DNA of 54,020 nucleotides from Bacillota bacterium. GTDB lineage: Bacteria; Bacillota_I; Bacilli_A; MAG-NZ. The notes beneath the pieces were generated by a model, which saw only the letters and a program-made list of their open reading frames with translations, did not search any database and was not told where the DNA came from. The stretch is from positions 1,519 through 55,538 of the forward strand of contig CBFHOU010000001.1 of assembly GCA_965657695.1 (NCBI GenBank). The letters run 5' to 3'. Numbering within the stretch: position 1 is the stretch's first letter; the number at the start of each line of letters is the position of its first letter. Shown here piece after piece: positions 1 through 54,020 of this stretch. The translations under genes and the position numbers were made by a program.

Positions 1-810
1 TCCATTCAACAAGTCGTTATTAATGCGGTCTATCAAAACCAAGCGTTTACGAAAAAGGCTGTAGCGGTCTTAGAAGATTCCTATCCAAAAATCATTGCGG
101 GCTCCGCATTGCTCGGACAAGCCAGTGATGCTCCGGTCACCATTGTGACCAATCAACAAGCATTGAAATTGCTAGCAGAGCAAGATGGAATTAACGTGCA
201 ATGGGTGAAGCCTGTGGCGCATAAAGCGTGGGAATATCAGGCACTAAAAGCCATTGCGAAGCAAAAAGTTCCATTTAATCCCCTCGAAATCGGACTGTTA
301 TTTACTACCTCTAGTGTGGCAAAAGCAGTTTATGATGCGGTGGAAGAAGGAATCCCCTATACGCAAGTTGAAGTTCATTTAATGAGCGATGATGATTTTA
401 CAATGATTGATGTACCGATTGGCACTTCGATCTCGGACGTCTTAGGGCAACTAAACAAACAAACCAATTCAACGGACCAATGGTTTAGTGGAAGTGTCTT
501 ATATGGCTCTCCCTACAAGACAGATCAGTTCGTTGTATCGGATCAAGCGTTTGATATCGGGGTGACGAAAAACGTCATCACAGAAGATGTTTGTATTAAA
601 TGTGGTTTATGTAACGATGTTTGTCCGGTTGGTATCTTGCCACAAAACATCATGGATGCTGAAATTCGTGAAGTTGAGGACCGCATCTATGATTATAAGG
701 TCGACCAATGCGTTGAGTGTGGCTTATGTAGTTATATTTGTCCATCGGAAATTAATGTCTTAGAATGGCAACGCCGTGCGAAACGACGCGTTGCGAGAGG
801 AGTAGAATAA
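1..810 (+). CDS. rnfC: Rnf complex subunit C, C-terminal part (5' end outside window)
   Basis: Frame 1 is open from nt 1, so the track start at 109 is an artefact. Two CxxCxxCxxxCP ferredoxin motifs are present (CIKCGLCNDVCP, CVECGLCSYICP). It is the first gene of a coupled rnfC-D-G-E-A-B order. Confidence 0.85.
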   Translation, partial: SIQQVVINAVYQNQAFTKKAVAVLEDSYPKIIAGSALLGQASDAPVTIVTNQQALKLLAEQDGINVQWVKPVAHKAWEYQALKAIAKQKVPFNPLEIGLLFTTSSVAKAVYDAVEEGIPYTQVEVHLMSDDDFTMIDVPIGTSISDVLGQLNKQTNSTDQWFSGSVLYGSPYKTDQFVVSDQAFDIGVTKNVITEDVCIKCGLCNDVCPVGILPQNIMDAEIREVEDRIYDYKVDQCVECGLCSYICPSEINVLEWQRRAKRRVARGVE

Positions 811-1877
811 TGGCTCTTCGTAAAGCACCGTATCGTTATCAACCACAAAAAACTCGACATATCATGCGCTGGTTCCAAGTTGTATTAGTTCTTCATTTAG
901 GGGCTTCTGTTGCGGTTGCCGAACTCGGTGGTTATGATGGACTACGCGGACTGATTAGTGCAGCAATTGCGCTTGTGGTCGGACTTGCAGTGGAAGTTGG
1001 GTTTTATATTAGTTGGAACCGCTTTGAATCACTTTCGAAATTAATCAACGAAAAACATCCCTTTATAACCCCACTACTTGTCGTCTTGCTACTCCCATTA
1101 CATACACCGTTTTATATTATTGGGATTTCAACCTTAGTGGCCGTATGGATTGGCAAGCTCGTCTTTGGTGGATTTGGCTATTCAATCTTCAATAATGCGG
1201 TGGTAGGTGTCTTATTTGCGTATGTTAGTTTCGCGAATGATCTTGCGTTCCCATTAATTCAAGCGCCTGGATACAATTATCCAATTGAATTACTAAAAGT
1301 TGCAACGTTTGCTAATTCTACCGTTGGCTTTGATTTACAATCGTTATTCCTAGGTGGTAATTACTACATGGTATCGCTAGGTGCAATGTCTGGCTTGGCC
1401 GTTGTTATCTCGTTTTTGGTGTTGAGTTTCATACGGGTGATTGACTGGCGAATTAGTGTTGCCTTTGTCGCTGCTGTTTACGGGATGAGTTTCATTGCTG
1501 GGGGTCAAACCTTGGCCATGGAAATGATCCTTTCCGGTTTAGTTCTTGTTGGGGCTGTGTTCTTTGTTTCGGACCCAGTCACCTCACCAACAACCCGTAA
1601 CACGAAACTATTGTATGCCGTTGTCGTTGCCTTAATTACCGTTATGATTCGGATACTAGGGGATGCAACGGAAGGGGTTTTATTTGCCGTTCTTATAGGA
1701 AATGTAATTACTCCTTTCATGAATCGATCTGCTCGAAAAAGTTCATTTGTATCTTTTGTCCAAATGGTATTGATTGCTGCGGTTATCACCGTAACATCTG
1801 GATACGTAATTCAATTAGCGATGCAACCTGAAACGCTGGAGGTTGCTAGTTTGGAGGTTCTGGATGAAACACTTTAA
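810..1877 (+). CDS. rnfD: Rnf complex subunit D (polytopic membrane protein)
   Basis: The ATG at 810 overlaps the rnfC stop (TAATG) and follows GAGGAG. The protein is highly hydrophobic with multiple TM segments and an RnfD/NqrB-like FFVSDPVTSPTT segment. Its position in the rnf order fits. Confidence 0.9.
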   Translation: MALRKAPYRYQPQKTRHIMRWFQVVLVLHLGASVAVAELGGYDGLRGLISAAIALVVGLAVEVGFYISWNRFESLSKLINEKHPFITPLLVVLLLPLHTPFYIIGISTLVAVWIGKLVFGGFGYSIFNNAVVGVLFAYVSFANDLAFPLIQAPGYNYPIELLKVATFANSTVGFDLQSLFLGGNYYMVSLGAMSGLAVVISFLVLSFIRVIDWRISVAFVAAVYGMSFIAGGQTLAMEMILSGLVLVGAVFFVSDPVTSPTTRNTKLLYAVVVALITVMIRILGDATEGVLFAVLIGNVITPFMNRSARKSSFVSFVQMVLIAAVITVTSGYVIQLAMQPETLEVASLEVLDETL

Positions 1878-3366
1878 AATTATCTTTGTCCTGAGTCTTA
1901 CCGTCGTGTTATCGATGGTGGGTGTCTACATGGTAGAAGGCTATACAACGCCGATTATTCAGGCTCGTTTAAACGAGGCAACAAATGCAGCGTTGTTAGA
2001 GTTTTTCCCCACCGCAGATGAAGCATCAAGCTATGAAATTACGGATCAATATCCTGACGATCCCATTATTACGAATATTTATTTACTTCCTGTTGATGGT
2101 GAACCTGCAGGGGTTGTGTACCGTGGTGTATTTGCTGGATACCAACAAGGGATTGAAGTATTACTCGCCCTTAGCCTCGACTCGGAAGAAATTATTGGGA
2201 TAACGGTTCTAAGAAACTCGGAAACTGCAGGCCGTGGGAAAGACTTATTAGAAAGCCCCGCGTTCTTAGCACAATATCAATCCGCATCGTTATCTACAGT
2301 GCGTGACGATGGCGTGGATATGCCGGCTGGAACCAGTGCTCCAATTACATTAGGTGGAGTAAACCGATCGATCCGTTCGATGCTAATTTATCACGGGGTT
2401 AACTTCCTAGGATTGGAAGCCCCCGTCGAAGAAACACCCGAGGACATTAAAGAACGATTACTACTAACATGGTTCGGGGAAAGTGCGACATTTACGGACA
2501 TCCCTGTGGAAGCGAATATCCCCGTAATCGAACTGAAAGAAAGTTCGACAGGTGGGTTTTATCTCATCGCAACATTCAAAGGTAGTGGGGGTCCAAGCGG
2601 AGAAGGAATCACGCAGTATATGGTTGGATTCAATAACAATACCATCCTTGGATTAGAAGCTCTTACCATCGGTGAAACACCCGAATATGGTGGAGTCTAT
2701 ATGACCAATAGTGAATTTAAAGAACAGTTTATTAATGTTGATGTTGAACAGTTTATTACCAATGGACTAGATGCCTATACCGGTGCAACTGTAACACGAG
2801 TCGCATTCGATCAAGCACTCTATCAAATCTTAAATTATGTCCAAACTCAATTACTAGGGTTTGATACACCGACAGAACGTGCCATTGATGATGAAGTAAT
2901 GGCAGCACTTGATGATATGTTTGAAGGTGTTAGCTTTACCAACGAATCGATTAAATCAGGTAGCATATACGGTGTGTTTACTGGACGTGTAAACGATATC
3001 GTCGAGGCTGTGGTGTATTACATTGTCCATGACAATGGAGGAACCACGTCCATCTATAACAACTTGGTGAATCACTCGTTGATTCATATCAATCCAACAA
3101 CGGGAGCCATTGAAGAGCTTCGCGTGATTCGAAACAATTCATCTTATACGACTCATTATCCAGAGACGGACAAAGGGGTTGAACTTGACGGAGTTGATAT
3201 GAGTTTCCTTCGTGGGATCTCAGCACCAGGAAATGTAAGCCGTGACGACTTTGATGTAATGAGCGGTGCAAGTACCGAACCCGGTTGGGATACCATGCCG
3301 GCATTAGTCGAAGCGATTGATCAAGTATTAACGTATCAACAACAGCATCAAATAGGAGGTTCGTGA
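1864..3366 (+). CDS. rnfG: RnfG-like subunit, unusually long (500 aa), with an N-terminal TM anchor plus three FMN_bind-type modules
   Basis: The ATG at 1864 follows GGAGG. The N-terminus MKHFKIIFVLSLTVVLSMVGVY is a TM anchor. It sits between rnfD and rnfE. There are three ET-x-G motifs and three D-x-x-[STA]-G-[AT]-[ST] sites. Confidence 0.8.
   Translation: MKHFKIIFVLSLTVVLSMVGVYMVEGYTTPIIQARLNEATNAALLEFFPTADEASSYEITDQYPDDPIITNIYLLPVDGEPAGVVYRGVFAGYQQGIEVLLALSLDSEEIIGITVLRNSETAGRGKDLLESPAFLAQYQSASLSTVRDDGVDMPAGTSAPITLGGVNRSIRSMLIYHGVNFLGLEAPVEETPEDIKERLLLTWFGESATFTDIPVEANIPVIELKESSTGGFYLIATFKGSGGPSGEGITQYMVGFNNNTILGLEALTIGETPEYGGVYMTNSEFKEQFINVDVEQFITNGLDAYTGATVTRVAFDQALYQILNYVQTQLLGFDTPTERAIDDEVMAALDDMFEGVSFTNESIKSGSIYGVFTGRVNDIVEAVVYYIVHDNGGTTSIYNNLVNHSLIHINPTTGAIEELRVIRNNSSYTTHYPETDKGVELDGVDMSFLRGISAPGNVSRDDFDVMSGASTEPGWDTMPALVEAIDQVLTYQQQHQIGGS
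2095..2397 (+). repeat. RnfG FMN_bind-type module 1 (degenerate flavinylation motif)
   Basis: Sequence GVVYRGVFAGYQQGIEVLLALSLDSEEIIGITVLRNSETAGRG ... VDMPAGTSAPIT. The AGTS motif lies at 2326-2337. Confidence 0.5.
2548..2847 (+). repeat. RnfG FMN_bind-type module 2 (canonical TGAT site)
   Basis: Sequence GGFYLIATFKGSGG...ILGLEALTIGETPEYGG ... LDAYTGATVTRVAFDQAL. The TGAT motif lies at 2779-2790. Confidence 0.65.
2995..3333 (+). repeat. RnfG FMN_bind-type module 3 (canonical SGAS site)
   Basis: Sequence AVVYYIVHDNGG...IEELRVIRNNSSYTTHYPETDKG ... FDVMSGASTEPGW. The SGAS motif lies at 3262-3273. Confidence 0.55.
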
Positions 3367-4007
3367 TGGATCAAACTGTTAAATTAGGTAGCGTCTTCAA
3401 AAATGGAGTCCTGACGAACAATCCAACCTTTGTTCAGTTTTTAGGAATGTGTCCAACCTTAGCAGTTACCTCCCAAGTAAATAGTGCGCTTGGTATGGGG
3501 ATTGGGGTTGTGTTTGTCCTCGTGTTATCCAACCTTTCGATTTCATTAATTCGTAATTATGTGCCAACGGAGATTCGCATCCCGGTATATATTGTAGTGA
3601 TTGCGGCACTGGTAACCATCTTAGAGATGTTTATGAATGCATTTACACCAGCGTTGGCCGCAGAGTTAGGTACGTTCTTAAAATTGATTGTAGTTAACTG
3701 TATTATCTTGGGTCGTGCTGAAGCGTTTGCGCAAAAGAATGGTCCGATTGCCTCAGTTGTCGATGGATTTGCGATGGGACTTGGGTTTACAGGTGGACTT
3801 ACATTGTTAGCGATTTTCCGTGAAGTCTTTGGATCGGGATCATTTATGGGCAATGAAATTAGTTTGATTGCCAGCAACAATTTTCAACTAAGTCTCTTAA
3901 CTGGACCGGCAGGAGCGTTCCTTGTCTTTGGACTCCTTGTTGCTCAGTTGACAAAATACCGTCAATATAAAGCCGATAAAGAAGCTTCTCAGGAGGTGAT
4001 TGCATGA
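3366..4007 (+). CDS. rnfE: Rnf complex subunit E
   Basis: The ATG at 3366 lies 6 nt after AGGAGG and overlaps the rnfG stop (GTGATG). It is a polytopic membrane protein with N-terminus GVLTNNPTFVQFLGMCPTLAVT, typical of RnfE/NqrD. Confidence 0.9.
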   Translation: MDQTVKLGSVFKNGVLTNNPTFVQFLGMCPTLAVTSQVNSALGMGIGVVFVLVLSNLSISLIRNYVPTEIRIPVYIVVIAALVTILEMFMNAFTPALAAELGTFLKLIVVNCIILGRAEAFAQKNGPIASVVDGFAMGLGFTGGLTLLAIFREVFGSGSFMGNEISLIASNNFQLSLLTGPAGAFLVFGLLVAQLTKYRQYKADKEASQEVIA

Positions 4008-4579
4008 ACTTAATCGGCATTGCCTTCGGGGCAGTCTTTGTTTCTAATGTTGTACTAGCTCAATTTTATGGATTATGTTCATTCTTGGGCGTATCCAAGA
4101 AAAAAGGTCCGGCGTTCTCCATGGGAATGGCGGTTACTTTGGTTATTACCTTAAGTACGATGATTGCATGGGCGTTAGACTATTTCATTTTGATTCCCAA
4201 CAACCTTCGATATTTAAATACGATTACCTTTATTCTTGTCATTGCTGCGTTTGTACAATTGGTGGAGATGTCGATTAAACGTTTTAGTCCCCCACTCTAT
4301 CAGTCGTTAGGCGTCTATTTACCTCTCATTACAACCAACTGTGCCGTATTAGGGGTAGCAATCGACTCGACTCAAAAACTAAGCTATAACTTTACTGAGG
4401 CTACCACGTATGCATTATTTATTAGTTTAGGCTATGCGTTAGTGATTTATTTGTTCAGTGCCATTCGAGAAGAAATGGATGCCTATGACGTCCCTCGTAA
4501 TTATCAAGGACTGGGTGTCGCATTGATTACAGCCTTTATCCTAGCTATGGCCTTCTCAGGATTTGGAGGTGTTGTATGA
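4004..4579 (+). CDS. rnfA: Rnf complex subunit A
   Basis: ATGA overlap with rnfE and a preceding AGGAGG. The hydrophobic 191-aa protein contains LGVYLPLITTNCAVLG, typical of RnfA/NqrE. Confidence 0.9.
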   Translation: MNLIGIAFGAVFVSNVVLAQFYGLCSFLGVSKKKGPAFSMGMAVTLVITLSTMIAWALDYFILIPNNLRYLNTITFILVIAAFVQLVEMSIKRFSPPLYQSLGVYLPLITTNCAVLGVAIDSTQKLSYNFTEATTYALFISLGYALVIYLFSAIREEMDAYDVPRNYQGLGVALITAFILAMAFSGFGGVV

Positions 4580-4881
4580 CCGTTGTCTTAACCCTTGCCT
4601 TTTCATTGAGTATTTCATTGGCGGTTATTTTATCGTTTGCCTCTCAAGCACTACATGTCCCTGAGGACCCGCGTCTCAACGATATTATTAATTTGTTACC
4701 CCTTGCTAACTGTGGTCAATGTGGAAATCCTGGCTGCAAAGGGATGGCAGAAGCCATCTTGTCAGAAAATACGCGCTTAACGTCCTGCAAGCCAGGCGAC
4801 CAAGCAATGCGCGAACGTATTCGGGATTATTTAGAAACTCATCCTGATGAAGAAGGAAGCTTTGTTAAGGTTAAAATGTAA
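4576..4881 (+). CDS. rnfB: Rnf complex subunit B, short form (N-terminal TM plus a single Cys-rich Fe-S domain only)
   Basis: ATGA overlap with rnfA. It has an N-terminal TM helix followed by NCGQCGNPGCKGMAEAI...TSCKPG (Cx2Cx4Cx16C). It ends at 101 aa with no CxxCxxCxxxCP ferredoxin repeats. Confidence 0.75.
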   Translation: MTVVLTLAFSLSISLAVILSFASQALHVPEDPRLNDIINLLPLANCGQCGNPGCKGMAEAILSENTRLTSCKPGDQAMRERIRDYLETHPDEEGSFVKVKM

Positions 4882-5309
4882 TGAAAAGAATTTTTGCACT
4901 AGTTCTTGTTGTATTTCTTGTTGCCTGCGAACAAGCCCCGTACCGAATGGATAATTTGGATGATTACATCCTTGATCCTGATGTTCAAAAAGTGGATGTT
5001 CGCGGTCAAAGTGAACGCCTTGCGAATGGATATGTGGACCGTTTCCAGTCGATTGCTCTGGTGGAACTGTTAGGTCAAAGCGCAATTGATTTGTCGAATG
5101 GGTACAATTTTGAACCAGAAGATATTCTCAACGAAGTATTGATTCGGTCGCTATTTGATGAAGATGCTGAAGCGATTGTCATCATGTGTAATAGCGGAAC
5201 CAGAAGCCGATATATGGTCAGAGTCCTGGTGCACTTAGGCTATGATAATGTTTATAATCTAGGAGCATACAGTAATTATAACGGTGCGTATTTCATTAAT
5301 GGAGCATAA
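4881..5309 (+). CDS. Rhodanese-domain lipoprotein (exported sulfurtransferase-like)
   Basis: The ATG overlaps the rnfB stop (TAATG). The signal peptide carries a lipobox (MKRIFALVLVVFLVAC). A rhodanese active-site loop is present (IVIMCNSGTRSRY...GYDNVYNLGAY). Confidence 0.8.
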   Translation: MKRIFALVLVVFLVACEQAPYRMDNLDDYILDPDVQKVDVRGQSERLANGYVDRFQSIALVELLGQSAIDLSNGYNFEPEDILNEVLIRSLFDEDAEAIVIMCNSGTRSRYMVRVLVHLGYDNVYNLGAYSNYNGAYFINGA

Positions 5310-5331
5310 AAAAAGCCCGGTGGGCTTTTTT
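5309..5331. terminator. Bidirectional intrinsic terminator between the rnf-rhodanese and hyd operons
   Basis: AAAAAAGCCC-ggt-GGGCTTTTTT: a GC stem flanked by an A-run and a T-run. Both convergent stop codons touch it. Confidence 0.8.
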
Positions 5332-7105
5332 ATTTGTTAATGAATGATTTGTCTTGATAGGTTGTATGGAAATATCGCTTTGCCTTCATACTTCGAGTTT
5401 GATCAACAAGTTGTTGGTACGCATTTTCTTGATCCGTCGTCGGCAATGGATTAGGGTCATATCGTTTCGATTGAAGAATGCTTTCTTGACGAAGACTAAC
5501 TACATCAAGACCACTTCGGTATTCTTCACGTAGGATGGGTTGACCACCACCATTGAGGCATCCACCTGGACATCCCATGAGTTCAACATAGTGGTAGGTA
5601 ATGCCTTGGTCTTGTTGAACGCGTAGATAATCCATCATGTCTTGCATGTTTTTACCCCCATGGGCTTTTGCAAGACGCAATGTATGATTCCCAATTGTTA
5701 CGGTTGATTCCAGCAACTCTGGATAACCATCAATGGGCGTGTAATTGAATTCAATAGTTGATTGTCCTGCTGCACGGTTTGCAACGCGCAGAATTCGTTC
5801 CATCAATCCCCCATCAAGAGATCGAAAGCCATGCGATTGATCGAGTCGATCAACAGGTGAATTCCATTCAAAGGCTGGCATTGAATCAACATCGATTCGA
5901 GCTTTGCGAATCATTCGTGCAATTTCACGTGTTGTTAAGACGGCATCCACATTACGTAGACCATCATTCACCATGTCATCACGGTCTGATTCTGACTTAT
6001 GAGCCGTACAAGGAGAAATCGTCACAACATAGAGTTTAGTGGCATTAATCTTATAGGCATCATGAGCAAGGAATGATTTAAGTAGTGTTCCTTGTAACAT
6101 ATGAGGTGCTTTGGCTGTTGAGATATGGTCCAGCATCTCAGGATGATTTTGTTCTGCATAACGAATCCACCCAGCGCTACAAGAACTGAAAAGGGGGAAT
6201 CGTTCCGGAGCATTTTCCAGCGTATCCATTAATTCTGCTGCTCCTTCGAATACTGCGATATCTTCAGCGATGGATGTGGTAATAACATCATCAAAGCCTA
6301 AGGCTTTGATGGCAGATAAGATTTGACTTTCAACTTCATCGACATTTGTCCCGATATCATAACCAAAATCTTCCCCAATGGCTGCTCGAACCGCTGGGTC
6401 TACTTGGGCAACCACAAATCGATTTGGATCACGAAGAGCTTCTTGCACGTCTTGGATATGATCCTTTTCAACAATTGCAGCCGTTGGACAGACTTTCGCA
6501 CAAAGGCCGCAGCCAATACAGTTCACTTCATCCAAACTGCCTTTTCCAAAAATTGGAGAGATGACACTATCATAGCCACGTTCCATATATTCTAAGACGC
6601 CAACGCCAGCGATTTGATCACACACTGCAATACAAGAAGAACAGTGAACGCATTTGCTGGAGTCTAATACAATGGATGCAGATTCATTAAGTTTCAGATC
6701 TTTACCTGCTAAATCAAAGCTATGTTTGTATACATCGTCTACATTATATAAACGCATTTGATCAAATAAATCACAGTTTTTTTCCCGTGGACACGTCCAG
6801 CAATCAAACGAGTGATAACTTGCAAGAAGTTCTAATGATTGTTTGCGTGAATCGTAAACACGATCCGTCTCCGTGTTTACCACCATACCCTCAGTAGCCT
6901 CTAAGGTACACGTTGTTTGAAGTCGTGACCCGTTTACTTCAGCGACACACATACGGCATGCGGCAACGTCGTTGAGGTCTTTCAAATAACATAATGTAGG
7001 CATATAGGTTCCTTGAGCTTGAATCACTTCAAGGACATTACTTTTATCTGCCACCTCAATCGATTGACCGTTGACAGTAATGGAAATCATCTTTTGTTCA
7101 CTCAT
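5330..7105 (-). CDS. hydA: [FeFe]-hydrogenase large subunit homologue (HydA-like) with non-canonical H-cluster motifs
   Basis: The ATG at 7105 follows AAGGAGG and overlaps the hydB stop (ATGA). It has an N-terminal 2Fe-2S Cys pattern, HSFDCWTCPREKNC, two 4Fe-4S motifs (CVHCSSCIAVC, CIGCGLCAKVCP), and an H-domain with ELMGCPGGCLNGGGQP. Confidence 0.85.
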   Translation of the reverse strand: MSEQKMISITVNGQSIEVADKSNVLEVIQAQGTYMPTLCYLKDLNDVAACRMCVAEVNGSRLQTTCTLEATEGMVVNTETDRVYDSRKQSLELLASYHSFDCWTCPREKNCDLFDQMRLYNVDDVYKHSFDLAGKDLKLNESASIVLDSSKCVHCSSCIAVCDQIAGVGVLEYMERGYDSVISPIFGKGSLDEVNCIGCGLCAKVCPTAAIVEKDHIQDVQEALRDPNRFVVAQVDPAVRAAIGEDFGYDIGTNVDEVESQILSAIKALGFDDVITTSIAEDIAVFEGAAELMDTLENAPERFPLFSSCSAGWIRYAEQNHPEMLDHISTAKAPHMLQGTLLKSFLAHDAYKINATKLYVVTISPCTAHKSESDRDDMVNDGLRNVDAVLTTREIARMIRKARIDVDSMPAFEWNSPVDRLDQSHGFRSLDGGLMERILRVANRAAGQSTIEFNYTPIDGYPELLESTVTIGNHTLRLAKAHGGKNMQDMMDYLRVQQDQGITYHYVELMGCPGGCLNGGGQPILREEYRSGLDVVSLRQESILQSKRYDPNPLPTTDQENAYQQLVDQTRSMKAKRYFHTTYQDKSFINK

Positions 7106-8472
7106 GCATTTGCCTCCTTGAAGCATTTGCCACAGCGGCAGTGACGGTCACGGATATGCTCTATGAATTCGTCTTCAAAACTGTATAGAGCCGAATACAT
7201 CGTCATTCCCATCGCAACGCCTAATCCGCAAAGTGAAGCGGAACGCATGTGTTCAGCTAGGTCTTTCATCTTTTGTAAATCATCCATGGTCGCTTCACCT
7301 TGAATGATTTTCTCAAAGAATTGAGTCATTTTTCGAGTTCCTGCACGGCATGGGGTACAGCGACCACAACTTTCAATGGCAAGTAGGTCCACATTAAAGT
7401 GCATGAAGTGCATGAGACAAGTTGAATCATCAAGGAAGACCGTTCCGCCCGAACCAACCATAACTTGACGTTCTTTAAATAGATCGAACCTGATTGGCAT
7501 GTCAATGTCATCGGGTCCAAGCATCGTAATGTTTGGACTACCTGTTACAAAGGCTTTGAACTGACGGCCCTCACGAAGTCCGCCTCCCAGTTCAATTAAC
7601 TCTCGGATTGTTGTCCCAAGAGGGACCTCAACCGTTTTTGGCTCTCGTAATTGCCCGGTAAGCGTAAACACTTTTGTACCCTCACTGCCTTCAACACCAT
7701 AGGACGAAAACCATTCTCCACCGTTTAGTATTATTTGAGGAACGACCCCTAATGTCTCGACGTTATTGATGATGGTTGGTTTATTAAACAACCCTTCAAT
7801 AGCTGGGAATGGCGGTTTATTTTTGGAGTTCCCACGGAGTCCTTCGATGGAGGAAATAATGGCGGTTTCTTCTCCACAAATGTAAGCTCCTGCCCCGCGG
7901 TACATGATGACTTCAAAATCAAAGCCACTTCCCATGATGTTTTTGCCTAATAGATTTTTTTCTTTGGCTTGCTCAATGGCGTGTTCCATGACGCGTTGTG
8001 CTTCCGGATACTCATAACGAATGTATACATACCCAATAGTCGCCCCAGTTGCAAACCCAGCGATGACCATTCCTTCGATACAACTATGGGGGTCTTGACG
8101 CATAATAACACCATCAATGGTTGCTGCTGATTCTCCTTCATCGGCATTCATGATGATGTAGTGTTGTTGGTCGGATTCTTTTACAAAACTCCATTTTGTT
8201 CCGGTGGGGAATCCACCTCCGCTACGTCCTTTGAGGCCCGATTTTTTGACTTCACCAATTACGGACTCGGGCGTCATGGAAAAGAGCACTTTATGCAGTG
8301 CTTTATACCCATCACGAGCAATATATTCCTCAATAGAGTAGGGATCGATAATGTAGGCATTTTTCAGTTTGATATGGACTTCTTTGTCTTTATTGTGACG
8401 AAGGTCTACATTAAATTTCGGCCCAACTTTGGCTAAAGTTTCTTTTTGAATTCTGTTTAATTCTTGAATCAT
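7102..8472 (-). CDS. hydB: NuoF-like NAD(H)/FMN-binding flavoprotein subunit (HydB-like, minimal form)
   Basis: Motifs GRSGGGFPTGTKW, ADEGESAA, YICGEETA and ESCGRCTPCRAGT. GGAGG precedes the ATG. It overlaps the hydC stop. Confidence 0.9.
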   Translation of the reverse strand: MIQELNRIQKETLAKVGPKFNVDLRHNKDKEVHIKLKNAYIIDPYSIEEYIARDGYKALHKVLFSMTPESVIGEVKKSGLKGRSGGGFPTGTKWSFVKESDQQHYIIMNADEGESAATIDGVIMRQDPHSCIEGMVIAGFATGATIGYVYIRYEYPEAQRVMEHAIEQAKEKNLLGKNIMGSGFDFEVIMYRGAGAYICGEETAIISSIEGLRGNSKNKPPFPAIEGLFNKPTIINNVETLGVVPQIILNGGEWFSSYGVEGSEGTKVFTLTGQLREPKTVEVPLGTTIRELIELGGGLREGRQFKAFVTGSPNITMLGPDDIDMPIRFDLFKERQVMVGSGGTVFLDDSTCLMHFMHFNVDLLAIESCGRCTPCRAGTRKMTQFFEKIIQGEATMDDLQKMKDLAEHMRSASLCGLGVAMGMTMYSALYSFEDEFIEHIRDRHCRCGKCFKEANA

Positions 8473-8942
8473 TTGTCGGCCTCCAGTTTTGCTAATTCAT
8501 TACGTAATTCATCCATGCTGATGTGTTTATGAATGTGGTGATCAATTTCAACATTTGGCGAGTGCTCACAACGTCCGAAGCATCGTCCAATACGAAGACT
8601 AATATGCCCATCATCACGAGTTTCATGAGGTTCCACCCCTATCACTTCACTTGCTAGCTTCAATAATCCTTGACCATCTTGCATATAACATGAAGTTCCC
8701 AAACAGACTTCTACAACATGTTTTCCTAAAGGTTCCGTTGTAAAGTAGTCATAAAAGGTTACAATGCCACTGACACGAGCTACCGAGACGTCCATAACCT
8801 CTGCGATAATCTTCTGCGCTTCAACAGGGACACAACGAAACATATCTTGTGCGACATGAACCGCCGGCAGTAAACCATCGGGTCGGTTTTGGTAAACCGT
8901 TACTTGTTCTCTAAATTTTTGTAATTCTTCAGGTTGGTACAT
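8469..8942 (-). CDS. hydC: NuoE-like thioredoxin-fold [2Fe-2S] subunit (HydC-like)
   Basis: Motifs VCLGTSCYMQDG ... GRCFGRCEHSPN. The ATG at 8942 follows GGAGG. The upstream ATG at 8954 lies inside that RBS. Confidence 0.9.
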   Translation of the reverse strand: MYQPEELQKFREQVTVYQNRPDGLLPAVHVAQDMFRCVPVEAQKIIAEVMDVSVARVSGIVTFYDYFTTEPLGKHVVEVCLGTSCYMQDGQGLLKLASEVIGVEPHETRDDGHISLRIGRCFGRCEHSPNVEIDHHIHKHISMDELRNELAKLEADK

Positions 8943-9029
8943 AGGAACCTCCATCCTTTATAGTGTAACGAATAAACATGAGGATTAGTTTGAGCAAAAT
9001 CAATCATTTGACGAATTAAACATATCTCA

Positions 9030-9049
9030 AATGTAACATATGTTACATT
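9030..9049. promoter_or_regulatory. Perfect 20-bp palindrome in the divergent hydC / lipoprotein intergenic region (candidate operator)
   Basis: AATGTAACATATGTTACATT is exactly self-complementary. It lies about 90 nt upstream of hydC and about 60 nt upstream of the lipoprotein gene. Confidence 0.4.
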
Positions 9050-9079
9050 AATGGTTTCGTTGTTGTGTGTTGGCTAAGG

Positions 9080-9088
9080 TGATATAAT
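9080..9088 (+). promoter_or_regulatory. Extended -10 element (TGaTATAAT) upstream of the lipoprotein gene
   Basis: TGATATAAT lies 22 nt before the ATG at 9110. AGAGG is the RBS. No good -35 is present (TTGTTG at 17-nt spacing). Confidence 0.35.
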
Positions 9089-9109
9089 AGGAGAGCATTT
9101 AGAGGTCAC

Positions 9110-12100
9110 ATGAAAAAGCTAATAATCATAGCTGTTACGTCGTTTTTACTTCTTAGTCTTGCTGCCTGCGACACGGAACTTGTCGACATTCCGATTAATC
9201 CAGAGCCCGCTCCAGAGGTGGTTGAAGAAGAACCGGAAGTTAATGAGAATCCACCCGTTCAGACTGAACCAGAACAAGAGACGATCACTCCGGAAGTTAC
9301 TCCTGAGGTAGTCATTGAATTTATCGATCGTTTCATCGAAGTTCCGGCTGAGGTAGAACGTCTTCGTCGCTATCAACCCGGAACATATATGGCAGCTGAG
9401 CCAAGCCCTAATTCTCAAAATGGGCATGTTTTTGTTGTAGTTATGATTGATGATTATGGCTTTATCTCGAGTGTATATATTGATCAAACCATCTCGACCC
9501 GTGTGTTGTTTGTGAATCCATCGGGTCTCGTATACACCTTTGTTCAAGGAAATAATGTAAATATTCCTGACTCGTACCGTTTAATTGATGTGTCTCAACC
9601 GGTGTCTATGTATCCAACCGTTGATGATGCCATCCGTGTAACGGATTTAGTAGTGGGTATTGACAATACCGAAATTCGCCGTCTTACACGAACTGTGGTC
9701 AATGAGACCAAGCAAATTGGCTCGGACCGAGTCGTTGTTACCTCATCATTGTCGTATGAGGAACAAATGACATTAGTTGCTGATAAGGTGGTTCAGGACA
9801 ATACAACCTATGGATTTAATTTAATTAATCAAGGCAATATTGTCACAACAACAAGTATTCCTAATATTGACCAACCCCTCGATATACCGTTATTTCTTAT
9901 CCAATCTATCCTTGATGGCCCTGCAACGCTTTCATCTACAACATCTCTTCGTTCCTTAGATACCCCTCGTTATGGTGAGTATCAACCAGGACTTTATGTT
10001 GAGTACTCTCCAGCATTCGTCGAAAACGATGGGATTAATCATGCGATTAGTCTGATTGGTGTTGACCGATTTGGGCGGATCTTCTCAAGCTATATTGATG
10101 AAACGGTAGGGTCCACCGCTCGAACTGGAGTCTTTTCTTCCAAGCAAATCCTTGGGGATGCTTTTCCGGTGAATGGGTCCGATGCGACCTGGTCGCGCCA
10201 AGCAAACTCCATAAGTCAACAGATTATCTTTAATCAAGGAGTTGAAGGATTTACCTATCAACTCATTGGTGCACAGGGAAATGTGTCGAACATCTCGTAT
10301 CCATTTACAACATCATTACCGGTACAGCTTTCGAACCTTGAAGGGAGCGTCGTACCTGTTAACCACTTCATCGAAGCTGTTAATAATGCCTTAAGTAATG
10401 CTCGATTTGGTCACTACATTGACGGCGTTTATAACGTATTAGCTACAGATGGGTCTAATCAGTTTGCAATAGTAACCATCGAGAACAATACCATCATCGA
10501 CATTTATGTTGACCGATTCATTCGTTCATCTCAAGCGAGGTTATTCCGTCAAAATCAAGAAGTATCCTTAGAGAGCTTTCCTCGTTCCATCGGGACATTA
10601 ACCGCAACGAGAACGGTTCAAATTCCGGTATACCGTATTGGGTCCAGTTATTACTTTGCATCGAACCTAACACACTTAGGAAATGTTCCCATTATTGGGG
10701 AACAACAAATTACCCAAGATCAATTGGTTACATTATCTCTTCAAGAACGTGATCAATTATCCCCCGTATCTGCGGTTCAAACTTCGAGATTTTTAAAAGA
10801 CGTTGACGCATTACAAGCGCAATGGGTCCAACAAACCGATCAAGTCATTTCTCGTCTTGTCGATGCGGGAACAACAACGAGTTTCTTCCTATCAAATGGA
10901 CGGTTTTTGAGTTTAGTATCTGAACAATCGATTCCGGTTGAAAGCATCTTTAACCTAGTAACTAAAGCACTCTATCAAGCGAGAACCGAAGGCAATGCTG
11001 TTACAAATCTTGGTAGTAGTCTTGTTGATGTCCCCATTGCCGATGGCTCTTATGTCGCATTTCAAGCGCCAACATCAACAGGAGAAACTCCGTACTCCTA
11101 TATGATGGTTCGCAGTGGTCGAGTCGTCACTTGGGTTGTTGATCGAACACTGCTTCGCGGCGAAACCATGACGTCGATCTTATTAAGTTCAAGCTCTGTT
11201 GATACCTCTAGACAACGCGAAACTACTTCGTTAATGCAGCATTTACTCGATCAACAAACTGCCGTCATTTCTAGCACCATTGTTGATCCACTTCCAAACC
11301 TTACATTCCTCTCAGTAAGAGGACAGTCTGTATTCTCATCGACAACTTATGCCGATGAGATCTATGCTCAAATTGAATCCATTGATTCGGTTGTTCAACA
11401 AGCTGCTAGATCGCGACTAAATCAAGATATGCAAACCATTCAAGCGTACTTTGAATCGAATCCTAATACGTTTCCAACGCAACCATTAGTTGCCTTTCAA
11501 ACAAAAACTAGGTGGGTACCCTCAATCTTAAGTTTACCGACATTAAGTGCCAATTACCGCTTAGAATGGTCATCACCGAGTCGTGATATCGATATTGAAT
11601 TAGAGGGGCTGGGGTATACGTTCAGTGTGGAACAAGTGGCTGAAAATATAACAGTTCCTGTAACTGTGGACGTCTTCTTAGCCAACTCAAATCAACCGTA
11701 TCTGAATTTTACGTATGACTTGAATGTGATTCGTCGCTTTACAAATGGGCAACAGATTCTAAACGATGACACCTTTGATTTCCCAAGCCTTCGATTACTT
11801 GAAAATACAGCCTTCAATTTACCAACATCAAGTGAAGTTGATGTACGCTGGATAAGTTCGAATACAAACGCAATCTCTGCAGCGGGTCAGACGGTGGCTA
11901 CCAATGTTCCATTAACAGCAACGTTAACCGCTTATGTAGATTTGGATGCGAATGCGCAACAAGGACCCAATGAGCCATTTCGTGAATACAACATTACCGT
12001 ACTCCCTCGAGCCCAAGCGGTAGAAGAAGTGATTGCGAGACTAGACACCAACCAAATTGTTGAATACATTGATCCCGTTCTTGTCTTAGGTACAGACTCG

Positions 12101-12916
12101 AGTGTTTGGGGAATCACCTATACATGGAGCAGTTCGAGTCCTCAAGTTCGAATCTCGACCGTTTCTGGCATCTCGACATTAACCATTGGTAAACTCGATT
12201 TCCAGCAAGACGTTCCGATTACTGCAAGATTTAATTTACCCAATACAACCCATGCCGTCAGTTATCGTCTGGATGCGGGGAGGGTATCGATTTATGAGGA
12301 ATTTACATCGCTAGATATGCCCGAAGTTACGACTTCAAATACAATGATTCCGGGTCAAGCACTATTCAGTCCGCTTGGAAGTCGTGGTCTGCGTTTTGGA
12401 AGTGAGTTGTCCTTTATTACTACCGATTTTGGACGCTTTGTGAACACTAGTGGTGTAATCATTTATCAACATCCAACCGAAGACGCTTGTTTTGATCTTC
12501 GATTAACGGCGAACTATTCAGGTGGCATTACTAACTACTCACAAACAATTGAAGAGCCCTTCTGTGTTATTTCAACCAGATCACTTCAGACAAGATTAAA
12601 TGCCGATCGTAATCAAGTTCGTGATATTGTGATCGATTTATCACTCAATAACCACCGCGACCGTGTCATAACCTTACCGGTTATCGGTGATGTTTATGGA
12701 TACCCACTGATTTGGTCTGTTAATGATTCAGAAATTGTCGACCCAGCGCTATTTGATACAAGCGCATTATCAAGTGGCGTTTTAACGGTAAAAACATCGA
12801 ATCAAGATTTCACTACCACCGACGATCTTGTGCTGACTTTAACGGTTGAGGTTCCGCTATTTGGAGGGGCATACCAACGGGTTACCAAAAACATAACCAT
12901 CGACATTAGAGAGTAG
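9110..12916 (+). CDS. Giant repeat-containing lipoprotein (1268 aa), function unknown
   Basis: Signal peptide with lipobox (MKKLIIIAVTSFLLLSLAAC), followed by an acidic Pro/Glu linker. Then come four FMN_bind-like modules and about five Ig-like modules with W-x-S-S signatures. Confidence 0.9.
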   Translation: MKKLIIIAVTSFLLLSLAACDTELVDIPINPEPAPEVVEEEPEVNENPPVQTEPEQETITPEVTPEVVIEFIDRFIEVPAEVERLRRYQPGTYMAAEPSPNSQNGHVFVVVMIDDYGFISSVYIDQTISTRVLFVNPSGLVYTFVQGNNVNIPDSYRLIDVSQPVSMYPTVDDAIRVTDLVVGIDNTEIRRLTRTVVNETKQIGSDRVVVTSSLSYEEQMTLVADKVVQDNTTYGFNLINQGNIVTTTSIPNIDQPLDIPLFLIQSILDGPATLSSTTSLRSLDTPRYGEYQPGLYVEYSPAFVENDGINHAISLIGVDRFGRIFSSYIDETVGSTARTGVFSSKQILGDAFPVNGSDATWSRQANSISQQIIFNQGVEGFTYQLIGAQGNVSNISYPFTTSLPVQLSNLEGSVVPVNHFIEAVNNALSNARFGHYIDGVYNVLATDGSNQFAIVTIENNTIIDIYVDRFIRSSQARLFRQNQEVSLESFPRSIGTLTATRTVQIPVYRIGSSYYFASNLTHLGNVPIIGEQQITQDQLVTLSLQERDQLSPVSAVQTSRFLKDVDALQAQWVQQTDQVISRLVDAGTTTSFFLSNGRFLSLVSEQSIPVESIFNLVTKALYQARTEGNAVTNLGSSLVDVPIADGSYVAFQAPTSTGETPYSYMMVRSGRVVTWVVDRTLLRGETMTSILLSSSSVDTSRQRETTSLMQHLLDQQTAVISSTIVDPLPNLTFLSVRGQSVFSSTTYADEIYAQIESIDSVVQQAARSRLNQDMQTIQAYFESNPNTFPTQPLVAFQTKTRWVPSILSLPTLSANYRLEWSSPSRDIDIELEGLGYTFSVEQVAENITVPVTVDVFLANSNQPYLNFTYDLNVIRRFTNGQQILNDDTFDFPSLRLLENTAFNLPTSSEVDVRWISSNTNAISAAGQTVATNVPLTATLTAYVDLDANAQQGPNEPFREYNITVLPRAQAVEEVIARLDTNQIVEYIDPVLVLGTDSSVWGITYTWSSSSPQVRISTVSGISTLTIGKLDFQQDVPITARFNLPNTTHAVSYRLDAGRVSIYEEFTSLDMPEVTTSNTMIPGQALFSPLGSRGLRFGSELSFITTDFGRFVNTSGVIIYQHPTEDACFDLRLTANYSGGITNYSQTIEEPFCVISTRSLQTRLNADRNQVRDIVIDLSLNNHRDRVITLPVIGDVYGYPLIWSVNDSEIVDPALFDTSALSSGVLTVKTSNQDFTTTDDLVLTLTVEVPLFGGAYQRVTKNITIDIRE
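9371..11479 (+). repeat. Four divergent FMN_bind-like modules inside the lipoprotein
   Basis: Module starts are YQPGTYMAAE..VVVMIDDYGFISSVYIDQT (9371), YQPGLYVEYS..GVDRFGRIFSSYIDET (about 9971), YIDGVYNVLA..IENNTIIDIYVDRF (about 10406) and IADGSYVAFQ..RSGRVVTWVVDRT (about 11036). Confidence 0.5.
11507..12913 (+). repeat. About five Ig-like surface repeats (LP..x..W-x-SS...LTA...V type) inside the lipoprotein
   Basis: Recurrent signatures: YRLEWSSPSRDI, LPTSSEVDVRWISSNTNAISAAGQ..PLTATLTAYV..YNITVLP, ITYTWSSSSPQVRIS, PLIWSVNDSEIV..LVLTLTVEV..ITIDI. Confidence 0.55.
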
Positions 12917-12952
12917 ATTTAAAATAAGATTAAAAAAAATCGATTAAAAAAA

Positions 12953-12981
12953 GAAAAAAGCCTTGAGATACGGCTTTTTTT
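12953..12981 (+). terminator. Weak intrinsic terminator after the lipoprotein gene
   Basis: AAAAAAGCC-ttgagatac-GGCTTTTTTT: a short GC stem extended by A:T pairs, followed by a 7-T run. Confidence 0.4.
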
Positions 12982-13010
12982 CTAGTACTATTTATATTTG
13001 CAGGCAATGA

Positions 13011-13070
13011 AGTGCGAGGTTGCTGACACACTAGGGGGCGTTGCCATTGTCCCGGTCAGGTTTTCGCATC
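13011..13070 (+). promoter_or_regulatory. Structured 5' leader upstream of rpsJ (candidate S10-operon autoregulatory leader)
   Basis: Nested complementary segments: GCGA..TCGC (13014-17 / 13064-67), CTGAC..GTCAG (13023-27 / 13055-59), and GGG..CCC plus GGC-gtt-GCC inside. It ends about 40 nt before the rpsJ ATG. Confidence 0.3.
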
Positions 13071-13107
13071 GAGCTAGCTAATCCAGATATTAGTGAGAGG
13101 AGTATGT

Positions 13108-13410
13108 ATGGCAAATAAAATTCGTATCAAACTTCGTGCATATGATCATATGGTTATTGATCAATCCGCGATGAAGATTGTCGAGACGGCGAAGAAAACC
13201 GGATCGGATGTAGTGGGACCTGTTCCATTACCAACTAAAAAAGAGGTGTTTACAATTTTACGAAGTCCTCATGTTAACAAGGACTCCCGTGAACAGTTTG
13301 AACGCCGCACACACAAACGAATGATTGATATTGTGAATCCAACACCACAAACAATTGATTCGTTAATGCATCTAGACCTCCCATCAGGGGTCGAGATCGT
13401 AATTAAGTAG
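13108..13410 (+). CDS. rpsJ: 30S ribosomal protein S10 (uS10)
   Basis: N-terminus [14 protein letters not shown]. The ATG follows GAGAGGAG. It is the first gene of the S10 operon. Confidence 0.97.
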
Positions 13411-13422
13411 AGGAGTACAGAC

Positions 13423-14052
13423 ATGACTAAAGGAATCTTAGGACAAAAACTCGGTATGACACAAATCTTCAACGAAGAAGGAATCCTTGTGCCAGTGACC
13501 GTGATTGATTGTAACCAAAATGTTGTGCTGCAAAAGAAATCGGTTGAGATTGACGGGTATGAGTCGGTTCAAGTCGGATACGGGGTTAAACCCGAACGCC
13601 GTGCGAACAAACCAGAACTTGGGCATCTCAAAGCGAGTGGCTCAGCACCTAAGCGCTTCGTGAAAGAATTACGTATGACTGACATGTTGGAATATGAAGT
13701 CGGTCAAGAAGTCCCTGTGACAATTTTTGAACCCGGCCATGTGGTCGACGTTCAAGGAACATCAAAAGGGAAAGGATTTACCGGTACCATTCGACGTAAC
13801 AACCAATCTCGAGGACCAATGAGTCACGGTTCGAGATATCATCGTCGACCAGGTTCGATGGGTCCTGTTGCTCCTAACCGAGTGGCAAAAGGGAAGATTA
13901 TCCCAGGGCAAGAAGGTCACAAGACCGTCACCCTTCAGAATTTAGAAATCGTCAAAGTGGATGCAGAGCGTGGTCTCTTATTAATTAAGGGTAACGTTCC
14001 GGGTCCTAATAAATCATTCGTAAGCATCAAACACGCCGTGAAAGGTCAATAG
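13423..14052 (+). CDS. rplC: 50S ribosomal protein L3 (uL3)
   Basis: N-terminus [16 protein letters not shown], and operon order. Confidence 0.97.
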
Positions 14053-14069
14053 TCAGAAAGGAGCGTATC

Positions 14070-14693
14070 ATGCCGAAAGTATCATTGCTTAATCAAGCAG
14101 GAAAAAAACTAAAAGAAATTACGTTGTCGGATGCGGTATTTGGGATTGAACCCAATCACCAAGCTCTTTATGACGTAGTCAAAGCCCAACAGGCTGCGAT
14201 GCGACAAGGTTCGCAAAAAGCGAAAACCCGAAGCGAAGTTCGTGGTGGGGGTCGTAAACCTTGGCGTCAAAAAGGGACTGGTCGCGCTCGTCAAGGGTCG
14301 ATTCGTTCACCTCATTGGCGAGGTGGTGGGGTGGTCTTTGCACCGGTTCCCCGCGATTACTCTGTCAAAGTGAACAAACAAGTTCGTCAGTTAGCACTTC
14401 GCAGTGCATACTCGTCGAAAGTTGCAGCTAGTGTCTTACAAGTTGTCGACAAATTAGCGTTTGCTGAATTCAAAACCAAAGCGTTTGCTGAAATGCTAAC
14501 TGCATTGCAAGCAAATGGCCGTACTGTGATTGTGACGGAAGACATGGATGAAAAAGTATTCAAGTCTGCAAGTAACCTTCCCGGGACATCGGTCTACACC
14601 TGGAGTCATGCGAGTGTTGTGGACATTTTAAATGCTGACAACATCGTCATCACCGAAGGGGCAGCGCGTCAACTCGAGGAGGTGCTCGGATGA
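14070..14693 (+). CDS. rplD: 50S ribosomal protein L4 (uL4)
   Basis: Motif GGGRKPWRQKGTGRARQGS, and operon order. Confidence 0.97.
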   Translation: MPKVSLLNQAGKKLKEITLSDAVFGIEPNHQALYDVVKAQQAAMRQGSQKAKTRSEVRGGGRKPWRQKGTGRARQGSIRSPHWRGGGVVFAPVPRDYSVKVNKQVRQLALRSAYSSKVAASVLQVVDKLAFAEFKTKAFAEMLTALQANGRTVIVTEDMDEKVFKSASNLPGTSVYTWSHASVVDILNADNIVITEGAARQLEEVLG

Positions 14694-14974
14694 AAAACAT
14701 GTATGACATTATCAAACGTCCGATCATTACAGAAAAATCATTAAAACTAGTTGAACTTGGGAAATATACCTTTGAAGTGGCCCAAGAAGTCAACAAAGTC
14801 GAAGTCAAAAAAGCGATCAGTGAAATCTTTAAGGTCGATGTGGTCAAAGTGAACCTAATCAATGGGATTGCAAAAAAACGTCGCGTTGGTCAAAACACTG
14901 GACTTCGTCCTAAAGTGAAGAAAGCAATTGTAACCTTGAAAACCGGGCAAACAATTGACGTCTTCGAGGTCTAG
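14690..14974 (+). CDS. rplW: 50S ribosomal protein L23 (uL23)
   Basis: Motif [16 protein letters not shown] overlap with rplD. Confidence 0.96.
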
Positions 14975-14982
14975 GAGGATTT

Positions 14983-15810
14983 ATGCCAATTAAAACCTAT
15001 AAACCGACCACCAATGGTCGTCGCGGAATGTCCACCCTTGATTTCGCTGAAATCACAAAAACCACCCCAGAGAAATCGTTGTTAGCACCGATTTCGAAAA
15101 AGGGGGGTCGTAACAATGTTGGACGCTTAAGTGTTCGCCACCAAGGTGGGGGCCACAAACGTAAATACCGTGTTATTGATTTTAAACGTATTAAAGATGG
15201 TGTACCTGCAACGGTTAAAGCGATTGAATATGATCCAAACCGTAGCGCAAACATTGCATTACTCTACTATGCAGATGGTGCGAAAGCGTACATTATTGCA
15301 CCCAAAGGACTTCAAGTCGGTGCTGTGGTTGAATCAGGCCCTGGTGCAGATATTAGAGTCGGAAATGCACTACCACTTATTAATATCCCAGTTGGGACAA
15401 CGGTTCACAGTGTTGAACTAAGTCCAGGTGGCGGAGGACAACTCGCTCGCTCCGCAGGAGCAAGTGTTGAGATCTTGGGTCGTGAAGACAAATACGTCAT
15501 CATCCGTCTCAACTCTGGCGAAGTGCGTAAAGTATTAAATACATGTCGTGCAACCATTGGGGTTGTTGGAAACGAAGAACACAACCTTGTCAACATCGGC
15601 AAAGCCGGTCGTAAGCGTCATATGGGAATCAAACCAACCGTTCGTGGTTCGGTTATGAACCCGAATGACCACCCTCACGGTGGGGGTGAAGGTCGTGCTC
15701 CCATTGGTCGTACACAACCTGTGTCGCCTTGGGGTAAACCAGCATTAGGGAAGAAAACACGTCGTTCTGGTCAGTCTGATAAATTGATTGTCCGTCGTCG
15801 TACAGCGTAG
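14983..15810 (+). CDS. rplB: 50S ribosomal protein L2 (uL2)
   Basis: Motifs [12 protein letters not shown] and [13 protein letters not shown]. Confidence 0.98.
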
Positions 15811-15818
15811 GAGAGATT

Positions 15819-16094
15819 ATGTCTAGATCATTAAAAAAAGGCCCATTCGCAGACGATCACTTACTTAATAAAGTAAAAGTCTTGAATGATGCAAATAAAA
15901 AACAAGTTATCCAAACCTGGTCTCGTCGTTCTGCGATCTTTCCTAATTTCGTCGGGCATACGATTGCGGTCCACAATGGCCGTGAACATGTTCCTGTTTA
16001 TGTCACAGAAGATATGGTTGGGCACAAACTCGGTGAGTTTGCCCCAACCAGAACATACCGTGGTCATGACAAGGACAAAAAGGTAGGTAAATAA
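15819..16094 (+). CDS. rpsS: 30S ribosomal protein S19 (uS19)
   Basis: Motifs [10 protein letters not shown] and VHNGREH. Confidence 0.97.
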
Positions 16095-16429
16095 TGGAAG
16101 TTAAAGCACAAAAAAGACTTCTTCGAGTGGCACCACGCAAAGCTCGTTTGGTTACAGACCTTGTTCGTGGAAAAGATTGTGGTCAAGCAATAGCGATCCT
16201 ACGAAATAGTAAACAACATGTTGCTAAAGATGTTGAGAAATTAATTCGTAGTGCAATGGCAAATGCTGAACACAATAACGATATGGATATCAACAACTTA
16301 GTTATTGCCAAAATCTATGCTGATGAAGGACCGGTTCTAAAACGAATCCGTGCCGGATCTCGAGGTAGTGCAAGTAGAATTAACAAGCGTACATCCACCA
16401 TCACGGTGTTTGTCGCAGAAAAGGAGTAG
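16094..16429 (+). CDS. rplV: 50S ribosomal protein L22 (uL22)
   Basis: Motif [18 protein letters not shown]. It sits between rpsS and rpsC. Confidence 0.96.
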
Positions 16430-16433
16430 TGGA

Positions 16434-17087
16434 ATGGGACAAAAAGTCAGTCCAGTCGGATTACGCGTAGGCGTTTACCGCGATTGGGATACAAAATGGT
16501 TCTTTGATCAAAAAGAAGTTCCACAAATCCTTCAAGAGGACTTAGCTATTCGCAGTTCACTTGAGAAACGTTTTGCAAATGCAGCCGTGGCACGAATCAT
16601 CATTGAACGCAAAAGTAAAAACAAAATCGATATTATTCTTTATACAGCAAAACCAGGGGTCATTATTGGCCAAGATGGAACGAAGAAACTAGAAGCTGTT
16701 AAAGAACTCGAACAATTAACGAATAAATCCGTCATGATTAACATCATTGAAGTCCGTCGCCCTGAAGTGGATGCGGTCTTAGTGGCTAAATCCATTGCGG
16801 AACAATTAGAAAACCGTGCAAGTTTCCGCCGCGCTCAAAAAGTAGCGATTCAACGTGCCATGAAAAATGGGGCACTTGGAGTTAAAACGCTCGTTTCTGG
16901 ACGTTTAGGGGGAGCCGAAATGGCGCGTAGTGAAGGGTATTCGGAAGGTAATGTTCCGCTTCATACCTTACGTGCTGACATCGATTATGCGCATGCAGAA
17001 GCGATGACAACCTATGGAAAACTAGGCGTAAAAGTCTGGATTTACAAAGGCGAAATCTTAACTGGAAAAAAACGCAAAGGAGAGTAA
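16434..17087 (+). CDS. rpsC: 30S ribosomal protein S3 (uS3)
   Basis: [13 protein letters not shown] begins at the ATG at 16434, after AAGGAG. The track start at 16350 would overlap rplV. Confidence 0.97.
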
Positions 17088-17093
17088 CCGATA

Positions 17094-17522
17094 ATGTTAA
17101 TGCCAAAACGTACGAAATATCGACGTCCACATCGCGTTCCTCATGATAAAGGCTTTGCGAAAAGCCCAGGAGTAGTACATTTCGGGGAATACGGTTTAAT
17201 GGCCGTAGAATCTGGTTGGATTACCAACCGTCAAATTGAGGCAGCGCGTATTGCGATGACTCGTTACATGAAACGTCAAGGTCAAGTCTGGATCAACATT
17301 TTCCCGCACTTGGCAAAAACCGCAAAACCACTTGAAGTTCGAATGGGATCTGGAAAAGGTTCCCCAGAAGGTTGGGTTGCTGTCGTCAAACGTCAACGTG
17401 TGATGTTTGAAGTGGGTGGCGTGACCGAAGAAGTGGCTCGTGAAGCATTACGTCTTGCGATGCACAAACTGCCTATAAAATGTAAGTTTGTTCGTAAGCA
17501 GGAAGGGGGCGCTGACGCATGA
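17094..17522 (+). CDS. rplP: 50S ribosomal protein L16 (uL16)
   Basis: N-terminus [11 protein letters not shown]. Confidence 0.97.
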
Positions 17523-17719
17523 AACCAAATGAAATCAGAAAACTAGATACGCCAGCGATTGAAAAAGAAATTCAATCCCTCAAAAAAGAACTCTTTGATT
17601 TACGATTTCAAGCCGCAGTGGGGCAACTCAATGATTCGGCGAAACTTCGTACCTTAAAGAAAGATATTGCAAGAATGTACACGATCATGACAGAACGTGA
17701 GAAAGGGCTTAATGGGTAA
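17519..17719 (+). CDS. rpmC: 50S ribosomal protein L29 (uL29)
   Basis: A 66-aa helical protein with [12 protein letters not shown] overlap with rplP. Confidence 0.95.
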
Positions 17720-17724
17720 CACTA

Positions 17725-17985
17725 ATGGAACGAAATTCTCGTAAGGCAATTATCGGAACCGTGGTTTCAGATAAAGCCGACAAAACAATTACCGTTGCAG
17801 TGGAATCCAAAGCTCGTCATCCACTGTATAACAAGTTGATCAAACGCGTTAAAAAAGTAACTGCTCACGATGAAAACAACCAAGCTAAAATTGGTGATGT
17901 CGTAAAAATTATGGGAACGCGACCCTTATCTCGCACCAAACGTTTCCGTTTGGTCGAAATCGTGAAAGAACATATCGAAATCTAA
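17725..17985 (+). CDS. rpsQ: 30S ribosomal protein S17 (uS17)
   Basis: Motif [19 protein letters not shown]. Confidence 0.96.
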
Positions 17986-18000
17986 AAGGAGGAACCGTTT

Positions 18001-18369
18001 ATGATTCAACAAGAGTCTAGACTAATCGTCGCGGATAACTCCGGAGCTCGTGAAATTCTCACGATTAAAGTATTAGGAGGCACGCGTCGACGTTATGCCC
18101 AAATTGGTGACATTATTGTTGCTACGGTGAAAACCGCAACACCGGGTGGGCAAGTAAAAAAAGGAGAAGTCGTGAGGTGTGTTATTGTACGCACGAAACA
18201 CGGACTTCACCGTCCAGATGGTAGCTACATCAAGTTTGATGATAATGCTGCTGTGGTTATCCGTGAGGATAAAACACCTCGTGGAACCCGTATCTTCGGC
18301 CCTGTTGCTCGCGAATTACGCGACAAACAATTTATGAAAATTGTTTCCTTGGCGCCGGAAGTATTATAG
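18001..18369 (+). CDS. rplN: 50S ribosomal protein L14 (uL14)
   Basis: N-terminus [18 protein letters not shown]. Confidence 0.98.
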
Positions 18370-18377
18370 GAGGCCTG

Positions 18378-18686
18378 ATGAAATTACGTAAAGGCGATCA
18401 AGTTAAAGTCTTGAGCGGAAAAGACAAAGGAAAAATCGGAGCGGTTACGAAAGTACTCGTTAAAACCAACCAAGTGATTGTGGAAGGTATTAATGTGATG
18501 AAACGTCACACCAAACCATCCCAAGCAAACCAAGATGGTGGAATTATTGAGATTACGTCTCCAATTAATGCATCAAATGTTGCATTGGTAGAAGGCAAAG
18601 CTCAAACACCAACAAAAGTTGGGTACCGTATTGAAAAAGAAAAGAAAGTTCGGTTTGCTAAAAAAACCGGTCAAACCATAAGTTAG
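18378..18686 (+). CDS. rplX: 50S ribosomal protein L24 (uL24)
   Basis: Motif RKGDQVKVLSGKDKGK. Confidence 0.96.
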   Translation: MKLRKGDQVKVLSGKDKGKIGAVTKVLVKTNQVIVEGINVMKRHTKPSQANQDGGIIEITSPINASNVALVEGKAQTPTKVGYRIEKEKKVRFAKKTGQTIS

Positions 18687-18695
18687 GAGGACTGT

Positions 18696-19235
18696 ATGGC
18701 ACGTTTACAAGAACAATACAAAAAAACTGTCATGCCAGCTCTCTTAGGAGAATTTGGGTATGACTCGGTAATGGAAATTCCGAAACTCGAAAAAATTGTC
18801 ATCAACATGGGCGTCGGTGATGCAGTCGTGAACTCTAAAGCTCTTGATGATGCAGTGAATGAATTAACAGTGATTGCCGGACAAAAGCCTGTAATTACGA
18901 AAGCCCGCAAGTCAATCTCGAACTTTAAAGTTCGTGAAGGATACGCGATTGGTTGTAAAGTTACCTTACGAGGGAAACGTATGTACGATTTCCTCGATAA
19001 ACTCGTTAGCATTGCCTTACCACGGGTGAGAGACTTCCGTGGGGTCAGTAAAAATAGTTTTGATGGTCGTGGAAACTACACCCTCGGGGTGAAAGAACAA
19101 TTAATCTTCAGTGAGATTGATTACGACCAAGTTAAAAAAATCCGTGGCATGGATATTGTCATGGTGACAACGGCTAATACCGATGAAGAAGCTAGAAGCT
19201 TACTTAAACATCTCGGTTTACCGTTTGCCAAGTAG
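18696..19235 (+). CDS. rplE: 50S ribosomal protein L5 (uL5)
   Basis: Motifs [10 protein letters not shown] and [10 protein letters not shown]. Confidence 0.97.
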
Positions 19236-19245
19236 GAGAGTTTGA

Positions 19246-19431
19246 ATGGCTAAAACATCACAAAAAGTTAGACAACAACGTCCGGCAAAATTTTCATCAC
19301 AAGCTTATACACGCTGTATCCGATGCGGTCGTCCGCATTCAGTACTTCGTAAGTTTGGCCTTTGCCGAATTTGTTTTCGCGAACTCGCCTACAAAGGACA
19401 GCTTCCGGGCGTCCGTAAGGCTAGTTGGTAA
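19246..19431 (+). CDS. rpsN: 30S ribosomal protein S14, short zinc-binding type
   Basis: 61 aa, with CIRCGRP...CRIC (CxxC-x12-CxxC). Confidence 0.96.
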
Positions 19432-19443
19432 GGAGGAAATGTT

Positions 19444-19842
19444 ATGGTAATGACCGATCCGATTGCAGATATGCTGACCCGTATTCGCAATGCCAATCAA
19501 ATGTATAAAGAAACGGTAGAGATTCCAGCTTCGACGGTAAAACGTGCGATTCTTGATGTCTTAAAAGCCGAAGGTTTTATTCGTGATTACGAATATATTG
19601 CTGACGAAAAACAAGGAATGTTAAATGTTTCTCTTGCGTATGCAAGTGGAAAAGAGCGAGTCTTAAAAGGACTAAAACGAATTTCAAAACCTGGACTTCG
19701 CGTCTATGCGAACCATGAAGAAATTCCAAAAGTATTAAATGGCTTAGGCGTTGCGGTATTATCTACTTCGCAAGGAGTGATGACCGGACACCAAGCACAA
19801 CGACAAAAGATTGGTGGCGAAGTCATCGCCTACATCTGGTAA
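19444..19842 (+). CDS. rpsH: 30S ribosomal protein S8 (uS8)
   Basis: N-terminus [17 protein letters not shown]. Confidence 0.97.
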
Positions 19843-19851
19843 GGAGGACGT

Positions 19852-20385
19852 ATGTCGCGTATTGGTAAATTACCGATTCCTGTACCAAGTGGGGTGACGG
19901 TCACCATTAATGGAAGTTTTGTTAGTGTTCAAGGACCTAAAGGGACCTTGGAACGTACCTTCCATAAACTCGTGACCATCTCACAGGAAGATGGAATCGT
20001 AACAGTAAAACCTGTCAATACTTCTCAACAAGCCAAAGCGTTATACGGAACAACGCGTTCGGTATTAAACAATATGGTCGTCGGGGTATCATCAGGATTT
20101 AGTAAATCACTAACGATTAAAGGGGTTGGGTATCGTGCTCAACTTCAAGGCAGTACACTCGTAATCAATGCAGGGTATTCACATCCAGTTGAACTCAAAA
20201 TTCCAGCAGGAATTACGGTGGATGTTCCCAAACCAGTGAACATAACTGTCTCGGGAGCGGACAAGGAAGTTGTGGGTGAGTTTGCCGCAAACATCCGTGC
20301 CGTTCGTAAACCAGAACCGTATCTAGGTAAAGGGATTCGTTACGACGATGAAGTCATCCGTCGTAAAGAAGGGAAAACTGCATAA
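19852..20385 (+). CDS. rplF: 50S ribosomal protein L6 (uL6)
   Basis: N-terminus MSRIGKLPIPVPSGV. Confidence 0.97.
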   Translation: MSRIGKLPIPVPSGVTVTINGSFVSVQGPKGTLERTFHKLVTISQEDGIVTVKPVNTSQQAKALYGTTRSVLNNMVVGVSSGFSKSLTIKGVGYRAQLQGSTLVINAGYSHPVELKIPAGITVDVPKPVNITVSGADKEVVGEFAANIRAVRKPEPYLGKGIRYDDEVIRRKEGKTA

Positions 20386-20397
20386 AGGTAACTACGT

Positions 20398-20748
20398 ATG
20401 ATAAAAAAATTCGACAGACAATCAAGTCGTTTAAAACGACGTACTCGCATTCGTGCGAAAATTTCTGGAACTGCAGCGATTCCTCGTTTAAGTGTTTATC
20501 GCTCAAACACGAATATCTTTGCTCAACTAATCGACGATGCACAAGGGATAACTCTTGCTGAAGCGTCAAGCCTAGGGACGAAGAAACCCGGAAACATTGA
20601 CCAAGCCAAACTCGTTGGTGCGGAAATTGCAAAACAAGCGAAAGCAAAAAAAATTACCAAGGTCGTCTTCGACCGTGGTGGATATCTGTATCACGGACGT
20701 GTGAAAGCCTTGGCGGAAGCTGCTCGTGAAGCAGGATTAGAGTTTTAG
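20398..20748 (+). CDS. rplR: 50S ribosomal protein L18 (uL18)
   Basis: Motifs [14 protein letters not shown] and [16 protein letters not shown]. Confidence 0.96.
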
Positions 20749-20756
20749 GAGGATTC

Positions 20757-21374
20757 ATGGCAGAAGAACAAAAAGTGTCTGCAGCGCCAGCTGAAAAGAC
20801 GCCAACTCAATCATCTGATAATCAAGGCCAAAGTCGTGGTCCTCGTGGTCGTCGTGGAGGACGCGGTGGAGATCGCCGTCGCCAAAAGACTGAAAAACTA
20901 TATGAAGAACGCGTTGTTGAGATTAATCGTGTCACCAAGGTTGTTAAAGGGGGCCGTCGTTTTCGCTTTAGCGCCCTTGTGGTCATCGGGGATCGTAAAG
21001 GTAAAGTCGGTTTTGGAACCGGAAAAGCCCAAGAAGTACCTGATGCAATTAAAAAAGCAATTGAAGCGGCAAAACGTAATTTATTAGTTGTACCAATGGT
21101 TGAAAAAACAATTCCTCACCAAACAATTGGGATTTATGGTTCAGGGCGAGTCTTACTGAAACCTGCGAGCCCGGGTACCGGAGTTATTGCGGGTGGTGCG
21201 GTTCGTGCAGTATTAGAATTAGCGGGCGTGGAAGATATCCTTTCAAAATCGCTCGGATCGAATACGCCAATCAACATGGTACGTGCAACGTATGAAGGAC
21301 TTAAAGGACTTCGTACCCGTGAGAGTGTTGCTGCACTTCGTGGAAAACAACCATCAGAAATTAGGGGGTATTAA
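20757..21374 (+). CDS. rpsE: 30S ribosomal protein S5 (uS5) with an Arg/Gly-rich N-terminal extension
   Basis: The core [20 protein letters not shown] is preceded by about 45 aa that include [16 protein letters not shown]. Confidence 0.96.
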
Positions 21375-21376
21375 TC

Positions 21377-21559
21377 ATGGCTCAACTTAAAATCAAGTTG
21401 GTAAAGTCCACGATTGGTAAACCATCCAATCAAAAAGCAACCGCAAAAGCGTTAGGGTTAACCAAACTACAACGCTCGGTCACTAAACCAGATAACCCAC
21501 ATATTCGTGGGATGGTAGCCACTATTGCACATTTAGTGGACGTGGAGGAAGTCAAATGA
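21377..21559 (+). CDS. rpmD: 50S ribosomal protein L30 (uL30)
   Basis: 60 aa, beginning [14 protein letters not shown]. Confidence 0.95.
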
Positions 21560-21993
21560 AAATTCATGAGATTAAACCCATACAAAAAAATAAAACGAGA
21601 AAACGAGTTGGTCGAGGCCTAGGGTCTGGAACAGGGAATACCGCTGGTAAAGGGAACAACGGACAAAATGCCCGCTCAGGTGGGGGTGTTCGTTTAGGAT
21701 TTGAAGGGGGTCAAACTCCATTATTCAAACGTTTACCTAAGCGTGGATTCACCAATTTCACTCGCAAAGAGTACGCAATTGTCAATCTTGCTGAGCTTGC
21801 TCATTTAGATGCTGGAACGGTTGTGACGTTAGAGATGTTATTAAAACATCGTATTATTCGTAAACCACTCGATGGGCTTAAAGTATTGGGCGATGGGGAA
21901 CTTGCCAACGCCTTAACCATCAAAGCGCATAAAGTATCCGCTTCAGCGAAAGCAAAAATTGAAGCGGCAGGTGGAACGGTCGAGGTTCTCTAA
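21556..21993 (+). CDS. rplO: 50S ribosomal protein L15 (uL15)
   Basis: Motifs [17 protein letters not shown] and GFEGGQTPL. Confidence 0.96.
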
Positions 21994-23267
21994 TGAAAAC
22001 CTTAAAACTCGTGTTACAAAACAAAGAGTTGCTAAAAAAAATAGCCTTTGTGCTGGGAGCATTCTTGTTATACCGAGTCGCGGTATTCATTCCCATTCCG
22101 ATGATCAGTGTTCCGGAAGAGCTCTTTAATAATGAATTACTAGGGTTTTTAAATGCCTTTAGTGGGGGTGCCTTAGAAAATCTAAGTGTCATCTCTCTTG
22201 GGGTAGGGCCTTATATTACAGCTAGTATCGTCGTCCAAATCCTTCAAACCGATTTGGTCCCTCTTCTAACCGAATGGCAAGAAGAAGGAGAAGCGGGAAA
22301 ACAGAAGACCAGTCAATTGACACGCTACTTGGCGATTGGGTTAGCGTTTATCCAGGCCTTTGCGATTACCGTTGGGATTGATGCGTTGTCGGTTGGTGTT
22401 TCACCAACCCCGATTGTCTTTGTCTACTTGGCGATCATCATTACCGCAGGAACCAGTTTCTTATTGTGGTTGGGTGATCAAATTACAGTCAAAGGTGTTG
22501 GGAACGGCGTCTCAATGATTATTGCAGCCGGGATTATTTCGAGCTTACCAGCAACCTTTGCAACCCTTTGGGCGCTGTACATAACTCCGCTTGATGCAAG
22601 TGTTGAAACCTATATTAGTTTTGCGATTGTTGTGGTCTTATTCGTCTCCATCTTGCTTGGGATTATCTTCATGCAAGCGGTGAACCGTAATGTACCCATT
22701 CAATATGCAAACCGTCCAGGTCAAAGTAAGTTCTCAGGAAAACATGATTCGAATATTCCAATCAAGCTCAATTCAGCGGGGGTGATTAGTGTCATCTTTG
22801 CGATTACCATTCTCAGCTTACCGCTGACACTGGTTCAGTTTGCGAACCTTACGGGTAACATTGCATTTTGGATTACAGAAATTTTCTCTAGTGCACGTCC
22901 GATTGGATTTGTCCTCTATGTCTTCTTAATCTTTGTGTTTACGTTCTTTTATTCCTTCTTGCAGGTCAACCCTGAAAAAGTGGCGAATAACTTAAGTAAA
23001 CAAAACGCCTATATTCCTGGGGTACGACCTGGGGAAGACACAGAGATTTACTTTAGTAAGATTTTATTTAAAGTGACTTTACTTGGGGCAGTGTATCTAA
23101 GTATTGTTGCTGTGATTCCGATTCTTACGGCGGCCTTATTTAATCTTCCACCAACAGTCACGGTAGGGGGAACGTCTTTACTCATTGTTGTTGGGGTCGC
23201 TGTTGAAACCTTTAAACAGATTACAACGGAAGCGAACAAACAAGAATATAAAGGATTTATTCGATAA
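21993..23267 (+). CDS. secY: Preprotein translocase subunit SecY
   Basis: A 10-TM protein with FSGGALENLSVISLGVGPYITASI, located after rplO. Confidence 0.97.
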   Translation: MKTLKLVLQNKELLKKIAFVLGAFLLYRVAVFIPIPMISVPEELFNNELLGFLNAFSGGALENLSVISLGVGPYITASIVVQILQTDLVPLLTEWQEEGEAGKQKTSQLTRYLAIGLAFIQAFAITVGIDALSVGVSPTPIVFVYLAIIITAGTSFLLWLGDQITVKGVGNGVSMIIAAGIISSLPATFATLWALYITPLDASVETYISFAIVVVLFVSILLGIIFMQAVNRNVPIQYANRPGQSKFSGKHDSNIPIKLNSAGVISVIFAITILSLPLTLVQFANLTGNIAFWITEIFSSARPIGFVLYVFLIFVFTFFYSFLQVNPEKVANNLSKQNAYIPGVRPGEDTEIYFSKILFKVTLLGAVYLSIVAVIPILTAALFNLPPTVTVGGTSLLIVVGVAVETFKQITTEANKQEYKGFIR

Positions 23268-23923
23268 TGAGACTACTTGTGATGGGCCCACCGGGATCAG
23301 GGAAGGGTACACAATCGAAACTCATCACGGAAAAATACCACATCCCACATATCTCAACGGGTGATATGTTTCGAAGCGCAATACGCGCTAAAACCCCATT
23401 AGGATTAGAAGCCAAGTCGTACATCGACAAAGGGCTTTATTGTCCTGATGACCTAACCATTAAACTGATCCGAGAACGAATTTCACAACCGGATTGCGCC
23501 CGCGGCTTTCTCTTGGATGGATTTCCACGAACTTTGCCGCAAGCTGTTGCGTTAAATAAAGCACTCGCGGAGCAAAATACTGCGTTGTCGCATGTTCTTA
23601 AACTCGACATTGATTCGTATATGATTGTCAAACGACTATCAGGACGACGAATTTGTCCAAAATGTGAAGTGAGTTATCATGAGGACTTTAGTCCGCCTAA
23701 AGTAGAAGGCGTCTGCGACGATTGTGGAACGGCGTTGATCACTCGAAGTGATGACCAACCAGAAACCGCCATCAAACGTCTTGAAGTATACTTACAAAAC
23801 ACGTACCCCATTATGGATTACTATGACCAACAGGATTTACTACATCACATTGTTGGGGTCGGGGAAATCGAGAAGGTCTTCTCACGATTTGAGAAAATCT
23901 TGGATTCACCACAACCAGTATGA
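23267..23923 (+). CDS. adk: Adenylate kinase (zinc-lid type)
   Basis: P-loop [10 protein letters not shown]. The lid carries CPKC...CDDC. Confidence 0.97.
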
Positions 23924-24666
23924 TTAATATAAAAACTTCTCGTGAAATTGAACTGATGCGTCAAGCAGGCCGAATTGTTGCTCTTGCTCACCAAGCAATT
24001 GAACCAATGATTCAGCCTGGTATGACAACAGCAGAACTTGACCAAAAAGTCAGAGAGGTGATCGCAAGTTATGGCGGTACGCCGACATTTCTAGGATACC
24101 GAGACTTTCCAGCGGCCATCTGTGCATCAATCAACGAAGAAGTGGTTCATGGGATTCCTTCCGCACGACAATTAATGGATGGTGATATTATTGCGGTCGA
24201 TATAGGAGTCACCTACCAGGGATACCATGGCGATTCCGCCTGGACCTATCCGGTAGGTCAAATCGCACCTGAGGTGCAAACCTTATTAGAGGTCACTAAG
24301 GAAGCCTTATTTATCGGGCTTGCTGCAGCAAAAGTTGGAAACCGTATTGGTCATATTGGCCATGCGATTGAAGCCTATGTTGCTCCACTGGGTTATGGGA
24401 TTGTTGAAGAATTTACGGGCCATGGAGTCGGCCGAGAACTCCATGAAGAACCGCCAATTCCCAACTTCGGTCCGGTAACCGAAGGACCGGTCATTAAACC
24501 GGGAATGAGCTTAGCGATTGAACCAATGATTAATCTTGGAACAAAACGGGTTCGGATATTATCCGACGGCTGGACCGCAGTGACGGCAGATCGTAAACCC
24601 AGTGCTCATTTTGAGCACACCATCGTTGTAACCAATGATGGATATGAAATTCTGACTATTTTATAA
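23920..24666 (+). CDS. map: Methionine aminopeptidase type I
   Basis: Motifs [18 protein letters not shown] and [12 protein letters not shown]. Confidence 0.96.
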
Positions 24667-24675
24667 GGAGGCACT

Positions 24676-24894
24676 ATGGCAAAAGATAATGTCATTGAAA
24701 TGGAAGGGACTATTAGTGAAGTACTACCTGGTACCCAATTTAAAGTGCTTTTAGAAAATGGTCACACAGTCCTCGCACACGTTTCTGGTAAGATCCGTAT
24801 GTACTACATACGGATCTTACCGGGTGATAAAGTCACGGTTGAAATTTCTCCGTATGACATAACACGTGGGCGAATCACCTATCGTCATAAATAA
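24676..24894 (+). CDS. infA: Translation initiation factor IF-1
   Basis: 72 aa, containing [13 protein letters not shown]...[14 protein letters not shown]. Confidence 0.97.
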
Positions 24895-24911
24895 ACACTG
24901 AGGAGAAATCA

Positions 24912-25025
24912 ATGAAAGTCAAAGCATCCGTCAAGCCGATTTGTGACAAATGTAAAGTCATTCGTCGTAAAGGCAAAGTAATGATTATCTGTGAAAACCC
25001 TCGGCACAAACAACGTCAAGGATAA
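24912..25025 (+). CDS. rpmJ: 50S ribosomal protein L36 (bL36)
   Basis: Not in the ORF track because it is under 60 aa. Translation is [43 protein letters not shown] lies upstream. Confidence 0.95.
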
Positions 25026-25036
25026 GGAGAGCTACT

Positions 25037-25402
25037 ATGGCACGTATTAGTGGAGTTGACATACCGCGTGAGAAACGCGCTGTCATCGCATTACAGTATA
25101 TTTATGGAATTGGCCCAAAACGCGCTCAAACCATCCTCGCGAATTCCAAAGTTGATGAATCGGTCCGAGTCAAAGACTTAACCGACGCGCAACTCGTCAA
25201 AATTCGTGAACAGGTCGCAAAATTTGTGACTGAAGGGGACCTTCGACGCGAAGTGAACACCAACATCAAACGATTGATGGAGATTGGTTCATACCGAGGC
25301 ATGCGTCACCGTAAAGGACTTCCTACACGGGGACAAAATACAAAAAATAACTCAAGAACTCGCAAAGGTCCAAAACGGACTGTTGCGAACAAGAAAAAAT
25401 AA
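25037..25402 (+). CDS. rpsM: 30S ribosomal protein S13 (uS13)
   Basis: Motif [14 protein letters not shown]. Confidence 0.97.
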
Positions 25403-25415
25403 GGAGGAATGACCC

Positions 25416-25799
25416 ATGGCAGCTAAAACCGTACGTAAAAAACGTCGAGCACGTAAAAATGTGCCTAATGGAATTGCACATATTCATTCCACCTTTAACA
25501 ACACCATTGTGACCATTACCGATGAAGCAGGAAATGCTCTCGCGTGGAGCAGTGGTGGAGCATTAGGGTTTAAAGGGAGTAAAAAATCAACACCCTTTGC
25601 CGCTCAATTAGCCGGTGAAGCTGCAGCAAAAGCAGCCACTGAACAAGGAGTTCAAAAGGTAGAGGTCAACGTCAAAGGTCCTGGACCAGGACGTGAAGCA
25701 GCAATTCGTTCCTTGCAAGTTGCAGGACTAGAAATTACTGCCATTATAGATGTCACACCGTTACCACACAATGGTGTGAAATTAAGTAAACGTCGTTAA
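25416..25799 (+). CDS. rpsK: 30S ribosomal protein S11 (uS11)
   Basis: Motif [18 protein letters not shown]. Confidence 0.97.
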
Positions 25800-25817
25800 T
25801 ACGAAGGAGGCTACTGA

Positions 25818-26774
25818 ATGAAGGATATGAAATTTGAAAAGCCAAAATCGTATGTTGAACCCTTTCAATTAGACGATACCTTTGGCAAGTTTGTCATCAA
25901 ACCCCTAGAACGTGGGTTTGGAATTACCTTAGGAAATAGTTTGCGCCGTGTACTCATCTCATCGATGCCTGGAGCGGCGATAACCAATGTAGAAATCGAA
26001 GGTGCACCTCACGAGTTTAGTGCATTAGAAGGCGTTGTAGAGGACGTTACTCAAATCATTCTAAACTTAAAAGATGTAGTACTAACGATTGATTCCAGTA
26101 ATCCTTCGGTTGAAAAAACGTTAGAGATTATTGCAGTGGGCGAAGGTCCAGTCACCGCAGGTGATATTATTCATGACAGTGACGTTAAAATCATCAACAA
26201 AGACAAAGTCATTGCAAATTTAGCGAATCATGGAAAACTGAAAATGCAAATGATCGCACGTCTTGGCATCGGTTATGTCGATGCATCGGAAAATAAGCGA
26301 CAAGATGACCCGCTAGGGTTCATTCCAATTGATGCTGTTTATACTCCTGTTAAAAATGTGAAATATAACGTTGAAAAAATCCTTGTGGATAATTCAACAG
26401 ACCATGATGAGTTAGTCCTTGAAATCCTAACGGATGGATCGATTTCGCCCGAAGATGCCTTAGGCATGGCGGCGAAGATTATGATTAACCATTTAGATGT
26501 CGTGGTTGAACTTTCAGAAAAAGCAAAAGAAACAGATTTTATTGTTGACCGTGATGAAGTAGGAAGTGTTCAGTTAATGGAGATGAGTATTGAAGAACTT
26601 GACTTCAGTGTTCGTTCATACAACTCTCTAAAACGTGCAGGAATTTCTACGGTTGGTGAGTTAATTAATAAGTCTGAAGAAGAGATGATGACGATTCGTA
26701 ATCTGGGTCGTAAATCACTCAAGGAAGTCAAAGATAAGCTTGAAGAACTCAGCTTGTCCTTGAAGAATAGTTAG
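25818..26774 (+). CDS. rpoA: DNA-directed RNA polymerase alpha subunit
   Basis: Motifs [21 protein letters not shown] and, in the C-terminal domain, [16 protein letters not shown]. The start could instead be 25827. Confidence 0.96.
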
Positions 26775-26785
26775 GAGGATCTCTC

Positions 26786-27157
26786 ATGTCACAAGGTTAT
26801 CGAAAATTAAGCCGAACTTCTGATCAACGCAAAGCGTTATTGAGAGATTTGGTTACCGATTTAATTATTAATGAACGCATTACGACCACCGAGATGAAAG
26901 CCAAAGAACTTTCACGCTTGGCGGATAAGATGATTACCTTAGGTAAAAAAGGTACACTAGCAGCTCGTCGCCAAGCGGCAGCAACAGTTCGACCTGAAAC
27001 CGTAGGTGATGAATCAAATCAAACTGCTGTTCAAAAATTGTTTGCTGATTTAGCGCCGCGTTATGCTTCCCGTGAAGGAGGTTATACTCGCGTACTTAAA
27101 CTAGGTCCACGTCGTGGTGACGGGGCTGAAATGGCAATTATTGAATTTGTAGAATAA
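26786..27157 (+). CDS. rplQ: 50S ribosomal protein L17 (bL17)
   Basis: Motifs [17 protein letters not shown] and [15 protein letters not shown]. Confidence 0.97.
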
Positions 27158-27179
27158 CCCGACTTCGGTCGGGTTTTTT
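27157..27179 (+). terminator. Intrinsic terminator ending the ribosomal superoperon
   Basis: ACCCGAC-ttcg-GTCGGGT followed by TTTTTT. Confidence 0.85.
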
Positions 27180-27186
27180 ACGGCAA

Positions 27187-27215
27187 TTGAAATTTAACAA
27201 TGACAAGACTATACT
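27187..27215 (+). promoter_or_regulatory. Sigma-A-type promoter for pfkA
   Basis: TTGAAA, a 17-nt spacer, then TATACT. It lies about 24 nt upstream of the ATG. Confidence 0.5.
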
Positions 27216-27238
27216 TATATTTGTGAGGCTAAACAACA

Positions 27239-28363
27239 ATGAGCGAGATTAAGAAAATAGGGATTTTAACGGGTGGCGGTGACTGCTCCGGATTAAATGC
27301 CGTGATTTATGCGGTAACAAAAACAGCAATCCTCAAGTATGGACTAGAAGTCGTCGGCTTTATGCGTGGCTATTCTGGGTTATACCATAAAGAATTCATT
27401 CCTTTAACACTACAATCCGTATCTGGGATTATGCATACCGGGGGGACAATTCTAAAATCATCCAATAAGGATAATTTATTCAATTTTCGTCTTAAAGAAA
27501 ATGGTGAATGGGTATATAAAGATGTTTCCCAAGTTGCCCTTGATAACTTAAAAGAGATGGGGGTTGATGCCCTAGTCATCTTAGGGGGCGACGGGACACT
27601 AACGAGTGCTCGTGACTTTGGACGACGTGGACTTCCGGTTGTGGGAATTCCTAAGACCATTGATAATGACTTGCCTTCAACCGATGTTACTTTTGGTTAT
27701 AATACATCTTTAGAATCCATTACCGATGCAATCGATAAAATTACAACAACTGCAGCATCACATGAACGAATCATGATCGTTGAAGTCATGGGTCGCCATA
27801 CTGGCTGGCTTGCGATAGAAGGCGGACTATCTGGAGGTGCTGATGTTATTTTGATACCAGAGATTCCCTACAGTATCGATCAAGTTGTGAAAAAAATCGA
27901 AGAACGCAATCGCCAAGACAAAAATTTTTCGATTATTGTCGTTGCCGAAGGGGCGAAAGAAATTGATGGTTCGATTCATGTTCGTGAACGAGTTGAAGAC
28001 AGTGCGGACCAAATTCGTTTGGGTGGTGTTGGCGGAAAAATTATGGCGGACTTACAAAAACGACTTCCTAATCAAGAAGTTCGTTATTCCAACTTGGCAT
28101 ATATTCAGCGTGGCGGGGTCACCAGCCAATTTGACCGTGTGTTAGGATTGCAATTTGGGTATAGCGCCATTGATTTACTCATGAGTGGAACCTATTCTCA
28201 TATGGTGACGTATAAAGATCACACCATTAAACATTTACCCCTAGAAGAAGTAGTCGGACGTGGTGAAACAGGAGAAACATCAGAAGGTGGAACCAAATTG
28301 GTGAATCCTACCGGGCTTTTGGTACGTACCGCAAAAGGATTAGGTATTGTCTTTGGCGATTAA
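27239..28363 (+). CDS. pfkA: 6-phosphofructokinase (PfkA family, long 374-aa type)
   Basis: Motifs GILTGGGDCSGLNAVI, ILGGDGTL, GIPKTIDNDL and VMGRHTGW. Confidence 0.9.
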   Translation: MSEIKKIGILTGGGDCSGLNAVIYAVTKTAILKYGLEVVGFMRGYSGLYHKEFIPLTLQSVSGIMHTGGTILKSSNKDNLFNFRLKENGEWVYKDVSQVALDNLKEMGVDALVILGGDGTLTSARDFGRRGLPVVGIPKTIDNDLPSTDVTFGYNTSLESITDAIDKITTTAASHERIMIVEVMGRHTGWLAIEGGLSGGADVILIPEIPYSIDQVVKKIEERNRQDKNFSIIVVAEGAKEIDGSIHVRERVEDSADQIRLGGVGGKIMADLQKRLPNQEVRYSNLAYIQRGGVTSQFDRVLGLQFGYSAIDLLMSGTYSHMVTYKDHTIKHLPLEEVVGRGETGETSEGGTKLVNPTGLLVRTAKGLGIVFGD

Positions 28364-28396
28364 ATACCCATTTCATATTTCAACCACTTCTTTGTG

Positions 28397-28528
28397 ATGT
28401 GGGTCCTGGGACTTGTTGCGATCGATGTATATAGTGCTGTTGCCTTATTGATATACCTTATCAACAAGGATCGATTATCAGTTGATGGGACACTTAAAAA
28501 TAGAAAAATTATAAAAGAGGACGCATAA
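28397..28528 (+). CDS. Candidate 43-aa small membrane protein
   Basis: Translation is MWVLGLVAIDVYSAVALLIYLINKDRLSVDGTLKNRKIIKEDA. The stop sits in the loop of the terminator hairpin. No clear SD is present. Not in the ORF track. Confidence 0.25.
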   Translation: MWVLGLVAIDVYSAVALLIYLINKDRLSVDGTLKNRKIIKEDA

Positions 28529-28539
28529 GCGTCTTTTTT
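28520..28539 (+). terminator. Intrinsic terminator downstream of pfkA
   Basis: GACGC-ataa-GCGTC followed by TTTTTT. Confidence 0.7.
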
Positions 28540-28639
28540 AAGGCATATTTTTGCCATGATATTTGTTGCTGTGATAGGATTTACCTACATCAAATTACAC
28601 AACGAATTACTTGATGGCTAGAAAAAGGAGAGTAATAAA

Positions 28640-29440
28640 ATGAAAAAGTTATTAGCATTAGTATTAACAATGTTCATCGCGGCATGCACGCCTGCAGAAG
28701 AACCATTACGCGTTGCCATGGATTTACGTTATCCACCGTTTGAAACGGTTGATACCGAAAATAATCCTGAAGGAATCAGTGTTGATACAGCACGTGCCTT
28801 TGGAGAGTTTTTGGGTCGTGAAGTCGAAATCGTAAATACAGAATTCGGAAGCATTATCCCGTCTCTTCAATCAGGTGAAGTGGATATCGCCATTGCGTCA
28901 ATGAGTATTACAGAAGCACGCGCGCAAATTGTCGATTTCTCAAATCCATACTTTTACTTCAAAATTATTACATTAGTAAATAGTGAATGGGCAGCTGCCA
29001 ATGGCATCACAGAAGATTCAACGGTAGAAGATTTGTTAGCCATTGAAGATGCGCGTTTCGTTGGAATTGCATCTCAAGTGTCGGCTTCGATTCCTCAAAG
29101 CTATGGAAAAGAAGTTCGTGAAGCTACCGACTTAGGAACTGCGGTAGAACAAGTTGCTCAAGGTACATCCGATGTACTACTTATGAGCGCGAATCCGGTT
29201 ATTGATGGCTTTAAAGCGAATCCAGATACGACGCTAGTCGTATGGGACTCATGGGTATCTAGTCCCATCGGGATGGCTGTCCAAAAAGGAAATACTGAAT
29301 TAATTGAACAAGCCAATGAATTCATTGCTTCATTTAATACACCAGGCGGTCTCTATGAAGAACTTGCCGCAACGTGGGATGAGATTTTATTAGAACGATT
29401 ACTTAATCGTTATGGAATTGACTTCTATATAAATGAATAA
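28640..29440 (+). CDS. Amino-acid ABC transporter substrate-binding lipoprotein (family 3 SBP)
   Basis: Lipobox MFIAAC. Motifs RYPPFE and DIAIASMSITEAR..VDFSNPY. Confidence 0.85.
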   Translation: MKKLLALVLTMFIAACTPAEEPLRVAMDLRYPPFETVDTENNPEGISVDTARAFGEFLGREVEIVNTEFGSIIPSLQSGEVDIAIASMSITEARAQIVDFSNPYFYFKIITLVNSEWAAANGITEDSTVEDLLAIEDARFVGIASQVSASIPQSYGKEVREATDLGTAVEQVAQGTSDVLLMSANPVIDGFKANPDTTLVVWDSWVSSPIGMAVQKGNTELIEQANEFIASFNTPGGLYEELAATWDEILLERLLNRYGIDFYINE

Positions 29441-30161
29441 ACGAATCGCTTATGCATTAGCGATCATAACAGTTGCGGCATTTGCCGCATTTGTTGTTTT
29501 TCGCCAACAATCAGGATTTCAACTAGAGGTCCTTGCTCCCTATCAAGATTTGATCTTGGAAGGAGTTGGAAATACCATTATTGTGTCCATCGTGACACTT
29601 TTTGGTAGTTTGATTGTTGGTTTCTTGTTTTATCTATTATCAATTAGTAAAAATAAATATTTTCAAGCATTAACGGACGTGTTTACGGAGATTGTGTATG
29701 GAACGCCATTGCTCGTGTTGGTGGTTATTATGGCATTTGTTATTGGACCTGCGTTTGGGACCTTTAACCGCAACCTTATGGGGTATATGGCACTAATTAT
29801 CTACATGACTCCATACATGAAAAACATTTATAAGTCATCGATTTCTTCCATCGGGGAAGAACAATATATGGCAATGGATTTATTTGGGTTTACGCCGTGG
29901 CAACGATATCGATATATTATTATCCCGCAGGTGGTGCGAGTCTTAATGCCACCGATGATGAATAACTTCTCAATGATTATCAAAGGGAGTGCCTTGCTTA
30001 ACGTACTTAGCTACGGTGAATTATTTTATGCGGTCCGGATTGCGCAATCTAAGACATTTGCCTTTGTTGAAGGATACATGTTGATGTGGATTTTATATCT
30101 CATCATTACGATTCCGTTATCTCAAGTGACCAAATACATTGAAAGAAGGTGGGGATTATGA
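29433..30161 (+). CDS. Amino-acid ABC transporter permease
   Basis: A polytopic protein with an EAA-like loop (EEQYMAMDLFGFTPWQRYRYIIIPQ). It overlaps the SBP gene. Confidence 0.85.
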   Translation: MNKRIAYALAIITVAAFAAFVVFRQQSGFQLEVLAPYQDLILEGVGNTIIVSIVTLFGSLIVGFLFYLLSISKNKYFQALTDVFTEIVYGTPLLVLVVIMAFVIGPAFGTFNRNLMGYMALIIYMTPYMKNIYKSSISSIGEEQYMAMDLFGFTPWQRYRYIIIPQVVRVLMPPMMNNFSMIIKGSALLNVLSYGELFYAVRIAQSKTFAFVEGYMLMWILYLIITIPLSQVTKYIERRWGL

Positions 30162-30862
30162 GATTACAAATCCAGAACCTTGTTCACAACTACGATGTTG
30201 AGGTGTTAAGTAACCTAAACTTTGAACTCAGTGAATATAACTCCATTGCCATCGTTGGTGTCTCTGGCTCAGGTAAATCGACACTCCTTCGAATCATGTC
30301 TGGATTAGAACAACCTACCGAAGGTGAAGTCTTCATTAATAATATGAGTGTAAAAGATCCCGATTACCGAAAGCATGTTGGATTCGTCTTCCAAAGTCAC
30401 AACTTGTTTCCTCATTTAACACTAAAGGAAAACATTACCCTAGTGCTAGAGAAAACAAGAGGAATTGAACCAGAAGAAGCTGAAGCGATTGCGATTCGAA
30501 ACTTAAATCAACTGCATTTAGAAGATCAATATAATAAGTTACCCAAAAACGTCTCTGGTGGTCAGGCTCAACGAGCCTCGATTGCTCGTGCCTTATCAGT
30601 AGATCCGAATATCATATTCCTTGATGAGCCGACATCAGCACTTGATCCCATATTAACCTTTGAGGTCTTAAGTGCGATTGAAGAGCTTCGGGACTCTGGC
30701 AAGGAATTTCTATTCGTCACTCACAATATGAAATTCGTAAAAGACTTTGCCGACTATGTTATATTCATGGATAAAGGTGAAATCGTCGAATATGGTCCAC
30801 CAACTATCCTCGATAAACCAGCATCCGAACAATTACAAGAGTTTATGTATAAATTAAAATAA
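30158..30862 (+). CDS. Amino-acid ABC transporter ATP-binging subunit
   Basis: Walker A GVSGSGKST, signature LSGGQAQR-type VSGGQAQRASIA, and Walker B IIFLDEPTSALD. The ATG at 30158 (ATGA overlap, GAAGG RBS) is preferred to the GTG at 30149. Confidence 0.88.
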   Translation: MRLQIQNLVHNYDVEVLSNLNFELSEYNSIAIVGVSGSGKSTLLRIMSGLEQPTEGEVFINNMSVKDPDYRKHVGFVFQSHNLFPHLTLKENITLVLEKTRGIEPEEAEAIAIRNLNQLHLEDQYNKLPKNVSGGQAQRASIARALSVDPNIIFLDEPTSALDPILTFEVLSAIEELRDSGKEFLFVTHNMKFVKDFADYVIFMDKGEIVEYGPPTILDKPASEQLQEFMYKLK

Positions 30863-30887
30863 GAATCCCTAGGATTCTTATTTTTTT
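30861..30887. terminator. Bidirectional intrinsic terminator
   Basis: AAGAATCC-cta-GGATTCTT followed by TTTTTTT. It lies between convergent stop codons. Confidence 0.75.
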
Positions 30888-31530
30888 ATATTGGCTGGAT
30901 TAACTCGTTATTGTCGACCTTTGAAGAGTTTACAAGGGTAGATACCGGGTACATGGTAAAGGAATCACTTGTATTATTCAAAGTTGGGGAATCATTTAAC
31001 CACATCGATATATATTCTTCTTCAATAAATAACGGCATTCGATCATGAACTGAAGATAAGGCATCGTTTGCATTGGTTGTTATGATGGCTGCAGTGTATT
31101 TTTTGCGTCCATCTTGGAGGACTACTGAGGTGAAGATGCCAGCCATATACGAGAACCCTGAACGCTTTTGAATATAATATGGCTGTTTTTGATTTTCACT
31201 ACGCTGCCATTCATAATAGCCATCTGTAACAATCAAACATCGACGGCGTTGGAATGAATCTTTGAAGCTGGGCTTTTGTGTGATGGTTTCCGCACGAGCA
31301 TTAATGAAAGGTTTGAATCCTTTGTTGGCAAATGAAGGGATAAATCCCCATTCAAGTTCACCTACTCGTAGAGATTGACCATCATGGATGATCGAAAGAA
31401 CTTTTTGACCAGGAGAAATGTTATAGCGTGGGTATGTCGATTCTATTTTGATGGATGACAATTCCAACTTTGAGGTTAAGTGATCTTCGATCTCTTTGTT
31501 TGTAAAACCAAGTGTAAAGCGACCGCACAT
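30886..31530 (-). CDS. SOS-response-associated peptidase (SRAP / YedK-HMCES family)
   Basis: N-terminal MCGRF (Cys2 nucleophile) and family-typical length. It starts 2 nt after the pepA stop. Confidence 0.85.
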   Translation of the reverse strand: MCGRFTLGFTNKEIEDHLTSKLELSSIKIESTYPRYNISPGQKVLSIIHDGQSLRVGELEWGFIPSFANKGFKPFINARAETITQKPSFKDSFQRRRCLIVTDGYYEWQRSENQKQPYYIQKRSGFSYMAGIFTSVVLQDGRKKYTAAIITTNANDALSSVHDRMPLFIEEEYISMWLNDSPTLNNTSDSFTMYPVSTLVNSSKVDNNELIQPI

Positions 31531-31532
31531 AA

Positions 31533-32963
31533 TTATTTTTCAAACTGTCGTATGTATTCTAATGTAGTTCGAACCATCGACCCAGTTCCAAAGTTGTTTG
31601 AGTCAGTTGCAGTTCCTGCAATATCACAGTGTACCCACTTGGTTCCTGGCTCAATAAATTCTTGCAAGAAGGCTGCAGCAGCTGATGCGCCCCCTGCACG
31701 GGTTCCTGCATTATCAATATCAGCTACTTTACCTTTGATGGCTTTCACGAAGAAATCACCAATTGGTAATTCCCACGCTAATTCTTGTTCACGCTCTGCA
31801 GAATCTAAATACTGCTTTATCATCTTACGATTGTTTGTAAATACGCCGGTGTAACCGCCTAATGCAACAACAACAGCTCCAGTAAGCGTCGCAAAGTCGA
31901 TAATATGGGTGGCTTTTTCTTTATTCTGAGCAAACCATAATGCATCTGCTAAGGTGAGTCTACCTTCCGCATCCGTTGAGAAAATCTCAATTGTTTTTCC
32001 GTTGGCTGCTGTTATGACATCGTCCGGAACAAAGGCATCACCACTGATCATGTTATCGGTGGAAGCGATCACTAATAGGATGTTTACTTTTAACTTCAAG
32101 GCGGCAGCAGCTTCAATAACCCCAAGTACGGTCGCTGCTCCCCCCATATCACATTTCATTTTTTTTGAATTGGTCTTGATATTATAGCCACCGGTATCGA
32201 ATGTTAATCCTTTCCCAACGAGGGTAATCGGATCACTCCATTTAGCTAATCCTTGATACTTTAAAACGATTAGTTTAGGTGGAATGGCGGAGCCTTGGTT
32301 AACTGCTAAAAACGCCGTCATGCCCATTTTCTCGATTTCCGGTTTGTCGTAAATTTTTGCGTTTATTCCATATTTCTTTGCCAGATCTGATGCATAGTTC
32401 GCTAAATCAATGGAATTGAGCAAATTGTGTGGGAGGTTTACCAATGTTTTGGCACTATTCATCGCACTTCCGACAACGAACCCTTGATCAATAATTGAGG
32501 ATATGTCTTTACTGGATATATAGGTGATTGAAATATCTTTGCGAGGAGTAGGTTTACTTTTTAGTTGATCAAAAACATATTTTGATGATGTTACTTCCTC
32601 TGCAAACAATTTAGCAACTACTGAAATTTTTGATGACCCAATAAATGAATCTAGAAAAACGGTCACATCCTGTGTCATTGATTTCGCAAAACTTTGAAAC
32701 ACTTCTCGGTATTCTTGTTGTGTTTTCTTTTTGTCCCCCAACCCAACGATGACAAGTCCTGGTGATTTATAGGTTCCGGGTAGCAAAAGTGTTTGGATAT
32801 CACCCTTACTCGACGACAATGATTTATTCTTTAATTTTCGTTCTAATAGTGATGATAAATCACTCCCTAAAAATGAGAGGTCTTTAATCCCTTTATCGAA
32901 CAATCCTACAACGATGACTTCTTGGATTGATTCTATTTGTTTCGCTTTCCCTTTTTTGAACAT
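31533..32963 (-). CDS. pepA: Leucyl aminopeptidase (M17 family)
   Basis: Motifs VGKGLTFDTGGYNIK and STDAEGRLTLADAL. GGAGGA RBS. Confidence 0.92.
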   Translation of the reverse strand: MFKKGKAKQIESIQEVIVVGLFDKGIKDLSFLGSDLSSLLERKLKNKSLSSSKGDIQTLLLPGTYKSPGLVIVGLGDKKKTQQEYREVFQSFAKSMTQDVTVFLDSFIGSSKISVVAKLFAEEVTSSKYVFDQLKSKPTPRKDISITYISSKDISSIIDQGFVVGSAMNSAKTLVNLPHNLLNSIDLANYASDLAKKYGINAKIYDKPEIEKMGMTAFLAVNQGSAIPPKLIVLKYQGLAKWSDPITLVGKGLTFDTGGYNIKTNSKKMKCDMGGAATVLGVIEAAAALKLKVNILLVIASTDNMISGDAFVPDDVITAANGKTIEIFSTDAEGRLTLADALWFAQNKEKATHIIDFATLTGAVVVALGGYTGVFTNNRKMIKQYLDSAEREQELAWELPIGDFFVKAIKGKVADIDNAGTRAGGASAAAAFLQEFIEPGTKWVHCDIAGTATDSNNFGTGSMVRTTLEYIRQFEK

Positions 32964-33081
32964 AACATCCTCCTAATAATTACAATTACAATAGCATATA
33001 TCTTACGTAACCTTAAGCATATAGAATGTATTTAGAATGGTAGAAGCTTATACTTTAGAAGTCAAAATAAAGGAGCAATTC

Positions 33082-34431
33082 ATGTCATATCGAGACTTAA
33101 CAACAGGTACGCTGCAAGACCATATACGTGTTATTGCCATTCCAGCATCAGTAGGCTTCTTTTTTAATACCATGTTTAATGTAGTTGATAGTTATTTTGC
33201 AGGTCAACTCGGAACAGCAGCACTAGCAGGCCTTGCGATTTCATTTCCCATCTTTTTTCTCATTATTGCCTTAAGTAGTGGCATCGGTAATGGGATGTCC
33301 GCACTAAGTGCAATTGCTCTTGGGAAAAAGGACGTAACAAGATTTCATGACCTTATTACTAATGCTGTATTCCTCTCGGTAATTGTGGGTGTCGTGTTTG
33401 GACTATTAGCACCATTTATTGTGGATGGATTGTTTACCTTATCAGGTGCGACAGGAGAAGCGTTTGAATACGGTACATCCTATACACGTACCATTTTTAT
33501 CGGGACCGTATTCTTTACCTTGAACTTTGCCTTTAATGGAATGCTTAGCTCCCAAGGGGATACGAAACCATTTAGAAATTACTTAATAGTCGGTTTCTTC
33601 CTTAATATATTTTTAGACCCGTTATTCATCTTTGGGTGGTTCGGGTTACCCGCATTAGGTACAGCAGGGGTCGCATTAGCAACGATCATTGTTCAAGCAA
33701 TTGGCTCGGTGTACTTGGGTTATAAAGTTGTAACATCGAAGACATTTTCTTGGGACTTGATTAAGCAGACTCGTCCATCCTTAAAGACAACGGGTGATAT
33801 TCTTCGTCAAGGAATTCCTGCTGCGTTAAATTCAGCAACCATTGCCCTTGGTGTATTTGTGATTAATTATTTTGTGGTTCTATATGGCGGTGAAGCAACC
33901 ATTGCCGCATACGGTGTGGCGCTTCGGGTAGAACAATTGATCTTACTTCCGACAATTGGCTTAAATATTGCAGCGTTAAGTATTGTTGGTCAGAACTTTG
34001 GGGCTGAGTCCTATGATCGAATTGTTCAGACAAGAAAATTAACCCAGCGATATGGAATTATCATCATGGCGATTGGTGCTGCAATTGTATTATTGTTCGC
34101 CCCATCGTTAATTAGTGTATTTGATTCTTCCCCTGATGTGGTTCAAGCGGGCGCAGAGTATTTACGAATCGCAACCTTAGTCTTTGTCGCTTATATTTAT
34201 TTAAATATTGGAGTTTCTGTATTGCAAGGAATAAAAAAGCCAAACTTCGCGGTTTATATCGGACTCTTTCGTCAAATCCTGCCCATAGTATTGTTTTATT
34301 TCTTAGGTACTGTCTTACAAATGGGAATCTATGGAGTGTGGTGGGGAATCGTAATTATCAACTGGCTAGCAGTAGCAATAACGATTTGGTATACCTCAAA
34401 TCAGTTGAACAAACTTGTAACCATACATTAA
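33082..34431 (+). CDS. MATE family efflux transporter
   Basis: A 12-TM-like protein with AIPASVGFFFNTMFNVVDSYFAGQLG. The ATG at 33082 follows AAAGGAG. Confidence 0.88.
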   Translation: MSYRDLTTGTLQDHIRVIAIPASVGFFFNTMFNVVDSYFAGQLGTAALAGLAISFPIFFLIIALSSGIGNGMSALSAIALGKKDVTRFHDLITNAVFLSVIVGVVFGLLAPFIVDGLFTLSGATGEAFEYGTSYTRTIFIGTVFFTLNFAFNGMLSSQGDTKPFRNYLIVGFFLNIFLDPLFIFGWFGLPALGTAGVALATIIVQAIGSVYLGYKVVTSKTFSWDLIKQTRPSLKTTGDILRQGIPAALNSATIALGVFVINYFVVLYGGEATIAAYGVALRVEQLILLPTIGLNIAALSIVGQNFGAESYDRIVQTRKLTQRYGIIIMAIGAAIVLLFAPSLISVFDSSPDVVQAGAEYLRIATLVFVAYIYLNIGVSVLQGIKKPNFAVYIGLFRQILPIVLFYFLGTVLQMGIYGVWWGIVIINWLAVAITIWYTSNQLNKLVTIH

Positions 34432-34511
34432 TCATCGTATAAAAAGATATATACAAAATATAGTAATTTTCTTATAATTGGTTCTTTACTACATTATAAT
34501 TGATACAAGAA

Positions 34512-34534
34512 AGGACATACATTATGTCCTTTTT
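34512..34534 (+). terminator. Intrinsic terminator about 80 nt downstream of the MATE gene
   Basis: AGGACAT-acatt-ATGTCCT followed by TTTT. Confidence 0.7.
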
Positions 34535-34552
34535 ACTTTTTAAAAACTTTGA

Positions 34553-34581
34553 TTGTAAAACTAATTAAATTAGTTTATAAT
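34553..34581 (+). promoter_or_regulatory. degV promoter with a 17-bp palindrome filling the spacer
   Basis: TTGTAA, a 17-nt spacer, then TATAAT. The spacer (34559-34575) is AACTAATT-A-AATTAGTT, a perfect inverted repeat. Confidence 0.5.
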
Positions 34582-34599
34582 GCTTTTCAGAGGTAAATA

Positions 34600-35442
34600 A
34601 TGGGAAAAATTAAATTGATTTTAGATAGTATGTCGTTAATAGATTTGATGCCAGACCGTTTGGATGCAGATGTCATTCGAGCACTGGTGAATTTTGATGG
34701 AAAAGAATATGTTGATGGATCGGACATTACACCAGAACAGCTCTATGAGTTGATGAGTGCAAAACCAAATGTCTTACCTAAAACATCTCAACCAACCATC
34801 GGTAAAACGCTTGAAGCATTTGAGAATGCGAAAGCAGCTGGATATTCTGACATTATTTGTATTACAATGTCTGATGGTCTAAGTGGAACGTATGCAAATA
34901 CAGTTTCTGCTAAAAATGAGATGGAAGGAATTAATGTTCATATAGTTAACTCCAAGACAGGTGGACTCAATGAATATTGGATGGCTCAAGAAGCTAAATC
35001 GATGATTGACGCCGGTAAACCAGCTCAAGAGATTGTTGATCACTTGGAGTCGATTAAATCGCAATACAAAATCTATTTGGTTGTCGGAGACTTAACACTA
35101 CTTCACAAAGGTGGACGATTAAGCACAGTGAAGTTTGCTCTAGGCCAACTTACAAAAACGAAACCAATTCTGAATGTCAACCCAGGTTCGATTCAAGCTG
35201 CTGGTAAAGCACGTACTATGAACCGTGCCGTTGATTTATTAATTGATACCGTAAATAAGGAATATCCTAAAGTTAAACAAATGGCGATTCTTCACTCTCA
35301 AGCATTCGAACTTGCAGAAGAAGTTCGCGAAAAAGTCTTAGGACTACGTAAGGATGTAAAAGACATCCCGATCCATGGCTTGGTGTCTACAATTGGATCC
35401 CATGTCGGTTTAGGTACAGTTGCCCTCACATTTAGAGTTTGA
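34600..35442 (+). CDS. DegV family fatty-acid-binding protein
   Basis: Motifs ILDSMS..., KTSQPT and SDGLSGTYANTV..VNSKTGG. 280 aa. Confidence 0.88.
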   Translation: MGKIKLILDSMSLIDLMPDRLDADVIRALVNFDGKEYVDGSDITPEQLYELMSAKPNVLPKTSQPTIGKTLEAFENAKAAGYSDIICITMSDGLSGTYANTVSAKNEMEGINVHIVNSKTGGLNEYWMAQEAKSMIDAGKPAQEIVDHLESIKSQYKIYLVVGDLTLLHKGGRLSTVKFALGQLTKTKPILNVNPGSIQAAGKARTMNRAVDLLIDTVNKEYPKVKQMAILHSQAFELAEEVREKVLGLRKDVKDIPIHGLVSTIGSHVGLGTVALTFRV

Positions 35443-35444
35443 TT

Positions 35445-35474
35445 AAAAAAAGAAGACCGGTTCGGTCTTTTTTT
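35445..35474. terminator. Bidirectional intrinsic terminator
   Basis: AAAAAAAGAAGACCG-gtt-CGGTCTTTTTTT, between convergent degV and chrA. Confidence 0.8.
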
Positions 35475-36567
35475 ATAGTATCAATCCAATTACAGCTCCG
35501 ATAAGGATGACAATTAGCACGGGGAGTTTCTTATAATACAAGACCCACACACTGAATAAAAAAAGAAAGAAAGGGATTGCACCAGTAAGGGTAAATTGTT
35601 GGAGAGGTACTACCACAGTGTTGAGAAATAACAACAGTGAGACACTGGTCATAAGACCAATGCTTGCAGCATTAATCCCTTTTAATGCAGCAGAGAGTAG
35701 TGCATTTTTTTTCAAAACCTCTACATATCGGTATAGAACGAAAGAAATAATAAATGATGGCAAGAAAATACCTACAGTAGCTAGGATTGCTCCTTGCCAA
35801 TTCCCCACAAGATATCCAATAAATGTTGCTGTTGTGAAGATCGGTCCAGGAGTTAATTGCCCAACGGTTACGGCATCTATCAGTTGTTGTGAAGTAATCC
35901 ATCCTAGCCGTTCAATGAAATCAGTATTCATATAGGCAAGTAACACATAACCACCGCCATAAAGAATCGACCCAATTTTTAACATGGTGTAAAAGAGTAC
36001 CCATAAACTAACAGGTTCGAGCATGTTTACTTTTGATTTGGTCTGTTGAAAAAGAACCATGATAACTCCGGCAATAAGTAACAAGGTGATTTCAGAAACG
36101 TTTGTAAAGTAAGCAATGATGAAAGACCCGATTAATATGGACCACGTAATCCACGTCGAAGCGACCTTCTTTGCTAGGCGTATGAGGGCAAGCAAAATTA
36201 CTGCGATAATAACGGAACTGATTCCTATTAGCATTGACTCAAAGGCTGGAATATTGCCAAACGTAACATAAATAGCACTCAGGATTAGAACCATAACAAA
36301 GGCAGGCAAAAGGAAGGAGATTCCTGCCAAAAGAAGGCCAATCCCTTTGGCTTTGTGATATCCAATTAATAAAGCCATCTCAGTTGAGTTTGGACCAGGA
36401 ATAATATTCGTAAAACCGATCATGTCTAAATAGGTCTCACGAGAGACCCATTTTTTCTTTTCGACAAACTCTGTTTCCATTAAAGCAATATGAGCAGCCG
36501 GCCCGCCAAATGCAATGACTCCGAGTTTTACGAACGATTGAACAATCTCTAAATATATTTTTCTCAT
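35473..36567 (-). CDS. chrA: Chromate transporter family protein (fused two-domain ChrA)
   Basis: Two CHR halves, each with a FGGP/GGGY-type motif (GVIAFGGPAAHIALME; GSILYGGGYVLLAYM). Confidence 0.88.
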   Translation of the reverse strand: MRKIYLEIVQSFVKLGVIAFGGPAAHIALMETEFVEKKKWVSRETYLDMIGFTNIIPGPNSTEMALLIGYHKAKGIGLLLAGISFLLPAFVMVLILSAIYVTFGNIPAFESMLIGISSVIIAVILLALIRLAKKVASTWITWSILIGSFIIAYFTNVSEITLLLIAGVIMVLFQQTKSKVNMLEPVSLWVLFYTMLKIGSILYGGGYVLLAYMNTDFIERLGWITSQQLIDAVTVGQLTPGPIFTTATFIGYLVGNWQGAILATVGIFLPSFIISFVLYRYVEVLKKNALLSAALKGINAASIGLMTSVSLLLFLNTVVVPLQQFTLTGAIPFFLFLFSVWVLYYKKLPVLIVILIGAVIGLIL

Positions 36568-36643
36568 AGCTAAAATATAGCATTCAAGCCAAAAAGATGA
36601 TGTTAAATCTAAATAAAATTAATTTTCTATCAAAACACTATTG

Positions 36644-36701
36644 CATATTACGAAGTAGTGTTTTATGCTATATATGTACTACTTCATATTGCGAAGTAAT
36701 G
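36644..36701 (+). promoter_or_regulatory. Repeat pair upstream of padR (candidate PadR operator region)
   Basis: Direct repeat CATATTACGAAGTAGTG (36644-60) / CATATTGCGAAGTAATG (36685-701), 15 of 17 identical. Also an inverted repeat GAAGTAGT (36653-60) / ACTACTTC (36678-85). Confidence 0.4.
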
Positions 36702-36709
36702 GAGGTATT

Positions 36710-37027
36710 GTGGATACACAATTTAAAAAAGGGATTATTGAAGTGTGTGTTTTATCAGAACTAGATAAACAAGACACCTATGGCTATAGTCTAGTTAAAA
36801 ATCTTTCTGAACACTTAGACATTGGTGAAAGTACAATCTATACCATGCTACGGCGTCTAACCAATGATAAGGTTCTCGACCAATACGAAATGCAAAGCCC
36901 GGATGGTCCGACACGAAAGTACTACCGATTAACCGGTTTGGGCAAAGAACGAGCCCAACAACTGAAAAGTGATTGGCTAAAGTTTAATCAAAAAGTGAAT
37001 GCTATTTTAGGAGAAAATCATGAATAA
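36710..37027 (+). CDS. PadR family transcriptional regulator
   Basis: The GTG at 36710 lies 4 nt after GGAGG. Motifs DTYGYSLVKNL, ESTIYTMLRRL and GPTRKYYRLTGLG. Confidence 0.88.
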   Translation: MDTQFKKGIIEVCVLSELDKQDTYGYSLVKNLSEHLDIGESTIYTMLRRLTNDKVLDQYEMQSPDGPTRKYYRLTGLGKERAQQLKSDWLKFNQKVNAILGENHE

Positions 37028-38228
37028 ACAAGAATTTATCGCAGAGTTATCTCGATTACTCAAAGTAAAACCAGAAGATAAACAAAGTATTATCGAAGAA
37101 TATGAGAATTACTTTCAAGAGTCTCTTGCTGCAGGGGAACTAGAGTCTGACATTATTGCTAGTCTCGAAACACCAGCCCAGATTGCTCAAAATGCGAATG
37201 CAGAGCTTGGTGAAGATCCCAAAGTCAGATATCAAGAAAATGATGAACAAGAAACAAGGAAAGAGAAGTATGATGACTGGGTAGATTCTGACTTTATCGA
37301 CAATTTAGAAAAAGATATCGAAAAAGCAGTTCATGCTTCTGAAAAAGCGGTAAAGAAAGCGGCAAAAGCCATCGATAAAACCGTTCGCGGGATTGATTTT
37401 AAGTCCGTCTTGGATAATGTCATGGATACCGTAGACAAGGTCGTTGATAAAGCAGCGTCATACGACTTTAAAGGTCGCGTGGATGAGGCCGCTATGCGAT
37501 TTGATCAATCGAAGATTGAAACGTATCAAGTCAGTGATGATCATTTGCATATCACATTCGATGACCCCAATTCTGAATCTCTGGTAGTTGAACTGGTACC
37601 GGGTCAACAAGCACTCATGGTTAAGTATTTACCGACAAATCTAAAGTGCGAACTCCATCTCAACAATGATACGTTTCATGTATCAATAGAACCAACCAGT
37701 ATTAAGTTTTCTGAGCGAAAACGAATGAGAATTTACATTCCTGAGTCGATCAAAACTTTAACAGTCGATGGGAATTGTCCAGTAACTTTTAATGATGTAG
37801 ATGTCGCAAGCACAATCAACATCACGAGTGCACCAGTTGTTATTAAGAAAATGGTGTCTGAACATGTGACAATGAACGCAACTAATAATCCGATTACAAT
37901 CAAACACTCACAAATTGACCATATAAATGTTACTGCAATGAACGGTCCGATCTCGTTAAAGGATATTAAATCGAATAAACTTCAACTGCACCTTCAAAAT
38001 GGACCATTATCATTAAAAGACCTTCGCGTTGAAGAATTATGGGTCAATGGTCTAAATGGTCCTAAATCTTTTAAAGATGTAGTTGCCGAAGAAATCACTC
38101 TTCAAGTTTCAGGTGGCCCTTTAAGTATTTCTGACTGTAAGGCAAAACGTATTAGTGGTGTTATAAGCGGAACACTATTTCATCAATCAAACTGTAGTTT
38201 CGAAGAAAACCAGTTGGTAAAATCATGA
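37020..38228 (+). CDS. DUF1700 (HAAS-like) N-terminal domain fused to a DUF4097-like beta-repeat domain; no TM segment
   Basis: It overlaps the padR stop. The N-terminus MNKQEFIAELSRLL..DKQSIIEEYENYFQES..IASLETPAQIAQ is typical of PadR-partner DUF1700. The C-terminus carries repeats NGPISLKD / NGPLSLKD / NGPKSFKD / GGPLSISD. Confidence 0.75.
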   Translation: MNKQEFIAELSRLLKVKPEDKQSIIEEYENYFQESLAAGELESDIIASLETPAQIAQNANAELGEDPKVRYQENDEQETRKEKYDDWVDSDFIDNLEKDIEKAVHASEKAVKKAAKAIDKTVRGIDFKSVLDNVMDTVDKVVDKAASYDFKGRVDEAAMRFDQSKIETYQVSDDHLHITFDDPNSESLVVELVPGQQALMVKYLPTNLKCELHLNNDTFHVSIEPTSIKFSERKRMRIYIPESIKTLTVDGNCPVTFNDVDVASTINITSAPVVIKKMVSEHVTMNATNNPITIKHSQIDHINVTAMNGPISLKDIKSNKLQLHLQNGPLSLKDLRVEELWVNGLNGPKSFKDVVAEEITLQVSGGPLSISDCKAKRISGVISGTLFHQSNCSFEENQLVKS

Positions 38229-38368
38229 AACCATCTGCAAGACTTATTGTTGCCGTAGTATTAGGAATTATCGCCATATCCATTGCGATTCAATTACTAC
38301 CATTCGTTCTTGGATTACTCATTGTTTATTATATGTACTACCGATTTATTAAAAAGGAGGAATTATGA
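38225..38368 (+). CDS. 47-aa two-helix micro membrane protein
   Basis: ATGA overlap with the upstream gene. Translation is MKPSARLIVAVVLGIIAISIAIQLLPFVLGLLIVYYMYYRFIKKEEL. Not in the ORF track. Confidence 0.55.
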   Translation: MKPSARLIVAVVLGIIAISIAIQLLPFVLGLLIVYYMYYRFIKKEEL

Positions 38369-38514
38369 TCTCAGGGTTTATTAAATTATTTATCATTGGA
38401 TTTATCTTATTAGCCGTATTAGATATTGCCGCCTCGATGCTACCTTATGTCATTGTTGGTTATGTGGCTGTGTATCTGTATCGTCGCTACGGAAAGCGTG
38501 AAATGAGCCTTTAA
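38365..38514 (+). CDS. 49-aa two-helix micro membrane protein (paralogue of the preceding one)
   Basis: ATGA overlap, with AGGAGG 4 nt upstream. Translation is MISGFIKLFIIGFILLAVLDIAASMLPYVIVGYVAVYLYRRYGKREMSL. A terminator follows. Confidence 0.6.
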   Translation: MISGFIKLFIIGFILLAVLDIAASMLPYVIVGYVAVYLYRRYGKREMSL

Positions 38515-38526
38515 GGCTCATTTTTT
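38504..38526 (+). terminator. Intrinsic terminator of the padR operon
   Basis: TGAGCCT-tta-AGGCTCA followed by TTTTTT. Confidence 0.8.
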
Positions 38527-38548
38527 GTACAATGAAGTTGGTGATAAT

Positions 38549-38938
38549 ATGATCAAATTTAAAGCAGATAATTTAGGATGTGGGGACTGCCGTATGAAAG
38601 CAGTCAGTGGTCTAATTGCTTCTGGAGCTAAGAAGGTATCGTTTGATGTACCTGAGTCATTAATCTTTGTGGATGAGGGTAACCTAACTACTGAACAATG
38701 TATCGCTTTAATTGAGAAGGAATCCATCTTTATTGAAGGTGTTGTCAAAGATAAAATTGTCTATGTTATTGAGTTCAATGAACTGGATGTTAAATTGCTC
38801 TCATCAACATTGGCTCACTTTGAACCTGAGATTTCTCTAGAGCACCAAACTATAACAATTGATTCGAATGCGGACCTGTATGATTTTGAGGATTTGCTTG
38901 GTATTTATGGGTACTCCGTAAAAGATAAACGAGCATGA
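38549..38938 (+). CDS. Hypothetical protein with an N-terminal HMA-like (CxxC) domain plus a Cys-less second half
   Basis: MIKFKADNLGCGDCRMKAVSGL resembles the GMxCxxC metal-binding loop. The ATG at 38549 is preferred because the track's TTG at 38525 lies inside the terminator T-run. Confidence 0.5.
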   Translation: MIKFKADNLGCGDCRMKAVSGLIASGAKKVSFDVPESLIFVDEGNLTTEQCIALIEKESIFIEGVVKDKIVYVIEFNELDVKLLSSTLAHFEPEISLEHQTITIDSNADLYDFEDLLGIYGYSVKDKRA

Positions 38939-38943
38939 GTATC

Positions 38944-38968
38944 AAAAGGGGATAGACTCCCCTTTTTT
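38944..38968 (+). terminator. Intrinsic terminator
   Basis: AAAAGGGGA-tagac-TCCCCTTTTTT. Confidence 0.8.
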
Positions 38969-39027
38969 CATTCTCAGTCGGCTAGATTTGATACAATAAT
39001 AAGGCAAGTTTTTGTGTAGGATGACAA

Positions 39028-39393
39028 ATGAAAAAAGCCGACATTATTCTAGTTGCAGTTATATTGTTTGCTTCATTAGCAGGTTTTTTTCTCTTGCGTT
39101 CATCTGCAGAGACGTACTTTTTAGAAATCATTTTTGACGGGGAGCGAATCCACTATCAAGAAATTACCTCTTCCACTAATGAGCAACTTACAATTAAAGA
39201 AATAGGCGAAGTGATGATTATGATTGAAGACGGGGTAGTTGATGTTGTAAGTGCAACTGAAAATCCGAACCAGATTTGTGTCTATGCATCGACGATTTCA
39301 CAAGATTCTTGGAACCCAACGATTATTTGTGCGCCAAATAAACTTACCATTCGTATCATTGGTGGGGCTCCCGTTGTGGATGTAATCATTTAA
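39028..39393 (+). CDS. NusG domain II-like (DUF1312) membrane-anchored protein
   Basis: N-terminal TM anchor, then ...IMIEDGVVDVVSATENPNQICVY...IICAPNKLTIRIIGG. It sits directly upstream of ecfA1. Confidence 0.6.
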   Translation: MKKADIILVAVILFASLAGFFLLRSSAETYFLEIIFDGERIHYQEITSSTNEQLTIKEIGEVMIMIEDGVVDVVSATENPNQICVYASTISQDSWNPTIICAPNKLTIRIIGGAPVVDVII

Positions 39394-40202
39394 TGAAACC
39401 AATTATCGATTGCCAAAACATCTCTTACTACTATATTGAAGAAGAAGGAGAGGTTATTAAAAACCTCAGCCTTTCTATTGCACAGGGTGAATGGGTTTGT
39501 GTTCTTGGACCCAATGGTTCAGGAAAATCCACGCTGTCTAAATTGATTGCTGGTATTATCAGTCCACGTCAAGGTCAGATTTTGATCCATGATGAAGTGA
39601 TGTTTCAAACAAACTATCACCTTCGTCGTAATATCGGAATGGTGTTTCAAAATCCTGATAACCAATTCGTAGGCTCGACCGTTAAGGATGACATTGCATT
39701 TGGGTTGGAGAACAATCAAATTCCCCAAGCGGATATGGACCCACGAATTCAACAATATGCAGAACTTGTCGGGATGGAGTCGTTTCTAGAACAAGAACCC
39801 CAGCATTTGTCTGGTGGAGAAAAGCAGCGAGTTGCGATAGCCTCCGTGTTGGCCTTGCAAACCGAAATTCTATTACTTGATGAAGCGACTTCTATGCTGG
39901 ATCCAATGTCCCGTCAAGAAGTGTTAGAAACCATCAAATCATTAAGAAAGTTAAATAAGACTGTGATTTCTATTACTCACGATGTGAACGAAGCATTACT
40001 TGCAGACCGGATTATCATTATGGTTGAGGGTCGCATGATTGCTCAAGGAACACCACGTGAGATTTTCATGAACCCTGATTTATTAGCTAAAGCGAATTTA
40101 GAGGTGTTACCAAGCATTCGTTTAGCCTATGAACTCCAAAAGCAAAATTATTCCAATAAGGAGGTCCTTGATTTCTTATGGGAATATCCTTTCAACAAGT
40201 AG
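39393..40202 (+). CDS. ecfA1: ECF transporter ATPase component 1
   Basis: Motifs GPNGSGKST, LSGGEKQRVAIA and LLLDEATSMLD. The order ecfA-ecfA'-ecfT-truA fits. Confidence 0.92.
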   Translation: MKPIIDCQNISYYYIEEEGEVIKNLSLSIAQGEWVCVLGPNGSGKSTLSKLIAGIISPRQGQILIHDEVMFQTNYHLRRNIGMVFQNPDNQFVGSTVKDDIAFGLENNQIPQADMDPRIQQYAELVGMESFLEQEPQHLSGGEKQRVAIASVLALQTEILLLDEATSMLDPMSRQEVLETIKSLRKLNKTVISITHDVNEALLADRIIIMVEGRMIAQGTPREIFMNPDLLAKANLEVLPSIRLAYELQKQNYSNKEVLDFLWEYPFNK

Positions 40203-41020
40203 GGTACCAATACCCAACGCTTACAACGAAAAAATGGGCAATTAAAGATATAAATGTAACCATTGAGAGCACCCAAGAATTCGTTGCAGTAGTTGGGCAT
40301 ACAGGTAGTGGCAAAAGCACGTTAGTTCAACATATGAACGCTCTACTCCTAGCAACCATGGGGAGTGTTAGTGTTTTTGGTCATCCCGCGGCAAAGGGAA
40401 AACCTTTGACACCGATTCGGAAAAAGGTGGGAATGGTTTTTCAGTTTCCTGAGTATCAATTGTTTGAAGAAACGGTAGAAAAAGACATTATGTTCGGACC
40501 GTTAAACTTTGGACAATCCAAAGAAAAAGCGAAGGAACTTGCTCACCAAATGATTTCAATTGTAGGACTCGATGAAGAACTTCTTTTCCGGTCTCCATTT
40601 TCGTTATCCGGTGGTCAAATGCGACGTGTTGCAATTGCAGGAATTTTAGCAATGGAGCCAAATATACTTATTTTAGATGAGCCTACGGTGGGGTTAGACC
40701 CTGCGGGACAAAAGAGTATGATGGATTTGTTTCGAATGCTCACTGAAGATTATGGAAAGACGATTATCATTGTTACGCATGATATGAATGTGGTGGCTGA
40801 ATATACCAGCCGCGTTCTGGTGATGAATCAAGGCTCAATGGCTTTTGACGGATCCCCTGAGGATTTGTTTTCGAATCAAGAGCTTCTCGACGAATGTAAT
40901 TTAGATATACCTTCTGTTAGTCGCATAGTGAAGGACGTAAGCACTGCATTTGGGTACTCGATGGAGGAGACTCCTTTATCAATAAACGAAGCAGTAGCGT
41001 TTATTAAGGAGAAGACCTAA
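40178..41020 (+). CDS. ecfA2: ECF transporter ATPase component 2
   Basis: Motifs GHTGSGKST, LSGGQMRRVAIA and LILDEPTVGLD. Confidence 0.92.
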   Translation: MGISFQQVGYQYPTLTTKKWAIKDINVTIESTQEFVAVVGHTGSGKSTLVQHMNALLLATMGSVSVFGHPAAKGKPLTPIRKKVGMVFQFPEYQLFEETVEKDIMFGPLNFGQSKEKAKELAHQMISIVGLDEELLFRSPFSLSGGQMRRVAIAGILAMEPNILILDEPTVGLDPAGQKSMMDLFRMLTEDYGKTIIIVTHDMNVVAEYTSRVLVMNQGSMAFDGSPEDLFSNQELLDECNLDIPSVSRIVKDVSTAFGYSMEETPLSINEAVAFIKEKT

Positions 41021-41973
41021 TGCAAGTCGTGATCGGTCAATATATTCCAGCAAACAGCTGGGTTCATCGCTTGGATCCACGCACTAAGTTGATAGGGCTT
41101 TTGTTGCTTATAGTCTCTACTTTCCTAATTCAACAACTGATAACGATGGTTGGGTTGCTAGTAGTTGTTATTCTATTCTTTGCCACTTCAAAAGTTCCTT
41201 TACAGCGATTTCTTAAAGGAATCGCACCGTTATTGTTTTTATTAACGTTTACTGTAGTCTTCCAACTTTTACTTAATCGTCAAGGAACACTCTTATACGA
41301 GTCATCCTCTTCGCTGAATGCGTACTCCATTGCAGCTATCGTTGGGATTATTATTTTGTATCAACTGGTTAAGCGATTTGTACCTCTCCGCTTCATTCTA
41401 TTTTTGAGTAGTTTGGGTGCAATCTTTTTAGCTCTTCAACTTCAGGGTCCTTTTGTTATTTGGGCGTTTAATATTTCAATTTATGAAGGTGGAGTGACTT
41501 TCGCTTTATTTTTAGTCACTAGAATCGTTATTCTAATTACCTTATCTTCATTATTGACCCTCACAACAAAACCAACTGATTTAAATAATGGATTAGAGGA
41601 AGTAATGAAGCCACTGAAGAAACTTCGAGTCCCAACAAGTGAGATTGCAATGATGATTGCGATTGCATTGCGATTCATTCCTACACTTCTTGATGAAGCA
41701 AATAAAATAATGAAAGCTCAAGCATCACGTGGGGTTGATTTTGAAGAAGGGACACTACGCCAAAAAGTAACTCAAATCATCTCCTTGCTAATTCCAATGT
41801 TTATTATTAGCTTTAAGCGAGCAGATGAACTTGCAAACGCCATGGAAGCAAGGGGTTATGCGCCAGGGAAAGACCGAACAAAATATGCCGTTTTTTCGAT
41901 GAAGTTCTCTGATTATGCAGTAATTATTATTACATTACTATGGATTCCAGGAGTAGTTATTTTTGGGCTATAG
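41020..41973 (+). CDS. ecfT: ECF transporter transmembrane (T) component
   Basis: N-terminus GQYIPANSWVHRLDPRTKL, with Ala-Arg-Gly motifs (ASRGVDF, MEARGY). At 317 aa it is somewhat long. Confidence 0.9.
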   Translation: MQVVIGQYIPANSWVHRLDPRTKLIGLLLLIVSTFLIQQLITMVGLLVVVILFFATSKVPLQRFLKGIAPLLFLLTFTVVFQLLLNRQGTLLYESSSSLNAYSIAAIVGIIILYQLVKRFVPLRFILFLSSLGAIFLALQLQGPFVIWAFNISIYEGGVTFALFLVTRIVILITLSSLLTLTTKPTDLNNGLEEVMKPLKKLRVPTSEIAMMIAIALRFIPTLLDEANKIMKAQASRGVDFEEGTLRQKVTQIISLLIPMFIISFKRADELANAMEARGYAPGKDRTKYAVFSMKFSDYAVIIITLLWIPGVVIFGL

Positions 41974-42694
41974 AGTGAAGTGTATTGTTAGTTATGATGG
42001 AACCAATTATCATGGCTGGCAACGCCAATCTAATTCTCCAAGTATCCAAGCAACCATTGAAGAAAGCCTACAGCGGCTGAACAATGGTGTTTTCATTCCG
42101 ATTCATGGAGCCTCTAGAACAGATCAAGGGGTTCATGCATTGGCTCAAGTTTTTCATTTTGATAGCGAACTCGATATTCCGATTGAACGGATGGCACTAG
42201 CAATCAATACATACTTGCCTCAGGATATTTTTATCGTGTCCGCAACGCAAGTTGATTCCTTGTTTCATGCACGAAAATCTGCAAAAAGTAAGACATATGA
42301 GTACCGGTTACGACTCAATGATTATTCGCCACTAGACCGACACACAAAAGGTTTTATCAAAGGAACGTATAATCTATCCAAGATGCAACAAGAACTTTCA
42401 AGCATTATTGGAACACACTCCTTTGAATCACTAACCCAAGATGCCGATTATGACTCGTATGAGAGAACAATCTATGAAGCAACCATTATAACCACCGACT
42501 ATGGATTGTTGTTGAGGATCTCAGGGAATGGATTTTTACGACATATGGTTCGTATATTGATGGGAACTCTGTTAGATATCGGTTCGGAAAAAACAAAGTC
42601 GATACAAGAACTTATTAGCCTCAAAGACCGGACTCAAGCAGGTATCAAAGTTGGACCAGAAGGGTTATACTTAATCAAGGTACTATATGAATAA
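41963..42694 (+). CDS. truA: tRNA pseudouridine(38-40) synthase
   Basis: Motifs VSYDGTNYHGWQRQ and GASRTDQGVHA. The start is the TTG at 41963 (AGGAG 9 nt upstream) or the GTG at 41975. Confidence 0.92.
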   Translation: MGYRVKCIVSYDGTNYHGWQRQSNSPSIQATIEESLQRLNNGVFIPIHGASRTDQGVHALAQVFHFDSELDIPIERMALAINTYLPQDIFIVSATQVDSLFHARKSAKSKTYEYRLRLNDYSPLDRHTKGFIKGTYNLSKMQQELSSIIGTHSFESLTQDADYDSYERTIYEATIITTDYGLLLRISGNGFLRHMVRILMGTLLDIGSEKTKSIQELISLKDRTQAGIKVGPEGLYLIKVLYE

Positions 42695-43316
42695 TGGACT
42701 GTTTATCACCTTTGAAGGTGGTGAAGGAAGCGGTAAAAGCACGGTAATGGAGCATATCAAATCGCTGTTAGAGGCGAGAGGTTTTGATGTGGTGATTACA
42801 CGTGAACCTGGTGGCAGTGTCATTGGTGAAGAAATCCGTGATGTGTTACTTAAGCATGAAAATACCGGCATGGATCCATTAACCGAAAGTTATTTGTTTG
42901 CCGCTGCCCGTCGTCAGCATTTGATGGAACGAATTGTCCCCGAACTAGAGTTAGGCAAAGTTGTTTTATGTGACCGATATGTGGATTCATCGATTGTCTA
43001 TCAAGGGTATGCCAGAGCGATTGGCATTGAAAAAGTTGCTGCTATTAACAAAGTTGTCATTGAAAATTATTTACCACACATGACGTTTTTTATTGATGTC
43101 AAACCTGAAGTTGCGTTAATGCGTATTGCATCAAACCAACGCAATCAAAATCGATTGGATGTTGAGTCTCAATTGTTTCATCAAAAAGTTTATGAAGGCT
43201 ATGTTGCATTGGCTTCACAAACTCCACGAATTAAACAAATTCAAGGGGATCAATCTGTTGAGATGGTCGTTCAAGAAATTATGGCGCATCTAGAGGATTA
43301 CATGCATGAATCCTAG
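42687..43316 (+). CDS. tmk: Thymidylate kinase
   Basis: Motifs FITFEGGEGSGKST and DRYVDSS. Confidence 0.94.
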   Translation: MNNGLFITFEGGEGSGKSTVMEHIKSLLEARGFDVVITREPGGSVIGEEIRDVLLKHENTGMDPLTESYLFAAARRQHLMERIVPELELGKVVLCDRYVDSSIVYQGYARAIGIEKVAAINKVVIENYLPHMTFFIDVKPEVALMRIASNQRNQNRLDVESQLFHQKVYEGYVALASQTPRIKQIQGDQSVEMVVQEIMAHLEDYMHES

Positions 43317-44265
43317 TTTGTCGCGTCGTCAACCCTATGTAGCCTCCCTCTTACAAAAGAGCTTCGATAAGAAGCGCTTTTCACATGCCTATTTATTTGA
43401 GGGAGAAAAAGGAGCGGGTAAACGAATGATGGCCAAGGAATTAGCGGCCATGATTATCGATCCTTCCTACCCAAGTGAATCTGTCATTGCAAGTGCGATT
43501 CAGCAAGAAAGTTATGCCAATCTGTACATTATTGAACCAGAGGGACAATCGATTAAAAAGGAACAGATTCAGGATTTAATTCAGGAATTAAACAAGACTT
43601 CTTTGGTTGAGGGACCACGGGTTTATATCATTAATCATATTGATACCATGACCGCATCGGCTGCAAACAGTTTATTGAAATATTTTGAAGAACCTCATCC
43701 TAACACCCATGCAATTTTAATTACGGAGCATATTGGGCAAATCTTAAAGACAATTATTTCACGTTCGCAAATGCTCCATTTTCAACCAGTTGCAACGACG
43801 TATATTAAGGAACAATTGATCAAGAATGGCGTCTCAGCGACGAAAGCGGGATTAGCAGCTCTTTTAACAACGACTTATGAGCAAGCCAATGACTTATGTG
43901 ACCAGGAAGAATTTACCCAAATGCTCGACATTACGATTGAGCTTGGAAACATCTTGGCCAAGAAATATTACAATGCTTTAGTTTACTTTAATGAGCATGG
44001 TCGATTCATCGGGCGAGATAACATTGATTTATTCTTACAGTTATTGATATATTATGTTAAGGATATTGTGAATTATCAAACGAATCAGCCTCTGCTCTTT
44101 GATGATATGAGAAACATCAAAGAATTGGCCCAACGTCCACAATCGCAGTGGTTATCCATCCTCGAATTTTTAATGGACCAGCGTGCCCATTTACGATATT
44201 ATCCCAACGTTGGATTAATGTTAGACCGCATTATGATGCGTCTCGACAGGAGATCCTATGAGTAA
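43306..44265 (+). CDS. holB: DNA polymerase III delta' subunit
   Basis: Motif HAYLFEGEKGAGK. It sits between tmk and yaaT, as in Bacillus. Confidence 0.88.
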   Translation: MNPSLSRRQPYVASLLQKSFDKKRFSHAYLFEGEKGAGKRMMAKELAAMIIDPSYPSESVIASAIQQESYANLYIIEPEGQSIKKEQIQDLIQELNKTSLVEGPRVYIINHIDTMTASAANSLLKYFEEPHPNTHAILITEHIGQILKTIISRSQMLHFQPVATTYIKEQLIKNGVSATKAGLAALLTTTYEQANDLCDQEEFTQMLDITIELGNILAKKYYNALVYFNEHGRFIGRDNIDLFLQLLIYYVKDIVNYQTNQPLLFDDMRNIKELAQRPQSQWLSILEFLMDQRAHLRYYPNVGLMLDRIMMRLDRRSYE

Positions 44266-45073
44266 AGTCGAAGTTGTATCCGTCCAATTTACAAAGGTCG
44301 GTAAACCTTATTACTATAAGACAAAAGACATCAAGCTACAGCGTGATGATTTTGTTGTGATTGATACAGCACGCGGATTAGAGTTTGCGATGGTCCATAA
44401 AGATCCTGAGCTTAAAGAGGAAAGTGACGTCGAAGGTGAGTTGAAGTCCATTCTGCGAAAAGCAACAGAAGCCGACGTTTCCACCTATATGAATTTGCGT
44501 GAACAAGCCAAAGCCGACTTATCAACGGCTAAAATTGAAGCCTTCCGATTGGGCTTATCCATGAAGATGGTTGGTGCTGTTTGGACCTTAGATGGGAACA
44601 AACTGATTGTGACGTATACCTCAGAAGAACGTGTTGATTTTCGCGAACTAGTGAGCAAACTCTCACGAGTCTTTAACAAACGGATTGAAATGCGCCAAAT
44701 GGGAGATCGTGATGCTGCCAAGCAAATTGGTGGAATTGGAACATGTGGTCGAGAGTTATGTTGTTCTACATTTTTAACAACGTTTGACCCTGTTTCCATC
44801 AAGATGGCCAAAAACCAAGGATTGTCGCTGAATCCAGATAAAATTACGGGACCCTGTGGCAAGTTAAAATGCTGTATATCCTTTGAAGATAAAATGTATA
44901 CCGAACTCAAGGAAGGCATGCCCCAAGTGGGCGATAAAATCTCCTCCTGTGGATGTAGTTCCGGAGGCGGGTGCCGCGTCATAGACGTCAACGCATTGAA
45001 AGAACAATTTACAATGCTAAACGAAGATGGAAAACAAGTCGTGACCAAAGAGGAATACCTTGGCAATTCATGA
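44258..45073 (+). CDS. yaaT: PSP1-domain protein (YaaT / RicT-like)
   Basis: Motifs VVSVQFTKVGKPYYYK and RELCCSTFL...CGKLKCC. Confidence 0.88.
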   Translation: MSKVEVVSVQFTKVGKPYYYKTKDIKLQRDDFVVIDTARGLEFAMVHKDPELKEESDVEGELKSILRKATEADVSTYMNLREQAKADLSTAKIEAFRLGLSMKMVGAVWTLDGNKLIVTYTSEERVDFRELVSKLSRVFNKRIEMRQMGDRDAAKQIGGIGTCGRELCCSTFLTTFDPVSIKMAKNQGLSLNPDKITGPCGKLKCCISFEDKMYTELKEGMPQVGDKISSCGCSSGGGCRVIDVNALKEQFTMLNEDGKQVVTKEEYLGNS

Positions 45074-45788
45074 TTTACTACATTATCAAGGCTTATCCAT
45101 TCAACAAACACCTAATACCTTTCACTTTTCATTAGATTCTTTGCTGCTGGCTTACTATGCGCCGGTAGCTTCTACCACAAAACACATTATTGATTTGTGT
45201 TCTGGGAACGCACCTGTTCCCCTTTTTTTAAGCTTAAAAACGAAAGCAACCATAATAGGCATTGAACTTCAAAGTGAAGCGTATAACAATGCAGTCGCTT
45301 CCGTAGCAATGAACCAAAAAGAAGAGCAAATAACAATGTTTCAAGCTGATGTCAAAGGTGTTTACAAAACGATCGGCCATGACCGGTTTGATCTAGTTAC
45401 TGTCAATCCGCCTTATTACGCCACGACTAACCTGGAGCTAACCTCTAAAACTCAAACTCAAGCCCTTGCTCGGCATGAGATCAGTCTCACCCTGGAAGAC
45501 GTCTTTAACGAAGCAGCTAGGTTGTTAAAGAATAAGGGCTTGTTATGTATCATTCAGAGGGTTGAACGTCTCAATGAGATGCTAGAACTTTGTACACAAA
45601 CAAATCTTGTTCCCAAGTCCCTTCGCTTTGTCCACCCATTCATCCATGAGTCCGCGAATGTGGTTTTATTGATTGCCAAAAAAGGTGCCAAACCTGGATC
45701 ACTCGAGGTGTTGCCTCCGGTGATTACACATGAAGCAGATGGAAGCTACACCACACAAATCAACGCCATCTACCATTATGGTTCGTGA
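45060..45788 (+). CDS. SAM-dependent methyltransferase, YabB / tRNA(m6A37) TrmN6-like
   Basis: NPPY motif (VTVNPPYY) and DLCSGNAPV. The TTG start lies 5 nt after AGAGGA. Its position after yaaT matches Bacillus yabB. Confidence 0.8.
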   Translation: MAIHDLLHYQGLSIQQTPNTFHFSLDSLLLAYYAPVASTTKHIIDLCSGNAPVPLFLSLKTKATIIGIELQSEAYNNAVASVAMNQKEEQITMFQADVKGVYKTIGHDRFDLVTVNPPYYATTNLELTSKTQTQALARHEISLTLEDVFNEAARLLKNKGLLCIIQRVERLNEMLELCTQTNLVPKSLRFVHPFIHESANVVLLIAKKGAKPGSLEVLPPVITHEADGSYTTQINAIYHYGS

Positions 45789-45812
45789 TATAATATTGAT
45801 GCGAGGTATAAC

Positions 45813-46211
45813 ATGTTATTAGACTTATTATTAACAAAAGAAAAACATGCGTTCTTAGATATCGCCGTGTATATGGTTAGTATTGATGGTGACGTTCAGG
45901 ACGCGGAATCCACGGAGTTAAAACGACTCAATAACGAACTTGGGGATGACGCTCGTACCTACAAACCCGGAAATTATAAGCAAGCAATAAAATTACTCCA
46001 TGAGTCGTCCGAAGCCCATCGTCGTATTGTCTTATTGAACCTCATTATTTTGAGTATGTCCGATGATTTATATCATGCGGAAGAACATACCATGATTGAG
46101 TATTTACTTGAATCATGGAACATTACTCCCCGCAAGAAAACCGACCTTTTCCGTCTTGTCTATCAATTGAAAGACTTGCGAGAAAAAGCGAAACTCGTCG
46201 TTAATGCCTAA
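45813..46211 (+). CDS. Hypothetical protein, TerB-like two-unit helical domain
   Basis: Two units of the form hydrophobic-xxDG/DD-x-xxxE: FLDIAVYMVSIDGDVQDAESTEL and LLNLIILSMSDDLYHAEEHTMIEYL. Confidence 0.4.
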   Translation: MLLDLLLTKEKHAFLDIAVYMVSIDGDVQDAESTELKRLNNELGDDARTYKPGNYKQAIKLLHESSEAHRRIVLLNLIILSMSDDLYHAEEHTMIEYLLESWNITPRKKTDLFRLVYQLKDLREKAKLVVNA

Positions 46212-47007
46212 CACAACGCTCTATATCGTTTCGACCCCGATTGGCAATTTAAAAGACGTCTCCATTCGGGCCATTGAAACGCTAAAAAGCGTTGCTTTTA
46301 TTTTGTGTGAAGATACCAGGGTTTCACATAAACTCATGCATGTATATGACATCAAAACCCCGTTAAGAAGCTTCCATGATTACACGACACCGGCCCAGAT
46401 TCAAATGATTTTGGATGAGATGAAGGGATTAGAGGTTGCATTAATTAGTGACGCGGGAACGCCACTTCTGCATGATCCAGGCTTTGAACTTGTTGTTGCT
46501 GCTCGATCAATCGGTTACATCGTCACTGCGATTCCAGGGGCAAGTAGTATTACGAACGCCTTGGTATTAAGTGGGGTAGCACCATATCCCTATACGTTTC
46601 ATGGATTTATCCCAACCAAAGCAAAAGCCAAAGCTGAATTTATTCAAAAAGCTGTAGCAACGCCACATACATTAGTATTTTTTGAATCTGTCAAACGACT
46701 ATCTGCCACATTAACATTGGTTCATCAATGGGCACCGACGCGACTGGTTAGTATTATGCGTGAGATGACCAAACAGTTTGAATCGGTGTATCAAGGAACG
46801 GCGGAAGAACTAATGAAGATTGACATCCCTGCCAAAGGAGAAGTTGTAATGATCCTGGGTCCACAAGAAAACCAACTCCAGAATCCGTTAGAGTTGGTTG
46901 ATTTATTCGTTGCTCAAGGAATGAAGCCTGTGGATGCGATTAAAGAAGTTGCTAAATCGAGTTCCATGACTAAAGCTCAACTTTATGAACAATATATAAG
47001 CCGCTAA
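46204..47007 (+). CDS. rsmI: 16S rRNA (cytidine1402-2'-O)-methyltransferase
   Basis: Motifs TLYIVSTPIGNLKDVS, CEDTR and SDAGTP. Confidence 0.92.
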   Translation: MPNTTLYIVSTPIGNLKDVSIRAIETLKSVAFILCEDTRVSHKLMHVYDIKTPLRSFHDYTTPAQIQMILDEMKGLEVALISDAGTPLLHDPGFELVVAARSIGYIVTAIPGASSITNALVLSGVAPYPYTFHGFIPTKAKAKAEFIQKAVATPHTLVFFESVKRLSATLTLVHQWAPTRLVSIMREMTKQFESVYQGTAEELMKIDIPAKGEVVMILGPQENQLQNPLELVDLFVAQGMKPVDAIKEVAKSSSMTKAQLYEQYISR

Positions 47008-47022
47008 CCAGCGGCTTTTTTT
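46998..47022. terminator. Bidirectional intrinsic terminator
   Basis: AAGCCGCT-aacc-AGCGGCTTTTTTT. Both convergent stop codons overlap it. Confidence 0.8.
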
Positions 47023-47695
47023 ATAGTTTTGTTCGGGTAGAACTGAACGTCGATATATCAATGGTTAAGAGCTCATGGTTCAGAGCCTCTGGTTTATGTA
47101 AGATATTTGCCAAGATTTGAAAAATCACCATGTTGCCTGTTACTGATGTTGTATAGATTGGTTTGCTTGATGTTTTATCTCGCTTTGGAACGGCCGACAA
47201 CACACGTTCTAAGTCCATTGACTTGGGTTCGATCCATGCCATATATCCTGTTACATTTCGGTAATAGGTATACATCATTGGTATTCCAATCTCACCCGCA
47301 TGTTTCTCGATAAGGCGTTTCACGGATAAATCTCCAGTTGCATCAATCACAATGTCATGGTTCTTTAAGATGATGGGTCCGTTATGATCGGTATAATCTA
47401 AGCTTAATGTATTAGTGTTGATTCGGTCATTAATGTTGTCAATAAACTTCTTCATGACCGCGGCTTTCGACTCCCCAATTGTTTTCCCGTTTGAATGAAT
47501 TAACCGGTTCAAATCGGTTTCATCGATAACATCTTTGTCCACGGCTGTAATCTGTTTCACGCCAAAACGAGCAAACCCTTCAATGATTTGAGTCCCGACC
47601 CCACCACAGCCGATGACACATATTTTGAGGTTATGGATAACCTCGAGTTCGGCCTCTGTGTAAAGAGGTGTGTTTTTTTGATATCGTTTTAGCAT
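47021..47695 (-). CDS. ThiF/MoeB/HesA-family (E1-like) adenylyltransferase-fold protein, short and Cys-less
   Basis: Motifs ICVIGCGGVGTQ, AVDKDVIDETDLNRL and VIDATGD. The ATG at 47695 (MLKRYQKNT, resembling the RYxRQ lead-in) is preferred to the TTG at 47740. The start is uncertain. Confidence 0.75.
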   Translation of the reverse strand: MLKRYQKNTPLYTEAELEVIHNLKICVIGCGGVGTQIIEGFARFGVKQITAVDKDVIDETDLNRLIHSNGKTIGESKAAVMKKFIDNINDRINTNTLSLDYTDHNGPIILKNHDIVIDATGDLSVKRLIEKHAGEIGIPMMYTYYRNVTGYMAWIEPKSMDLERVLSAVPKRDKTSSKPIYTTSVTGNMVIFQILANILHKPEALNHELLTIDISTFSSTRTKL

Positions 47696-47809
47696 CGTTT
47701 TACCATTCGTATTGTATCGCAAGACATTACATTTCCACAATAAACGACATGAATTCCTTCTTTATTATAAGGGGGTTAGTTGCTACAATGAAGCATGTTG
47801 GAGGTCACT

Positions 47810-49708
47810 ATGAAAACGCCCTATTATATTACGACTGCAATAGCATATGCCTCGGGTCGTCCACATATTGGAAATGTGTACGAAATAATCTTAGCCGATG
47901 CAATTGCTAGGTACCGACGAATGCAGGGCTATGACGTGTTCTTCCAAACCGGAACCGATGAACATGGCCAAAAGATTGAACAAAAGGCCAAAGAAGCAGG
48001 GCTCACACCCCGTGCTTTTGTTGATAACATTCAAAAAGAACTTCAAAAAACGTACGATTTGGTCAATGCGTCGTACGATAAATTTATTCGTACTACAGAT
48101 TCCTATCACGAAACTCAAGTTCAAAAAATCTTTGAACGACTCTTAGAACAAGGCGATATCTACAAAGGATTCTATGAAGGAATGTACTGTGTACCTGATG
48201 AGTCTTTTTACTCTGCGTCACAACTTGTTGATGGAAAATGTCCTGACTGTGGCCGTGAGGTTGTACCAATGAAGGAAGAAGCCTACTTTTTTAATCTTAA
48301 AAAATACCAACAACCACTGATTGACCACATCAAGGCGCATCCAGAATTTATTCAACCAGAATCACGCAAAAACGAAATGATGAAAAACTTCCTTGAAGTG
48401 GGACTGGAAGATTTATGTGTATCCAGAACCTCCTTTGATTGGGGCATTGATGTATTATCTGACCCGGAGCATGTCGTTTATGTGTGGATTGATGCTTTAA
48501 GCAACTATATTACCGGCTTAGGCTATGACGTTGATGGTAATCATGATCAGAAATTTTTAACATACTGGCCAGCAGATGTTCATTTAATTGGCAAGGATAT
48601 CTTACGTTTTCACACCATTTATTGGCCAACTATGTTGATGGCCTTAGGGATTGAATTACCTAAACAAATCTTTGGGCATCCTTGGTTACTAGCAGCTCAA
48701 GGCAAGATGAGTAAATCCGTTGGGAATACGTTATACACCGAGGACCTAGTCCAATTGTTTGGTGTTGATGCAGTCCGTTATTACGTCTTACGAGATACAC
48801 CATTTGCTCAAGATGGGTCCATTAGTTTAGAGACAATGGTGGAACGAATTAATACAGAACTCACCAATACCTTCGGTAATCTTCTGCATCGCACTGTTTC
48901 GATGACACATCAATACTTTGAAGGGGCCATTCGTCCGATTCAAACAATTGAACCCTTAGACCAAGAAGTCATTGATTTAGTTCTTCAAACAAGCAAAGAT
49001 GTCGATCGCTATATGAATCAGTTAAAAGTCTCGGACTCGCTTCAGGCAATCCAGGTGATGTTACGTCGTGCGAATAAATACATCGATGAAACCGAACCGT
49101 GGAACATCTATAAAGCGCAAAAGATGGACCGATTAGCTGATGTGTTATATGTCATTTTAGAAACAGTTCGTCATGCAGCGGTCTTACTTCAAAGTTTTAT
49201 CCCTGCGACGGCGGCGACTGTATTGTCGAGCTTAGCGACGACAAATTCAACCTTAGAGAGTCTTAAAGAGTTTAGTGGACTGCAAGCGGGGACTCTCCCT
49301 GTTTCAATTCCACTATACCAGCGCTTCGAACTGGATCAAATCCGTGCTTCGTATGAAGCATTAACATCACCAAAAAAAGCTGGCAAAGACGAAATAAGTA
49401 TTGATGATTTCAGCAAATTAGAGTTGGTGGTTGGAGTGGTTACCGAATCGAAACGTCATCCCGACGCCGATCGTTTGCTGGTGAGCCAAATTGATTTGGG
49501 GAATGGGGATGTTCGTCAAATTGTTTCAGGAATTGCTGATTCTATTTCGCCTGAGGAATTTGTCGGACAACATGTCGTTGTTGTGGCAAATTTAAAACCT
49601 GTGAAATTACGGGGTGTTGAAAGTCAAGGAATGATTCTGGCTGGAAAAGATGGAAAACAGTTGGAAGTATTAGCAACATCACTCCCTCCAGGAGCCATCA
49701 TTTCATGA
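47810..49708 (+). CDS. metG: Methionyl-tRNA synthetase with C-terminal tRNA-binding domain
   Basis: The ATG at 47810 follows GGAGG. Motifs YASGRPHIGN (HIGH), KMSKS, a CPDCG zinc knuckle, and a C-terminal VVGVVTESKRHPDADRL. Confidence 0.96.
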   Translation: MKTPYYITTAIAYASGRPHIGNVYEIILADAIARYRRMQGYDVFFQTGTDEHGQKIEQKAKEAGLTPRAFVDNIQKELQKTYDLVNASYDKFIRTTDSYHETQVQKIFERLLEQGDIYKGFYEGMYCVPDESFYSASQLVDGKCPDCGREVVPMKEEAYFFNLKKYQQPLIDHIKAHPEFIQPESRKNEMMKNFLEVGLEDLCVSRTSFDWGIDVLSDPEHVVYVWIDALSNYITGLGYDVDGNHDQKFLTYWPADVHLIGKDILRFHTIYWPTMLMALGIELPKQIFGHPWLLAAQGKMSKSVGNTLYTEDLVQLFGVDAVRYYVLRDTPFAQDGSISLETMVERINTELTNTFGNLLHRTVSMTHQYFEGAIRPIQTIEPLDQEVIDLVLQTSKDVDRYMNQLKVSDSLQAIQVMLRRANKYIDETEPWNIYKAQKMDRLADVLYVILETVRHAAVLLQSFIPATAATVLSSLATTNSTLESLKEFSGLQAGTLPVSIPLYQRFELDQIRASYEALTSPKKAGKDEISIDDFSKLELVVGVVTESKRHPDADRLLVSQIDLGNGDVRQIVSGIADSISPEEFVGQHVVVVANLKPVKLRGVESQGMILAGKDGKQLEVLATSLPPGAIIS

Positions 49709-50562
49709 ACCTAGAACTCGAGCTTCGTCGAATTCTTCAAGTGTCACTCGGGACAACGTTATCGATTATTGGCTTAACCTATTTTATTATTCCGAGTAAT
49801 TTAGTCGCGGGTGGCTTAACCGGTTATGCGATTTTAATTCAAACTGGATTAGCTGCTTTGGGGTTATCCATAAACTTGGGACTTTTAGTGGCTCTTGTTA
49901 ACATTCCAGTGATGATTCTAGGATTTGTTGGTGTATCGCGAAAGTTTGTGTACTATTCGCTGTATTCTATCTCACTTCAAGTTGTATTGTTGGCCATTAT
50001 CGGAAGCCCTGATGCTTTCTTTGGCGCCGATGTGTTAGCAGGATCCATTATTGGTGGACTAATTTTTGGTGTTGGCGCAGCAACGACTTTAAAAGCAGGT
50101 GCATCGCAGGGTGGACTTGATGTTGTTAGCCAGTATATTAGTTTGCGTTATCAAATCTCGATTGGGTATGTCAGTGTCTTAGCAAACGCAGGAATATTAA
50201 TCATTGCATTCTTTTTCCTTAACCCTACATCTGCGCTCTATACATTGGTTATGTATGTCGTCGCTAATGTCGTAGTGGACAATTTACATACGGCCTATAA
50301 GCGTGTTCGAATTGAAATTGTATCCAGTCATGGGGATGAGGTAAAAAAAGCGTTACTTGCTACCTTCATTCGTGGAATTACAATGATCGAGGGGACGGGA
50401 GCTTTTACAGGAGCTCAACGCAAAGTCATGGTGATGATTACACAAACCCATGAAGTGTATGATATACAAAAAACCATCTTGTCGATCGACCCAGACGCAT
50501 TTATTTCCATGAGTCCGGTTCGCTTGCTTGCGGGTAAATTTAGTCGAGTGGTCATGAAATAA
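49705..50562 (+). CDS. YitT family membrane protein (DUF2179 C-terminal domain), copy 1
   Basis: ATGA overlap with metG. It has 5-6 TM segments with GGLTGYAILI and a C-terminal soluble domain. Confidence 0.8.
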   Translation: MNLELELRRILQVSLGTTLSIIGLTYFIIPSNLVAGGLTGYAILIQTGLAALGLSINLGLLVALVNIPVMILGFVGVSRKFVYYSLYSISLQVVLLAIIGSPDAFFGADVLAGSIIGGLIFGVGAATTLKAGASQGGLDVVSQYISLRYQISIGYVSVLANAGILIIAFFFLNPTSALYTLVMYVVANVVVDNLHTAYKRVRIEIVSSHGDEVKKALLATFIRGITMIEGTGAFTGAQRKVMVMITQTHEVYDIQKTILSIDPDAFISMSPVRLLAGKFSRVVMK

Positions 50563-50563
50563 T

Positions 50564-51412
50564 ATGAAAAACGAAGTACGACGCGTCGTCATGGTGATAG
50601 TAGGTTCAATTATTTACGCGGCAGGAATTACCATGTTTATTGTCCCGTTAGAACTTTATACGGGTGGTCTCACGGGCTATGCAGTCTTAATAGTTAACCT
50701 GTTAGCGCGTGAAAACATTATTTTGAATTTAGGGCTTGCCATCTTTGTGGTCAATTTGCCAGCCTACGTGTTTGGCTACTTTAGAATTTCTCGTAAATTT
50801 GTCATTTACAGTCTGGTCGCCCTTTCAACGCAATCCGTCTTTGTTGCTTGGAATCCATATCCCGTTGTGGAACTAAATGATCCCATGCATGCCGCCATTT
50901 TTGGCGGGCTATTACTTGGCACTGGATTTGCCCTAGTTCTTCGACAAGGCGCAGCAATTGCAGGGATGTCAGTGATTGCGTACTACATTAACGTTCGCTT
51001 TCAATCGACGATTGGCAACATCAATCTATTTGTAAATGCAGGTGTAATTGCCTTAGTTGGTCTATTTTTCTCCTTGCTCACAGCGCTATACACACTCATT
51101 GTTTTAGTGATGATATCGATTGTTGTCGACCGATTGTATACGGCATACCGCCGAGTTAAACTGGAAATTATTACTGAAAAAGGGGATGAAATCAAAGCCA
51201 TGCTCTTTCAAAAGTTTCGTCATGGGATGACGACGTTTGAAGGAAAAGGGGGATACACCGGAAATCGCAAAGACGTCATTGTTATGATTGCCTTTGCTCA
51301 TGAAGCCTACTACATTAAACAAGCAATCACAGGAATCGATCCAGTGGCATATATTACCAGAGAAGATGTATACATGATGAATGGGAATTTAACCCATGTA
51401 CAATTACCATAG
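50564..51412 (+). CDS. YitT family membrane protein, copy 2 (tandem paralogue)
   Basis: Same architecture as copy 1 (GGLTGYAVLI ... YTAYRRVKLEIIT). It starts 1 nt after the copy 1 stop. Confidence 0.8.
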   Translation: MKNEVRRVVMVIVGSIIYAAGITMFIVPLELYTGGLTGYAVLIVNLLARENIILNLGLAIFVVNLPAYVFGYFRISRKFVIYSLVALSTQSVFVAWNPYPVVELNDPMHAAIFGGLLLGTGFALVLRQGAAIAGMSVIAYYINVRFQSTIGNINLFVNAGVIALVGLFFSLLTALYTLIVLVMISIVVDRLYTAYRRVKLEIITEKGDEIKAMLFQKFRHGMTTFEGKGGYTGNRKDVIVMIAFAHEAYYIKQAITGIDPVAYITREDVYMMNGNLTHVQLP

Positions 51413-51421
51413 GAGAACTCA

Positions 51422-51760
51422 ATGATTGAACAACGCCCATGGGGAAGTTATGAAGTGTTACTCGATGCGTCAGATGTCAAAGTAAAACGGATTATCGTTC
51501 AGCCTCATCAACAACTTAGCTATCAATACCATCAACACCGCAGTGAGAACTGGACAATTGTTGCTGGGGTAGCAGAAGTGGTGCTTGATGATATCGTTTA
51601 TTCGTTACATCCAAGCGAGCATATTTTTATCCCACAAGGAGCAAAACACCGGATTCGTAATCCGTTTGATGAACCCGTGGTCTTTATTGAGGTTCAGACG
51701 GGAACGTATTTTGGAGAAGATGATATTATTCGATTAACTGACGATTATGGACGAGTATAA
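51422..51760 (+). CDS. Cupin-domain protein (type II phosphomannose isomerase C-terminal-like)
   Basis: Motifs RPWGSYEVL, KRIIVQPHQQLSYQYHQHRSENW and IPQGAKHRIRNP. Confidence 0.8.
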   Translation: MIEQRPWGSYEVLLDASDVKVKRIIVQPHQQLSYQYHQHRSENWTIVAGVAEVVLDDIVYSLHPSEHIFIPQGAKHRIRNPFDEPVVFIEVQTGTYFGEDDIIRLTDDYGRV

Positions 51761-51773
51761 CTCGTCCTTTTTT
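51749..51773 (+). terminator. Intrinsic terminator overlapping the cupin stop codon
   Basis: GGACGAGT-ata-ACTCGTCC followed by TTTTTT. Confidence 0.8.
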
Positions 51774-51788
51774 GTTACAATACTTCGT

Positions 51789-52340
51789 ATGAATACCTTA
51801 CATAAAAACCTATTTTTAACCTTCTTTAAAATCGGAGCGTTCACCATCGGTGGTGGCTACGCAATGATTCCCGTCATTGAGCGAGAGCTTGTTGAAAAGA
51901 AGAAATGGTTATCTGCGGATGAGTTTTATGATGCCGTAGCGGTCGCACAAGCAGTTCCTGGCATTATTGCCTTACATATGGGAATTTATATGGGGTATAA
52001 ATTAGGAAAAATCCCGGGAGCAATTCTAAGTGCTTTAGGCGTTATTCTTCCTGCCTTTCTAATCATGATGGGGCTTGCGAGTGTGGTGGTCTTATCGGGG
52101 GAATGGCCGATGTGGCTAAACCAGTTCTTTACAGGGGTGCGTGTAAGTGTTGTTGCCCTTATTGCCTATGCGGCACTTAAACTATTTTTGAATTCAACAC
52201 ATCCTTGGCGGATTCCGTTAGGGGTCGTTGCCTTTAGTGTGGTGTACTTTACGACCTTTAATCCTTTTTGGGTCATTTTGAGTTTTGTGATCATATCCAT
52301 CGTCTTACCAGAACGAGGAGCTGCTCATGCGAATTCTTAA
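51789..52340 (+). CDS. Chromate transporter family protein, short-chain half 1
   Basis: MNTLHKNLFLTFFKIGAFTIGGGYAMIPVIE. The ATG lies 15 nt after the terminator with no obvious SD. Confidence 0.8.
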   Translation: MNTLHKNLFLTFFKIGAFTIGGGYAMIPVIERELVEKKKWLSADEFYDAVAVAQAVPGIIALHMGIYMGYKLGKIPGAILSALGVILPAFLIMMGLASVVVLSGEWPMWLNQFFTGVRVSVVALIAYAALKLFLNSTHPWRIPLGVVAFSVVYFTTFNPFWVILSFVIISIVLPERGAAHANS

Positions 52341-52872
52341 TTTATGGTGGCAGTTTCTGTTGATAGGTCTAGTTAGTTTTGGCGGGGGAACGGCAATGAT
52401 TCCTCTACTTCAACGTACCTTTGTTGAAGAGCAAGGGTGGATTACGATTACTATGTTTGTTGATATTATCGGCTTGTCGCAAGTAACGCCAGGACCGATT
52501 GCGATTAATGCAGCTACCTTTATTGGTTATCAATCGTCGTATTTAGCTTATGGGTCAGTAGGTCTTGCGTTAGTGGGTTCGTTTGCAGCAACACTCGGAG
52601 TGATCACGATGCCGAGTATCTTTATGAGTATGTTGATTAGGATTCAGGATCAAGACAAAGTACAAGTGGCGATGAAGCGAATCTTGTTCCGCTTGCGTCC
52701 CGTATTGGTCGGATTAATTGCAGTGAGTGCATTCACCATTGCAGAATTGACATTCACAGGAATTAATCATATTGTATGGTTCGTACTAGCGATGATTTTT
52801 CTTTTATCAAAAAAAGTACATCCGATTATTGTCATCCTACTCGGTGGTATTTACGGCGTATTATTCTTGTAA
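52327..52872 (+). CDS. Chromate transporter family protein, short-chain half 2
   Basis: FLLIGLVSFGGGTAMIPLLQ. It overlaps half 1 by 14 nt. Confidence 0.82.
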   Translation: MRILNLWWQFLLIGLVSFGGGTAMIPLLQRTFVEEQGWITITMFVDIIGLSQVTPGPIAINAATFIGYQSSYLAYGSVGLALVGSFAATLGVITMPSIFMSMLIRIQDQDKVQVAMKRILFRLRPVLVGLIAVSAFTIAELTFTGINHIVWFVLAMIFLLSKKVHPIIVILLGGIYGVLFL

Positions 52873-52888
52873 TCGTAAGGGAAACACC

Positions 52889-52917
52889 TTGACAAAGGGT
52901 TGCCATGGTACTACACT
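52889..52917 (+). promoter_or_regulatory. Sigma-A-type promoter for rplM-rpsI
   Basis: TTGACA, a 17-nt spacer, then TACACT. Confidence 0.45.
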
Positions 52918-52979
52918 ATTCCATGGTACATTTTTATCCCCGTAACAGGTGAGCCCTAATTAAAAATTAGGAGAAGAAT

Positions 52980-53414
52980 ATGAATACATTCATGCAAAAA
53001 AAAGAAGCTGTTGTAAGACAGTGGCATGTGATTGATGCGACAGGAACACCGCTCGGCCGACTCGCCTCGGAAGCGGCAATCCTCATCAAGGGCAAACACA
53101 AACCAACCTTTACCCCCCATGTGGACGGTGGAGATTATGTGATTGTCATCAATGCGGACCAATTTGTTTTTACGGGAAACAAAGAAAACACCAAACTGTA
53201 TCAGAAACACTCTGGATGGATTGGCGGCCTTAAAACAAGAACCGCTAAAGAAATGAAAGAGAAGTTTCCAGCGAAGGTTATCGAATTGGCAGTTCATGGT
53301 ATGTTGCCAAAATCGAAACTGGGGTCGGTCATGAAGACACGTCTGTACGTGTACAAAGACAGCACTCATCCTCATAGTGCTCAACAACCTCAACCTTACA
53401 CCGTGAAAGGATAA
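52980..53414 (+). CDS. rplM: 50S ribosomal protein L13 (uL13)
   Basis: Motifs [18 protein letters not shown] and [18 protein letters not shown]. Confidence 0.97.
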
Positions 53415-53418
53415 TCGG

Positions 53419-53817
53419 ATGGCAAAAGAACAAGTTCAGTATTTAGGCACCGGACGTCGCAAGAAGTCTGTGGCTCGTGTACGATTGTTGCCAGGAAAAG
53501 GGAAGTTCATGATTAATGATCGTACCTTTGAAGACTATATTCCTTCTGCCCAAATTCGCTTAGATGTGATGCAACCTCTGGTTTTAACCAAAACCGAGAA
53601 AAGCTATGACATTGTGGTGAATGTTCAAGGTGGTGGGATGAACGGTCAAGCCGGTGCAATCCGTCACGGAATCTCTCGAGCATTGCTCGAAGTAAGCGCT
53701 GATTTTAGAGCAGCGCTGAAAAAAGCTGGGTTCTTAACTCGTGATCCACGCGTTAAGGAACGATACAAGTATGGACTCAAGAAAGCCCGCAAATCATCAC
53801 AGTTTTCAAAACGTTAA
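53419..53817 (+). CDS. rpsI: 30S ribosomal protein S9 (uS9)
   Basis: Motifs [12 protein letters not shown] and [19 protein letters not shown]. The C-terminus is KR. Confidence 0.97.
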
Positions 53818-53832
53818 TTACAACACAAACAG

Positions 53833-53860
53833 AAAAGACATGGAAATCATGTCTTTTTTT
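53833..53860 (+). terminator. Intrinsic terminator after rpsI
   Basis: AAAAGACATG-gaaat-CATGTCTTTTTTT. Confidence 0.85.
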
Positions 53861-53888
53861 GTATGATAAAATAGCGTGGAGATTAGCT

Positions 53889-54020
53889 ATGAAATTAACC
53901 TTATATTTTCGCCAGTTTATGGCTGAAACCTATGGAACCTTCGTTATTTTATTTAGCAGTGTACTCGCCTATGCCATCCTCGCAACAGTAGAACCTTTTA
54001 TGGCACTAATTGTCAGCAGT
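53889..54020 (+). CDS. MIP/aquaporin-family channel, N-terminal 44 codons (3' end outside window)
   Basis: The ATG lies 7 nt after GGAG. MKLTLYFRQFMAETYGTFVILFSS resembles the F-x-AE-x-x-GT-F start of GlpF/AqpZ proteins. The frame is open to the window end. Confidence 0.6.
   Translation, partial: MKLTLYFRQFMAETYGTFVILFSSVLAYAILATVEPFMALIVSS

Follow-up and report, generated by a model that had tools for sequence, protein, structure and literature searches.

The window, a 54,020-nucleotide stretch of DNA from a planktonic, wall-less marine Izemoplasmatales bacterium, begins inside a nine-gene operon, X-hydA*-rnfC*-rnfD*-rnfG-rnfE-rnfA-rnfB*-rhd, and contains the last seven of these genes. The predicted product of the operon is an Rnf-derived membrane complex. 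The features of the operon and its surroundings are as follows.

1–810, forward strand: rnfC*, 3′ part (last 269 of 395 codons), with two [4Fe-4S] motifs and a degenerate NuoF-like FMN/NADH domain
810–1877, forward strand: rnfD*, flavinylated Thr lost, extra C-terminal transmembrane helix
1864–3366, forward strand: rnfG, N-terminal membrane anchor followed by three extracytoplasmic FMN_bind modules
2317–2337, forward strand: flavinylation-like motif of RnfG module 1, DMPAGTS, two positions off D-x-x-[ST]-G-A-[ST]
2770–2790, forward strand: flavinylation motif of RnfG module 2, DAYTGAT, canonical
3253–3273, forward strand: flavinylation motif of RnfG module 3, DVMSGAS, canonical with a Ser acceptor
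3366–4007, forward strand: rnfE, both Cys ligands of the intramembrane [2Fe-2S] centre retained
4004–4579, forward strand: rnfA, both Cys ligands of the intramembrane [2Fe-2S] centre retained
4576–4881, forward strand: rnfB*, 101 residues, transmembrane helix, single 4-Cys [4Fe-4S] domain, and tail
4881–5309, forward strand: rhodanese lipoprotein, 142 residues, lipobox FLVAC, CX4R sulfurtransferase loop CNSGTRS
5309–5331, no strand assigned: hairpin terminator between an A-run and a T-run, common to the convergent rnf and hyd operons
5330–7126, reverse strand: hydA, divergent [FeFe]-hydrogenase large subunit, H-cluster Cys pattern kept
7102–8472, reverse strand: hydB, minimal NuoF-like FMN/NADH subunit
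8469–8954, reverse strand: hydC, NuoE-like [2Fe-2S] subunit
9110–12916, forward strand: lipoprotein, 1268 residues, two homologous N-terminal modules (residues ~80–285 and 286–432)

The genes in the window follow each other in the order rnfC (3′ part), rnfD, rnfG, rnfE, rnfA, rnfB, and rhodanese, with an overlap of 1–14 nt at every junction. The start of the rhodanese gene overlaps the rnfB stop (TAATG), a sign of translational coupling. The initial annotation had described one translationally coupled operon at 1–5309. The coupling stands, but the extent does not, as the operon begins before the window, with X, hydA*, and the 5′ part of rnfC. This operon head is found in two related loci: the L038 contig, which is 98% identical to positions 1–14435 of the window, has X and HydA* followed by a full-length RnfC*, and so does L006. 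A second RnfG-like protein with three modules is encoded just upstream. Metatranscriptome contigs reach 1.0–2.3 kb upstream of the window start and end at the terminator; they stop at 5299–5304 and start again at 5347–5454. We are highly confident in the architecture of the rewired Rnf complex, and its cofactors are assigned from sequence motifs.

The full RnfC* has 395 residues, as deduced from L038, and the last 269 residues of one full-length orthologue agree with the window at 268 of 269 positions. Both CxxCxxCxxxCP motifs are present. In the Pfam search, the 269 residues encoded in the window matched Fer4 families only, with no match to PF01512 or SLBB, and the full-length orthologues contain none of GxGGAxFPT, NGAECEPY, YPQGAEKQL, QNV, and GGP. 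Across the family, all five NuoF-like motifs are replaced by varying residues, and the eight cluster cysteines are invariant. The score of RnfC* against TIGR01945 is 160 (cut-off 246). RnfC had been taken as the NADH-side subunit with two [4Fe-4S] motifs and NAD(H) as the cytoplasmic partner; the two motifs are confirmed, but the NADH side is not, and no NAD(P)-binding domain was found across the operon. NADH is very probably not a direct substrate at RnfC*.

RnfD* matches PF03116 (E = 5e-53) and scores 138 against TIGR01946 (cut-off 207). It has QAPGYNYPI where the canonical sequence is D-x-V-T-T-A-T-P-L. Tyr stands in place of the flavinylated Thr, and the ApbE motif is missing from all family members, while Asn and Asp are retained where A. 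woodii has its riboflavin ligands. RnfE exceeds the TIGR01948 cut-off (222 versus 213). LGMCPTL and VVNCIILG of RnfE, as well as YGLCSFLG and TTNCAVLG of RnfA, are invariant across the family; the ion-coupling RnfA/E core is, as judged from these motifs, retained with four of four [2Fe-2S] cysteines. The 4-Cys domain of RnfB* is PF04060, the counterpart of the A. woodii B8 domain, and the tail contains a conserved E-x-G-x-[FY]-x-KVKM. Domain searches and homologue lengths (101–116 residues in 87 of 87 close homologues) reveal no polyferredoxin part, in agreement with the earlier observation that RnfB lacks its cytoplasmic ferredoxin-docking part. Both classical substrate sites, for NADH and for ferredoxin docking, are gone from the predicted complex. 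The short RnfB had also been read as a sign of outward electron flow. It is not evidence for it, because the B8 domain feeding RnfA/E is kept and Rnf operons that are otherwise ordinary, their RnfC intact and their RnfG normal, can encode a single-cluster RnfB too. This terminal-cluster domain is mobile and reduces the RnfA/E [2Fe-2S] centre (PMC11889175).

RnfG has 500 residues, matches the FMN_bind and rnfG families, and has its modules at about residues 50–185, 190–335, and 340–500. The hhalign comparison gives 98.8% for modules 1 and 2, and 81% for modules 1 and 3. The AF2 model (pLDDT 74) contains three repeated β/α modules, and the top Foldseek matches of this model are RnfG and NqrC, with CbFMN4 also matched. 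The proposed triplication of the flavin subunit is hence upheld, with one motif per module, and the three predicted flavinylation sites on RnfG agree with an extracytoplasmic flavin chain. Flavinylation motifs were defined according to PMC12052999. At the position of module 1, more distant orthologues have DFVSGAT, DGISGAT, or DGLSGAT, and full-length RnfG proteins across the family mostly have 2–5 motifs each. The DMPAGTS of module 1 is non-canonical, which counts against the best explanation given below.

At the operon head, X is a 117-residue NuoF/HydB C-terminal [4Fe-4S] protein with 39% identity to HydB residues 347–435 and four invariant cysteines. HydA* has a full HydA fold, with N-terminal motifs kept for one predicted [2Fe-2S] and three predicted [4Fe-4S] clusters. 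TSSNAGW, PSTAAKYE, and MFGGLINGGGQP are located where H-cluster motifs are expected, and four of four H-cluster cysteines are gone in the window lineage. By their motifs, X and HydA* make up a module of Fe-S clusters alone, with a hydB(C-terminus)-hydA pair as its origin. The operon HydA of L019, L030, and the Type II loci keeps H-cluster ligands, which are canonical in L019 and L030; that of L019 passes TIGR02512, the group A [FeFe]-hydrogenase threshold. In most Type II HydA proteins, the first L1 cysteine is replaced by Ser/Thr. The NAD-linked hydrogenase-like operon noted as adjacent is present at 5330–8954 in convergent orientation, encoding HydA, NuoF-like HydB, and NuoE-like HydC. This HydA scores 349 against TIGR02512 (cut-off 406). 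HydB aligns to residues 114–538 of the 599-residue A. woodii HydB, and lacks the N-terminal [2Fe-2S] and C-terminal 2×[4Fe-4S] domains of bifurcating HydB.

The lipobox and the CNSGTRS loop bear out the addition of an exported rhodanese to the operon. The rhodanese of Type II loci is joined to a further domain, which ends in D-x-x-A-G-V-[TS] and weakly matches FMN_bind (E = 0.0034). The large lipoprotein had been described as having FMN_bind-like repeats. Its two modules are indeed repeats (97% by hhalign), and module 2 is homologous (97.6%) to RhodC, a domain that relatives carry fused to rhodanese. The likeness to FMN_bind is not supported, as the protein matches no Pfam family and reaches at most 12% against the RnfG modules in hhalign; its window copy has no flavinylation motif. 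A counterpart adjoins ApbE in L004, and no ApbE is encoded within the 54-kb window. Short RnfB, multi-module RnfG, and rhodanese co-vary in about 30 related loci. The co-occurrence that the initial annotation proposed to look for extends further: X, HydA, RnfC*, long RnfG, short RnfB, and rhodanese lipoproteins all occur in each related locus that we examined and that was long enough. Rhodanese lipoproteins flank or trail the operon in all related loci, with up to three genes per locus, and Type II loci have ApbE as well. Marine plankton and estuary samples contain the window organism, and in close relatives a rhodopsin gene adjoins the operon. The same operon is present in a cultured species, Xianfuyuplasma coldseepsis, which grows better with thiosulfate; the responsible genes were not identified in that study, and the thiosulfate transcriptome did not highlight this locus (PMC8397711).

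Rnf provides the best structural and sequence matches for every subunit, and homologues of all six subunits of the A. woodii, Clostridium tetanomorphum, and Azotobacter vinelandii complexes (PDB 9ERI, 7ZC6, and 8AHX) occur here in the order C-D-G-E-A-B. The shared parts are the [2Fe-2S] cysteines of RnfA/E, the helix and B8 domain of RnfB, the two [4Fe-4S] clusters of RnfC, and the anchor and first FMN module of RnfG. Different from Rnf, the complex lacks the RnfC FMN/NADH site, the flavinylated Thr of RnfD, and the RnfB polyferredoxin, and has two extra RnfG flavin modules, an extra RnfD transmembrane helix, X and HydA*, and a rhodanese lipoprotein. RNF clusters in which RnfG has more than one FMN_bind domain and flavinylation motifs appear in the searchable text of Méheust et al. 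(2021, eLife; PMC8238504), where multi-flavinylated RnfG is proposed to open a second route that takes electrons outward to extracytosolic acceptors. Hence, the outward path of the initial annotation is not new. That searchable text contains "rhodanese" zero times, and describes neither loss of the RnfC NADH site or RnfD flavin site nor a hydrogenase-derived module. We found no description in the literature of the combination of hydrogenase module, dead RnfC, and rhodanese.

RnfC* resembles NqrA of Na+-NQR, an RnfC-fold subunit without flavin or NADH site, and the two systems have a common core of RnfD/NqrB, RnfG/NqrC, and RnfAE/NqrDE (PMC12174285). In contrast to NqrA, which has no Fe-S cluster, RnfC* has two; there is no NqrF-like FAD/NADH subunit, and no quinone site is implied. 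An RnfD-like subunit without its own flavinylation site also occurs in two-subunit NQR/RNF-like systems, for which one-way electron export to an extracytosolic FMN domain was proposed (Méheust et al., 2021; Huang et al., 2024, PMC10979944). In those systems RnfD is fused to the NAD-binding PF00175 and RnfA, E, B, and C are missing, whereas the present complex has six subunits and no NAD-binding domain. With regard to HydABC and the complex I N-module, X has its homologue in the C-terminal [4Fe-4S] domain of HydB/NuoF, and HydA*, like NuoG, is the remnant of a catalytic domain that now serves as an electron wire. Unlike HydABC, the module lies inside an rnf operon that encodes neither an FMN/NADH domain nor HydC, and in the window lineage it has lost the H-cluster ligands.

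Rhodanese-based sulfur handling is known from periplasmic Sud, which acts with polysulfide reductase in Wolinella, and from PspE in E. coli. We know of no characterised precedent for a covalent-flavin chain as persulfide reductant. Halanaerobium fermenters produce sulfide from thiosulfate via rhodanese (PMC5497025). The present system resembles theirs in its exported single-domain CX4R rhodanese, its fermentative host, and the thiosulfate-stimulated cultured relative, and differs from rhodanese sulfur systems in that no molybdopterin Psr/Phs or Asr sulfite reductase was seen at the locus. Flavin-based extracellular electron transfer of Listeria (Ndh2-DMK-EetA/B-PplA-FmnB) likewise uses membrane-anchored multi-flavin (ApbE-type) outer carriers, and ApbE is encoded beside the locus in relatives. 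Unlike in Listeria, no Ndh2, EetA/B, or demethylmenaquinone genes are present in the window, and the membrane would be crossed via the Rnf core rather than quinone.

The complex probably moves electrons out of the cell instead of between ferredoxin and NAD+, because the NADH and ferredoxin sites are lost, an Fe-S module is located inside, and three flavins and a rhodanese lipoprotein are located outside. Of the suggested shift from classical ferredoxin:NAD+ coupling toward an outward chain, the remodelling and the outward flavinylation sites are retained here, and NAD(H) as the partner is dropped. Our best explanation is an Fe-S-fed Rnf core that would feed the outer RnfG flavin chain; taken as a whole it is tentative, a little short of even, while net outward electron flow in itself is likely. 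Electrons from one-electron donors at ferredoxin level would enter via X and HydA* and/or directly at the RnfB cluster, and H2 is a possible donor in those relatives that retain the H-cluster ligands in their operon HydA. They would cross the membrane via RnfA/E, a step that is Na+/H+-coupled in Rnf and Nqr, and perhaps also via RnfC*-RnfD*, arrive at the first RnfG flavin, and exit along the second and third flavins. The terminal acceptor would most likely be sulfane sulfur, carried by the rhodanese cysteine in persulfide form after loading from thiosulfate or polysulfide, and released as sulfide; sulfur as the acceptor is possible yet rather doubtful. Should X and HydA* bridge RnfC* and RnfB*, a closed cytoplasmic loop would result, and net flow would depend wholly on the outside branch. 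An inward return path may still be used, because the RnfC* clusters and the riboflavin-site residues of RnfD* are conserved. The plankton/estuary habitat and the rhodopsin in relatives make sulfur respiration less obviously useful, and the rhodanese could equally relay redox equivalents through its cysteine instead of carrying sulfur.

Other readings take the same parts differently. The model of the initial annotation, in which electrons pass from NADH via RnfC and the RnfG flavin chain to an extracytoplasmic acceptor, is improbable, as is a variant in which NADH enters indirectly, with the neighbouring HydB/HydC docked on HydA*. It agrees with the presence of the outward flavin chain and the rhodanese; the window lineage has an NADH-binding HydB in the convergent operon, and HydA* shares 37% identity with the HydA that is HydB's usual partner. 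Such logic exists elsewhere, because other operons with a short RnfB, as in L012, encode extracytoplasmic FMN_bind proteins and a fumarate-reductase-like flavoprotein alongside an intact RnfC. Nevertheless, every FMN/NADH motif of RnfC* is lost at positions not conserved within the family, the operon has no NAD(P)-binding domain, and the Type II loci L008 and L009 have the rnf-type operon but no hydCBA neighbours; X in place of the HydB C-terminal domain also appears to argue against HydB on the same face of HydA*. An Rnf-type energy-converting hydrogenase, with electrons going from ferredoxin through RnfB*, RnfA/E, RnfG, RnfD, RnfC*, and X to HydA and protons replacing NAD+, is quite unlikely; in reverse mode, H2 oxidation would feed the flavin chain, and the window lineage would have a decayed H-cluster and keep the wiring only. 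This reading accounts for an RnfC without FMN/NADH yet with clusters and for a lone HydB C-terminal cluster domain encoded with HydA. Most lineages keep all H-cluster ligands in the operon HydA, with L019 above the threshold, the whole U-path is conserved (A/E cysteines, RnfD riboflavin residues, and RnfC clusters), and hydEFG is present and strongly induced in X. coldseepsis (PMC8397711). It cannot be the present function in the window lineage, because all four H-cluster cysteines are gone, and it leaves unexplained the RnfD flavin-site loss and the invariable link with multi-flavin RnfG, rhodanese lipoproteins, and ApbE. The Ser/Thr in most Type II HydA proteins may also speak against it.

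The complex could instead serve surface redox maintenance, a non-respiratory supply of reducing power to the outer face of a wall-less cell that would preserve or repair surface lipoproteins containing Cys or Met, with the rhodanese Cys as thiol relay, a role that periplasmic PspE of E. coli can play. We regard this as unlikely. Huge surface lipoproteins adjoin the locus, the habitat of the window organism and the rhodopsin of close relatives suggest exposure to light and oxygen, and the Rnf homologue Rsx of E. coli is regulatory-reductive, not respiratory (PMC12174285). MsrB (SelR) is encoded directly upstream in all window-type relatives, but it has no signal peptide and therefore acts in the cytoplasm. 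The rhodanese loops have the CX4R pattern of sulfurtransferases, the three to five flavins of each RnfG and the as many as three rhodanese genes in one locus look like a high-flux pathway, and thiosulfate stimulates growth of the cultured carrier. A divergent but functional ferredoxin:NAD+ Rnf whose peculiarities are lineage-specific decoration is extremely improbable. All six subunit families occur in canonical order, and genome descriptions call it an RNF complex (PMC8397711, PMC7301438, and PMC6256511). However, a ferredoxin:NAD+ oxidoreductase is contradicted at the sequence level by loss of the RnfC NADH/FMN site, the RnfD flavin site, and the ferredoxin-docking polyferredoxin; RnfC, D, and G are far under the curated family thresholds, and "two Rnf complexes" were reported for some Izimaplasma genomes, leaving room for a canonical paralogue elsewhere. 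If our explanation of an Fe-S-fed Rnf core with an outer flavin chain is true, the complex would provide a fermenter with an external electron sink and possibly with an ion-motive force.

Homologues of all six Rnf subunits are encoded together in the window, in the order C-D-G-E-A-B and by overlapping genes, as recognized with Pfam and NCBIfam. Every gene junction of the rnf operon (1-5309) is an overlap of 1-14 nt (TAATG, ATGA, or similar). The features of this region are as follows.

1-810, forward strand: 3' part of rnfC, last 269 codons (Pfam and NCBIfam)
810-1877, forward strand: rnfD (Pfam and NCBIfam)
1864-3366, forward strand: rnfG, 500 codons, with an ATG behind GGAGG as the probable start
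3366-4007, forward strand: rnfE (Pfam and NCBIfam)
4004-4579, forward strand: rnfA (Pfam and NCBIfam)
4576-4881, forward strand: rnfB, 101 codons (Pfam and NCBIfam)
4881-5309, forward strand: rhodanese gene, 142 codons, within the window
5309-5331: hairpin terminator directly 3' of the rhodanese gene
5330-8954, convergent to the rnf operon: hydA, hydB (NuoF-like), and hydC (NuoE-like)
9110-12916: gene of a 1268-aa lipoprotein, followed by the S10 ribosomal-protein operon

The initial annotation of 1-5309 as a remodelled Rnf operon largely holds, except that the start of the operon is cut off at the window edge and that the claim about its NADH side does not stand. The head of the operon is present in contig L038, from a strain with 98% identity to window 1-14435, whose RnfC agrees with the window fragment in 268 of 269 residues. 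There, the genes of a 117-aa protein, referred to as X, and of a 558-aa HydA-like protein, referred to as the operon HydA, are directly followed by that of a 395-aa RnfC. The L006 locus, 80% identical at the DNA level, has the same X-HydA-RnfC head. The sequence comes from an uncultured bacterium of Candidatus Izemoplasmatales. Metagenomes from marine plankton, seawater, and estuaries contain near-identical sequence, as do metatranscriptomes, and environmental metatranscriptome assemblies (runs X10-X12) carry the window 1-13000 locus at ~98% identity. The RNA-library contigs span the rnf operon and break at the shared terminator. In run X12, the rnf contigs had a depth of ~80, about twice the 41 of the hydrogenase operon, and the lipoprotein gene had one of 26; contig depth is a rough guide to expression only. 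An exact-sequence look-up returned no record for the window RnfD and a match for RnfA, and a genome-collection scan with RnfG gave one locus only, beginning within rnfG. Elsewhere in the window, the ChrA chromate-transporter family (PF02417) has three genes within 17 kb, one full-length and one split pair (35473-36567, reverse strand, and 51747-52872, forward strand).

About 30 related loci were collected by searches anchored on RnfG, RnfB, and an alignment of X, and they include the complete genome of Xianfuyuplasma coldseepsis zrk13. Every sufficiently long locus encodes X, HydA, the altered RnfC, RnfD, RnfG, RnfE, RnfA, RnfB, and one to three rhodanese lipoproteins. RnfG has 499-781 residues and mostly two to five flavinylation-type motifs, and the RnfB reading frames correspond to about 100-127 residues. 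Hence, within the family, long rnfG, short rnfB, and rhodanese co-vary, and the lack of co-variation that would speak against a remodelled system was not seen. The loci fall into two types. Type I, to which the window belongs, has msrB upstream and the rhodanese gene after rnfB. Type II, the X. coldseepsis-like type, has a divergent ApbE gene and genes for a small FMN_bind-like protein and a rhodanese upstream, and a convergent rhodanese gene downstream. Type I relatives also encode a microbial rhodopsin (PF01036), three to four genes ahead of the operon, in L038 (354-1142, reverse strand; outside the window) and in L002, L003, L006, and L007, at a distance of ~3 kb; it would be a light-driven pump in a wall-less fermenter from plankton and estuary samples.

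We then inspected the subunits that handle the substrates in the known enzymes. Neither the window RnfC fragment nor its full-length orthologues match PF01512 or SLBB, even at E = 0.1. In five orthologues aligned to 7ZC6_C and 9ERI_C, the GxGGAxFPT, NGAECEPY, YPQGAEKQL, QNV, and GGP motifs are replaced or deleted, and the former FMN/NADH positions are not conserved even between orthologues. The C-terminal pair of [4Fe-4S] motifs is kept (CIKCGLCNDVCP and CVECGLCSYICP in the window, invariant in the family), and all eight cluster cysteines are invariant among orthologues. RnfC had been described as the NADH-side subunit with both of its [4Fe-4S] motifs; the motifs are there, but the FMN/NADH site is not. 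The conservation of the clusters suggests that an inward path may still be in use. In RnfD, the segment aligned to D-x-V-T-T-A-T-P-L of C. tetanomorphum and A. woodii reads QAPGYNYPI, in which Thr is replaced by Tyr, and the ApbE motif with the covalent-FMN Thr is absent in 20 of 20 aligned family members. The Asn and Asp equivalent to the A. woodii riboflavin ligands are retained. RnfD has PF03116 as its only Pfam match and no fused NAD-binding PF00175 domain, and no NAD(P)-binding domain was found anywhere in the operon. RnfD has an extra C-terminal transmembrane helix (1740-1877) without a counterpart in the proteins of C. tetanomorphum and A. woodii; the last rnfD codons overlap the rnfG start by 14 nt. 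With NCBIfam, RnfC scores 160 (cut-off 246), RnfD 138 (cut-off 207), and RnfG 60 (cut-off 102), all far short of the curated values.

RnfE, with a score of 222, passes its cut-off of 213, and RnfA (227.8, cut-off 229.3) and RnfB (67.4, cut-off 68.7) fall marginally short of theirs. RnfA and RnfE each have the two cysteines for the intramembrane [2Fe-2S] cluster at the positions described previously (PMC11889175), invariant in six orthologues. The reported absence of the ferredoxin-docking part of RnfB was borne out, as the 101-aa protein comprises only a transmembrane helix and the four-Cys domain PF04060, and all 87 of 87 close homologues have 101-116 residues. Described RnfB enzymes carry "three to six" or eight clusters (PMC11889175). 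In A. woodii, the mobile B8 domain carries the terminal cluster and moves in between RnfA and RnfE to reduce their [2Fe-2S], and the B1-B7 polyferredoxin is the presumed ferredoxin docking site (PMC11889175). Compared with that structure, the short RnfB corresponds to the TM1 helix plus the B8 domain, with B1-B7 missing. Both classical Rnf substrate modules are thus gone and the ion-coupled core is kept, as far as the sequences can tell. The C-terminal tail of RnfB, E-x-G-x-[FY]-x-KVKM (window 4840-4881), is invariant in orthologues that are otherwise ~60% identical, which suggests that it is a docking peptide for some partner.

The idea that a short RnfB is restricted to this system did not hold. 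Beyond the Izemoplasmatales family, RnfBs of ~100-118 aa that share the C-terminal tail form at least 20 distinct clusters at 50% identity, and some of them come from operons in which RnfC is intact and RnfG has its normal 190 residues. Hence, outward electron flow should not be read from a short RnfB by itself. In L012, the RnfD of an operon with a single-cluster RnfB is fused to two FMN_bind domains, and a gene for an FMN_bind-fumarate-reductase-like protein adjoins. Single-cluster RnfBs of ~105 aa with the tail [HT]P[GN]xDG.. are widespread outside Izemoplasmatales (L011:4410-4955, L041:8798-9318, L040:708-1237, L012:6217-8004); they are usually preceded by a 65-73-aa reading frame and sometimes followed by ApbE and NusG_II-domain genes. 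We considered whether the missing ferredoxin domain is encoded by this separate small gene and rejected the idea, as the 65-73-aa product ahead of rnfB in other short-RnfB operons has a transmembrane helix and a Cys-rich tail and is not a 2x[4Fe-4S] ferredoxin. Searches of the literature for a short or truncated RnfB returned nothing relevant, and no description of a short-RnfB Rnf subclass was found.

On the outer side, the triplication of flavin modules in RnfG was reproduced by profile comparison, AlphaFold2, and structural matches, all of which give three FMN_bind modules. With hhalign, module 1 is related to module 2 at 98.8% and to module 3 at 81%. The AlphaFold2 model (pLDDT 74) has three strand/helix repeats behind one N-terminal membrane helix and is structurally most similar to RnfG, NqrC, and one domain from a multi-flavinylated protein. 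The flavinylation consensus is D-x-x-[ST]-G-A-[ST] (PMC12052999); the window modules have DMPAGTS (module 1, a variant) and the canonical DAYTGAT and DVMSGAS at this position. RnfG therefore has more than one FMN_bind domain, each bearing a motif, and fits the definition of a "multi-flavinylated RnfG" RNF cluster. A second RnfG-like protein of 423-566 aa is encoded directly before X (L038:1774-3474; L006:4343-5614), with an RnfG-type N-terminal anchor, several FMN_bind modules, and an Ig-like domain; its motifs in L038 are DSLAGVS, DANTGVT, and DTYTGAT. This second multi-module protein brings the number of extracytoplasmic flavin sites to about six per locus. By tblastn, no ApbE gene is present in the 54-kb window; ApbE adjoins the locus in L004, L008, L009, and the Type II metagenomic loci. 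A gene for a NusG_II-domain protein, followed by those for two ECF-type ABC ATPases and a CbiQ/EcfT component, occupies window 39028-41973. NusG_II genes also adjoin the Rnf-variant locus in L008 and L009 and ApbE in L041, and a link of the NusG_II/ECF genes to flavin trafficking is possible.

The two proteins at the operon head derive from hydrogenase subunits. X is a NuoF/HydB C-terminal [4Fe-4S] domain (PF10589) with 39% identity to residues 347-435 of the window HydB and four invariant cysteines. The operon HydA shares 37% identity with the window HydA and retains the [2Fe-2S], His-ligated [4Fe-4S], and two ferredoxin-type [4Fe-4S] motifs. We compared its H-cluster region with the ligand motifs TSCCPxW (L1), MPCxxKxxE (L2), and ExMxCxxGCxxG (L3). 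The corresponding segments are TSSNAGW, PSTAAKYE, and MFGGLINGGGQP, and the TIGR02512 score is 249 (cut-off 406). As no cysteine remains in L1, L2, or L3, the conclusion of ligand loss is independent of how the L1 ligand is chosen (TSCSPGW or TS[ST]CP). The loss is confined to the window sub-lineage (L038, L006, L002, L004, and L016-18), and the operon HydA of most lineages keeps all H-cluster ligands. The operon HydA is canonical in L019 and L030 (TSC[SC]PxW, MPCTAKKYE, and FMACPGGCVNGGG), and that of L019 passes the curated threshold for group A [FeFe]-hydrogenases. In Type II loci, L1 contains TS[ST]CP, and the H-cluster ligands are largely in place. Because the ligands are kept in most lineages and lost only in this one, the ancestral machine was probably an Rnf core with a hydrogenase replacing the NADH site. 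In such a machine, RnfC could lose its flavin, and the HydB cluster domain X would act as an adaptor.

The adjacent NAD-linked hydrogenase-like operon is real, with HydA, HydB, and HydC encoded at 5330-8954. Its HydB is a minimal NuoF whose alignment with the 599-aa A. woodii HydB covers only residues 114-538, and it hence lacks the N-terminal [2Fe-2S] and the C-terminal two-cluster domains of bifurcating enzymes. The neighbouring HydA retains its H-cluster cysteines, with SSCSAGW as L1, but does not reach the curated hydrogenase cut-offs. In view of these features of HydA and HydB (window 5330-8472, reverse strand), the HydABC may be non-bifurcating or need another partner. The separate hydCBA operon accompanies the locus in the window sub-lineage and is absent from the Type II loci L008 and L009.

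The rhodanese added to the operon has a lipobox (FLVAC), from which its predicted export follows, and a CX4R loop (CNSGTRS), and scores 26.7 with PF00581 (cut-off 22.2). The six-residue loop is of the sulfurtransferase type and is conserved in orthologues as C[NG]SG[TA]R[SA]. In Type II loci, the downstream rhodanese has a fused domain of ~130 aa, termed RhodC, that ends in D-x-x-A-G-V-[TS] and gives a weak FMN_bind match (E = 0.0034). The giant lipoprotein had been described as having FMN_bind-like repeats. Two homologous N-terminal modules (97%) were recovered, but their likeness to FMN_bind was not demonstrable. These modules belong to the same unnamed domain family as RhodC (97.6%). Neither the lipoprotein nor the RhodC domains have an FMN_bind match in Pfam even at E = 10, the comparison of lipoprotein and RnfG modules with hhalign was not significant (at most 12%), and a self-BLAST of the lipoprotein found no repeats. 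For its residues 80-432, the homologue search gave one near-identical protein, and the single-sequence AF2 model had an unusable pLDDT of 31. The L004 orthologue adjoins ApbE and has D-x-x-A-G-V-[ST], a motif that the window copy lacks. The shared RhodC-type domain and the ApbE adjacency in L004 tie the lipoprotein to the Rnf-variant system. The unnamed domain of ~130-200 aa (window 9347-10405, lipoprotein aa 80-432; L008:10504-11829 and L009:10642-12045, both reverse strand) is repeated in the lipoprotein, has no Pfam match, and in some members carries the D-x-x-A-G-V-[TS] ending, which could be a divergent flavinylation site.

Compared with the ferredoxin:NAD+ Rnf, this system departs in four defining features: RnfC has no flavin/NADH site, RnfD no site for its covalent flavin, and RnfB no polyferredoxin, and the scores of RnfC, RnfD, and RnfG are below the curated thresholds. 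It belongs with the multi-flavinylated-RnfG RNF clusters as delimited in the available text of Méheust et al. (2021; PMC8238504), which already proposes a second, outward electron path for such RnfGs. Loss of the RnfD flavin site is shared with two-subunit NQR/RNF-like systems, whose PF00175 fusion is not present here; a cofactor-poor RnfC/NqrA is shared with NQR, and hydrogenase relics serving as wires with complex I. Listeria-type Ndh2, EetA/EetB, demethylmenaquinone synthesis, PplA, and FmnB were not among the genes scanned in the window. The Izemoplasma literature names the locus simply an RNF complex (PMC8397711, PMC7301438, PMC6256511), and we found no published description of an X-HydA module in an rnf operon, a dead RnfC site, or a rhodanese link. 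What is new is the combination of a hydrogenase-derived Fe-S module and rhodanese lipoproteins with an RnfC and an RnfD that lack flavin, a single-cluster RnfB, and a multi-flavin RnfG. The architecture has been conserved throughout the Izemoplasmatales, including one cultured strain.

In the mechanism we propose, ferredoxin-level one-electron donors would enter via X and the operon HydA and/or the RnfB cluster, with H2 as a donor in relatives with an intact H-cluster. Electrons would cross the membrane through RnfA/RnfE, where electron transfer is coupled to ions in Rnf and Nqr (PMC11889175, PMC12174285), and possibly also through RnfC and RnfD. They would arrive at RnfG flavin 1 and exit through flavins 2 and 3. 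In the favoured end reaction, a rhodanese-bound persulfide, loaded from thiosulfate or polysulfide, would be reduced to sulfide. A sulfur-transfer cysteine is placed at the chain end because of the constant rhodanese lipoproteins, the rhodanese-flavin-like fusion, and ApbE. The original proposal of an outward flavin-based chain from NAD(H), replacing or supplementing ferredoxin:NAD+ coupling, thus keeps its direction but loses its donor, as RnfC has no FMN/NADH site. Growth of X. coldseepsis is markedly promoted by 100 mM thiosulfate, for which the authors found no responsible sulfur genes (PMC8397711); the supplement of that paper mentions neither Rnf nor rhodanese. Rhodaneses take part in thiosulfate-dependent sulfidogenesis in fermentative Halanaerobium (PMC5497025). 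Both observations lend circumstantial backing to the sulfur reading.

The outward sulfur mechanism has its weak points in the conserved RnfC clusters with their possible inward path, the non-canonical motif of RnfG module 1, and the lack of ApbE in the window, and a role in surface redox maintenance agrees about as well with the planktonic habitat and the rhodopsin near the operon in close relatives. Going further than sulfur reduction through RnfG, the family might be a respiratory machine of a new class, with an Rnf ion-pumping core joined to an [FeFe]-hydrogenase on the inside and to a rhodanese-terminated wire of three to five covalent flavins on the outside; we consider this tentative and rather unlikely. 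HydA and the HydB-derived cluster domain would then replace the RnfC NADH site. At their surface, the wall-less Izemoplasmatales would reduce thiosulfate or sulfane sulfur with electrons from H2 or ferredoxin in an ion-coupled reaction or, alternatively, would evolve H2 with an energy-converting enzyme of the Rnf type. In the window lineage, this hydrogenase-linked machine would be present in a derived form without the H-cluster.

Genome-based metabolic models take Rnf as a ferredoxin:NAD+ ion pump, and the Izemoplasma genome papers label this locus so. The "Rnf" of this whole order of marine bacteria lacks NADH binding in RnfC, and its connections lead to a hydrogenase relic and to external flavins. 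Reconstructions of the energy metabolism of these fermenters, which abound at the seafloor and in plankton, are therefore probably wrong at Rnf. The family is also a natural experiment in modularity, in which both substrate modules have been exchanged and the RnfA/E-RnfB(B8) gating unit has been kept. As the same operon is present in the cultured X. coldseepsis zrk13, the hypotheses are directly testable. Thiosulfate stimulates the only Izemoplasma in culture, an effect to which no genes have been assigned and for which this locus is a candidate. The locus may also offer the first case of a sulfurtransferase fed by a chain of covalent flavins.

Follow-up and report, generated by a model that had tools for sequence, protein, structure and literature searches.

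Canonical RnfG is a one-module protein, and the rnf operon described here raises the question of why its rnfG should encode a chain of 500 aa, and what additional flavin-binding modules could do for the complex to which they belong. The window analysed (the whole stretch of DNA, 54,020 nt) derives from an Izemoplasmatales-like lineage of the Bacilli. Its rnfG gene and the parts of the encoded protein are as follows.

1864–3366, + strand: rnfG, 500 aa, three FMN_bind-type modules
1864–1944, + strand: N-terminal membrane anchor of RnfG, residues 1–27; the sole hydrophobic segment, with Lys2 and Lys5 on its N-side
2005–2418, + strand: module 1, residues 48–185, in the canonical RnfG position; Pfam FMN_bind 22.2 bits
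2419–2868, + strand: module 2, residues 186–335; Pfam FMN_bind 35.9 bits
2869–3363, + strand: module 3 (the "cap"), residues 336–500; a diverged FMN_bind fold

Integrity and architecture of RnfG

The open reading frame runs from an ATG at 1864 to a TGA at 3364–3366, with GGAGG 6 nt 5' of the start codon. Both its placement between rnfD and rnfE (identified by domain profiles) and its 500-aa product agree with the original prediction, and it lies in an rnfCDGEAB operon whose gene order matches that of eight related loci. The estimate of about 2.5 times the normal length is also right, because solved RnfG chains measure 187–237 aa. A length survey among relatives recovered 16 full-length orthologs (493–500 aa, 51–91% identity) that retain the three-module architecture; more broadly, the module count in RnfG relatives ranges from three to six, and some relatives have Ig-like domains inserted in the chain. 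That the long frame is an assembly or frameshift artefact joining separate genes, a reading singled out beforehand for comparison with relatives, has practically no chance of being correct: all 16 orthologs are single ORFs in the same operon slot, with equal length and boundaries, and were drawn from independent JGI, ENA, NCBI and Logan assemblies. Residues M1, K2 and H3 are invariant among them, and the 14-nt overlap between the start of rnfG and the end of rnfD is identical in relatives, which already refutes the artefact.

The single N-terminal anchor proposed earlier was found as the only hydrophobic stretch, and it falls within a helix predicted for residues 2–47 in the AlphaFold model. 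Because RnfG has this one anchor, all three modules are expected to lie outside the membrane, on its extracytoplasmic side. Against PF04205 (FMN_bind), the whole chain scores 57 bits over two stretches, with a cut-off of 22 bits that module 1, scanned alone, just reaches. A count of one FMN_bind domain, which would have spoken against the prediction, was not what the search returned. The claim of three tandem modules stands, but Pfam reports only modules 1 and 2; module 3 gives no Pfam FMN_bind match, even when scanned alone, and none in a sequence search of the PDB.

Module 3 was placed by two independent tests. Profile–profile comparison of 10 pooled module-3-type sequences with 33 canonical modules gave 96.0% (E 4.1e-9) in local and 97.0% (E 2.2e-10) in global mode, against 0.2% for a reversed-sequence control; the alignment spanned some 128 collinear columns and brought the flavinylation motifs into register. 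When modelled alone with AlphaFold (pLDDT 75.7, pTM 0.77), the module returned five RnfG chains as its top Foldseek matches in the PDB (7zc6_G, 8rb9_G, 8ahx_G, 8rb8_G and 9eri_G), followed by NqrC. By profile and predicted fold alike, module 3 belongs to the FMN_bind family. It matches only 7 clusters among 1.84 billion representatives, each time at the C-terminus.

The full-length model (pLDDT 70.9) likewise matches solved RnfG and NqrC chains, with 8rb8_G, 8rb9_G, 8ahx_G, 7zc6_G and 9eri_G at probability 1.00, so that the structure prediction suggested earlier brings up RnfG chains first for the whole protein as for module 3. The same order of secondary-structure elements recurs three times along it. 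NCBIfam rnfG models align to residues 9–153 and score below their curated cut-offs (TIGR01947, 60.1 bits against 102; NF045876, 59.5 against 205; NF041840, 56.6 against 230), and the protein is therefore a diverged member of its family. Pairwise identity among the modules does not exceed 22%, and the junction EAPVEETPEDI between modules 1 and 2 is conserved and common to distant relatives too. Mutual divergence, conservation of each module in orthologs and conserved junctions together mark the modules as old and specialised.

The gene thus encodes a genuine RnfG-type subunit, membrane-anchored and with three FMN_bind modules instead of one. With solved RnfG (7zc6, 8ahx/8rb8/8rb9, 9eri) and NqrC (7xk3, 8a1y, 4xa7) it shares an N-terminal helix, an outward FMN_bind fold and an ApbE-type motif preceding the final helix, and its gene likewise lies between rnfD and rnfE. 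It differs from canonical RnfG in module number and length, and in the motif of module 1, which reads AGTS rather than [ST]GA[ST].

Flavinylation motifs

2317–2337, + strand: module 1 motif DMPAGTS, residues D152–S158
2770–2790, + strand: module 2 motif DAYTGAT, residues D303–T309
3253–3273, + strand: module 3 motif DVMSGAS, residues D464–S470

The pattern D..[STAGN]G[ASTV][ST] matches three times in the 27,245 aa of six-frame ORFs in the window, and all three matches lie in RnfG; one motif per module is far beyond chance, and every relative, from three to six modules, has one ApbE-type motif per module. The coordinates first given were exact for the four-residue cores (AGTS, 2326–2337; TGAT, 2779–2790; SGAS, 3262–3273), and the three D-x-x-[STA]-G-x-[ST] sites are all conserved in orthologs. 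According to the literature, the ApbE motif is D-x-x-[S/T]-G-A-[S/T], Ser is accepted as acceptor, and changes at the G and A positions reduce flavinylation without abolishing it. The module 1 site, D-M-P-A-G-T-S, was called degenerate, and it does depart twice from the consensus (A for S/T at position 4 and T for A at position 6, with D, G and the acceptor Ser kept); yet DMPAGTSAP is invariant in 13 of 13 aligned orthologs, and distant relatives have SGAT, SGST or AGVT at this site. The further claim of an ET-x-G motif in each module fails for the third: the copy proposed there, PETDKG, is not conserved in orthologs, the ET-x-G loop itself is missing, and its conserved counterpart is NSSYTT. 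The predicted flavinylation sites are S158, T309 and S470, and occupancy of all three would place three flavins in series in RnfG.

No apbE gene was found within the 54-kb window, nor within 10 kb of the operon in the closest relatives (L002, L008 and L012); ApbE adjoins the rnf operon in three others (L005, L010 and L011). The missing apbE in the window could be taken to mean that modules 2 and 3 are decayed FMN_bind folds, serving as a surface stalk or binding domain, with FMN on module 1 only, if on any. The lost ET-x-G loop and the silence of Pfam on module 3 would fit such decay, and the Ig-like insertions of relatives suggest a surface-display role. A structural domain, however, has no reason to keep exact ApbE recognition residues, and cap modules down to 31% identity all keep D-x-x-[SA]-G-[AT]-[ST], including D, G and the acceptor S/T; the textbook motif of module 2 is almost invariant in orthologs. 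We consider such decay very unlikely.

The surrounding Rnf core

The original prediction overlooked the rest of the Rnf complex, which is non-canonical. Its genes in the window are these.

1–810, + strand: rnfC (3' part; the gene runs off the window start), two Fer4 [4Fe-4S] domains only
810–1877, + strand: rnfD, PF03116 (180.8 bits), no flavinylation site
3366–4007, + strand: rnfE, PF02508 (215 bits), TIGR01948 above cut-off
4004–4579, + strand: rnfA, PF02508 (181.7 bits)
4576–4881, + strand: rnfB stub, 101 aa, a TM helix and one Cys4 Fe-S domain, PF04060 only

By its sequence motifs, this core has lost the RnfD site for covalent FMN, the FMN/NADH site in RnfC and the ferredoxin-type domains of RnfB. 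In RnfD, a Tyr-Pro-Ile (1278–1286) occupies the place of the FMN-bearing Thr of solved RnfDs, with HMMER alignments to 7zc6_D and 9eri_D pairing the Tyr with the flavinylated Thr. All six loci compared have YP[IL], and in none of them does RnfD match even the loose pattern [STAGN]G[ASTV][ST]; Izemoplasma proper retains the Thr. The RnfC fragment in the window shows neither a Complex1_51K nor an SLBB signal in Pfam. Full-length RnfC orthologs (395–403 aa) consist of RnfC_N and two Fer4 domains and are without the FMN/NADH motifs, GLDQNGLYT replacing GLGGATFP (GGxxFP) and ENTGF replacing ECEPY. No ferredoxin-type domains were detected by Pfam in RnfB, which has 4 Cys against 24 in a 284-aa control RnfB; its database homologs (87 of 87) are 62–116 aa long, and the named ones come from Izemoplasma, Izimaplasma and Xianfuyuplasma. 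RnfE and RnfA, by comparison with the control operon L007, keep both conserved cysteines (GMCPTL and VNCIILG in RnfE; GLCSFLG and TNCAVLG in RnfA), which we take, from published Rnf structures, to be the ligands of the intramembrane Fe-S cluster.

The same control operon combines a three-module RnfG with an otherwise canonical Rnf (VTGAT in RnfD; GGxxFP, ECEPY, Complex1_51K and SLBB in RnfC), and it is one of several grounds for asking whether the complex here is simply an ordinary ion-pumping ferredoxin:NAD+ Rnf, on whose working semicircular path the extra flavins would be accessory, as a buffer, side branch or stabiliser. The operon has the full set of six subunit genes in the canonical order; in the picture of Meheust et al. 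(2021), extra flavins add a second pathway to Rnf, and Zheng et al., in the Izemoplasma literature, annotate a Na+-translocating Rnf. Such a complex would nevertheless have to work with an RnfC that in this clade is without GGxxFP, ECEPY, Complex1_51K and SLBB, an RnfD with Tyr and no motif at the FMN site, and an RnfB without any ferredoxin-type domain; rnfC, rnfD and rnfG also score well below the curated NCBIfam cut-offs. We regard an ordinary Rnf as quite unlikely. In their reconstructions of energy metabolism, genome papers on Izemoplasma-type organisms treat the operon as encoding a standard Na+-translocating ferredoxin:NAD+ Rnf; judged from the subunit sequences, that assignment is probably wrong.

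RnfC and RnfD are nonetheless retained and conserved, which would be odd if that half of the complex were useless, and a point against the interpretation developed below. RnfD might hold a non-covalent flavin.

Electron route and partners

The complex probably moves electrons outward across the membrane instead of performing the textbook reaction, because this Rnf no longer has the parts that normally serve NAD and ferredoxin. Given the losses in RnfD, RnfC and RnfB, the semicircular path from ferredoxin to NAD+ could therefore not close. The sole path with all ligands present would lead from the Cys4 cluster of RnfB, by way of the RnfA/RnfE cysteines, to module 1 of RnfG, which would sit where the single domain of an ordinary RnfG does, above RnfA/RnfE. 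Modules 2 and 3 would prolong the flavin chain away from the membrane, and the extra flavins would let electrons leave towards an extracytoplasmic acceptor or, in the opposite sense, enter from a donor. We infer the passage of electrons from module 1 to 2 to 3, and likewise the direction of flow and the partner. With moderate confidence, then, we read the extra modules as a relay of flavins for a complex that is non-canonical and works in one direction only. As the usual cytoplasmic end-points are gone, the outward branch probably carries the main flow and is no side path.

Multi-flavinylated proteins have been proposed as the flavin counterpart of multihaem cytochrome wires. We know of no experimental study of a multi-flavinylated RnfG. 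This locus offers an unusually clean case, in which one identified subunit of a complex of solved structure bears the extra predicted flavins. Meheust et al. (2021, eLife, PMC8238504) had already described multi-flavinylated RnfGs by bioinformatics and proposed them as a path to extracytosolic acceptors; as they were predicted in 2021, the idea is not new, a precedent of which the original prediction was unaware. That study defines the class by more than one FMN-binding domain together with an export signal, and the RnfG described here has two FMN_bind domains by Pfam and a third by profile–profile comparison and fold. It resembles the proteins of that study and of Huang et al. (2024, PMC11334425) in its extracytosolic location, its number of FMN_bind domains, its rnf cluster and the outward direction envisaged for electrons. 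It differs in its last module, a distinct cap type missed by Pfam, and in its setting: whereas those authors see extra flavins as added to a working Rnf, here the cofactor sites of RnfD, RnfC and RnfB are lost. The lineage was not found in the accessible part of the supplementary text on multi-flavinylated proteins.

Three other systems bear comparison. The only multi-FMN_bind proteins with a biochemical characterisation, SaFMN3 and CbFMN4, also comprise three or four FMN_bind domains, and ApbE flavinylates each of these at the Thr of its motif (Tong et al., 2023, PMC10339131). Their domains, however, are >80% identical, are joined by flexible Gly/Ser-type linkers, share one midpoint potential and form soluble proteins, unlike the strongly diverged modules (<=22% identity) and conserved junctions of this membrane-anchored subunit of an Rnf-type complex. 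The NQR/RNF-like two-subunit systems (Meheust et al., 2021; Huang et al., 2024) are likewise derived Rnf/NQR relatives, interpreted as carrying electrons one way, from a donor in the cytosol to an FMN_bind domain outside it. They consist solely of an RnfG-like protein and an RnfD-like membrane domain to which an NqrF-type NAD-binding domain is fused; here, in contrast, there are six Rnf genes and no recognisable NAD-binding domain, and the route from RnfB to RnfA/E is intact. The Methanosarcina Rnf with the multihaem cytochrome MmcA (Holmes et al., 2019, PMC6703419) has a similar added outward extracellular branch, but its haems sit on a separate protein, whereas the predicted covalent flavins here are on RnfG itself. 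What is new in the present locus is the remodelled Rnf surrounding the flavins: the RnfD Tyr, the loss of RnfC motifs, the 101-aa RnfB, a Cys-less hydrogenase-like protein in the operon of relatives, and a rhodanese.

The last of these follows the rnf genes directly.

4881–5309, + strand: exported rhodanese lipoprotein, 142 aa, PF00581, lipobox LVAC, active-site loop CNSGTRS

The last nucleotide of the rnfB stop is also the first of this gene, which is found in the same place in L002, L004, L005, L008 and L012. No CxxCH motifs occur among the neighbour proteins examined, and our literature search brought up no account of the rhodanese and hydrogenase-like partners. As a conserved exported protein, the rhodanese provides a concrete candidate acceptor. 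This co-transcribed lipoprotein would be the likeliest immediate partner of the flavin chain, the sulfane sulfur on its active-site cysteine being reduced; the assignment is tentative, and we would sooner doubt it than rely on it. In Izemoplasma, a neighbouring lipoprotein combines a rhodanese domain with flavinylation-type motifs, a fusion suggested by matches below threshold (Pfam 18.4 bits, cut-off 22).

The hydrogenase-like protein bears on the direction of flow. The same flavin chain might run in reverse, with a donor outside the cytoplasm, such as reduced sulfur processed by the rhodanese, supplying the Fe-S/hydrogenase-derived module; in principle, the chemistry of Rnf and NQR can proceed either way. 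A HydA-like protein is present in the operon of relatives; in Izemoplasma it retains all four H-cluster cysteines and could be an inward sink making H2, and a bifurcating-type HydABC is encoded beside the rnf operon. In the sub-clade of the window, however, the HydA-like protein has lost all four H-cluster cysteines and so cannot make H2, and a fermenter more plausibly needs electron sinks than sources. Reverse flow is, in our estimation, improbable.

A bolder extension of the outward relay would make the locus a new respiratory-type module of Izemoplasmatales-like bacteria and not a functional Rnf. A hydrogenase-derived Fe-S input (the HydA-like protein and a protein resembling the NuoF C-terminus) would feed a stripped-down Rnf membrane core, from which electrons would leave along an RnfG wire of three to six flavins to reach surface rhodanese lipoproteins, where sulfane sulfur from thiosulfate or polysulfide would be reduced to sulfide. 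We think this unlikely. If true, it would amount to a haem- and quinone-independent, flavin-based sulfur respiration and would account for the unexplained stimulation of Xianfuyuplasma coldseepsis growth by thiosulfate; according to the authors who described that organism, its sulfur genes are not visibly induced by thiosulfate. The wall-less strain X. coldseepsis zrk13 is a cultured relative with a complete genome and a 629-aa, four-module RnfG, and the question is therefore directly testable.

The RnfG reading frame and its modules

The rnfG reading frame, as called, runs from an ATG at 1864, with GGAGG 6 nt to its 5' side, to a TGA at 3364-3366, and encodes 500 aa. It lies among rnfD, rnfE, rnfA, and a short rnfB (Pfam/NCBIfam), and it shares its first 14 nt with the end of rnfD, as it does in relatives. 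Solved RnfG chains have 187-237 aa; the product is therefore about 2.5 times the normal length, as the original prediction had stated. The concern that so long a frame might be a fusion or assembly artefact is not borne out, with 16 full-length orthologs in JGI, ENA, NCBI, and Logan assemblies (51-91% identity) falling into the same length class, 493-500 aa. The rnfG ORF is real. Hydropathy places a single membrane segment in residues 1-27 and nowhere else, in agreement with the one N-terminal anchor proposed, and the predicted motif cores were located exactly (AGTS at 2326-2337, TGAT at 2779-2790, SGAS at 3262-3273).

The published ApbE motif is D-x-x-[S/T]-G-A-[S/T], whose final position bears the FMN; a Ser there works at lower yield, and flavinylation is only halved by G-to-A or A-to-V exchanges. 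A relaxed form, D..[STAGN]G[ASTV][ST], matched three times in the 27,245 aa of all six-frame ORFs of the window, each time in RnfG. Across a 13-sequence alignment, site 1 (DMPAGTSAP) is invariant, site 2 (D[AS]Y[TS]GATVT) nearly so, and site 3 follows the consensus D..[SA]G[AT]S.

Three FMN_bind modules had been proposed, each with an ET-x-G motif. The first two modules are recovered by Pfam FMN_bind, module 2 (residues 248-323) at 35.9 bits and module 1 (residues ~92-172), scanned alone, at 22.2 bits, at the cut-off of 22; the third is recovered only by fold and by profile-profile comparison, and its ET-x-G (PETDKG) varies among orthologs, NSSYTT being what is conserved at that place. Scanned alone, module 3 (residues 336-500) had no Pfam match at E <= 10, and its profile gave chance-level matches only against PDB sequences. 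The AlphaFold model of RnfG (pLDDT 70.9) repeats one order of elements three times: linker helix, four strands, low-confidence motif loop, and long C-terminal helix. Modelled alone (pLDDT 75.7, pTM 0.77), module 3 has as its best PDB matches five solved RnfG chains (probability 1.00, TM 0.46-0.57, E 2.5e-4 to 3.4e-3), followed by NqrC chains. A profile of 10 modules of this C-terminal type, here called the cap, was compared with one of 33 canonical modules of the same family, and scored 96.0% locally (E 4.1e-9) and 97.0% globally (E 2.2e-10) over ~128 collinear columns that bring the flavinylation motifs into line; the control, with reversed sequence, scored 0.2%. Shallow pairwise hhalign runs on the 13-sequence alignment (Neff ~1.6-2) linked modules 1 and 2 (E 1.3e-5) and, at low probability, modules 1 and 3 (E 3.7e-3), and returned nothing for modules 2 and 3. 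Together, predicted fold and profile comparison show module 3 to be a diverged FMN_bind domain.

Among 1.84 billion representative proteins, only seven clusters fell below E 1e-10 in an exhaustive module 3 profile search; in these, the cap is always C-terminal, in host proteins of 408-794 aa. Cap-bearing relatives carry two to four canonical modules, in some cases also an Ig-like domain, and end in the cap, with exactly one flavinylation motif per module. Where canonical modules join, the sequence EAP[VI]EETP[ED][MD]I is kept throughout the RnfG family. Only one locus was recovered in a scan of genome contigs.

Neither an ApbE nor a second FMN_bind protein was found in the 54-kb window, and an Rfam scan of the window, which would cover an FMN riboswitch, gave nothing at gathering threshold. 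Outside the window, a membrane-anchored RnfG paralog of ~420 aa (E 5.5e-38), composed of FMN_bind, an Ig-like domain, and a second motif, is encoded just 5' of the operon in three related loci:

L002, 4276-5529: second FMN_bind protein
L008, 4307-5563: second FMN_bind protein
L012, 4343-5614: second FMN_bind protein

A remodelled Rnf core

In an HMMER alignment to solved RnfDs, a Tyr in the window protein stands under the FMN-bearing Thr ("...LDGVTTATPLAILK" in 7zc6_D vs "...IQAPGYNYPIELLK" in the window).

1278..1286, plus strand, within rnfD (810..1877): Tyr-Pro-Ile, at the covalently flavinylated Thr of solved RnfDs

YP[IL] never varies among six loci, and the loose pattern [STAGN]G[ASTV][ST] is absent anywhere in these RnfDs; the canonical control operon (L007) has VTGAT. 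Another register, in which MAFFT offers KVAT as the flavinylation site, fails because Leu takes the place of its Thr in L001 and L002; its Gly is also absent.

Of rnfC, only the 3' part (1..810) falls in the window, with two Fer4 domains and neither Complex1_51K nor SLBB. Full-length orthologs can be aligned with solved RnfC over their whole length (E 6e-35), and in them GLDQNGLYT replaces G(M/L)GGA(T)FP, and ENTGF replaces ECEPY. The FMN/NADH motifs are gone, and RnfC_N and two [4Fe-4S] domains are kept (L002, 7739-8938; L005, 7700-8908). RnfB (4576..4881) is a 101-aa stub that joins a TM helix to the PF04060 Cys4 domain and lacks any domain of the ferredoxin type. Its 87 database homologs all have 62-116 aa, and the named ones come from Candidatus Izemoplasma, Izimaplasma, and Candidatus Xianfuyuplasma coldseepsis, which makes the stub a marker of the clade. 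RnfA and RnfE each keep both of their conserved cysteines.

In relatives the operon starts with a 116-aa Fe-S protein resembling the NuoF C-terminus and a HydA-like protein of 558-576 aa. The window begins inside rnfC, and the two genes therefore fall outside it; they are present in L012, whose RnfG is 88% identical to that of the window.

Operon 5' genes (NuoF-C-terminus-like and HydA-like), upstream of the window start
L001, 143-1870
L002, 6003-7733
L008, 6015-7742
L012, 6078-7754

In the window's sub-clade, none of the four H-cluster cysteines is left in the HydA-like protein (TSSNAGW, TPSTAAKYE, EFSDTFGGLITGGGQP), which so cannot be a hydrogenase; judged from its motifs, it is a pseudo-hydrogenase.

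The window also encodes a HydABC-type trio. Two H-cluster motifs of its HydA are odd (SSCSAGW vs TSCCPxW, and PCTAHKSE vs MPCxxKxxE); the third, ELMGCPGGCLNGGGQP, is normal. A lipoprotein gene adjoins hydABC here and in L002, L005, and L008.

5330..8954, minus strand: HydA (598 aa), NuoF-like (456 aa), and NuoE-like (161 aa) proteins
9110..12916: 1,268-aa lipoprotein (signal ...LSLAAC) with a faint Ig-like match, three Cys, and no haem motifs

The source of the window (GC 41.6%) is an uncultured relative, as judged by similarity to Izemoplasma-type and "Bacilli bacterium" records, its nearest named genome record being "Bacilli bacterium M30B81". X. coldseepsis zrk13 is in culture with its genome complete, and electron microscopy shows it to lack a cell wall; a culturable relative makes the RnfG family testable. 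In its authors' annotation, the complex is a normal Na+-translocating Rnf. At the rnf locus of zrk13 (CP048914.1, about 318.8-339.2 kb), the order is NuoF-C-terminus-like protein, HydA-like protein, RnfC, RnfD, 629-aa RnfG, RnfE, RnfA, and 110-aa RnfB. This RnfG and that of an Izemoplasma MAG (650 aa) consist of four modules, each holding a single motif, and the last module is canonical and not a cap. Compared across the clade, the derivation is graded. In both Izemoplasma proper and the window's sub-clade, RnfC is without its FMN/NADH motifs and RnfB is reduced to a stub. At the RnfD site, Izemoplasma proper keeps a Thr (NTPL/GTPL) and the sub-clade has Tyr; in the HydA-like protein, Izemoplasma proper keeps all four Cys of the H-cluster and the sub-clade none.

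A bacteriorhodopsin-family gene, unexpected for a fermentative Izemoplasma-like lineage, lies a few kb 5' of the rnf operon in the closest relatives of the window:

L002, 2834-3640: bacteriorhodopsin family
L008, 2898-3686: bacteriorhodopsin family
L012, 2915-3709: bacteriorhodopsin family

A probable electron route, and exported rhodaneses

In the outward half of Rnf and NQR, electrons pass from RnfB through the Fe-S site of RnfA/E to the FMN of RnfG, and in the return half from the FMN and riboflavin of RnfD through the Fe-S clusters and FMN of RnfC to NAD+ (cryo-EM work; Meheust et al., 2021, PMC8238504). In the window-type complex, the return half is missing both of its flavin sites, and the entry half its ferredoxin-docking domains. 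What remains are the ligands of the RnfB cluster, of RnfA/E, and of RnfG module 1. The simplest general reading, and one that we consider probable, is that of a one-way conduit whose outer end is lengthened by two further flavins. Candidate cytoplasmic donors would be the hydrogenase-derived Fe-S proteins and the neighbouring HydABC-type enzyme. The original observation of an enlarged RnfG is confirmed, and its interpretation, up to three covalent flavins in series on the outer face, is supported.

Directly 3' of rnfB, a gene for a 142-aa rhodanese (4881..5309) overlaps the rnfB stop by one base; the product carries the lipobox LVAC of a lipoprotein signal, and its CX4R active-site loop (CNSGTRS) is intact. 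Its position is kept in L002, L004, L005 (as a tandem double domain), L008, and L012. Since it has a lipoprotein signal, it is exported to the membrane side of the flavin modules. The gene is translationally coupled to rnfB.

Flanking the X. coldseepsis locus are rhodanese lipoproteins, and nearby is an ApbE fused to a surface Ig-like domain. In the Izemoplasma MAG, a 467-aa lipoprotein beside rnfB has an N-terminal rhodanese (CGSGTRA) followed by two motifs of flavinylation type, DSVAGVT and DAVAGVT; its FMN_bind match is sub-threshold in Pfam (18.4 bits vs a cut-off of 22), with a domain E of 4.7e-5 against the family profile. In the X. coldseepsis ortholog, the rhodanese domain comes with one such motif and no FMN_bind match. 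Small Cys-rich lipoproteins with D[ES]FAGSS also occur near the Izemoplasma and X. coldseepsis operons.

Rhodanese/motif (D..AGVT) and D[ES]FAGSS lipoproteins and ApbE-Ig fusion beside the operon
L011, 10642-12045
L010, 10504-11829
L010, 547-1200
L011, 679-1326

These architectures are suggestive, not conclusive, of a coupling of flavin to rhodanese in Izemoplasma-type lipoproteins. No published link between rhodanese and flavinylated systems was found in the literature searched. Zrk13 grows better with thiosulfate, a response unexplained by its authors, who report no induction of known sulfur genes in the thiosulfate transcriptome, which therefore lends the rhodanese idea no support. The rhodanese is the leading candidate for the direct partner, a tentative proposal that we think less likely than not. 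An upstream SelR/MsrB, considered as an exported acceptor, was rejected because it carries no signal peptide in L002 or L005.

Published multi-flavin proteins and further window genes

Extracytosolic proteins with several FMN-binding domains have been reported in number (2,081; Meheust et al., 2021, PMC8238504), and their structural variety has been described (Huang et al., 2024, PMC11334425). No Izemoplasma or Haloplasma rows were found in the text of the Meheust et al. (2021) supplementary tables that was available, which may be incomplete. The characterised soluble proteins SaFMN3 and CbFMN4 have domains >80% identical, flexible linkers, and a single redox potential (PMC10339131), whereas modules within one window-type RnfG are <=22% identical and their junctions are conserved. 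An independent case is a 390-aa RnfG with three modules (P0021), inside a fully canonical rnfCDGEAB operon that served as the comparison control. The original idea is correct; multi-flavinylated RnfG is, as a kind, already known from bioinformatics and has never been characterised. The present family is new in three ways: its Pfam-invisible cap, its remodelled Rnf core, and its conserved exported rhodanese.

Elsewhere, the window encodes an ECF-transporter energising module and, twice, ChrA-family (chromate transporter) genes, one full-length and one a split pair:

39393..41973: two ABC ATPases and a CbiQ/EcfT-type protein
35473..36567, minus strand: ChrA family
51747..52872: ChrA family
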